The notes under the pieces were generated by a model, which saw only the letters and a list, made by a program, of their open reading frames with translations, was not told where the DNA came from and made no database searches. Source: Opitutales bacterium (lineage in GTDB: Bacteria; Verrucomicrobiota; Verrucomicrobiia; Opitutales; UBA2987). From it: a stretch of 26,031 nucleotides of DNA. The stretch spans positions 1 to 26,031 of the forward strand of contig JAJFLU010000057.1 in the NCBI GenBank assembly GCA_021772515.1, given 5' to 3'. The position numbers were made by a program, and so were the translations under genes. Shown here one piece after another: positions 1 through 26,031 of this stretch (positions are counted from its first letter, which is position 1; each line of letters starts with the position of its first letter).

Positions 1-294
1 GCCATGTTCGAGGGTAACGAGCTCAGATAATTCCTCAAAGTTGTCCTCCAACAGCATTCGATACCGGAAAAACAACCTTACTCGCTCCAAAGGAGGTGTT
101 TCGCTCCAGGCGGGAAAAGCATCCTTGGCCGATTGCACCGCGCGATTCACAATATCGGCATCGGCAAGCGGAGTTTCCGAAATCACAGCTCCCGTCGATG
201 GATTATAGACTGGCAAGGTTGGTAAATCTTTACATTCAACCCATTCGCCATCGATAAACATCGGGCAGGGTTTTAAATCAGTGGTTGTCATCAT
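1..294 (-). CDS. mmsA: Aldehyde dehydrogenase, CoA-acylating (methyl)malonate-semialdehyde dehydrogenase-like. Only the N-terminal 98 codons are present; the gene runs off the left edge.
   Basis: Absent from the ORF track because it is edge-truncated. My minus-strand translation from ATG 294 (second ATG at 291) reads MMTTTDLKPCPMFIDGEWVECKDLPTLPVYNPSTGAVISETPLADADIVNRAVQSAKDAFPAWSETPPLERVRLFFRYRMLLEDNFEELSELVTLEHG. The pattern IDGEWV..NP.TG...AF..WS..P..R..LF....LL....L......EHG is typical of the ALDH superfamily, MmsA branch. It lies 99 nt downstream of preA on the same strand. Confidence 0.6.
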   Translation of the reverse strand, partial: MMTTTDLKPCPMFIDGEWVECKDLPTLPVYNPSTGAVISETPLADADIVNRAVQSAKDAFPAWSETPPLERVRLFFRYRMLLEDNFEELSELVTLEHG

Positions 295-393
295 GTTTTT
301 GTTTAACAATTTGGTTGTTTGTAGTGAAAGGATGCGGGCTGCAGGATTTGTGGAAATGAAATGCAAATTGCCATCACCTGTAGCCTCCTAAGA

Positions 394-1707
394 TTAGGGG
401 TGGGGTGGGATCGAAGCCATTTCTCCTTTGGCAAGTCGTTCTTCATACTGTTTCCAGGTAAGAGGTTCTTTGCCGTTGGAAATGGGGGTCATGTTGATGC
501 AATCCTCAACCGGACAAACCAGTGAGCAAAGATTACAGCCCACGCAATCCTCTTCCCGAACCTGCGGAACCGGCTTACCGGGTAGTCGTCCAGGACCGAT
601 GCCATGACGCTCATCGGGTGAGATCAGGTCGATGCACTGGTGTGCGCCATCTTCACAGGCAATGTAACAAAGGTTGCAGCCGATGCACTTCTCATAGTCG
701 ATTCGGGCCACACGTTGATAGTGCAGATCGAGCGTATTCCAATTTTGCACACTGGCCACCGATTTTCCGCTCAGATCGTAAATCGTCTCGAAGCCCTTGG
801 AATCGAGGTAATCATTGAGCCCCTCGATCATATCCTCGACGATGCGGAAACCCCGGTGCATGATCGCGGTGCAGACTTGAAGACTCGTCGAGCCAAGCGC
901 GATAAATTCTGCCGCGTCCCGCCAGGTGCCGATTCCCCCGATACCCGAAATGGGTAGCCCGACATCCGGGTCGGCGGCGCAGCTTTGCACCATGTTCATG
1001 GCGATGGGCTTCACGGCGGGTCCGCAGTAGCCTCCGTGGGTGCTTTGACCGGCCACATACGGCTCGGGCACCAGTGTATCGAGATTTACATTGGTGATGC
1101 TGTTGATGGTGTTAATGAGGGAAATGGCATCTGCGCCCGCCCGCCGGGCAGCTCTTGCCGGAGCCGTAACATCGGTTATATTGGGCGTTAATTTGACGAT
1201 CACCGGAATGGTGGCGACTTCCATCACCCAGCCGGTTATTTCTTCCAACACCTTTGGCTGTTGGCCCACAGCAGAACCCATCCCGCGCTCGCACATGCCG
1301 TGGGGGCATCCGTAGTTAAGCTCGATTCCATCGGCCCCACTATCAGCGGAGCGTTTCACATATTCATGCCATTGCTCCCGCGTATCGACCATCAACGAGG
1401 CGATTACGGCGTGGTTGGGCCAGCGTTTTTTTACCTCGGCGATTTCGCGAAAATTGGTTTCCGGCGAGCGGTCCGTGATCAGCTCGATATTATTAAAACC
1501 AACTATCTGGGCCTGCCCCACATTGAGGGCGGAATACCGCGAAGCCACATTGACTATCGGCTCGCCGATGGTTTTCCAGACCACTCCTCCCCAACCGGCC
1601 TCAAAAGCGCGGTGAGCCTGATAGGCGGAGTTGGCAGGGGGCCCGGAAGCCACCCAAAAAGGATTCGGCGAGGAAATTCCAGCGAAGTTTATGGATAGGT
1701 CAGCCAT
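394..1707 (-). CDS. preA: NAD-dependent dihydropyrimidine dehydrogenase subunit PreA (DHOD-like TIM barrel plus 2x[4Fe-4S] ferredoxin domain)
   Basis: 437-aa ORF. It has a dihydroorotate-dehydrogenase-like N-terminus (NFAGISSPNPFWVASGPP, GADGIELNYGCPHG) and two C-terminal ferredoxin motifs (CIGCNLCYIACEDG, CVGCNLCSLVCP). AAGGAG lies about 11 nt upstream of ATG 1707. It sits directly downstream of preT. Confidence 0.9.
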   Translation of the reverse strand: MADLSINFAGISSPNPFWVASGPPANSAYQAHRAFEAGWGGVVWKTIGEPIVNVASRYSALNVGQAQIVGFNNIELITDRSPETNFREIAEVKKRWPNHAVIASLMVDTREQWHEYVKRSADSGADGIELNYGCPHGMCERGMGSAVGQQPKVLEEITGWVMEVATIPVIVKLTPNITDVTAPARAARRAGADAISLINTINSITNVNLDTLVPEPYVAGQSTHGGYCGPAVKPIAMNMVQSCAADPDVGLPISGIGGIGTWRDAAEFIALGSTSLQVCTAIMHRGFRIVEDMIEGLNDYLDSKGFETIYDLSGKSVASVQNWNTLDLHYQRVARIDYEKCIGCNLCYIACEDGAHQCIDLISPDERHGIGPGRLPGKPVPQVREEDCVGCNLCSLVCPVEDCINMTPISNGKEPLTWKQYEERLAKGEMASIPPHP

Positions 1708-1753
1708 TAGTTATTTTTCTCCTTGGGCTCAAAGAATGTATATCCCTTTTTAC

Positions 1754-3187
1754 TCACTGCTCGGTTACACGGATAGGGTTAATGAAACCGGAACCACTGG
1801 GAGCGCCATCGACTCCCAACCGGGATGGCTGCACAGGTGATTCCGCGCTGGCTCCAGAAAGATAAGAGTGGATGCCCCTGGCTCCCTTGATTCCCTCGGC
1901 CACCGCATTGACCACCTCACGGCCGCCATTAGCGCAATCACCACCGCAAAAAACCTTCTCTACACTGGTTTGTCCTGTTGCGGGATCAAGTTTTACGGTG
2001 CCATTGGCATTCATCTCCATATCGGGAAAAAGGGAGCTCAGCATCTCGACCTGTTTTTTGCTGCCCACTGCCTTTAAAACCATATCGCAGGGAAAGGAAA
2101 ATTCACTACCGGCAATTGCCTCGGGTCGGCCATTGGGTCCCGGTTGGGATTTTTGCAGGACAAGAGAGGAAACGCGGCCCTCATCATTGGCCACAACCTC
2201 CTTTAGCAGTGTGTGGAAAAGAAATTCGCCCCCATCGGTTTTGGCCAGATCGAACTCGAAATCGTAGGCCGGCATGTCCGTTTCGCCTCGGCGGTAGATT
2301 ATGGTGGTAATATTGGCCCCCAGCCGTTTGCTTTGGGTGAGTGCGTCGATGGCCGTATTGCCACAGCCGATTACGGCAACATTGTCTCCCACGGGAACTT
2401 CGTGCAGGGGATCGGAGTGAATTTGCGCTATAAAATCCAGCGCATCGATCACCTCCGGTAAATCCTCCCCTGGAACATTCAACTGGTGGCTTTTGCCAAG
2501 ACCGATACCGAGAAATACCGCGTCGAAATCTTCCTTCAATTGGCTCGTTGAAATATCTATGCCAACCTGCACCCCACAGCGAATTTCCACGCCGAGGCCC
2601 TTGATCATCTCGATTTCTCCGAGACTGATCGCCGGGGTCATTTTGTAATAGGCAATGCCATAGGTATTCAGGCCGCCGGGAAGCTCCTCCTTCTCAAAAA
2701 TCACTGCCTCGTGCCCCAATTGGGCAAGTTCCGCCGCGCAGCCCAAACCTGCGGGGCCACTCCCGATAATGGCAACCTTTTTGCCCGATTTCTCCGCCGG
2801 GGCTTCGAGCACATCGATATGGTTGCTGTAAACATGATCGGTGGCATACCTTTGCAGACGGCCAATTTTTACCGGATCACCCTCACGGGTTAGCACCACG
2901 CAGGCGCCCTCGCAGAGGACATTCGTGGGGCAAACCTGAGCGCAACTGGCCCCCAGAGGATTTGCCCTGAGAATTGTTCGGGCCGAGGCCACCGGGCTGC
3001 CCGAGGCTATTTTCTTGATAAAGGAAGGGATGTCGATGCCGGTGGGACATGCCATGATACAAGGGGCGTCAAAACAAAAGAGGCAGCGGTTCGCCTCAAT
3101 GATTGCCTCCTGTTTCGAAAAAGGAGGTTTGTAGCCCGTCATATTCTCCTCGGCTTGGGCGGGATTTAGTTTTATTCCGACGGCCAT
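1754..3187 (-). CDS. preT: Dihydropyrimidine dehydrogenase subunit PreT (glutamate-synthase small-subunit-like NAD(P)H oxidoreductase)
   Basis: 477-aa ORF. It has an N-terminal Cys-rich Fe-S region (CLFCFDAPCIMACP, CAQVCPTNVLCEGAC) and two dinucleotide-binding GxGxxG motifs (VAIIGSGPAGLGCA, VAVIGCGNTAID). An alternative start is ATG 3142 (MTGYKPP) just after GAGGAG. There are 46 nt between its stop and the preA start. Confidence 0.88.
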   Translation of the reverse strand: MAVGIKLNPAQAEENMTGYKPPFSKQEAIIEANRCLFCFDAPCIMACPTGIDIPSFIKKIASGSPVASARTILRANPLGASCAQVCPTNVLCEGACVVLTREGDPVKIGRLQRYATDHVYSNHIDVLEAPAEKSGKKVAIIGSGPAGLGCAAELAQLGHEAVIFEKEELPGGLNTYGIAYYKMTPAISLGEIEMIKGLGVEIRCGVQVGIDISTSQLKEDFDAVFLGIGLGKSHQLNVPGEDLPEVIDALDFIAQIHSDPLHEVPVGDNVAVIGCGNTAIDALTQSKRLGANITTIIYRRGETDMPAYDFEFDLAKTDGGEFLFHTLLKEVVANDEGRVSSLVLQKSQPGPNGRPEAIAGSEFSFPCDMVLKAVGSKKQVEMLSSLFPDMEMNANGTVKLDPATGQTSVEKVFCGGDCANGGREVVNAVAEGIKGARGIHSYLSGASAESPVQPSRLGVDGAPSGSGFINPIRVTEQ

Positions 3188-3334
3188 ATGCTTAAAATTT
3201 TTGTGGTCTTATCTTGTTTTGTTGCTATATAAAATGCCTTTACCCACTAAAATAGAATACGCTAGAACTGAAACAAATTATTTGCAAGAGCGGAGTTGAT
3301 TCCGCTTTTGCCCCAAAAAACAGGAGACTCAATT
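3188..3334. promoter_or_regulatory. Divergent intergenic region between preT (minus) and beta-ureidopropionase (plus); presumed bidirectional promoter/operator region
   Basis: Inferred only from the divergent start codons 147 nt apart. It contains a small palindrome AGCGGA-N6-TCCGCT (3289-3306). No consensus promoter is claimed. Confidence 0.35.
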
Positions 3335-4204
3335 ATGGCACGTATCGTACGGGGAGGTTTAATACAAACGACGGTTACACACGAGGGCGACTCACCCATC
3401 GATGAAATCAAGGCCGCGATGATCGAGAAACACATGCGGATGATCGAGGACGCGGCTGCCAAAGGCTGTCATGTCGTTTGTTTGCAGGAAATTTTCTACG
3501 GACCCTATTTCTGCTGTGAACAGGATATCCGGTGGTATGACAGCACGGAACAAATACCCGACGGCCCCACCACACAGTTGATGATGGAAACCGCACGGCG
3601 CCTCGGCATTGTAATAATTGTGCCGATTTATGAGGTTGAGCAGACCGGTGTTTACTACAACACCGCCTCTGTTATCGATGCCGATGGCGCCTACTTGGGC
3701 AAATACCGCAAAAACCACATTCCCCATGTGAATCCCGGTTTCTGGGAGAAGTTTTATTTCAAACCCGGTAACCTCGGTTATCCCGTTTTTGAAACGGCCG
3801 TCGGGAAGGTTGGAGTCTATATTTGCTATGATCGGCATTTCCCGGATGGCGCTCGCTGCCTTGGTTTGAACGGCGCCGAAATCGTATTCAACCCCTCCGC
3901 TACGGTGGCCGGATTGAGCGAATACCTCTGGAAACTGGAACAACCCGCCCATGCCGCCGCCAATGGATACTTTATTGGCGCCATAAACCGGGTGGGTTTC
4001 GAAAAACCGTGGAATATGGGCGAATTTTACGGCCAATCCTATTTCTGTGACCCCCGTGGCCAGATTTTTGCCATTGGCAGTCGGGATAAAGATGAAGTAG
4101 TCGTCGCGGACTTCGATTTGGATATGATTCGCGAGGTCCGCAACACCTGGCAATTTTACCGTGACCGCAGACCCGAAACCTACGGAGCTATTACTCAACT
4201 TTAG
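3335..4204 (+). CDS. Beta-ureidopropionase / N-carbamoyl-beta-alanine amidohydrolase (nitrilase superfamily C-N hydrolase)
   Basis: Sequence contexts of the nitrilase Glu-Lys-Cys triad are present (VCLQEIF, YRKNHIP, VYICYDRHFPD). I prefer ATG 3335 (MARIVRGGLIQ), which is preceded by AGGAG at 3322-3326, over the track start 3296. The specific product is inferred from its position next to preTA; N-carbamoylputrescine amidase is the main alternative. Confidence 0.78.
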   Translation: MARIVRGGLIQTTVTHEGDSPIDEIKAAMIEKHMRMIEDAAAKGCHVVCLQEIFYGPYFCCEQDIRWYDSTEQIPDGPTTQLMMETARRLGIVIIVPIYEVEQTGVYYNTASVIDADGAYLGKYRKNHIPHVNPGFWEKFYFKPGNLGYPVFETAVGKVGVYICYDRHFPDGARCLGLNGAEIVFNPSATVAGLSEYLWKLEQPAHAAANGYFIGAINRVGFEKPWNMGEFYGQSYFCDPRGQIFAIGSRDKDEVVVADFDLDMIREVRNTWQFYRDRRPETYGAITQL

Positions 4205-4229
4205 TTGGAGTTCTGCTTCAATTCCGAAG

Positions 4230-6044
4230 GTGAAAGCATATATCTTTGGGGTAATTTTTGGCCTGATGGCTCTGAGTGCCTTCGCGGAGCGCGCTCCCAT
4301 AGCCATTGATGGCGTGTTTGAAGATTGGGCCGATGTGCCTGTTGCGTATTCCGATGCAGAGGACCAAGTGGGCGCTGGACAAGTCGATTTCCTCAATCTT
4401 TGGCTGGCCGACGATGAGGATTTCCTTTTTTTCCGGCTCGAATCGGCTCAGGAGTTCGACTCCAGCGAAAACAATCAGGTAATCCTTTATATTGATGCCG
4501 ATGACAACCCTGCAACCGGTCTGGCAATCGGGGGCATCGGTGCCGAGGTGGAGTGGCGGCTGGGAAGTCGGCGCGGTACTGTTTACCTCACTGGAGGCGG
4601 CACGGTGTCATTCAACTACCGGGATATTCGTTTTCGGGGCGCTCCCACCGTGGATGCCCTGGAATTCGAGTTTGCCGTAGGAAGGAATGAGATTATCGCC
4701 GAGACAGGCTTTACCATGCGCATCCTGTGGCTCGATGAGGGCAGTGGCGATACCCTCCCCGACAGCGGCGAAACCCTCAGCTACACATTCGACGAGGGAA
4801 ATGCTTTACCTCCTCTCAATCTGCTCTCATTCGAGCGTGACAAGCTGGAAGATCTGCGCATTGCCACCTACAATGTTCTTTTCGACAATCTTTTTAATCC
4901 CAACGCGCAGCCGGGATTTAGGAGGCAGATTCAGGCGGTTGCCCCGGACATTATCAATTTCCAGGAAATTTTTAGCAACACCGCAGCCGATACGAGAAAT
5001 CTGATTTCCCAGTGGCTGCCTCTGCCCGAGGGCGAAAGTTGGCATGTGGACGGAGGATTTGTACCCAATAACGATACCATAACGGTCAGTCGCTACCCAA
5101 TATTGGATACTTGGCAGCTTTTTGGCTCAAATACCACGACTGGAAATCTGGCGGTTCTCCTCGATACGGAAGCTGCTCTCGAGCGTAAGCTACTCCTGAT
5201 TAACGCCCACCTGCCTTCCGGCTCCAACGAGACTGCCAGACAGCAGGAGATCGATTTGATTATGGCTTTCATCCGCGATGCCAAGGAGGAGGGTGGGGTA
5301 GTCACGGTGGAACCCGATACGCCGATAGTTGTTGTTGGGGATCTGAACCTCGTGGGCCGTTCCCAGCAATTGCAAACCCTCCTCGATGGTGATATTCAGG
5401 ATGAGACAACCTTTGGGTCAGATGTATTTCCCGATTGGGATGGAAGCAATCTGACCGACCTCATTTCCCGCCACACCGATGCCCCCATGGGCTACACGTG
5501 GCGCAATGACGGCGAATCATTGGGGTTTTGGCCCGGCCATCTGGATTTTGTCATTTATTCGGACAGTGTTCTCGAAACCGGCAATCACTTTATTGTTTAC
5601 ACTCCTGATATGTCTTCTGATCGGTTATCAACCTATGGCCTTTCAGGTGGTGATTCCAATGTATCCGACCACATGATGGTAGTTGGCGATTTTCGAATTC
5701 CCGCCGTGGATGTGTTGGGAGGAACGGATATTACCTCCGTTCCAGGTTGGCGTCGTTCACCTTGGTATGGGGACTATTATGTCGGATCATACCCCTGGAT
5801 TTTTCACAATGAGCACGGCTGGCAATGGATCTACCCCGGCAGCACCAGCGATATAGTTTACATATTTGACCACGGATTCGACCAATGGCTCTTTACCAAC
5901 GAATCGGTCTATCGCTTTATGTTTGTATTCGGGCCTCCCGGTGAAGAAGCCTGGATTTGGTCCTTCCCGGACAATACACCGGAACTACGCCATTTTTTCA
6001 ATTTCGGAACCGACCAACTCTTTTCAATTCCTCCCCAAAATTAG
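4230..6044 (+). CDS. Secreted multidomain endonuclease/exonuclease/phosphatase (EEP) family protein
   Basis: The track ORF 4161-6044 overlaps the upstream gene. An internal GTG at 4230 gives MKAYIFGVIFGLMALSAFA|ERAP, a classical Sec leader. The central EEP signatures are LRIATYNVLFDN, INFQEIF, VVVGDLNLVG and SDHMMVVGDF. The N-terminal ~200 aa (IDGVFEDWADVP...) and the aromatic-rich C-terminal ~100 aa are additional domains. The start codon is uncertain (4161 vs 4230). Confidence 0.75.
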   Translation: MKAYIFGVIFGLMALSAFAERAPIAIDGVFEDWADVPVAYSDAEDQVGAGQVDFLNLWLADDEDFLFFRLESAQEFDSSENNQVILYIDADDNPATGLAIGGIGAEVEWRLGSRRGTVYLTGGGTVSFNYRDIRFRGAPTVDALEFEFAVGRNEIIAETGFTMRILWLDEGSGDTLPDSGETLSYTFDEGNALPPLNLLSFERDKLEDLRIATYNVLFDNLFNPNAQPGFRRQIQAVAPDIINFQEIFSNTAADTRNLISQWLPLPEGESWHVDGGFVPNNDTITVSRYPILDTWQLFGSNTTTGNLAVLLDTEAALERKLLLINAHLPSGSNETARQQEIDLIMAFIRDAKEEGGVVTVEPDTPIVVVGDLNLVGRSQQLQTLLDGDIQDETTFGSDVFPDWDGSNLTDLISRHTDAPMGYTWRNDGESLGFWPGHLDFVIYSDSVLETGNHFIVYTPDMSSDRLSTYGLSGGDSNVSDHMMVVGDFRIPAVDVLGGTDITSVPGWRRSPWYGDYYVGSYPWIFHNEHGWQWIYPGSTSDIVYIFDHGFDQWLFTNESVYRFMFVFGPPGEEAWIWSFPDNTPELRHFFNFGTDQLFSIPPQN

Positions 6045-6922
6045 CCGGAATCACCGACCTCCTCAGAGTAGAGCTTGTAAAGAGCCTGAGTTCCGAAATC
6101 CTCGCCGCCACTTGAAGCAAGGATCTGATAGAGCTTGTGGGCGAGGGTCAGACCGGGCAGGTCCATCTCCAGTTCACGGGCTGACTCCAGCGCGATGCCC
6201 ATGTCTTTTATGAAATGCTTCACGTAGAAACCGGGTGCGAAATCCCCCTTGATAAAACGAGGCGCCAAATTGCTCAAGGACCAGCTTCCCGCGGCGCCGT
6301 TTTCAATGGTCGCGATAACCTCCATCGGGTCGAGATTTGCTTTTTTGGCATAGGCCATAGCTTCGCAAATGCCCATCATTCCGGCGGCGATCGCAATCTG
6401 GTTGCTCATTTTGGTGTGTTGTCCGGCGCCCGCAGGCCCAAGTAAACCAATATTTTTGCCCATCAATGCGAACAATGGCTTGACCCGTTTAAAAACGGCT
6501 TCATCGCCCCCCACCATGATCGAGAGACGCGCTTCACGAGCCCCGATATCGCCACCCGAAACCGGAGCGTCCAGAGCGCCAATACCTTTTTCCGCCGCTT
6601 TTTCACAAATTTGGGCGGCTAGCTTTGGACTCGACGTGGTCATATCGACTACTACTGAACCGGCCCGAGCGTTTGCCAAAATACCATCTTCGCCCAAAAA
6701 AACCGCTTCAACATCCGCGGGAAAACCGACTATGGTTATGATAATGTCCGAGTTTGCAGCCACTTCTCCCGGCGAATCCCGCCAGATTGCGCCTTTTTCG
6801 ACCAAAGAATCGGCGCGTGACTTTGTCCGGTTAAAAACATTGAGCGAATAGCCGGCATTGAGCAAGTGCCCGGCCATGCTGCGCCCCATGACGCCCGTTC
6901 CAATAAATCCGATGGTTTCCAT
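6041..6922 (-). CDS. NAD(P)-dependent beta-hydroxyacid dehydrogenase (3-hydroxyisobutyrate / tartronate-semialdehyde / threonate dehydrogenase family)
   Basis: It starts METIGFIGTGVMGRSMAGHL (GxGxxG at the N-terminus) and has the family Lys context GAGQHTKMSNQ. ATG 6922 overlaps the TAA of the upstream DUF62 gene by 1 nt (TAATG). The track start 6952 would lie inside the upstream gene. Its stop overlaps the convergent EEP stop (6041-6044). Confidence 0.8.
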   Translation of the reverse strand: METIGFIGTGVMGRSMAGHLLNAGYSLNVFNRTKSRADSLVEKGAIWRDSPGEVAANSDIIITIVGFPADVEAVFLGEDGILANARAGSVVVDMTTSSPKLAAQICEKAAEKGIGALDAPVSGGDIGAREARLSIMVGGDEAVFKRVKPLFALMGKNIGLLGPAGAGQHTKMSNQIAIAAGMMGICEAMAYAKKANLDPMEVIATIENGAAGSWSLSNLAPRFIKGDFAPGFYVKHFIKDMGIALESARELEMDLPGLTLAHKLYQILASSGGEDFGTQALYKLYSEEVGDSG

Positions 6923-7911
6923 TATTTTGCCTTTCGTATTTCGATGGTCCAACCGGAGCCCGATTCGATGCCGTATCGTTGGGAGAAATTTCCCAAATTG
7001 ATGGATAGTTCCATATAGTAATTGGAGTTTGAATACAACAGAGGTTCGCCCTTGGAGACATCACCAAACGTTTTTACATAGGGCAGATTTTCCGAGTATA
7101 GAATCTCGCCGTTATGTTTAACCGTAATATCAGCGTGATCCTCCAACCGGACTAGACCGAGTTTTTCAAAGGTTTCAGTCGAAATATTTGTCCCCACATT
7201 TCCAAAGGAATCCACCGAGGTGAGGGTTCCTGAAATAACTCCTTCACTTATGGTGGCCTCCGTAATTTTTTCCAATTGAACGACCTTTGGTTCAAGCAGC
7301 GGCCCCACTTGCTCGTAGGTGATAACTCCAGAGGCCAATCGCGCTCCGGTGAAGGAATAAACATCGCGACCATGAAAGGTGTGGGCTTCTCCAGTTCCCT
7401 TGCGCCGGTTGACCGATTCGTCGATTTCCCTGACCGCCGTAATTCCCAATTCTTGAGCCACCATATCGAGACTTCCATTGTCGGGGCTGACAAAGTAGTG
7501 ACCGCTTTTGGTTTTCAAAACCACTGATCGCCGCACCGTGCCCACACCCGGATCGACGACCGAGACAAAGACCGTCCCACTCGGCCAAACGAGAGCGTTC
7601 TCAAGCAGACTCCGGGCGGCCTCGCGGGTGTCGAATTGTGTGATATTATGGCGAATATCGAAAATTTGGAGATCCGTATCGACGCTATGGGCGACCCCGC
7701 GCATGATGGACGCATAACTATCAGTCACTCCGAAATCGGATTGAAAAACGACCGCTGATTTTCCATTGAGAGGGCTGGCATTCATCGTTACAAAAAGTAA
7801 GAAAACATAGAGAGCGGCCATTAATTGCCAACGCTTTTGCCGGGTGGCGTAGGCTGTTGATATTTTTTGCCCATAATTCAAATTCTTCATGCGCAAAATG
7901 CTATGCGACAC
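6922..7911 (-). CDS. DUF62 family protein (SAM hydroxide adenosyltransferase / chlorinase-fluorinase fold) with N-terminal signal peptide or anchor; paralog 1
   Basis: DUF62 motifs are present: VVFQSDFGVTDSYASIMRGV, DIRHNI, VSVVDPGVGTVRR, HTFHGRDVYSF, and DSFGNVGTNI in the C-terminal domain. The N-terminus reads RQKRWQLMAALYVFLLFVTMNASPLNG before the catalytic domain. Track start 7911 is GTG; ATG 7890 (MKNLNYG) is an alternative. Confidence 0.8.
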   Translation of the reverse strand: MSHSILRMKNLNYGQKISTAYATRQKRWQLMAALYVFLLFVTMNASPLNGKSAVVFQSDFGVTDSYASIMRGVAHSVDTDLQIFDIRHNITQFDTREAARSLLENALVWPSGTVFVSVVDPGVGTVRRSVVLKTKSGHYFVSPDNGSLDMVAQELGITAVREIDESVNRRKGTGEAHTFHGRDVYSFTGARLASGVITYEQVGPLLEPKVVQLEKITEATISEGVISGTLTSVDSFGNVGTNISTETFEKLGLVRLEDHADITVKHNGEILYSENLPYVKTFGDVSKGEPLLYSNSNYYMELSINLGNFSQRYGIESGSGWTIEIRKAK

Positions 7912-7934
7912 TTCGGAGTCAATGCAAGCATTGC

Positions 7935-9449
7935 CTATTCTCTAACATTTTCCTCTGAGATACTACCGAGATTTTTCCGAAGATCTCGCAGCGAATAATC
8001 ATCGCCCACATTTCCCGGAAAAACGATAAAGGGAAGTCCCGGGTGTCTGGCTTCAGAGCCCATTTCCCAAACGGGAACCCCCGGCAAAATTTGCCCTGAC
8101 ACCATGGCCCGTTTCACACCCATTGCCTTGGTCGCTACCTCGCTCGATGTGATGCCTCCCTTGGCGACCAGATACCGGGGGCGAGTTTGGATTTGCCGAA
8201 CAGTTTCCACCAAACCTTCCGAAATTCGCCGCCCGATGGACAGGCTTTTCTCAGCATTTTTATCCGCAACCAACTCTCTGCTCGTGTAAATTACCACATC
8301 TTGGCCCAAGTCAAGAGATTGATCAGCCGCTACGGCCACCTGCGAAATCACCTCAGCATGGTTGCCTTTATCGATCAGTTCTCGGGCGGGTAGTTTAAGT
8401 GAAACCACACCCTTCTCTTGAATGAGGTTTTCTACCTGGATTGTGGTTTGGGAGACGTAGGAACCTACCACAAACAGTCCCCCTTTATCACCTGAAAAAA
8501 CTAAATCTGCGGTTGCGAGAAGGCTTCTCGGCGAGATTCCTGCTCGCGCGGCTACAAAGGAGGCTCCCGTACGGTAAATGAACCTTTTCCCAACCGCCTC
8601 CGCCTTCAACAAACCCAACATAAAGCATTCCAGGTCTCTGCGGTTAGCGGCGTTAATTATGACGACCGTTCCGCCCTCAATTTCACTCAATCGTCGCGCC
8701 ACCACATCGGGTCCGCCAATGCGAATATCCCCCAGCGAGATGGATGCCGTTTGTTCGGATTTTATTCTTCCTTTCGACTTTTCCTCCACCCATTCGAGTA
8801 AATTGGAAGCCCTGTAGCCGAAGGAGTGATCGCGAGCGAACTCCGATTGACCCGCCGGGAGGAGCCGATCCCCCTCAACCAGATAATGGACATCCCCGAT
8901 TGTCAGCCGACCGCTATCGCCGAAATAGGGACAGAGCAAACAACCGTCAAATCCACCGTCGAGAGCTTCTGTGAGCGCGTCAACCTCGCCGGGAAAATGT
9001 CCTCGCAAAGTGGAATCGCTCCGGCTGACAACGGCGATTTCGCGGTTTGTCAACTTGGCTGCTTCGCGGAGACGGTTCCCGATTTCGGCATTGATCTTAC
9101 AGGCCTGTCGAAGCGGAAAAGCTCGGGAGTTGGTGAGAAGATAAAAGGCGGGCAGGTCGTTGCGGAGTTCCTCGCAAAGAGCCTCCAATGGCCATTCCGT
9201 TAATACGGGAATGTCATGGACGGTTTGTGTGCCGGTGGGATCGTCGTCGATGGCGACAATCTTTTTTCCCGCTAATCTGAGAGCGGCTTCGATTTCGGAT
9301 GATGGATCGTGGGGCCATCCGGGCGGCAGATTTCGAAGCGCATCCGCAAGCGACGTAGGGTATTCTTTCACCGCAACGAAAATCGGTTCATTGGGCGGTG
9401 AAACCGAGGTCGATTGTCCATGAAGCCCCCGTGACAGCCCCCGCCGCAT
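7935..9449 (-). CDS. Four-carbon acid-sugar kinase family protein (DUF1537; OtnK/DtnK-like)
   Basis: It carries the family-typical N-domain motif IVAIDDDPTGTQTVHD, LTNSRA, and the C-terminal nucleotide-binding domain (VAKGGITSSEVA). The start is uncertain. ATG 9449 overlaps the upstream SDR by 62 nt, whereas GTG 9371 (VKEYPTS) lies 16 nt after the SDR stop. Confidence 0.8.
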   Translation of the reverse strand: MRRGLSRGLHGQSTSVSPPNEPIFVAVKEYPTSLADALRNLPPGWPHDPSSEIEAALRLAGKKIVAIDDDPTGTQTVHDIPVLTEWPLEALCEELRNDLPAFYLLTNSRAFPLRQACKINAEIGNRLREAAKLTNREIAVVSRSDSTLRGHFPGEVDALTEALDGGFDGCLLCPYFGDSGRLTIGDVHYLVEGDRLLPAGQSEFARDHSFGYRASNLLEWVEEKSKGRIKSEQTASISLGDIRIGGPDVVARRLSEIEGGTVVIINAANRRDLECFMLGLLKAEAVGKRFIYRTGASFVAARAGISPRSLLATADLVFSGDKGGLFVVGSYVSQTTIQVENLIQEKGVVSLKLPARELIDKGNHAEVISQVAVAADQSLDLGQDVVIYTSRELVADKNAEKSLSIGRRISEGLVETVRQIQTRPRYLVAKGGITSSEVATKAMGVKRAMVSGQILPGVPVWEMGSEARHPGLPFIVFPGNVGDDYSLRDLRKNLGSISEENVRE

Positions 9450-10146
9450 CGGAGCAAAGATACTGGACTAGCCCCGCCACTTCCTCCGGCTGAATCATGC
9501 GTTTGATAGCAGTCGATTTCAGGAAAATCTTTGCCGGAACCTCTTCCTTGGGGATATTGTGGAGAGCGGCCTGATCTTCCAATTGACCGGAAATCAGCGG
9601 AGTATCCACATAGGCGGGGCAAAGGGCATTTGCGGTGATACCATGCTCTCCGCCCTCCAACGCCGCTGTCCGGGTGAGGCCGAGCAGACCCGATTTGGCC
9701 GTCACGTAGGCCGCCTTGAATGGTGAGGCCACCAAGCCCTGGATCGAGGCGATATTTACGATGCGGCCCCAACCCGATTTTTTCATCGAAGGCCAGACAT
9801 ATTTGGTCAGCAAAAATGGAGCGGTCAGCATGACCTCCAGCATCGTATCCCAGGTTTTTTCGGGAAAGTTCTCGATCAAGTCCATATGTTGAAGCCCGGC
9901 GTTGTTGACCAAAATATCTACCCGCCCAAAGCGTTCGAGAGTGGCTTGCACAAGGCGTTGGCACTGCCCCCTCTCCACCAAGTCGGTAAGGTGAAACCAT
10001 GCGCCAAGTTCCTCGGCTACCCGACGGCCCCTATTTTCGTCGAGATCGGCCAAAACAACCTGTATGCCTTCCTCGACCAGCTTTTTGGCCGTCGCCTGGC
10101 CTATTCCACCGGCTCCTCCCGTAATGATGGCGACTTTAGATTCCAC
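9388..10146 (-). CDS. SDR family oxidoreductase, 3-hydroxybutyrate-dehydrogenase-like
   Basis: Contains TGGAGGIG (cofactor motif), NNAG, a catalytic Ser (NIASIQG) and YVTAK (YxxxK). The sequence NNAGLQHMDLIENFPEKTWD resembles the BdhA-type subfamily. GTG start at 10146, 11 nt after the stop of DUF62 paralog 2. Confidence 0.85.
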   Translation of the reverse strand: MESKVAIITGGAGGIGQATAKKLVEEGIQVVLADLDENRGRRVAEELGAWFHLTDLVERGQCQRLVQATLERFGRVDILVNNAGLQHMDLIENFPEKTWDTMLEVMLTAPFLLTKYVWPSMKKSGWGRIVNIASIQGLVASPFKAAYVTAKSGLLGLTRTAALEGGEHGITANALCPAYVDTPLISGQLEDQAALHNIPKEEVPAKIFLKSTAIKRMIQPEEVAGLVQYLCSDAAGAVTGASWTIDLGFTAQ

Positions 10147-10157
10147 TTCTAAAGCAT

Positions 10158-11075
10158 TCAGGACTTTTTCCGTATTTCCATAGTCCAGTCCTTGCCGTGA
10201 TGGATATCGTGGGTGGCGGCAAAGTTCCCTTGGTTGATCGCCATCGCAAGGAAGTAGCTGCTGTTGATAAATAACAGAGGCTCGCCCAGCGGGACCTCCC
10301 CGAAAGTTTTCGAAAAGGGAACATCCTGCTGCCAGACAATCTCGCCCTTGTGTCGAAAGGTGACCTCGACGATCTCGCCCTCTTTGATACCGAGTTTGTC
10401 GAAAGTTTCCATATCGATCCGGCTGGCCGTATTGCCCAATCTGCCTTGGGCCGTATAAACCATCCCGAAAGCAGATTTACCCTCGATGTAAGGCTTTACG
10501 TTATCCAACTGCACCACTTTGGCTTCGAGCAATGGCCCCACGCCCTCGAAATCGATCACCCCGGCGGCCAACCGCGCTCCCGTGAAGGAGTAAACATCAC
10601 GTCCGTGGAAGGTATGGGAACGCTCTGAGCCCTTGCGGCGGTTGACGGATTCATCGATTTCGCGAACCGCCTCGATTCCCAATGACTTAGCCACCAATGA
10701 CAAGGTGCCATTGTCGGGGCTAACAAAATAATGGCCGCTTTTGGTTTTCAGAACCACCGATTTGCGAACCGTTCCCACACCGGGATCGACCACGGATACA
10801 AACACTGTGCCGGATGGCCAATAGGGCGCCGTATATTCGAAACTGCGCGCTGCCTGATCGATATCGTAGAGGTTAATTAGCGGGCGGACATGAAAAATAT
10901 CCAGATCTTTACTCACGCCATAGGCGATTCCCTCCATGACCGCCCCCCCGAAATCGGCCTGGATGACAACAGCATTTTTACCCTGCGAAACGCCTCCAGT
11001 GAAGGCCCATGCAAGTAGAGCGGTTAAGAGGAATACTTGGTTATGCCAAAGGAATTGAGTGGTCGTTTTTTTCAT
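10158..11075 (-). CDS. DUF62 family protein (SAM hydroxide adenosyltransferase / chlorinase-fluorinase fold) with N-terminal signal peptide; divergent paralog 2
   Basis: The leader reads MKKTTTQFLWHNQVFLLTALLAWAFTGGVSQG|KNAVVIQADFGG. The central block WPSGTVFVSVVDPGVGTVRK...HTFHGRDVYSFTGARLA is 89/105 identical to paralog 1 by my manual alignment. The N-terminal loop and C-terminal domain are diverged. Confidence 0.8.
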   Translation of the reverse strand: MKKTTTQFLWHNQVFLLTALLAWAFTGGVSQGKNAVVIQADFGGAVMEGIAYGVSKDLDIFHVRPLINLYDIDQAARSFEYTAPYWPSGTVFVSVVDPGVGTVRKSVVLKTKSGHYFVSPDNGTLSLVAKSLGIEAVREIDESVNRRKGSERSHTFHGRDVYSFTGARLAAGVIDFEGVGPLLEAKVVQLDNVKPYIEGKSAFGMVYTAQGRLGNTASRIDMETFDKLGIKEGEIVEVTFRHKGEIVWQQDVPFSKTFGEVPLGEPLLFINSSYFLAMAINQGNFAATHDIHHGKDWTMEIRKKS

Positions 11076-11235
11076 AGGATGTATTATTTAACTGTATGGT
11101 TTGATTATCATCATTATGGCTGAAAAGAGGTTCTGAAAGGCAACAAAAAAGTTCGGCACGATAAAAAACTGGATTTGTTGAAATGCGCAAAGCTGTTTGT
11201 TTGACGCAGGAATTTAGTTTTTCTACTGTAGGGGA
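11076..11235. promoter_or_regulatory. Divergent intergenic region between the DUF62 operon (minus) and the P450-nucleosidase pair (plus)
   Basis: A 160-nt AT-rich gap between divergent start codons. Promoter function is inferred from geometry only. Confidence 0.35.
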
Positions 11236-12600
11236 ATGGAAGAGGCAATGCCATTTGAAGAATTGAAAACCCTCGATGATATTCCTGTTTACGAAACTGC
11301 TCCCGACGGGCGGCGCAGAGAGGGGAGGTTTTCTCTGGAGGATCTCCATTTCGCCAAAGATCCCATCAGATACCACGTGAACGCTTACCGACGGCACGGG
11401 GCAATTTATAAATGCTGGTTTCGCAATCAGGAGTGGGTGGCGATCGGCGGGCACGATGCGAATGATTTTGCCTGGCGGCAGCCCGATATCTGGAGTTACC
11501 GGGAGGCCATGGCCGGTTTCGGCAAACAACTCGGTTTTCGTCATGTAACCACTCTCGATGGCGTTCCCCATAGGTTGAAAAGGCGTTCCCTTAAACCAGG
11601 TTTCGGTAACTCGATCTTTCGGCATTTGCCCGCCATGAGCAAACTGGCGGCCACGGAGATCAACCGAAAAATCGACAAAAATATCGACCTGCATCAATTT
11701 TGTATGGAAACCATCATCCGACTTTCAGCGGGCACACTATTGAGGGCGGAAATCAGCGATGAAATGGTCCGTGAAATGGCGAAATTCGAGGAGATGTTCA
11801 TGCACGGCCTCAATGTCGGCGAATATGGGGATGATTATTTTGCGGGCGAAGATTATCGAAATACGAAAGAAAATGTATTCGGGTTTTTGCAGGAATTGAT
11901 CGAAAACCGTGATGAAAAGGGAAGCCCGGAAGATAGTTTCGCGGCCATGTTTGATGAACGCCCGGAACAGGCTGGCCCCTACGATATCCATGAAAAGCTG
12001 GATGACGCCTACCTGCTCTTAATCGCGGGAGCGGAAAATACTGCCCGGCTGATATGCTGGTGCCTGCAATACATCGCCGAGAGTCCCGATTGGCTCGATG
12101 AATTGCGTGAGGAATTGAGTGAGGGGTCATTGGATAATTTTCAAGAAGGCATGGCCCGTTTCCCGAAACTCAAGAATACCATCATGGAGGTGGAACGACT
12201 CCAGCCGGGAGCCTATTTTCATGTCCGAACAGCGGCTGAACCGATCGATTTTCAAGGCTGCCAAATCCCGAAGGGGTCAGAGATACTGCATATTCAGGGG
12301 CTCTGCCATTTTCTTGAGGAGATTTACGAGGACCCCTTTGAATTTAAGCCGCAACGATGGGATGGGCGGCAATATCCCCGCAAAGCCCATGGCACTTTTG
12401 GCGGCGGCACCCATCTATGTCTCGGCATAAATTTGGCAAAAATCCACACAACATTAATTTTAGCCCACCTTCTTAAAAATTGTAGTGTAACCCTCGATTT
12501 CAAACCCGATTTCCACCTATATCTGAATCCGGGTGGCGGCTTTCGACGATCCCCACTTCCCGCTCAGTTTATTCCCCTCGATCCCGGAAATGGCCAGTGA
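11236..12600 (+). CDS. Cytochrome P450
   Basis: Contains the heme-thiolate loop FGGGTHLCLG, a K-helix ExxR (EVER) and an I-helix-like LLIAGAENTA. 454 aa. An alternative ATG lies at 11248. Confidence 0.9.
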   Translation: MEEAMPFEELKTLDDIPVYETAPDGRRREGRFSLEDLHFAKDPIRYHVNAYRRHGAIYKCWFRNQEWVAIGGHDANDFAWRQPDIWSYREAMAGFGKQLGFRHVTTLDGVPHRLKRRSLKPGFGNSIFRHLPAMSKLAATEINRKIDKNIDLHQFCMETIIRLSAGTLLRAEISDEMVREMAKFEEMFMHGLNVGEYGDDYFAGEDYRNTKENVFGFLQELIENRDEKGSPEDSFAAMFDERPEQAGPYDIHEKLDDAYLLLIAGAENTARLICWCLQYIAESPDWLDELREELSEGSLDNFQEGMARFPKLKNTIMEVERLQPGAYFHVRTAAEPIDFQGCQIPKGSEILHIQGLCHFLEEIYEDPFEFKPQRWDGRQYPRKAHGTFGGGTHLCLGINLAKIHTTLILAHLLKNCSVTLDFKPDFHLYLNPGGGFRRSPLPAQFIPLDPGNGQ

Positions 12601-12626
12601 TCGTTTCAACCCGAATCCTAATAACA

Positions 12627-13553
12627 ATGTTAAAAACATACAGCCTGATCGCATTTTTACTCTCGGTTTTTTGTTTGAGTATGCTCGTCGGTTCCGATTC
12701 GGAGCCGAAAGAAAAAAATCCCTCACGTATCGCCATTGTGGCGGCATTTCAAGGAGAGATGGATGCTATCCGTGAGGAAATAGAGGGGGAAGAAATCACC
12801 GATGAAATTTCGATAAACGGGGTTAAATTTATTTTGGGGACGGCTTATGGGAAAAAAGTCGTCTTTTTCACGACTAATGTAAGCACCGTAAACGCGGCCA
12901 TGAACACGCAGCTTCTCCTCGACAGGTTTTCGGTTAAAATGCTCCTTTTTTCGGGTATCGCGGGGGGAGTCAATTGGGATTTGTCCAAGGGAGATGTAGC
13001 CATACCCGCCAAGTGGCATTATGTTTTGGAGGGAGCGGTTTTTAATGAAAAAGAAGACGGCAGTGGAGAATACGATGTCATTGAAGCTCCCTGGGCTGAT
13101 TTTAAGTATGGAAATTTCGGAATGATTCATCCGCTTGATGTGGCGGTGATTCGCAGCGGACTTGAAAAACCCGAGAGAAAGGCATTTTTCGAGGCAGATG
13201 CCGATCTATTGAAGTTATCCGCCAAAATTGCCGCCGATATTAACCTGCGTAATGCAAAGGGCGAAAAGGCGGTTATCAAAGTGGGCGGTGTGGGGGGCAC
13301 GAGCTCCGCTTTTTTGGATAATGCCAAATTTCGCGAATTTATCCACCAAGCATGGGGAACCGATTGCGTCGATATGGAATCGACACCCATCGCCCATGTT
13401 TGCTGGGCAAATGAAGTGCCTTTCCTCATTATTCGATCTCTCAGTGACCTGGCTGGCGGGCAAAAAGGGCTTAACGAAATGAAGGAACATGCAGAGGGCG
13501 CCAAGCATAACGCCGCCAAGATGTTGAATGATATTCTCAAATCGCTCGATTAA
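12627..13553 (+). CDS. PNP_UDP_1 family nucleosidase, 5'-methylthioadenosine/S-adenosylhomocysteine nucleosidase (MtnN)-like, with N-terminal signal peptide
   Basis: ATG 12627 gives MLKTYSLIAFLLSVFCLSMLVGS (hydrophobic leader). The track start 12597 is a GTG overlapping the P450 stop. MtnN-like motifs are IAIVAAFQGEMDAI, FSGIAGGV, VDMESTPIAHV and IRSLSDLAG. It starts 26 nt after the P450 stop. Confidence 0.75.
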   Translation: MLKTYSLIAFLLSVFCLSMLVGSDSEPKEKNPSRIAIVAAFQGEMDAIREEIEGEEITDEISINGVKFILGTAYGKKVVFFTTNVSTVNAAMNTQLLLDRFSVKMLLFSGIAGGVNWDLSKGDVAIPAKWHYVLEGAVFNEKEDGSGEYDVIEAPWADFKYGNFGMIHPLDVAVIRSGLEKPERKAFFEADADLLKLSAKIAADINLRNAKGEKAVIKVGGVGGTSSAFLDNAKFREFIHQAWGTDCVDMESTPIAHVCWANEVPFLIIRSLSDLAGGQKGLNEMKEHAEGAKHNAAKMLNDILKSLD

Positions 13554-13635
13554 AGGCGATTACATCTTAATTTGCCTTTAAAATTTTTGCTCTGCAAAGC
13601 ATAATCAATTGAGCGCCAATATACTGCCCGCACGT

Positions 13636-16419
13636 TTATTTACTCATTTGATTTGCTGATCGGGCGAAGCGAGCCCCCAGGATGCGGGCCAGGTTGAGGT
13701 ATATTTTGGTTGCGAGGCGGGGTGATGTCCGCTGGATTTTTTCCAGAGATTCCCAGTCGATTGATAGTAGTTTGGCATCGGAACGGGAGTGGATGTCGGC
13801 AGTCCGCTGGCAACGGGCCATGAGGGCGATTTCGCCAAATGCGTCTCCCATAGTCAGTTCGTTGAGGGTGATTTTTTTGCCCTCTATTACCTTGGTTACC
13901 TCCAGGTCGCCGTCCACCACGACATACATTTCATTGCCCCATTCGCCGTCTTTGATAATATGTTCACCGGCTTTGCATTCGATCAATTGAGAGAGCAATA
14001 TAAATTTTTTCACCTGCATATTGCTCATGCCCTGGAATAAACTCGATCGTTCCCGCAAGGTGTTGCGTAAACCCAGGCCGAGGAGATCCCAGATGGTTAT
14101 CAGTCGGATAGTCGATAGCAGGGCGGGGGTCAGAATGAGGTCAACGATGACCGCCAAAATGACAACCACAGCACTCAATATCCCAAATTGCTGCACTGGC
14201 ACGAAACTGGAAAAACTCAACATAAGGAAGCCGCCCGATAGACCCAGGGAGGTTACCAAAACCGGGAGAAGTTCATCCCTTAGAGCCTGATGCAGCGCCT
14301 TCTTTTCGTCTTTGAGGTTTTTGAGTTCCCGGTTGTATCGAACCATCAAATGCAGGGTGTCATCCACTCCGATACCGATGGTAATCGCTGCCACCATGCA
14401 GGTGCCCACATTGAGCGGAATGCCCAGAACCCCCATTATGGCAAACAGGACGATGACCGAAAAAAGATTGGCCACCACTGCGTATATTCCGCACCGCAGC
14501 GAGACAAACAGAACGCAGGTTATGATAAAGAGCAGACCGGCCATACTTCCAAGCGAGGCGATCTGACTGATGGCAATTTTATCCACCGCTGAGGATACAA
14601 GAACCGCTTTCCCGGTGATGGTATAAACTTGAGGACCGTAGCGCCCACTTTCCAGTCTTCTGCTGATATCCTCCATCAATCCGTTGAAACGGGTGCTGTT
14701 GTTGACATGAGTGCGGATTACCATGTTGGCCTGTGAATAGTCCGCATTTACATAGCTTTCGATATCGCTGCGGTGGAAAAACAGCAGATATTGTGCGATT
14801 GCCGAATCCTTGTCTGGTATGGCGTAACGCGCTTTATCTCCTCCAAACATTTCCTGGTTCACGAGACAGAGGTAATCCGCGATGGAAATAACGGTATCGA
14901 ATTCCTCGATTGCCTTGAGGCTATCGCCGATGGCCTTGATCTGCTTGAGCTTTCTCGCCGTCTTGAAATCCCCCGGATTTCCCTTTATCGTGAGATAGAC
15001 GACCTTTGAACCCGAAAGGCGCTCGGTGGCTGTGCGGATGTGCTGAACCGTTTGGGATTCCTGCCTCAGAAAAGAGAGCAAATCGTTATTCAACTGCACG
15101 GTGGAAGCATAGTAAAGACCCGGGATGGCAAAAAGTGTAAATAGAAGAATGATTCTGCCAGGGTGGGAGACTATATTATCGATGATGCCCTGTGCCATCC
15201 GATCCGTTTTTTGCTTTAACCAACCACCATGATCACCGCCTTCCTTTTTGGTTTTTGATGAAAAGAATCTGTCGGTTAAGTTCAGGTAGGCGGGTAGGAA
15301 AAACACCGTTGCCATAAAACGGAAAAACATACCGATTGCGGCCGTATGACCAAAATGCTGCATCCCCTGAATTTCTGTGATGCTGGTCGCAGCAAATCCG
15401 AATACCGTGGTAATGGCAGTCAATATAAGGGTTAAACCCACTTTTCGACTGGTCATAAGGATTGCCAGTGGGCTGTCTCCTTTGCTATGGCCTCTCAGTT
15501 CCTTGTATTCGGCCAGAAAATGGACATCCTCGGTTGCCCCAACTATCAATATGAGCGCCGGGACAACGTAGTTGAGCATATTGAGCGGAATACCAAAATA
15601 GGCCATGAAGCCCAGAGTCCATACCGTGCTGAGAAGGGCGTTGAGAAGGGGCAATACGGAAGCATTGACACTGCGAAGAGAAACCCCGATCAGAATCGCT
15701 ATCAGTAACCCGGAAAGAGGCAGTAAAAACCGCTGATCTTTAATTATGTAATCGGCCATGCGGACCTGCAACGCCGGTGACCCAATTTGGAATATATCAT
15801 CGAAATCCCCCTGAAATTCCTCCAGGATACGCTCCACGCCCTCGTAAACCTCGCGGTCGACATCATTCTCTTTTTGGCTGGGTTCGCCCTCCTCAATAGC
15901 AGGCTCATCTACATTGAGGTACAGTGTCAGCAAGGTGGCCTTGCCATCCTCCGAAATAACGGATCGCACCAGCATAGGGTTAGTCGTTGCCTGGTGTCTC
16001 TTTTCTTCGATTTTGGCAGTATCGGAGGGAATATTTTCCAGAAGGGGGCCGGTTTCCAGCCACCCATCACTGCCTTGAATGTTGTTGACGGTAAAAATGC
16101 TTTCCACCCGCTTGACCGAAGAGAGTCCCTCCTGTGCGCGGTCGGACAACCTATCGTTTAACTCGCGCAACCGCTTTAATATCCCGGGTGTGAAGAGGTC
16201 GGCATCCTCCACATAAACAGCGGCGATTTTATCCGAACCGAATTCGGCCAGGGCCGCTTCATAATCCTGTTTGAGGGAACTTACCCTCGGCAGTAGCTGG
16301 TCGGAGCTTACCTCCAGACGCAGGTTTTTGGCCAAATACCCGGCGGCGGCGGTCAGTAACCCCGTCAGGATGAGGACAGGTATCGCCTGTCTATGACTGA
16401 ATGTGATCAATCTCCACAT
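13636..16419 (-). CDS. RND-superfamily exporter (COG1033 / MMPL / HpnN-like) fused to a C-terminal cyclic-nucleotide-binding domain
   Basis: 927 aa. It has two multi-TM bundles, each followed or preceded by a large loop, and duplicated RND-type motifs (VGATEDVHFLAEY and GIGVDDTLHLMVRY). The C-terminal ~135 aa have the cNMP-binding fold signature. Confidence 0.85.
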   Translation of the reverse strand: MWRLITFSHRQAIPVLILTGLLTAAAGYLAKNLRLEVSSDQLLPRVSSLKQDYEAALAEFGSDKIAAVYVEDADLFTPGILKRLRELNDRLSDRAQEGLSSVKRVESIFTVNNIQGSDGWLETGPLLENIPSDTAKIEEKRHQATTNPMLVRSVISEDGKATLLTLYLNVDEPAIEEGEPSQKENDVDREVYEGVERILEEFQGDFDDIFQIGSPALQVRMADYIIKDQRFLLPLSGLLIAILIGVSLRSVNASVLPLLNALLSTVWTLGFMAYFGIPLNMLNYVVPALILIVGATEDVHFLAEYKELRGHSKGDSPLAILMTSRKVGLTLILTAITTVFGFAATSITEIQGMQHFGHTAAIGMFFRFMATVFFLPAYLNLTDRFFSSKTKKEGGDHGGWLKQKTDRMAQGIIDNIVSHPGRIILLFTLFAIPGLYYASTVQLNNDLLSFLRQESQTVQHIRTATERLSGSKVVYLTIKGNPGDFKTARKLKQIKAIGDSLKAIEEFDTVISIADYLCLVNQEMFGGDKARYAIPDKDSAIAQYLLFFHRSDIESYVNADYSQANMVIRTHVNNSTRFNGLMEDISRRLESGRYGPQVYTITGKAVLVSSAVDKIAISQIASLGSMAGLLFIITCVLFVSLRCGIYAVVANLFSVIVLFAIMGVLGIPLNVGTCMVAAITIGIGVDDTLHLMVRYNRELKNLKDEKKALHQALRDELLPVLVTSLGLSGGFLMLSFSSFVPVQQFGILSAVVVILAVIVDLILTPALLSTIRLITIWDLLGLGLRNTLRERSSLFQGMSNMQVKKFILLSQLIECKAGEHIIKDGEWGNEMYVVVDGDLEVTKVIEGKKITLNELTMGDAFGEIALMARCQRTADIHSRSDAKLLSIDWESLEKIQRTSPRLATKIYLNLARILGARFARSANQMSK
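13639..14043 (-). other. Cyclic-nucleotide-binding (CAP/PKA-type) domain at the C-terminus of the RND exporter
   Basis: The domain reads LFQGMSNMQVKKFILLSQLIECKAGEHIIKDGEWGNEMYVVVDGDLEV...MGDAFGEIALMARCQRTADIHSRSDAKLLSI. It contains the phosphate-binding cassette pattern FGE.AL...R(S/T)A. Confidence 0.75.
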
Positions 16420-16496
16420 CGAATCAGTCAGCTGCGGAAGTGGTGTTTTTCAAAAATGAGAACCCATTATACCCCATTATCTTCGCAAGTGCTTTG

Positions 16497-17348
16497 TCAA
16501 TTGGATTGATCGAGAATGTCCCGAATTTGTTCATCATATTCTGTTTTCCAATTTCGGAGCGACTCCTCATTAAAAAAGTGTTTGATGTCGGCTTTTTGAT
16601 AAATCCCTCTCGTTACCGCGATCATGGAGGTGGTGTCTTTCAGGTGGTGGGTCATTTCCGCCCGGCTGGCGAGGGTGGCGCCTTCTTTTCCCACCACCAT
16701 TTTGAACTGTGTGAAACGCAGAGTCTTCAATAACTGGTTTTCGGTCGTGAAAAAATCAATTTTCAAAATGGTGTAATCCTCCTGTGATATCCAGATGTCC
16801 CGTTTTGCATAGCCGGTGTTGGAGCCGATGGAATCGTCCACCGGTTTGGCAGTTATGGTATAGCATTCGGCGCCTTCCAGATAGTCGTTCAAACCTCGTT
16901 TATACTCGTAGCGCTCGGGATTTTCGGGTAGTAGATCCTCGTAGGCGAAATCCGAACCCATAAAGTATCCCTTTTGCCCCGAGCCGGAAATTTTCCTCAG
17001 CTGCTCCAAAGCGGGCATGTAGAGCACCTGTTCGTATTCCTCTTCTTCGCGCTGCTTGCTGAGCAGAGCCACACCGCGTATATTTTCCGGATTCAGAAAC
17101 CTCAGAAGTGAGTACTGAGCATGGGTCTCATCCTCCAGGAAGAGCCGCAAAACCTCCTTGGTATCGACGTTCCCCCGGCTGTCCAGGGTTACCATTTTTA
17201 TCTTTTCGATTTTGGAGGTAAGACCGTGACGGGACAGATACTCATCAATTATTTTCCGGCCCGTTAATGAGTCTTTGCGAAAACCGGTCAAAACCAGGCA
17301 GCAAGCAATAAGCAGGGCTGCGTAAACAGGGGTTTTCAAGGCTTTCAT
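16497..17348 (-). CDS. LolA-like outer-membrane lipoprotein-sorting family lipoprotein (usual partner of COG1033 exporters)
   Basis: ATG 17348 gives MKALKTPVYAALLIAC|C with a lipobox L-I-A-C. The FMGSDFAYEDL motif and overall pattern match the LolA-like family. It ends 77 nt upstream of the RND gene on the same strand. Confidence 0.72.
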   Translation of the reverse strand: MKALKTPVYAALLIACCLVLTGFRKDSLTGRKIIDEYLSRHGLTSKIEKIKMVTLDSRGNVDTKEVLRLFLEDETHAQYSLLRFLNPENIRGVALLSKQREEEEYEQVLYMPALEQLRKISGSGQKGYFMGSDFAYEDLLPENPERYEYKRGLNDYLEGAECYTITAKPVDDSIGSNTGYAKRDIWISQEDYTILKIDFFTTENQLLKTLRFTQFKMVVGKEGATLASRAEMTHHLKDTTSMIAVTRGIYQKADIKHFFNEESLRNWKTEYDEQIRDILDQSN

Positions 17349-17510
17349 CGTCTGATAAGGTTGGCAGGCAGGGTGTAAACCTGACACTTCACCATGCACA
17401 GCTTTCAGGGCATTACAATATTTTATGCAAAGGGTTTCAAAGCCTCCTGGCCGGGTCGGTTAGGGTTTTTTCTTTACGCGCCGTTTCTGGGCATCATACT
17501 CAACAGGCCT
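17349..17510. promoter_or_regulatory. Divergent intergenic region between the LolA-like/RND operon (minus) and SDR/deo genes (plus)
   Basis: Inferred from divergent start codons 162 nt apart. No motif is claimed. Confidence 0.3.
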
Positions 17511-18290
17511 ATGAATCTTCTTGAAAATAAAGTCATCCTGGTAACCGGCGCTGGTCGGGGCATGGGTCGTGGAATTGCGTTGGCGCTCGCTCAGGCGGGT
17601 GCTCGAGTAGCTGCCGGGGATCTGCAATTGGATGGGGTCGAGGAAACCATAGGTATGGTTGAAAAAACAGGGGGCTCAGGATTGGCGGTTTCATTGGATG
17701 TTACTCAGGCCAATACCGTTTCGGCAGCCGTAGAGCAGATTGTGCAAAAATTCGGTCGGCTCGACGGTCTTGTGAACAATGCCGGAGTTGTCCGCATAAC
17801 CCCGGCCATCGACTCGCCACCCGAAGAACGCGCCCTCCAATTCGGTGTCAATGTGGAAGGCGTATTCATTTGTTGCCAAATTGCCGCCCGGCAAATGATC
17901 TCCCAAGGTGATGGTGGTACCATTGTCAATATCGCCTCGGAAGCGGGAAAAGTGGGGCATATGGACATGGCAGCCTACAACGCCAGCAAGGCCTCTGTTA
18001 TCAGCCTGACCCGCTCATTTTCCATGGAATGGGCCAAGCACGGCATAAATGTCAACGCGGTCTGTCCCGGCGGCGTGGAGACCCCGATGCTTCTGGATGT
18101 GGCCAAATGGATCGCCAAAAGAGACGGCGGAGATCCTCATAAAATTGTCAAAACCCTCCATCCACCCCAATTGGGCCGCAATATCCAACCCATTGAGGTC
18201 GGCAGAGCGGTGGCGTTTATGCTCTCAGAACACGCAATCATCATCCGGGGCCAGTCCGTCAACATCGACGGAGGTGAAACGCCGTATTAA
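17511..18290 (+). CDS. SDR family NAD(P)-dependent oxidoreductase (sugar/polyol dehydrogenase-like)
   Basis: ATG 17511 gives MNLLENKVILVTGAGRGMGRGIA. It also has NNAG, NIASEAG and YNASK (YxxxK). The track start 17394 adds 39 non-homologous residues and overlaps the divergent gene. Confidence 0.85.
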   Translation: MNLLENKVILVTGAGRGMGRGIALALAQAGARVAAGDLQLDGVEETIGMVEKTGGSGLAVSLDVTQANTVSAAVEQIVQKFGRLDGLVNNAGVVRITPAIDSPPEERALQFGVNVEGVFICCQIAARQMISQGDGGTIVNIASEAGKVGHMDMAAYNASKASVISLTRSFSMEWAKHGINVNAVCPGGVETPMLLDVAKWIAKRDGGDPHKIVKTLHPPQLGRNIQPIEVGRAVAFMLSEHAIIIRGQSVNIDGGETPY

Positions 18291-18435
18291 GATGGCGCAA
18301 GAGGATGTAAGATTCGGGATGCAAGTTGCAAAATACAGGATAGAATATTGGGATTTCAGTTTTCAGGATGCCGGTTCCAAATTAGTAGTTTAAAACTTTA
18401 TTAAAATATCAAGGCCCAATGAAAAAAACAATCCA

Positions 18436-18486
18436 GCATCCCTCATCTCGCATCTTGAATATCGCATCCCTCCCCCTGCCATCCCT
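18436..18486 (+). promoter_or_regulatory. Pyrimidine-rich repeated boxes in the deoB leader (GCATCCCTC x2, CATCCCT x3, CCCTCATCTCGCATC)
   Basis: GCATCCCTC occurs at 18436-18444 and 18464-18472, with a further CATCCCT at 18480-18486. CCCTCATCTCGCATC (18440-18454) ends 46 nt before the deoB ATG. A near-identical box precedes deoA. Confidence 0.3.
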
Positions 18487-18500
18487 TCTTGGTTAACCCT

Positions 18501-19679
18501 ATGAAAGCGTCCCTGCTTGTTATCGATAGCTTTGGTATCGGCGCTCTGCCGGATGCTGGAAATTATGGGGATGAAGGCTCCAATACCGCTTTGCATATCT
18601 GCGAGAATGTCCCCGAAATCCACCTGCCCAATTTGACTCGCCTTGGATTGGGCAATTGCTCGGAAATTTTGGGCAATCCCCTTCCTGGAATCCCTTCTCA
18701 GGCGACTCCGTTGGCCTCATGGGGTGTGATGAAAGAGCAGTCCCCCGGTAAGGACACGACGACGGGCCATTGGGAATTGGCAGGCATTATTCTCGATAAA
18801 CCCTTCCCGACTTTCCCTATAATTGCCCCTTCGTTTCCCGAGGAAATTATACAACCGTTCCGTCAGACATTCAGGGTGGGCGTCCTTGGAAATGAATCGG
18901 CCTCCGGGGTAGATATCATCGCCCGGTTGGGAGAGGAGCATGTGCAAACCGGCAACCCAATCGTTTACACCTCGGCGGATTCAGTTTTGCAGGTGGCAGC
19001 TCATGAAGAGGTTATCCCTCTGACGCAGCTTTATGAGATGTGCATGGTACTTCGACGTCTCTGCGACCCTTTTCAGGTGGGCAGGGTAATTGCTCGTCCC
19101 TTTCTGGGCGAACCTGGAAATTTTGAACGCACTGCCAACCGCAAGGATTTTAGCCTGCCCCTGCCGCATAATACCATCTTGGATGTTATGGGTGAACATG
19201 GTGTCAAAACCATCGCCGTGGGCAAAATTGGCGACATCTTCAATGAAAAAGGAATCGATGAAAGTTACCACGATAAAGGGAACACCGCCTGTCTCGAGCG
19301 AACGGTGAATCTTTTGCGGGACAGGGCAGGGGAGTCCTTTTTCATGTTCGTAAATTATGTGGATACCGATATGTTCTACGGCCACCGCCGGGATGTGAGC
19401 GGATATTACGAAGCCCTCGTCGAGATCGACCAGTATTTGGGCCAAATGATCGATTATATGAATACCGGAGACCTCCTTATGGTAACCGCTGACCACGGTT
19501 GCGACCCCACCTTCGAGGGCACCGACCATACCCGCGAATATGTGCCCATACTCGCTTATCGAAAAGGGTGGCCGGGCGGAAACATCGGCATCAGGGATAG
19601 TTTTGCCGATGCCGCCCAAAGTGTGGCAGCCTGTTTCGGAACTTCTCCACTTCCCAATGGGGCAAGTTTTTTCCTATAA
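18501..19679 (+). CDS. deoB: Phosphopentomutase
   Basis: Starts MKASLLVIDSFGIGALPDAGNYGDEGSNTALHI and contains ...TADHGCDPT..., typical of DeoB (alkaline-phosphatase superfamily metal sites). I prefer ATG 18501 over the TTG at 18489. Confidence 0.9.
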   Translation: MKASLLVIDSFGIGALPDAGNYGDEGSNTALHICENVPEIHLPNLTRLGLGNCSEILGNPLPGIPSQATPLASWGVMKEQSPGKDTTTGHWELAGIILDKPFPTFPIIAPSFPEEIIQPFRQTFRVGVLGNESASGVDIIARLGEEHVQTGNPIVYTSADSVLQVAAHEEVIPLTQLYEMCMVLRRLCDPFQVGRVIARPFLGEPGNFERTANRKDFSLPLPHNTILDVMGEHGVKTIAVGKIGDIFNEKGIDESYHDKGNTACLERTVNLLRDRAGESFFMFVNYVDTDMFYGHRRDVSGYYEALVEIDQYLGQMIDYMNTGDLLMVTADHGCDPTFEGTDHTREYVPILAYRKGWPGGNIGIRDSFADAAQSVAACFGTSPLPNGASFFL

Positions 19680-19704
19680 CCCTCAATCTCGCATCCTGCA
19701 TCCC
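19680..19704 (+). promoter_or_regulatory. deoA leader box CCCTCAATCTCGCATCCTGCATCCC, homologous to the deoB leader box
   Basis: The 16-mer CCCTCAATCTCGCATC (19680-19695) matches 18440-18454 with one inserted A. It ends 47 nt before the deoA ATG, versus 46 nt for deoB. Confidence 0.3.
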
Positions 19705-19742
19705 ACATCTTCTCCACCCTCCTGACACCACAGAAATCAATT

Positions 19743-21050
19743 ATGTTTCCACAAGATATCATTAGAAAAAAACGGGATGGCAGTTCCCTTAGCCGCGAGG
19801 AAATCGAAATTTTTGTCGAGGGCGTCGTCTCGGGAGCCTTCGCAAAATACCAATCGTCGGCCTTGCTCATGGCGATTTATCTGAATGGCATGACGGCGCG
19901 GGAAACCGGTTGGTTGACGGCTGCCATGATGAAATCCGGCGAGGTAATCGACCTCAGCCACATCGGATTGCCCAAGGCCGACAAACATTCCACCGGCGGT
20001 ATCGGTGACAAAGTTTCCCTCATCCTCGCTCCGCTGGCGGCTTCAGCCGGGCTTTGTGTGCCCATGATTAGTGGTCGGGGCTTGGGGCATACCGGGGGAA
20101 CCCTTGATAAACTCGAAGCCATTCCGGGATTTAGCGTCCAACAGGATACTCCCCAATTCAAACAACAGCTCGCGGAAATAGGCGTGGCCATGATCGGGCA
20201 AACCGCCGCTCTCGTTCCGGCGGATCGCGAACTATATGCTCTCCGCGATGTGACCGCCACCGTTTCCTGCATCCCCCTGATATGTGCAAGCATCATGAGC
20301 AAGAAATTGGCCGAAGGAACCGATTCGTTGGTGCTCGACGTCAAGTATGGAGTCGGCGCATTTATGAAAACTCCGCAGCTTGCGCGGGAGCTTGCCGAGG
20401 CCATGGTAGCCATCGGTAAGGAGATGGATCGCACAACGGTGGCATTTTTAACCGCCATGAACCAGCCGCTGGGCCGCAAATGTGGCAATGCTCTCGAAGT
20501 GGTGGAAAGTATCGAATGCCTCAAGGGCGAAGGGCCCGCCGATCTCATGGAAGTCGTGCTGACCCTGGCCTCTCAAATGATGGTTTGCGGCGGATTATCC
20601 GAATGCCGGGAGGAAGCGGAGGGCATTTTGAGGCAAAAAATCGAATCCGGCCAAGCTCTCGAATTATTCCGCAAAATGGTGCAGGCACAGGGCGGCGATT
20701 CCCGTGTGATCGACGACTATGGCATTTTACCCATTGCCTCGGAAATTGTTGATGTTGTCTATGTCGGGAAGGACGGGTTCGTAAATGAGGTCCACGCTCT
20801 CAAAATCGGCCACGCCCTGATGGCCCTCGGAGCGGGTCGGGAATCGGTCGATTCCGGCATTGATTTGGCCGTCGGGATTAGCGACCTTGTAAAAGTAGGC
20901 GAACCTGTTACTGGAGGCGCGGTCCTTTGCCGTATTCATATAAATAGACAGGAGAGTCTGACTGGAGCCGAGAAACTCGTCCGGGAGGCCATCAAGGTGG
21001 AAACCGAAGCTCCTCAACCTGAAAAACTTATTTTCGATTTTATTTCCTGA
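19743..21050 (+). CDS. deoA: Thymidine / pyrimidine-nucleoside phosphorylase
   Basis: Starts MFPQDIIRKKRDGSSLSREEIEIFV and contains DKHSTGGIGDKVSLILAPLAA and GRGLGHTGGTLDKLE. These are the canonical glycosyltransferase family 3 / DeoA motifs. Confidence 0.9.
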   Translation: MFPQDIIRKKRDGSSLSREEIEIFVEGVVSGAFAKYQSSALLMAIYLNGMTARETGWLTAAMMKSGEVIDLSHIGLPKADKHSTGGIGDKVSLILAPLAASAGLCVPMISGRGLGHTGGTLDKLEAIPGFSVQQDTPQFKQQLAEIGVAMIGQTAALVPADRELYALRDVTATVSCIPLICASIMSKKLAEGTDSLVLDVKYGVGAFMKTPQLARELAEAMVAIGKEMDRTTVAFLTAMNQPLGRKCGNALEVVESIECLKGEGPADLMEVVLTLASQMMVCGGLSECREEAEGILRQKIESGQALELFRKMVQAQGGDSRVIDDYGILPIASEIVDVVYVGKDGFVNEVHALKIGHALMALGAGRESVDSGIDLAVGISDLVKVGEPVTGGAVLCRIHINRQESLTGAEKLVREAIKVETEAPQPEKLIFDFIS

Positions 21051-21094
21051 TTTCCCAACTTTACATTAATTGACTACTCGGAGGATTATTTAAA

Positions 21095-21910
21095 ATGCAG
21101 GTCGCGCTTGATTATATACTATCGAAAATTAATGGATTTACTCCCGCCACGGGCCTTGTTCTGGGTTCGGGGCTCGGGTTTTTTGCCGATGATCGAATGA
21201 AGGATCCGATTGTGATTCCCTACGAAGAGATTCCCAACTTTCCCCGTTCAACCACCGAAGGGCATAAGGGCAATCTCGTTTTTGGCACGGTGGATGGGCA
21301 TAATGTCGTCTGTATGCAGGGGCGCTTTCACTTCTACGAAGGCTACCCCATGAGCGAGTTGATCAAACCGATCCGCATCATGGCCAAGCTTGGCGTCAAG
21401 ACCCTCATTGTGACCAATGCCGCCGGGGGCATCAATCGGAATTTCATCGAGGGAACACTCATGCTCATTACTGACCATATCAATTTTTTGGGAACCAATC
21501 CGCTTTTCGGGACAAATGACGATTCGATCGGGTGTCGTTTCCCCGATATGTCCACCGCCTATGACCCCGAATTGCGAGAAAAGGCGGAGCAAGTGGCCGA
21601 ATCCCTCGGGATTGCCGTGGACAAGGGAGTTTACCTCGCCGCCACCGGGCCATCCTACGAGACCCCGGCGGAAATTCGGGCCTTCGAGACGCTCGGGGTC
21701 GATGCCGTGGGTATGTCCACCGTTCCCGAATGCATCGCGGCCAACCACGCCGGAATAAAGGTTTGCGGAATCTCCTGTATTACCAATAAAGCGGCTGGAA
21801 TTTCCGAAAAACCACTCTCCCATGAGGAGGTGGCCGAGACCGCCAATCGCGTAAAGAATGAGTTCGCGGACTTGCTGGAGCATTTGATTCCCGCCTTTAA
21901 CGCTTCTTGA
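21095..21910 (+). CDS. punA: Purine nucleoside phosphorylase (trimeric PNP / PunA type)
   Basis: Contains GLVLGSGLG, EGHKGNLVFG, MQGRFHFYEGY, VTNAAGGIN and VGMSTVPE. GGAGG lies about 10 nt upstream of the ATG. Confidence 0.9.
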   Translation: MQVALDYILSKINGFTPATGLVLGSGLGFFADDRMKDPIVIPYEEIPNFPRSTTEGHKGNLVFGTVDGHNVVCMQGRFHFYEGYPMSELIKPIRIMAKLGVKTLIVTNAAGGINRNFIEGTLMLITDHINFLGTNPLFGTNDDSIGCRFPDMSTAYDPELREKAEQVAESLGIAVDKGVYLAATGPSYETPAEIRAFETLGVDAVGMSTVPECIAANHAGIKVCGISCITNKAAGISEKPLSHEEVAETANRVKNEFADLLEHLIPAFNAS

Positions 21911-21949
21911 GTCGATAGCGTTAATTTTTTGCAATTGGATGCGGTAACA

Positions 21950-23287
21950 ATGGCCCGAATAATTTCCCTGGATGAAAAAATCAGCCCGGGGGTCGCTTTC
22001 GCGTGTGGATTGCAGCATGTCCTGGCCATGTTTGTGGGGATCATCACCCCGCCACTGATTATCGGCGGCGCCCTTGGCCTGACGAGCGGAGATACCGCTT
22101 TTCTGGTCAGCATGGCCCTGTTTACCTCGGGCGTCACGACCTTTGTGCAAGTGCGAAGATTCGGCGCTGTGGGATCCGGATTGCTCAGTGTGCAGGGCAC
22201 CAGTTTTACCTTTGTGCCACTGGCTTTGGAGGCGGGCAGGGGAGGGGGAATTTCGCTCATTCTCGGCCTGACAATCCTGTGCGCTCCGGTGGAAATTGTT
22301 CTCAGCCGTTTCATAGGTCTTGTTCGCAAACTCTTCCCTCCGGTTGTGACCGGCTCCGTCATCATGCTCATTGGTATTAGCCTGATTCGGGTGGGGATGC
22401 TGGATTTGGCCGGAGGTGTTGGCGCGGACGATTTCGGCTCATTTGGAAATCTGGGGATGGGTTTCTTTGTCATGGCTGTGATCGTGCTGGTGAGCCTGTT
22501 TGGGCATGGATTTTTTCGCATGGTATCCATCGCCATTGGCCTGATTAGCGGATACCTCCTCGCGGCCTTGCTTGGCTGGATAGACTTCACACCGGTGGGC
22601 CAAGCGGAGATTTTCACCTTTCCCATGCCCCTGCATTTCGGGCTCGATTTCAATATCCTTTACCTGTTGCCCTGGATAGTGGGCTATGCCGTTACCTCAA
22701 TCGAAACGATTGGCGACGTCACGGCCACTTCCGCTGTTTCGGGCGAGCCGGTCAAAGGTTCCGTCTATATAAAACGATTGCAAGGCGGAGTGTTGGCCGA
22801 TGGCCTCGGCAGCGTGTTTGCGGGACTCTTTAACGCCATGCCTAACACCACTTTTTCTCAAAATAACGGGGTGATCAAACTCACCGGAGTGGCCTCGCGG
22901 CGGGCGGGGTTTGTTGTCGCTATTCTCCTCACAATCCTTGGCCTTTTCCCTCAAATAGCCGCTTTCGTCAGTGTGATGCCCAAACCGGTCCTCGGGGGCG
23001 CAACAATCGTGCTCTTTGCCACTGTCGCTGTGGCCGGACTGCGGCTGGTAATCACGGACGGCCTCACCCCCCGGAAGGAACTCATCCTCGCGATCACCCT
23101 GGCCTTTGGTCTCGGCGCAACCATGGTTCCCGAAGCCTTTAGCAACTTTGATAGTTTCGGTGCAGATAACCCCCTGCTTCACGGAATCCTCGGATCAATA
23201 AAAGTGGTCCTGCAATCGGGAATCGCCGTAGCCGGAATCACCGCCACCACCCTGAACCTCCTCCTGCCAGAAGAAAAAAGTGGTTGA
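21950..23287 (+). CDS. NCS2/NAT family nucleobase:cation symporter (xanthine/urate-type signature)
   Basis: Contains GLQHVLAMFVGIITPPLIIG and multiple TM segments. The NAT signature QNNGVIKLTG begins with Gln, as in xanthine/uric-acid transporters rather than the Glu of uracil transporters. I prefer ATG 21950 (MARIISLDEK) over the TTG at 21929. Confidence 0.87.
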   Translation: MARIISLDEKISPGVAFACGLQHVLAMFVGIITPPLIIGGALGLTSGDTAFLVSMALFTSGVTTFVQVRRFGAVGSGLLSVQGTSFTFVPLALEAGRGGGISLILGLTILCAPVEIVLSRFIGLVRKLFPPVVTGSVIMLIGISLIRVGMLDLAGGVGADDFGSFGNLGMGFFVMAVIVLVSLFGHGFFRMVSIAIGLISGYLLAALLGWIDFTPVGQAEIFTFPMPLHFGLDFNILYLLPWIVGYAVTSIETIGDVTATSAVSGEPVKGSVYIKRLQGGVLADGLGSVFAGLFNAMPNTTFSQNNGVIKLTGVASRRAGFVVAILLTILGLFPQIAAFVSVMPKPVLGGATIVLFATVAVAGLRLVITDGLTPRKELILAITLAFGLGATMVPEAFSNFDSFGADNPLLHGILGSIKVVLQSGIAVAGITATTLNLLLPEEKSG

Positions 23288-23510
23288 TAATAAGGAACTG
23301 CGTCACAACAAGTTCAGAACAGCGGAACCCAAATTACGCGGCCTGCCATCAAAGGCGCCAACCGGCTGGAGTCAAATTGGCTGCTCGGGCAGGACAAAAT
23401 TACGAACTAACTTTGATCTTTTCCTTATAATCGGGATAGCTCCGTTGCGTGGAGAAAATGACATTGTTGTCGCTTACCCATTTCGGTATCCTGTAACCTA
23501 CATTTCCGAA

Positions 23511-23852
23511 ATGGATAAAGAACCGGTTGTTCAAGAAGCTGCAGAGAATCCCATTCATTTGGCCTTGAGATGGGCGCATGAGATGAAAACTGATCCCGGT
23601 TTATTGATGTCGCAAGTCGCTGAAAGAGAAGAACTCTCAAGGGCACGGATCACTCAGAATATGAGTTTACTGAAGCTTAATAAGGATATTCGCGATTATC
23701 TGAGCAATCTCACCTGCGGAAAGAAAACGCGCTTTTTCAGTGAAAGACGATTGCGGCCATTGACGCGTCTCCACCAGTCCGAACAGTCGCGAATATTTAA
23801 CGAAATGGTCGAAGTCTCTGACAAGAAACTTGGTGGATGCGGAGCGGAGTGA
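23511..23852 (+). CDS. Small ParB-like helix-turn-helix DNA-binding protein lacking the ParB N-terminal domain
   Basis: ATG 23511 gives a 113-aa protein. MSQVAEREELSRARITQNMSLLKLNKDIRDYL...SERRLRPLTRL resembles the ParB/Spo0J HTH segment (ltq.elA...g.sr..itn.lrLl.L...i...l). The upstream 77 codons of the track ORF have no recognisable features. Confidence 0.5.
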   Translation: MDKEPVVQEAAENPIHLALRWAHEMKTDPGLLMSQVAEREELSRARITQNMSLLKLNKDIRDYLSNLTCGKKTRFFSERRLRPLTRLHQSEQSRIFNEMVEVSDKKLGGCGAE

Positions 23853-23907
23853 ATCAAATCCGGCTCCGAATTAGGTAAGAAATGGTTGAAATTGATGTGC
23901 ACAATTT

Positions 23908-24145
23908 GATTCATTTGCTTCACCGATTTTATATCTGATTGGATAACAAGATGATACACCATGAAGCAAAAGCCGATTCAATTTGCTTCACCCTTTTGAG
24001 GCATAGAAGCGAAAATAAGTCATAGTCTCATATATAATTGGCAATCAACAGGTAACAATATCATGGCCGTGCAATGAATCAATGGAGCACAAGGGCGTAT
24101 ATTTCGATTTGCTTCACGGTTTTTGATTCGCTTCTTTTGCTTCAA
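23908..24145. repeat. Iteron-like array: TTTGCTTCA four times direct and once inverted, in the intergenic region after the ParB-like gene
   Basis: Direct copies lie at 23914-23922, 23982-23990, 24108-24116 and 24136-24144. Three extend to GAT(TCA)(A)TTTGCTTCAC. The inverted copy TGAAGCAAA at 23962-23970 forms a 9-bp inverted repeat with 23982-23990 across an 11-nt spacer. Degenerate relatives are GAAGCGAAAA at 24006-24015 and GATTCGCTTC at 24125-24134. Confidence 0.7.
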
Positions 24146-24189
24146 TTTACCTGTATCGCCGTTGTCGAGGGAGAGAGGCGATGTAGCCG

Positions 24190-24731
24190 TTGATCTCTAC
24201 TGTTCTACTTGGAGCAAATCTCTCCAATCAGACGTTGCTTCAATCCGCAATCAGACGGGTTGACAACCAGCAATTGGACGACCATAGATCATTCTATCCG
24301 AGAATTCTGGAACGTGCCCTGAGGGAGGCATTGTCGGATACGCCTGTGGTTTGTTTGCTCGGCCCGAGGCAGAGCGGCAAGACCACGCTTGCGCAAGAGT
24401 TTGTACTGGGCCGGGCGTTCGTCAGTCTGGACGACGACAATATTTTCAAAACGGCTCAGGCCGATCCTGCCGGGTTCGTTACCAGCCTTCCAGAGGTGGT
24501 GACCTTGGATGAAGTTCAACGAGTACCGGAGCTCCTGCCCGCGATTAAACGCAGTGTTGACCGTGATCGCTGTCGGGCCGCTTTCTGCTCACCGGTTCCG
24601 CTAATCTGCTCTTGTTGCCGCGAGCTACCGAATCGCTGGCCGGGCGGATGGAGGCCATTCAACTACATCCCTTGACTGAGGCAGAGAAGGAGCGCAAACC
24701 GGGTGCATTTCTTCAGTTTATCTTTCGTTAG
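24190..24731 (+). pseudogene. Frameshifted and C-terminally truncated AAA_14/DUF4143-type ATPase
   Basis: Frame 1 (24190-24575) reads SFYPRILERALREAL..VVCLLGPRQSGKTTLA (Walker A)...VVTLDEVQRVPELLPAIKRSVDRDR. Homology then continues in another frame from about 24576 as GRFLLTGSANLLLLPRATESLAGRMEAIQLHPLTEAEKERKPGAFLQFIFR*, with the stop at 24729-24731. There is no ATG start, and the ~200-aa DUF4143 C-terminal half is missing. Confidence 0.7.
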
Positions 24732-25743
24732 TTGTGGCTCATCTGCCGAGCCAATGTCTTCGGTTCGATCGCCACGCGATGGCCCAAACCGGTCTTCTCG
24801 CGGATGTGCCGGATCGAGCAAAAACTTGCTTTTCCTTACCTTAAAAGAACGTCAGAAAGATAAAAAACAATGCCAATTTCCATAAAAACAAGTTCATCAG
24901 GGTTCTAGCGTAAAAATCTGATGTGGATTGAGAAAATAGGGGGGGAACAATTCCGGCGATGTTGGATAAAGGCAGAACCTCCTCGGGTAGTTCGAGGTTC
25001 AAGGTGGTCGCATGAATTCACGCCGTTGCATGCAGCGTTTGTAACATTGTGGATACTCACTTTTTATCGCTCAAGCCGAACAGGCGCAAGATCGTCACCA
25101 TCACGTTCCCGGCCGCTTTCATGCACTGGATACTTTCGAGGGGCGCAGAGATGAGCCGTTTTGCCTTCATAAATATCTTTACGCGAATTCGTAATCCAGT
25201 GATAATTGTTGATCCTTCTGGAAATTTCTCAATCTTCCCTCATTAGACGACAATTCGAGTTGCTTTTTTAATATTGAGTCTGAACTATCGGAGCCCAATA
25301 TCATTGGTTCATTTTCCGAGATACTTTTTGCGGATCTCGTAGGAATAAGGAAATCTTGCAAGTTCAAATCCTATCGCTGCTTTGAATAACGCAGATAATT
25401 ATGAATACTTTTCAGAGAAAGCTCTATAAGCGTTGTAAAACGATAATCGTTTATCTATTCGCAATACTTAACCGGACACTAGTGATTGACCATGCTTATT
25501 TAACGGATGCAAGAGAAACTTCAATCTCGGCAATCTCGGTAACACATTACTCCTCAAAACACACATAGATCGTGAAAAATCAGCCTCATTGGGAATTGGT
25601 CAATGTTTTTATTGATTAAAAGGTAATTGTGGGTTTTACCTAACGATCTGAAAAATCGGTCCTTATTAATAGAAGTAAAGTTTCATAATTCATAAACTAA
25701 TGTTTTTACGTTATTTAATTTGGGATCGGGAAGGAGAAGAATT

Positions 25744-26031
25744 TCATGATAATTTGTTATCCTCATTTACGATTCTAAAACAACGGCAATCAGAATTGTA
25801 ATATAATTTTGAAGAAAACTTCTCGTTTATGTCTTCGATGGATGACCCGATTAGCTTTAGTGGATTTTTATACCCGACAGTGATCAATTCATCTATAGGT
25901 AGGAAATCAAGACCGGCCAGGTGGTTGATGCATTGAAGCATGGTTGCCGACGAGCCGACGAGGCATTGTTTTTCGAAGTTATAAATGCGGCCGGACGGTT
26001 CTAAAACAACGTTATTTCCCATAGTATTATA
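25744..26031 (-). CDS. C-terminal fragment of a metal-dependent amidohydrolase (NagA-like); the frame is open to the right edge of the window
   Basis: The frame stays open upstream of the track ATG 26022 (YNT precedes MGNN). The sequence ...GRIYNFEKQCLVGSSATMLQCINHLAGL...ELITVGYKNPLKLIG resembles the NagA C-terminus (L.GS.LTM...v.nl......l.e.......P...lG). It lies in markedly AT-rich DNA. Confidence 0.35.
   Translation of the reverse strand, partial: YNTMGNNVVLEPSGRIYNFEKQCLVGSSATMLQCINHLAGLDFLPIDELITVGYKNPLKLIGSSIEDINEKFSSKLYYNSDCRCFRIVNEDNKLS

Follow-up and report, generated by a model that had tools for sequence, protein, structure and literature searches.

SAM hydroxide adenosyltransferases, or (R)-SAM hydrolases, such as PH0463, SaDUF62 and StDUF62, share the two-domain fold (PF01887 and PF20257) of the DUF62 proteins described here, and the Asp-Arg-His triad is specific to SAM hydrolases and missing from halogenases (PMC10491745). 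The locus also resembles the SalL-SalT-SalN-SalM and FlA-FlB routes in that a DUF62-fold enzyme has a PNP-superfamily enzyme and an SDR nearby. DUF1537 acid-sugar kinases of SBD_N plus NBD_C architecture include OtnK, DtnK and DenK, found with LtnD or DenD, OtnI, OtnC or PdxA2, as well as OiaK and the kinase of a described bypass (Ltn3D-3OtnK-3OtnC), in which an SDR-type L-threonate 3-dehydrogenase acts ahead of a DUF1537 kinase and a decarboxylase (PMC12994016). Reductive pyrimidine catabolism with an MmsA/MmsB-type pair comprises PreT/PreA, dihydropyrimidinase, beta-ureidopropionase, MMSDH and 3-hydroxyisobutyrate dehydrogenase. Exported MTA/SAH nucleosidases, such as Bgp of Borrelia, take part in purine salvage. 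We know of no exported DUF62 protein with an established substrate and, to our knowledge, free SAM has not been established as an environmental nutrient.

The window, that is, the whole 26,031-nt stretch of Opitutales DNA that was analysed, holds a minus-strand string of five genes, all confirmed at their earlier coordinates by an ORF check and in their earlier identities by Pfam profile matches. In order, these are DUF62-2 (10158-11075; SAM_HAT_N, 4.4e-37, and SAM_HAT_C, 3.8e-14), an SDR (9388-10146; adh_short, 4.1e-55), a DUF1537-family kinase (7935-9371, alternative start 9449; SBD_N, 2e-47, and NBD_C, 6.3e-37, on 7935-9449), DUF62-1 (6922-7911, likely start ATG 7890; SAM_HAT_N, 1.7e-44, and SAM_HAT_C, 4.9e-21) and a HIBADH-type beta-hydroxyacid dehydrogenase (6041-6922; NAD_binding_2, 2.3e-54, and NAD_binding_11, 1.2e-33). 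The spacers along the string are 11, 16, 23-44 and -1 nt. DUF62-2 and the SDR are separated by 11 nt; the SDR/kinase junction is a 16-nt gap if the kinase starts at GTG 9371 and a 62-nt overlap if it starts at ATG 9449, and the former start (478 aa) agrees with the N-termini and lengths of the family (465-476 aa). The kinase/DUF62-1 spacer is 23 nt with the DUF62-1 start at GTG 7911 and 44 nt with the ATG 7890 of the public gene call (322 aa), while DUF62-1 and the HIBADH gene meet in a TAATG stop/start overlap. The junctions bear out the compact same-strand packing reported in the preliminary description and are consistent with one transcription unit; to judge from spacing, the five genes are probably co-transcribed. 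Their co-expression in the source organism is likely, because gaps of at most 44 nt and a TAATG overlap usually accompany functional coupling. Presumed promoters lie in the 160-nt divergent region between DUF62-2 and a cytochrome P450 gene (11076-11235), where one weak sigma-70-like match (11111-11083) was no better than shuffled controls; neither the promoter scan nor the terminator scan exceeded such controls. The claim that this gene set matches no described pathway also stands.

Both DUF62 proteins keep the Asp-Arg-His triad in motifs shared with the PH0463/SaDUF62/StDUF62-type hydrolases (PMC10491745). The family alignment shows no or hardly any variation in these motifs (VVDPGVG, GTxR and FHGRD), whose positions are occupied in SalL by Y, T and WYGKD. 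The top NCBIfam matches are (R)-SAM hydrolase models, at 138 and 104 against an equivalog cut-off of 350, and they score higher than the fluorinase model (98 and 63 bits; cut-off 400). Because the triad is kept, the SalL residues are absent and hydrolase models outscore the fluorinase model, both proteins are assigned from sequence to the hydrolase type and a halogenase identity is rejected. Water would then be expected to displace at C5' to give adenosine. DUF62-2 is of type B: it departs from the (R)-SAM hydrolases in that 5 aa are missing after the DFG motif, a deletion that may alter or abolish SAM binding, and in that its D-x-T-H motif is without the conserved His; type-B relatives were found in Opitutales and Gammaproteobacteria. 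DUF62-1 is of type A1; the proteins nearest to it, at 55-60% identity, are encoded by the leading gene of tandem DUF62 pairs at other sites in related genomes.

In contrast to the (R)-SAM hydrolases, the DUF62 proteins of the window carry signal-peptide extensions of approximately 35-45 aa, which imply a site outside the cytoplasm. The N-terminus of DUF62-2 is signal-peptide-like (MKKTTTQFLWHNQVFLLTALLAWAFTGGVSQG), and that of DUF62-1 is a hydrophobic extension of approximately 45 aa when compared with cytoplasmic homologues of known structure. The extensions lie ahead of the first strand that is conserved: against 2zbu, a cytoplasmic homologue of solved structure, residue 48 of the query aligns with residue 3. 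An n-h-c signal pattern with AxA-like ends is present in 112 of the 119 nearest homologues among the matches listed. Similar segments are carried by the nucleosidase and the neighbouring endonuclease/exonuclease/phosphatase-family (EEP) protein; those of all four proteins were overlooked in the preliminary description. Both DUF62 proteins and the nucleosidase are thus predicted to be Sec-exported.

The divergent nucleosidase gene is indeed present (12597-13553, plus strand; PNP_UDP_1, 1.2e-36; TIGR01704, 84.1 against a cut-off of 73.8) and overlaps the P450 gene (11236-12600, plus strand; p450, 4.9e-40) by 4 nt, a pair kept in the related loci L088 and L171. As with Borrelia Bgp and the NUP family (PF06516), a signal-peptide-bearing PNP_UDP_1-type protein is encoded near salvage genes, here deoB, deoA, a purine nucleoside phosphorylase and a pbuX-like NCS2 permease (18489-23287, plus strand; Pfam and NCBIfam), a nucleoside catabolism and uptake context; it differs in its translational coupling to a P450 and in its divergent orientation to the gene of an exported DUF62 protein. 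Among named sequences, its nearest homologues belong to Opitutales and Coraliomargarita. One homologue is placed with adenosine deaminase and xanthine dehydrogenase genes.

Among the matches listed, the commonest immediate same-strand neighbour of exported DUF62 genes is a TonB-dependent receptor (15 of 90 neighbours, 74 loci), and TBDR-DUF62-permease operons occur in L007, L008 and L032. Xan_ur_permease genes were found in at least 10 DUF62 loci and exported NUP-family proteins in at least 6. Exported DUF62 genes are thus accompanied by receptors, permeases and nucleosidases, not by housekeeping genes as in the case of the (R)-SAM hydrolases. The repeated adjacency of exported PNP_UDP_1 or NUP-type proteins in several phyla upholds the proposed functional link between DUF62 and nucleosidase. 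Recurrence of the DUF62-DUF1537-SDR-HIBADH synteny was not found: a DUF1537 or HIBADH gene is present at 0 of 84 DUF62-family loci and a DUF62 gene at 0 of 83 kinase-family loci (717 kb), counts that hold among the matches listed, from which rare recurrences may be missing.

Three related lineages show three arrangements of the locus, and the orthologous place in related genomes lacks two to four of the five genes. In L088, L171 and L172, the P450-nucleosidase pair stands beside DUF62-2 (80-82% identity), always followed by the SDR, a spacer and HIBADH. In L173-L175, HIBADH is found with pyrimidine genes only, with neither DUF62 nor SDR alongside, and a DUF62 pair with a PNP_UDP_1 gene is located elsewhere in the assembly (L001). 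The kinase and DUF62-1 were seen at the locus only in the window, from which the SDR-HIBADH spacer and HIBADH leader conserved among relatives are absent. Because L088, L171 and L172 have the SDR but no kinase, this comparison places the SDR at the locus before the kinase, and the same reading is given to both flanking dehydrogenases.

The HIBADH gene abuts a pyrimidine-catabolism cluster, a point that had previously gone unnoticed. The cluster comprises a CN_hydrolase/beta-ureidopropionase-like gene (3296-4204, plus strand), PreT (1754-3187, minus), PreA (394-1707, minus) and the N-terminus of MMSDH (1-294, minus; 83% identity to the L173 MMSDH by tblastn), all identified by Pfam. The EEP gene (4161-6044, plus strand; Exo_endo_phos), whose product has a hydrophobic N-terminal segment and is predicted to be exported, is convergent with HIBADH and adjoins it in all relatives. 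HIBADH (85-89% identity) adjoins EEP-CN_hydrolase-PreT-PreA-MMSDH in L088, L171, L172 and L173-L175, and in L173 the MMSDH (660 against 448) and dihydropyrimidinase (528 against 393) models exceed their NCBIfam cut-offs. As HIBADH always accompanies this cluster in relatives, synteny identifies it as the boundary gene of a reductive pyrimidine-catabolism cluster (PreT/PreA, beta-ureidopropionase-like, MMSDH, dihydropyrimidinase), which it edges in the window and five related contigs. The window departs from the MmsA/MmsB-type system in its embedded, predicted exported EEP gene and in a HIBADH that scores below the TIGR01692 cut-off (196 against 292) and best matches tartronate-semialdehyde reductases.

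The kinase matches 19 family members at every invariant alignment column, and its sequence places it in a DUF1537 clade with no characterised member; DtnK/OtnK models give approximately 56 bits at most against cut-offs of 350-450. In its family, the neighbouring genes are of the ketose-bisphosphate aldolase and sugar-acid kinds. The SDR exceeds the cut-off of NF009093, the NCBIfam 3-hydroxybutyrate dehydrogenase model (302 against 258), a match missed earlier, and its best PDB matches, 3v2h and 6zzq, are both D-3-hydroxybutyrate dehydrogenases. It is thus classified as a 3-hydroxybutyrate-dehydrogenase-like, cytoplasmic, NAD(P)-dependent enzyme, and the same matches led to the rejection of an aldose or lactol oxidase. 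The SDR, the kinase and possibly HIBADH may form a small sugar-acid or 3-hydroxyacid branch of their own, in which the SDR makes a 3-oxo acid that the kinase phosphorylates and the DUF62 genes are interleaved. Such a branch has a precedent in Ltn3D-3OtnK-3OtnC (PMC12994016), and the gene immediately upstream of the kinase encodes an SDR in the family loci L139, L112 and L145 and is of HIBADH type in three family loci, including L151, where it encodes a bona fide L-threonate dehydrogenase. However, these SDRs and HIBADHs are only 27-37% identical to those of the window, the SDR is older at the locus than the kinase, and it has Ser at the position of the essential Arg143 of Ltn3D, as counted from the catalytic Ser/Tyr spacing. 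No OtnC, aldolase, PdxA2, isomerase or decarboxylase partner was detected by Pfam in the window; partners missing from the 26-kb contig (aldolase, OtnC, transporters) could be encoded elsewhere in the genome. We consider this branch unlikely.

The preliminary description proposed a Sal/fluorometabolite-like new pathway, in which DUF62 converts SAM to a 5'-substituted adenosine, after which nucleosidase, SDR, kinase and HIBADH carry the product from pentose through aldonate and phospho-aldonate to a keto-acid. The tight packing, the divergent nucleosidase, the recurrence of DUF62 beside nucleosidase-type genes and the unprecedented composition agree with it, but the hydrolase triad and the absence of halide-site residues do not, nor does the lack of recurrence among the matches listed, a result that the preliminary description had itself named as refuting. 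Further, export is predicted for the DUF62 proteins and for the nucleosidase, a hydrolytic MTAN type, whereas the subsequent steps depend on ATP or NAD(P) and are cytoplasmic; the string has no sugar transporter or lactonase, and the window no biosynthetic genes (PKS/NRPS, aldolase, transaldolase). An SDR of the 3-hydroxybutyrate-dehydrogenase type does not fit the aldonate-forming step, HIBADH travels with pyrimidine-degradation genes rather than DUF62, and the kinase and DUF62-1 are absent from all orthologous loci. This route is therefore very improbable. Least probable is a reading of the DUF62 proteins as cytoplasmic (R)-SAM hydrolases of the ordinary, SAM-repairing kind, their extensions being mis-called starts or membrane tethers that leave the enzyme facing the cytoplasm. 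The conserved triad and the best NCBIfam models would fit, but the scores are far under the equivalog cut-off, the stretch from the hydrophobic segment to the DFG motif offers no in-frame start that would leave the domain intact, positive charges precede the hydrophobic core in a pattern common among homologues, and the genes that recur alongside encode outer-membrane receptors, exported NUP proteins and permeases. If the DUF62 proteins are exported, a cytoplasmic repair role would not apply.

We consider it probable (roughly 0.6) that the string is a tightly packed, lineage-specific evolutionary mosaic of three modules and not one pathway. In one module, HIBADH would be the terminal gene of the adjoining reductive pyrimidine-degradation cluster, with a probable role beside MMSDH in interconverting (methyl)malonate semialdehyde and 3-hydroxyisobutyrate or 3-hydroxypropionate. 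In another, the SDR would act in the cytoplasm on short 3-hydroxy- or 3-oxo-carboxylates, and the kinase in sugar-acid catabolism, members of its clade commonly having a ketose-bisphosphate-aldolase-family gene as partner. DUF62-1 and the kinase would have been inserted between the SDR and HIBADH, or kept only in the lineage of the window, fusing formerly separate units. A functional link between the exported DUF62 and the SDR is possible, because the DUF62-2-SDR adjacency beside P450-nucleosidase is kept in two of three lineages.

In the remaining module of this mosaic, DUF62-2 and DUF62-1 would be Sec-exported, cofactor-free members of the SAM hydroxide adenosyltransferase (SAM hydrolase) family. 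No description of periplasmic adenosyl-compound scavenging by DUF62 was found in the literature. In the periplasm, the two DUF62 proteins may cleave scavenged S-adenosyl-sulfonium compounds (SAM or a relative) into adenosine and the amino-acid moiety, and the exported MTA/SAH-type nucleosidase and EEP phosphoesterase may break down adenosyl compounds, nucleosides or nucleotides further. The freed bases would enter through NCS2-type permeases and supply the deoB/deoA/PNP and PreT/PreA genes of the window. The recurrent partners of exported DUF62 genes (TonB-dependent receptors, nucleobase permeases and exported nucleosidase or NUP proteins) point to such periplasmic scavenging of adenosyl compounds.

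All five open reading frames (ORFs) of the minus-strand string lie where the preliminary description had placed them, and Pfam matches far above the gathering scores agree with the family it had assigned to each. In minus-strand order they are DUF62-2 (10158-11075; SAM_HAT_N and SAM_HAT_C), the SDR (9388-10146; adh_short), the DUF1537 kinase (7935-9449 from ATG 9449, or from GTG 9371; SBD_N and NBD_C), DUF62-1 (6922-7911; SAM_HAT_N and SAM_HAT_C) and a HIBADH-type dehydrogenase (6041-6922; NAD_binding_2 and NAD_binding_11). As read in the sequence, the DUF62-2/SDR junction is 11 nt, the SDR/kinase junction is 16 nt with the GTG 9371 start or a 62-nt overlap with ATG 9449, the kinase/DUF62-1 junction is 23 nt with GTG 7911 or 44 nt with ATG 7890 (the start in the public gene call), and DUF62-1 overlaps the HIBADH gene at TAATG (-1 nt). 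The kinase start at 9371 gives a protein of 478 aa whose N-terminus aligns with those of 19 homologues (465-476 aa). A single strand, spacers of 11, 16, 23-44 and -1 nt, and internal terminator-like sites at or below the level of shuffled controls are the features of an operon, and from spacing alone we infer one transcript over all five genes. Promoter-like and terminator-like matches in the 5800-11400 scan did not rise above shuffled controls.

Both DUF62 proteins carry PF01887 and PF20257 above gathering scores; members of this family assemble as trimers. Their best NCBIfam models are (R)-SAM hydrolases, whose equivalog cut-offs were missed by DUF62-1 and DUF62-2 alike (NF058624, 138.4 and 104 bits vs 350; NF053629, 107 and 79 vs 470), as was that of the fluorinase model TIGR04507 (97.8 and 62.8 bits vs 400). 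The motifs VVDPGVG (D), GTxR (R) and FHGRD (H) occur in both proteins and vary little or not at all across 20 aligned family members; when the proteins are aligned to solved structures with HMMER, these positions agree with the hydrolase 2zbu and not with the chlorinase SalL. This His-Arg-Asp triad activates water; DUF62 hydrolases retain it strictly, and both halogenases lack it (PMC10491745). Where the window proteins have VDPGVG, the Arg of GTxR and FHGRD, SalL has VYPETG, T and WYGKD, and the position of SalL Tyr70 in the halide pocket of FlA/SalL is occupied by Val. With the triad present and the halogenase residues absent, DUF62-1 and DUF62-2 are hydrolase-type as judged by triad and domains, and should form adenosine from SAM, not a 5'-halo-adenosine.

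The two DUF62 proteins share 53% identity, and their DNA resemblance is confined to one 148-nt stretch at 74%, which argues against recent duplication or gene conversion. Each has nearer relatives in other genomes, and they are old paralogues. DUF62-2 represents a subtype (type B, DUF62-1 being type A1) with a 5-residue deletion right after the DFG motif and loss of the conserved His of the D-x-T-H motif, the triad being retained. Going by the fluorinase structure, the deleted loop would touch the methionine moiety of SAM. Exported type B members were found in the window (10158-11075) and at comparison loci L003 (10939-11889), L009, L016, L036, L073, L077 and L081, and the subtype is represented in Opitutales and, among Gammaproteobacteria, in Woeseiaceae and others.

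The SDR passes the cut-off of the 3-hydroxybutyrate dehydrogenase subfamily model NF009093 (302 vs 258) and falls narrowly below that of TIGR01963 (303.8 vs 307.05); its top PDB matches are all D-3-hydroxybutyrate dehydrogenases. The carboxylate binders of these enzymes we take to be Gln94, His144, Lys152 and Gln196 (P. fragi numbering). Equivalents of Gln94, Lys152 and Gln196 are visible in the alignment, and the His144 position is Gln in the window SDR and Asn in 6zzq. In the L-threonate 3-dehydrogenase Ltn3D, also an SDR, Arg143 is essential and binds the C1 carboxylate (PMC12994016). Mapped by Ser-Tyr spacing alone, the window SDR has Ser at catalytic Ser + 7 (motif S-I-Q-G-L-V-A-S...Y) and no Arg143 equivalent. 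It is best described as a putative short 3-hydroxyacid dehydrogenase.

The kinase has the SBD_N and NBD_C architecture of DUF1537 four-carbon acid-sugar kinases (OtnK, DtnK, OiaK) and missed all characterized equivalogs (score/cut-off: DtnK 56.4/450, OtnK 55.6/350, OiaK 22.2/700); in the PDB it matched 5dmh alone, at 33 bits. Consistent with the preliminary description, the annotated ORFs of the 26-kb window include no OtnI, OtnC, PdxA2 or RuBisCO-like partner. Scanning metagenomes with the kinase alignment returned at least 80 loci which, with three genome contexts, gave 83 loci and 717 kb. Among the matches listed, no DUF62 gene was found near the kinase-family gene at any of these 83 loci. 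The top neighbour, at 12 loci among the matches listed, is a ketose-bisphosphate-aldolase-family gene (TIGR00167 above cut-off), and GntR regulators, MFS/ABC transporters, xylose-isomerase-like, GFO/IDH/MocA and transketolase genes also occur. A distant SDR (27-37% identity) lies beside the kinase at seven loci and a HIBADH-type gene at three, again among the matches listed, one of the latter being a bona fide L-threonate dehydrogenase. The aldolase gene is the one that most often comes after the kinase (L097, 912-3168, and 11 further kinase-family loci), which suggests a kinase-aldolase pair for some keto- or acid-sugar in this DUF1537 clade. The window kinase appears to be an orphan member of an uncharacterized sugar-acid kinase clade.

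The HIBADH is a generic beta-hydroxyacid dehydrogenase that falls under every equivalog cut-off (TIGR01692, 195.9 vs 291.6; best model tartronate semialdehyde reductase, 268 vs 341), with 3w6u as the nearest structure. Its affiliation is evident from its neighbours: in the window and in the orthologous loci L088, L171, L172 and L173-L175, it adjoins genes for an endonuclease/exonuclease/phosphatase-family (EEP) protein, a CN_hydrolase, PreT and PreA of reductive pyrimidine catabolism, and a methylmalonate-semialdehyde-type dehydrogenase (MMSDH), in places followed by a dihydropyrimidinase. Window positions 1-294 encode the N-terminus of MMSDH (83% identity), and in the lineage of L173-L175 the MMSDH and dihydropyrimidinase score 660 vs 448 and 528 vs 393 against their NCBIfam cut-offs. 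Kept with the pyrimidine genes in all lineages, HIBADH consistently accompanies the reductive pyrimidine-degradation cluster.

The other four genes differ in distribution among three sister lineages, of which the window itself is the third; identity to the window in flanking genes is about 80-92%, at a roughly equal distance for each. The first (L088, L171, L172; mutual identity 84-96% in most proteins, 78-81% in the EEP protein) has nucleosidase-P450, divergent DUF62-2-SDR with an 18-nt spacer, a conserved spacer of 110-150 nt, and then HIBADH, EEP, CN_hydrolase, PreT, PreA and MMSDH. The conserved element upstream of HIBADH (L171 11702-11810; L172 2428-2577; L088 13190-13297) reads GGGCTTGCC...GCTTAGTTTTT, followed by an ACCGGRAAG...TTTCCGG hairpin, and is missing from the window. 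The fold of this hairpin and U-run was no better than shuffled controls (z-scores -1.5 to +0.1), and with such an insignificant fold energy the hairpin is not claimed as a terminator. In L088 the SDR-HIBADH gap (11700-13300) is widened by an IS1-like transposase within a minus-strand PDDEXK_3 gene, which shows that the junction is a plastic spot; a search of L088 for kinase or DUF62-1 remnants found none. In the second lineage (L173-L175; L173 from GCA_021772535.1) the order is HIBADH-EEP-CN_hydrolase-PreT-PreA-MMSDH-dihydropyrimidinase; the gene upstream is an unrelated FG-GAP gene, and DUF62, SDR, P450 and nucleosidase are all absent from the locus. Elsewhere in GCA_021772535.1 (L001), a tandem DUF62 pair accompanies a PNP_UDP_1 gene, and the first of the pair is, at 60% identity, the closest relative of DUF62-1. 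In another relative (L089, 10001-15095), a tandem DUF62 pair is broken by IS elements, the second copy lying in three ORFs. The kinase and DUF62-1 are peculiar to the window, where they lie precisely between SDR and HIBADH in place of the relatives' spacer and conserved HIBADH leader. DUF62-2-SDR with P450-nucleosidase is thus a second, movable module, and the kinase and DUF62-1 are a third, unique addition. Whether the difference arose by insertion in the window or by loss elsewhere, there is no obligate unit of five genes.

Divergent from DUF62-2 lie a plus-strand cytochrome P450 gene (11236-12600) and, overlapping it by 4 nt, a gene for a predicted exported MTA/SAH-type nucleosidase (12597-13553; PNP_UDP_1). 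L171 and L088 retain the pair, the P450 of L088 being divided between two ORFs. Named homologues of the nucleosidase come from Opitutales and Coraliomargarita, and by these the source is probably Verrucomicrobiota of an Opitutae-like kind. A more distant homologue is found among genes for adenosine deaminase and xanthine dehydrogenase, which would fit a role in purine salvage or catabolism. Weak nucleosidase and RND transporter matches to hopanoid-type proteins (HpnG/HpnN) were dismissed, as scores were far under the cut-offs and no HpnH was present. The minus strand next encodes an HAE3/MMPL-type RND transporter fused to a C-terminal cyclic-nucleotide-binding domain (13636-16419) and a LolA-like lipoprotein carrier (16497-17399). 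The contig end (23280-26031) is gene-poor and without tRNA, and its GC content drops to 0.39 at 25-26 kb; it contains a truncated AAA_14 ATPase (24190-24675) and a ParB-like 190-aa ORF lacking a Pfam match.

DUF62-1, DUF62-2, the nucleosidase and the neighbouring EEP protein all begin with a charged stretch and a hydrophobic core, and the alignment of DUF62-1 to a solved cytoplasmic homologue starts only at residue 48. Among the closest DUF62 homologues with a recognizable DFG, 112 of 119 are extended N-terminally by 15 residues or more, including an 11-residue window of strong hydrophobicity, and these extensions mostly end in AxA-like motifs a few residues ahead of the domain. We take these sequence features as indicating a Sec-exported DUF62 subfamily. 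DUF62 hydrolases and hydrolytic nucleosidases are cofactor-free and could function in the periplasm, while the kinase and both dehydrogenases depend on ATP or NAD(P), which places them in the cytoplasm. The five-gene string contains no sugar transporter. No relevant report of an exported or periplasmic DUF62 protein was found in the literature searched (a DUF6249 match was irrelevant). The H. pylori genomes among the matches listed (L021, L022, L025, L026, L030, L031) carry a signal-peptide-bearing DUF62 gene between outer-membrane-protein genes, which the literature mentions solely as the neighbour of a prophage insertion site.

The neighbours of DUF62 genes elsewhere were surveyed with a genome-collection scan seeded with the DUF62 family alignment (at least 80 loci from different species, 84 with four further ones). 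A tblastn search with all window proteins found a DUF1537 or HIBADH homologue within 10 kb of DUF62 at none of the 84 loci among the matches listed. The most frequent neighbours among the matches listed, clustered and then assigned by Pfam, were TonB-dependent receptors (TBDRs; two BLAST clusters of 20 and 5 ORFs) and Xan_ur_permease (5 and 5 loci). TBDRs were also the commonest family among immediately adjacent same-strand ORFs (15 of 90, from 74 loci among the matches listed). In Verrucomicrobiota, operons of TBDR, exported DUF62 and a pbuX-like permease occur at L007 (5326-12363), L008 (88-5017) and L032 (2588-8439); L007 and L032 also have a divergent exported NUP-family gene, and L007 an AzgA-like permease. 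Exported NUP-family genes (PF06516, nucleoside-phosphorylase-like) were found at L007, L019, L023, L032, L036 and L073. The DUF62-nucleosidase link drawn in the preliminary description thus extends beyond the window, as nucleosidase/NUP-type genes recur beside exported DUF62 genes. This genomic company of the exported variant (TBDRs, permeases, exported nucleosidase/NUP) is not discussed in the DUF62 literature searched. An Rfam search gave zero matches in the window and only a tRNA at eight TBDR-DUF62 loci; no SAM or cobalamin riboswitch is therefore available to name a substrate. In Mucilaginibacter (L040, L062, L064), two genes are found at a distance of 2-5 kb from an exported DUF62 gene, one for an agmatine deiminase (PAD_porph) and one for a CN_hydrolase with 41% identity to that of the window; the window CN_hydrolase could accordingly be an N-carbamoylputrescine amidase instead of a beta-ureidopropionase.

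We favour, with a probability of about 0.6, a mosaic operon rather than one pathway, in which exported DUF62 and nucleosidase scavenging enzymes are combined with the pyrimidine-associated HIBADH, the SDR and the kinase. Scavenged adenosyl compounds, nucleosides or nucleotides would be the extracytoplasmic substrates of the exported DUF62s, the exported nucleosidase and probably the EEP protein, and the released products would feed the nucleoside and nucleobase catabolic genes that take up much of the window, namely deoB, deoA, PNP and an NCS2 permease (18489-23287) as well as PreT/PreA and partners (1-4204). HIBADH would most likely act, together with MMSDH, on (methyl)malonate semialdehyde and 3-hydroxyisobutyrate/3-hydroxypropionate, alongside a short 3-hydroxyacid dehydrogenase and an orphan sugar-acid kinase. 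The earlier statement that the five-gene composition matches no described pathway was borne out; the most straightforward explanation is that these genes do not form a pathway. The Sal/Fl-like route proposed with it, from 5'-substituted adenosine through pentose, aldonate and phospho-aldonate to a keto-acid, is improbable: the DUF62s have the hydrolase triad, the linear route would cross the inner membrane between predicted exported and cytoplasmic enzymes, the SDR is 3-hydroxybutyrate-dehydrogenase-like, HIBADH belongs with the pyrimidine cluster, and the combination recurred at none of the 84 DUF62 and 83 kinase loci among the matches listed. The salinosporamide 5-chlororibose route combines halogenase, PNP, phosphatase and SDR in one compartment and a biosynthetic cluster, whereas the window has no halogenase, predicted signal peptides on the DUF62s and nucleosidase, a 3-hydroxybutyrate-type SDR and no biosynthetic genes. 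Nothing in the window belongs to the halogenase pathways.

A cytoplasmic SDR-kinase(-HIBADH) hydroxy-acid branch modelled on Ltn3D has a real precedent, in which the SDR is followed by a DUF1537 kinase and a decarboxylase (PMC12994016). By analogy it may apply here, although we consider it unlikely, because the SDR was at the locus earlier than the kinase and lacks the essential Arg143 equivalent, and the window holds no decarboxylase or aldolase. Somewhat less doubtful, and still tentative, is a broader proposal in which exported DUF62s of at least two diverged subtypes form the core of extracytoplasmic S-adenosyl-sulfonium scavenging. Uptake through a dedicated TBDR would be followed by periplasmic hydrolysis to adenosine and methionine (or another leaving group), the exported nucleosidase or NUP protein would strip the base, and NCS2/AzgA permeases would bring it in; here the system would be operon-fused to an SDR-kinase-HIBADH branch consuming a released moiety. 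What DUF62 SAM hydrolases do in the cell has been unsettled since their discovery, and the current proposal is cytoplasmic clearing of the inactive (R)-SAM epimer. For the window proteins, such repair is at least as improbable as the Sal/Fl-like route, since DUF62s with signal peptides cannot serve cytoplasmic epimer removal.

Two implications follow from the mosaic reading and from the export signals. A very compact five-gene string may be a recent fusion of unrelated modules, and three sister lineages sufficed to dissect this one. The signal-peptide-bearing DUF62 subfamily is large and phylogenetically broad, and its TBDR, nucleobase permease and exported nucleosidase neighbours point to a second DUF62 function, in which extracellular adenosyl compounds would serve as a source of purine and possibly of methionine or sulfur. 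This function is directly testable in culturable Opitutae, Chitinophagaceae and Helicobacter pylori.

Follow-up and report, generated by a model that had tools for sequence, protein, structure and literature searches.

Two DUF62 proteins of an Opitutales bacterium with predicted Sec-type leaders: candidate adenosine-releasing hydrolases outside the cytoplasm

The SAM hydroxide adenosyltransferases PH0463, MJ1651, Thermotoga 2zbu and Salinispora StDUF62, together with the chlorinase SalL and the fluorinase FlA, are the described relatives of the proteins analyzed here. The roles of the adenosine-contact residues and of the Asp-Arg-His triad have been reported (PMC4859513, PMC12080486), and in fluorinases and SalL residues D21 and D210 salt-bridge the methionine moiety of SAM (PMC12080486). 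The current proposal for DUF62 is cytosolic (R,S)-SAM repair, and a 2025 study doubted that this is the true function (PMC12120602). As an earlier note on this DNA had stated, the characterised family members lack a leader: the solved DUF62, SalL and FlA chains have only 2–15 residues ahead of DFG. A literature search on the DUF62 / SAM hydrolase family brought up no description of exported members.

The window (the whole stretch of 26,031 nucleotides that was analyzed) contains two DUF62 genes, whose reading frames lie exactly where they had been placed before:

6922..7911, minus strand: DUF62-1, predicted type 1 exported SAM_HAT-family protein; longest ORF, from GTG 7911
7762..7911, minus strand: DUF62-1 leader; basic n-region (..TRQKR), h-core WQLMAALYVFLLFVTM, c-region NASPLNG, predicted SPase I site LNG↓KS
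10158..11075, minus strand: DUF62-2, SAM_HAT-family protein of type 2, predicted to be exported; 5 residues deleted downstream of the DFG motif
10980..11075, minus strand: DUF62-2 leader; MKK n-region, h-core VFLLTALLAWAFTGGV, predicted site SQG↓KN

In a Pfam search both proteins showed the complete PF01887+PF20257 architecture, with the full domains covered. DUF62-1 scored 151.6 bits with SAM_HAT_N (PF01887, E-value 1.7e-44) and 75.3 bits with SAM_HAT_C (PF20257, E-value 4.9e-21), and DUF62-2 scored 127.5 and 53.2 bits, respectively, all above the gathering cutoffs of 26.3 bits (PF01887) and 25.5 bits (PF20257). The AF2 model of DUF62-2 (pLDDT 89.5) had 2zbu as its top structural match (TM 0.88), and the predicted structure thus confirms the DUF62 fold. 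Both proteins fell far below the cutoffs of the NCBIfam (R)-SAM hydrolase equivalogs NF058624 (138.4 bits for DUF62-1 and 104 for DUF62-2, cutoff 350) and NF053629 (107.3 and 78.8 bits, cutoff 470), and of the fluorinase model TIGR04507 (97.8 and 62.8 bits, cutoff 400).

Because the solved members start so close to DFG, residues 1–50 of DUF62-1 and 1–33 of DUF62-2 have no counterpart among them. The N-termini had been read correctly as ...RQKRWQLMAALYVFLLFVTMNASPLNG↓KSAVVFQSDFG (DUF62-1) and MKKTTTQFLWHNQVFLLTALLAWAFTGGVSQG↓KNAVVIQADFG (DUF62-2), and the claim that both carry a Sec-type leader, with basic, hydrophobic and small-residue regions, was confirmed by a simple n/h/c scoring. This heuristic test uses the 8-residue Kyte-Doolittle maximum and was run with internal controls. 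The maxima were 3.01 for DUF62-1 and 2.91 for DUF62-2, at least 2.8 for the other leader-bearing proteins of the window (MtnN-like, EEP and LolA-like), and at most 2.5 for the cytosolic controls (n = 11). The n-regions are net-positive and the apolar core is 16 residues long in both leaders; the −3/−1 small-residue sites are LNG↓K in DUF62-1, where Leu at −3 is suboptimal and makes a weaker site, and SQG↓K in DUF62-2. Cleavage at these predicted sites would give mature proteins that begin at Lys51 (DUF62-1, GTG ORF) and Lys33 (DUF62-2). Judged by a positive n-region, an apolar h-core of 7–15 residues, small residues at −3/−1 and the mature domain thereafter, both leaders have the features of Sec/SPase I signal peptides according to the heuristic scoring, its controls and the clade-wide conservation described below. 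Tat export and lipoprotein (SPase II) status were rejected, since neither leader contains an RR motif or a Cys.

We consider it on balance probable that the products of both genes are Sec-dependent precursors which SPase I cleaves to periplasmic, adenosine-releasing DUF62 hydrolases that serve scavenging. With secretion leaders on both genes and on their relatives, the enzymes most likely act outside the cytoplasm, and their role is probably the release of adenosine from scavenged adenosyl compounds rather than repair of the cell's own SAM.

The hydrolase Asp-Arg-His triad (PH0463 D68/R75/H127) is kept in DUF62-1 and DUF62-2, and the adenosine contacts D16, N215, F156 and F254 (FlA numbering) are conserved. 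VVDPGVGTxR and FHGRD are invariant, and the ribose-binding Asp (DFG) and Asn (FGN) are retained, so that both proteins show the residue pattern of the hydrolase branch; the D/N/D/H pattern was found in 272 of 333 relatives. Judged by the halide-binding residues (FlA T80/S158; SalL Y70/G131), the window proteins are not SAM halogenases: they have Asp in place of Tyr77/Tyr70 and His in place of Tyr157.

The paralogues differ from each other in the methionine-binding residues, a difference that had previously been missed. DUF62-1 has D21 and D210, with Asn at position 270; in DUF62-2, D21 is deleted and positions 210 and 270 are Gln and Ser. R270 is absent from both, and the solved hydrolase 2zbu lacks D21 and R270 as well, so these methionine-moiety ligands do not strictly define the hydrolase branch. 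Across 333 proteins, 166 had both D21 and D210, 140 had neither and 27 were mixed. Both acidic methionine-amine ligands were missing from 120 of 120 type 2 proteins, a correlation that is partly phylogenetic, type 2 being essentially one clade, and Arg often occupies one of the two acidic positions in relatives of DUF62-2. With both acidic residues lost, DUF62-2 and its subclade may not use SAM.

The window reads as a nucleoside-catabolism island that contains a leader-bearing MTAN-like gene. The neighbours of the DUF62 genes are:

9388..10146, minus strand: SDR, 3-hydroxybutyrate-dehydrogenase-like; no leader; 11 nt downstream of the stop codon of DUF62-2
7935..9449, minus strand: DUF1537 four-carbon acid-sugar kinase family protein; no leader; ORF shares 62 nt with the 3′ end of the SDR gene
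6041..6922, minus strand: HIBADH / tartronate-semialdehyde-reductase-like dehydrogenase; ATG at 6922 overlaps the DUF62-1 stop (TAATG)
11236..12600, plus strand: cytochrome P450, divergent from DUF62-2; no leader
12597..13553, plus strand: PNP_UDP_1 protein, MTA/SAH-nucleosidase-like; has a Sec-type leader of its own; its start and the stop of the P450 gene overlap (GTGA)
4161..6044, plus strand: endonuclease/exonuclease/phosphatase-family protein (EEP) with a leader; extracytoplasmic nucleic-acid/nucleoside theme
18489..23287, plus strand: cytosolic genes of nucleoside catabolism and nucleobase uptake

In the last group, an NCS2 xanthine permease accompanies a pyrimidine nucleoside phosphorylase, a protein resembling purine nucleoside phosphorylases, and a member of the metalloenzyme superfamily that we take to be phosphopentomutase-like (DeoB-like). 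The MTA/SAH-nucleosidase-like protein scored 84.1 bits with TIGR01704 (cutoff 73.8), and it has leader-bearing homologues in two related loci (L001 and L007). The overlap with the SDR gene leaves the start of the kinase uncertain. The kinase and the SDR had been said to begin directly at their motifs without a leader; the absence of a leader held for both, and the direct start failed for the kinase, in which 63 residues precede SBD_N in the longest ORF.

The window proteins were compared by phmmer with the ORFs of 88 related loci. The DUF1537 kinase was adjacent to DUF62 in none of the 88; HIBADH-like and P450 proteins were found in one locus each, MtnN-like proteins in two and the SDR in four. 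The P450 gene is kept beside DUF62-2 only in the close relative L001, and the closest relative (82% identity) has neither the kinase nor DUF62-1. A conserved DUF62/kinase/SDR/HIBADH pathway was therefore rejected, and the linkage is lineage-specific. The earlier note had argued from the mixture of exported and cytosolic steps in one operon to an import step between them; since these neighbours are absent or rare in the related loci, co-transcription here (TAATG overlap) defines no conserved exported-then-cytosolic pathway.

A TonB-dependent receptor is directly adjacent to DUF62 and co-directional in 17–19 of the 88 loci, from two phyla. The adjacent receptors are orthologues of one another (E 6e-108; 31% identical over 833 residues). 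The receptor-DUF62 pairs form a two-gene module flanked by unrelated housekeeping genes. In gammaproteobacterial loci, DUF62 shares an operon with Add and 8-oxoguanine deaminase, an NCS2 permease gene lies divergent to it, and the adenosine deaminase of these purine-salvage operons bears a leader. Many related loci had no informative neighbours, and neighbour clusters 1 and 2 (55 and 20 loci) were discarded as artefacts, being alternative-frame ORFs that overlap DUF62 itself. No SAM, purine or cobalamin riboswitch was detected near 21 loci at gathering thresholds, which gives no regulatory clue to the ligand. The proposal that the enzymes act outside the cytoplasm on exogenous adenosyl compounds fits the receptor, the purine-salvage genes and the MTAN-like neighbour; the part that invoked a kinase/HIBADH pathway was not supported.

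SAM is small enough to pass through porins, so the receptor link is not specific to SAM. As a tentative extension, exported DUF62, in many bacteria paired with a dedicated TonB-dependent receptor, may be the periplasmic part of a new nutrient route by which adenosyl-onium compounds (SAM and relatives) are imported across the outer membrane and split for purine, methionine or sulfur; type 2 would then have evolved specificity for a leaving group other than methionine, which the change from Asp to Arg suggests may be anionic. An adjacent receptor also suggests a ligand that needs active uptake, and type 2 proteins are without methionine-amine ligands and in most members charge-reversed to Arg; moreover, it has been questioned whether hydrolysing SAM is what DUF62 does physiologically (PMC12120602). 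These points could also be read as exported enzymes for which SAM is the physiological substrate of neither paralogue, acting on some other 5′-substituted adenosine (the candidates being adenosylcobalamin, a nucleoside antibiotic, or a 5′-halo- or 5′-sulfated adenosine) in detoxification or cofactor remodelling. We regard this as unlikely, because D21 and D210 are kept in DUF62-1 and in most type 1 proteins, the informative neighbours are purine salvage genes, and resistance or biosynthetic genes were not seen. Adenosylcobalamin was not supported as a substrate: none of the 21 loci showed a cobalamin riboswitch at gathering thresholds, and against the BtuB equivalog models the receptors stay well short of the cutoffs.

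A survey of the family showed that the leader is a trait of the clade. Among close homologues 212 of 226 passed a strict leader test, 211 of them with an AXA-like site, which exceeds what chance would give, and leaders were present in nearly all of the 88 loci, which come from species-representative genomes, and in relatives from hundreds of bacterial species. The leader-bearing clade spans Opitutales, Gammaproteobacteria, Chitinophagaceae, KSB1, Calditrichaceae and some Bacillota; Oleiharenicola lentus, Chitinophaga eiseniae and Chitinophaga ginsengisegetis are cultured carriers. In the best 120 homologues of DUF62-2, a variable leader is followed by conserved (KE)RNAVVIQADFGGA in 120 of 120. 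Within the leaders identity is 0.34, vs. 0.56 in the equal-length segment after them. These observations support the view that the leaders are real and conserved in kind rather than in sequence across a multi-phylum clade, which is the signature of functional signal peptides. An RR-like pattern occurs in only 8 of 192 distinct homologue leaders, lipobox-like leaders in a minority (proteins P0129, P0140 and P0214; DUF62 genes of loci L035, L074 and L078), and monoderm members have a leader plus linker.

The leaders could also be uncleaved signal anchors that would hold the enzymes on the periplasmic side of the inner membrane, an option already raised in the earlier note. The Leu at −3 of DUF62-1 and the uncharged stretches of 23 residues (DUF62-1) and 29 residues (DUF62-2) point in this direction. 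However, the apolar cores, 16 residues long in the window proteins, have a median of 14 residues among the 192 distinct leaders and reach 20 in only 3 of them, and the AXA-like site is nearly universal. The core ends ~10 residues before the catalytic Asp, which would leave almost no linker for a trimeric enzyme, and the lipoboxes of some homologues are a different, cleaved mode of attachment. The core lengths are those expected of cleavable Sec/SPase I peptides, not of membrane anchors, and, together with the short distance to the catalytic Asp, argue for a cleaved peptide and not a tether; anchoring is improbable.

DUF62-1 has four in-frame starts: GTG 7911, ATG 7890 (the NCBI call), ATG 7821 and ATG 7785. 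The alternatives listed before are real, and the fourth had been overlooked (Met43 of the GTG ORF, 7785-7783, 'VTM NAS'); initiation there would yield a leaderless DUF62-1 of canonical length. In the orthologues P0122–P0128 the leader is likewise hydrophobic and the Met43 position is not Met, so the upstream start is favoured, not proven. DUF62-2 has no in-frame downstream ATG, as had been pointed out, and no in-frame GTG or TTG separates its hydrophobic core from the domain either, so its leader must be translated; a mis-called start was thus excluded for DUF62-2 and kept as a minor rival for DUF62-1 (ATG 7785). That the leaders are annotation artefacts or non-functional, in ordinary cytosolic (R,S)-SAM repair hydrolases started downstream, is very improbable: ATG 7785, the lack of a clear Shine-Dalgarno motif at any candidate start and the absence of a leader from 41 of the 117 representatives (of clusters at 50% identity) that could be assessed in the family neighbourhood would suit it, but DUF62-2 has no such start, DUF62-1 orthologues lack the internal Met, the physicochemical pattern of the leader is kept over hundreds of species while its sequence drifts, and the recurrent receptor and the other leader-bearing neighbours speak against it too.

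In the reading that we favour, cleaved periplasmic hydrolases, the mature enzymes would probably be trimers like the other family members. The Asp-Arg-His triad would activate water for attack on C5′ of an exogenous 5′-substituted adenosine, and adenosine and the leaving group would be released in the periplasm and then taken up. The products would enter the surrounding nucleoside/nucleobase catabolic island, alongside the leader-bearing MTA/SAH-nucleosidase-like enzyme; MTA has been measured as an extracellular metabolite in seawater (PMC10504872). Because the residues that hold the methionine moiety are kept, DUF62-1 most likely splits exogenous SAM, or a close adenosyl-sulfonium analogue, into adenosine and methionine. 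DUF62-2, with both methionine-amine ligands lost and Arg often present in its relatives, most likely acts on another adenosyl compound.

A predicted extracytoplasmic clade cannot perform cytosolic SAM repair, since that role is inapplicable outside the cytoplasm. If the proposal is true, (i) the DUF62 family gains a physiological role other than (R,S)-SAM repair; (ii) SAM-type compounds outside cells come to be recognised as a nutrient for microbes of soil, freshwater and marine systems; and (iii) the reaction scope widens for a family of biocatalytic interest (fluorinases, chlorinases). The exported clade makes the question testable, as it offers a defined protein set, a linked outer-membrane receptor, purine-salvage neighbours and two active-site variants.

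The window proteins share with the SAM hydroxide adenosyltransferases the two-domain PF01887+PF20257 fold, the adenosine contacts and the water-activating triad (PMC4859513). In contrast, the characterised enzymes are leaderless and proposed for cytosolic repair, whereas the window proteins have Sec-type leaders, score only 104–138 bits against SAM hydrolase equivalog cutoffs of 350 and 470 and, in DUF62-2, lack the methionine-amine ligands. SalL and FlA have a homologous fold and share D16, N215 and the aromatic adenine contacts with both window proteins, and D21 and D210 with DUF62-1. In the window proteins the hydrolase triad takes the place of their halide-site residues (Asp at the Y70/Y77 position, His in FHGRD), and they are cytosolic biosynthetic enzymes, whereas the window proteins are predicted to be exported.

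E. coli UshA and CpdB are periplasmic hydrolases that make a transportable nucleoside from a poorly transported adenosine derivative, and the nucleosides are then catabolised by cytosolic Deo and purine enzymes. They share the proposed scavenging logic, but they are metallophosphoesterases acting on phosphate esters, with an unrelated fold and chemistry. The Borrelia burgdorferi Bgp and MtnN proteins are a precedent: exported MTA/SAH nucleosidases that serve purine/methionine salvage from exogenous adenosyl compounds at or near the cell surface (PMC7557402). In both cases a normally cytoplasmic enzyme of SAM-derived nucleosides bears a signal peptide, a predicted one in DUF62, and the window itself has a leader-bearing MTAN-like protein near DUF62-2. 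The enzyme families differ, and so does the chemistry: Bgp and MtnN cleave the N-glycosidic bond to give adenine, whereas DUF62 substitution at C5′ gives adenosine. The Borrelia case is described as unique to an extreme auxotroph, whereas DUF62 proteins with predicted export are spread over free-living soil, freshwater and marine phyla.

The two DUF62 genes of the window belong to a run of five closely packed minus-strand genes (6041-11075):

10158-11075, minus strand: DUF62-2, SAM_HAT_N and SAM_HAT_C profiles
9388-10146, minus strand: SDR, starting 11 nt past the DUF62-2 stop
7935-9449, minus strand: DUF1537 acid-sugar kinase family gene
6922-7911, minus strand: DUF62-1, SAM_HAT_N and SAM_HAT_C profiles
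ATG at 6922, end of the run at 6041, minus strand: HIBADH/tartronate-semialdehyde-reductase-like gene, overlapping the DUF62-1 stop codon (TAATG)

Both DUF62 ORFs cover the two profiles end to end, and both score below the NCBIfam (R)-SAM hydrolase equivalog cutoffs. The AlphaFold2 model of DUF62-2 (mean pLDDT 89.5) matched 2zbu (a Thermotoga DUF62 structure), SalL, FlA and PH0463 with target-normalised TM scores of 0.80-0.89. Taken at its longest, the DUF1537 kinase ORF shares 62 nt with the 3′-end of the SDR and has 63 residues, lacking an internal Met, ahead of its SBD_N domain, so its true start is uncertain. It scores 56 bits, far under the cutoffs (350-450) of the D-threonate and 3-oxo-tetronate kinase equivalogs.

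Active sites were compared by alignment to FlA, SalL and 2zbu (FlA numbering), with the roles of D16, N215 and the hydrolase triad D68-R75-H127 as described (PMC4859513). The adenosine contacts D16, N215, F156 and F254 are kept in both window proteins, as is the triad (VVDPGVGTxR and FHGRD), which therefore places both in the hydrolase branch and outside that of the halogenases SalL and FlA. The methionine moiety of SAM forms salt bridges with D21, D210 and R270, which keep it in place (PMC12080486). DUF62-1 (type 1, Q[ST]DFGxxDxxxxxM[KR]G) retains D21 and D210; in DUF62-2 (type 2, QADFG-----GAVM) a 5-residue deletion takes out D21 and S23, and position 210 is Gln. Across 333 relatives, both acids are present in 166, neither in 140 and a mixture in 27; all 120 type 2 proteins lack both, and position 210 is Arg, a charge reversal, in 101 proteins. 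Because these methionine-site residues differ, we infer that DUF62-1 plausibly binds SAM and that the DUF62-2 ligand is probably an adenosyl compound whose leaving group lacks an alpha-ammonium. A rival reading, that neither protein uses SAM as substrate, agrees with the deletion and the Gln of DUF62-2, and less well with the acid pair of DUF62-1.

The earlier note had quoted Sec-type leaders on both enzymes, correctly for each N-terminus, and had placed the proteins outside the cytoplasm. Since solved family members all start 2-15 residues ahead of the DFG motif, residues 1-50 of DUF62-1 and 1-33 of DUF62-2 have no counterpart in 2zbu, 7ccg, SalL, PH0463, MJ1651 or FlA. Leaders were scored by n-region charge, best 8-residue hydrophobicity and -3/-1 sites. 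DUF62-1 (3.01) and DUF62-2 (2.91) group in hydrophobicity with the other leader-bearing proteins of the window (MtnN-like, EEP and LolA-like, all ≥2.8), and 11 cytosolic window proteins score ≤2.5. Twin-arginine motifs and cysteines are absent from both DUF62 leaders.

All 120 best homologues of DUF62-2 (58-84% identity) have a variable leader followed by a conserved (KE)RNAVVIQADFGGA, and most best homologues of DUF62-1 share this design. A strict leader test was passed by 212 of 226 proteins, with an AXA-like site in 211 of the 212; failures were mostly marginal cases or truncated N-termini. Random-pair identity is 0.34 in the leader vs. 0.56 in the equal-length segment just downstream. This conservation, together with the scoring, bears out the leaders and makes the proposed localisation the predicted one. 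The apolar cores of 192 distinct leaders have a median length of 14 residues (interquartile range 12-15) and end ∼10 residues ahead of the catalytic Asp. If the leader were instead an uncleaved anchor, longer cores would be expected, and only 3 of the 192 reach 20 residues; the short cores fit cleavable signal peptides over membrane anchors. Lipoboxes occur in the homologues P0129, P0140 and P0214 and in the DUF62 genes of three related loci (L035, L074 and L078), and monoderm Bacillota and Leptotrichia members have a leader, then a linker.

A mis-called start would remove the leader only from DUF62-1: ATG 11075 is the sole possible start of DUF62-2, with no in-frame ATG, GTG or TTG between its hydrophobic core and the domain. 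For DUF62-1, translation could begin in frame at any of four codons (GTG 7911, ATG 7890, ATG 7821 and ATG 7785), and NCBI calls ATG 7890 (P0121, 322 aa). The earlier note listed alternative starts and overlooked ATG 7785 ("VTM NAS"), which would yield a leaderless protein. An upstream start is favoured, not proven, because the orthologues P0122-P0128 keep a basic-then-hydrophobic leader and lack that Met.

Scanning a single genome for each GTDB species gave at least 591 loci with the clade motifs; the best 80 of these, plus 8 fetched earlier, make up 88 related loci, nearly all encoding leaders. Leader-bearing loci come from Opitutales, several gammaproteobacterial lineages, Chitinophagaceae and other Bacteroidota, KSB1 and Calditrichaceae. 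The family counts 8519 representatives at E ≤1e-3 in a library of 50%-identity cluster representatives; among the nearest 150, 117 were assessable (69 with a leader, 41 with none, 7 with another extension). Predicted leaders are common in this part of the DUF62 family, although all characterised members are leaderless. Some relatives exceed a single DUF62 protein: in P0126 (444 aa) the domain is duplicated in tandem without a leader, P0250 (672 aa) has a leader and additional C-terminal sequence, and P0334 has 563 aa.

A pathway had been deduced from the operon, and this falls: the grouping with kinase, SDR and HIBADH is not conserved, an adjacent kinase occurring in 0/88 loci, a HIBADH-like gene in 1/88 and a P450 in 1/88. 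Locus L001, the closest relative (82% identical), reads PNP-P450-DUF62-SDR...HIBADH, without the kinase and DUF62-1, and the remaining Opitutales contexts differ again. The L001 P450 (8489-9841, minus strand), beside the DUF62-2 homologue, is broken into two ORFs (159 and 287 aa), which would fit a pseudogene or a frameshift in the assembly.

De novo clustering of neighbour genes revealed recurrent partners:

L073 3042-6897 and L068 5977-9399: TonB-dependent receptor-DUF62 module
L033, L039, L042, L044, L045, L053, L062, L064, L069, L075, L077, L084 and L088: the same module
L018, L020, L022, L023, L028, L030 and L036, about 500-6900: gammaproteobacterial purine cluster

The receptor is directly adjacent to and co-directional with DUF62 in 17-19 of the 88 loci, mostly preceding it in Chitinophagaceae and following it in Steroidobacteraceae and other Gammaproteobacteria. 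Orthology of the receptors in L073 and L068 is evident from 31% identity across 833 residues (E 6e-108); neither fits a named receptor equivalog, and the genes on either side (SecA and UvrB) are unrelated housekeeping genes. Receptor and leader-bearing DUF62 thus look like a stand-alone two-gene module conserved in both groups. In 5-8 loci a gammaproteobacterial operon joins adenosine deaminase, 8-oxoguanine deaminase (652 bits vs. an equivalog cutoff of 532) and type 2 DUF62, while genes for an NCS2 permease and a leader-bearing ADGF-like adenosine deaminase lie divergently beside it. Leader-bearing DUF62 paralogues form tandem pairs in L004, L007/L027, L008, L044 and L046. Examination of 21 loci turned up no riboswitch of any class.

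Judged by gene content, the window is a predicted nucleoside and pyrimidine catabolism island, which includes:

4161-6044, plus strand: endonuclease/exonuclease/phosphatase (EEP)-family protein with leader, 627 residues
12597-13553, plus strand: MTA/SAH-nucleosidase-like PNP_UDP_1 protein (TIGR01704, 84.1 bits, cutoff 73.8)
PreT/PreA-type dihydropyrimidine dehydrogenase
CN-hydrolase
metalloenzyme-superfamily protein, read as phosphopentomutase-like
pyrimidine nucleoside phosphorylase
purine-nucleoside-phosphorylase-like protein
NCS2 xanthine permease

The EEP protein has no NCBIfam match and is possibly an extracytoplasmic nuclease or phosphatase supplying the island. The P450 gene is divergent from DUF62-2, and its stop overlaps the start of the nucleosidase-like gene (GTGA; translationally coupled), whose product bears its own Sec-type leader. 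In L001 and L007, leader-bearing homologues of it are found close to DUF62 genes; export of nucleosidases of this type was described as unique to Borrelia (PMC7557402). Further downstream, an MMPL/RND-type transporter (13636-16419, minus strand; MMPL, sterol-sensing and Patched domains) with a fused C-terminal cyclic-nucleotide-binding domain is followed by a LolA-like gene (16497-17399). In the last 1.35 kb (24676-26031) forward frame 1 is stop-rich, and the sole ORF ≥90 aa has 92 aa on the minus strand.

The most economical reading is that both DUF62s are Sec-exported periplasmic hydrolases, with translocation, leader cleavage, activity and substrates (SAM for type 1) all predicted. They would release adenosine from exogenous 5′-substituted adenosines, and the adenosine would pass to uptake and cytosolic nucleoside/purine catabolism genes, which lie nearby in several lineages; the receptor module favours a dedicated route of uptake. 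The role now proposed for DUF62, repair of cytosolic (R,S)-SAM, has already been questioned (PMC12120602) and cannot apply to exported members. Signal peptides, periplasmic location and receptor linkage of DUF62 are unreported in the literature searched, some subscription papers lying outside it. The leader finding extends well past this window, and the exported clade offers a concrete experimental handle on DUF62 function.

The window DUF62s are clear members of a known family, a variant with leaders and not a new kind of system. A scavenging purpose is plausible because the metabolite MTA can be measured in dissolved form in reef seawater (PMC10504872) and because two MTA/SAH nucleosidases of Borrelia, Bgp and MtnN, are exported to salvage extracellular purine and methionine (PMC7557402), a known role that the proposed DUF62 scavenging would resemble.
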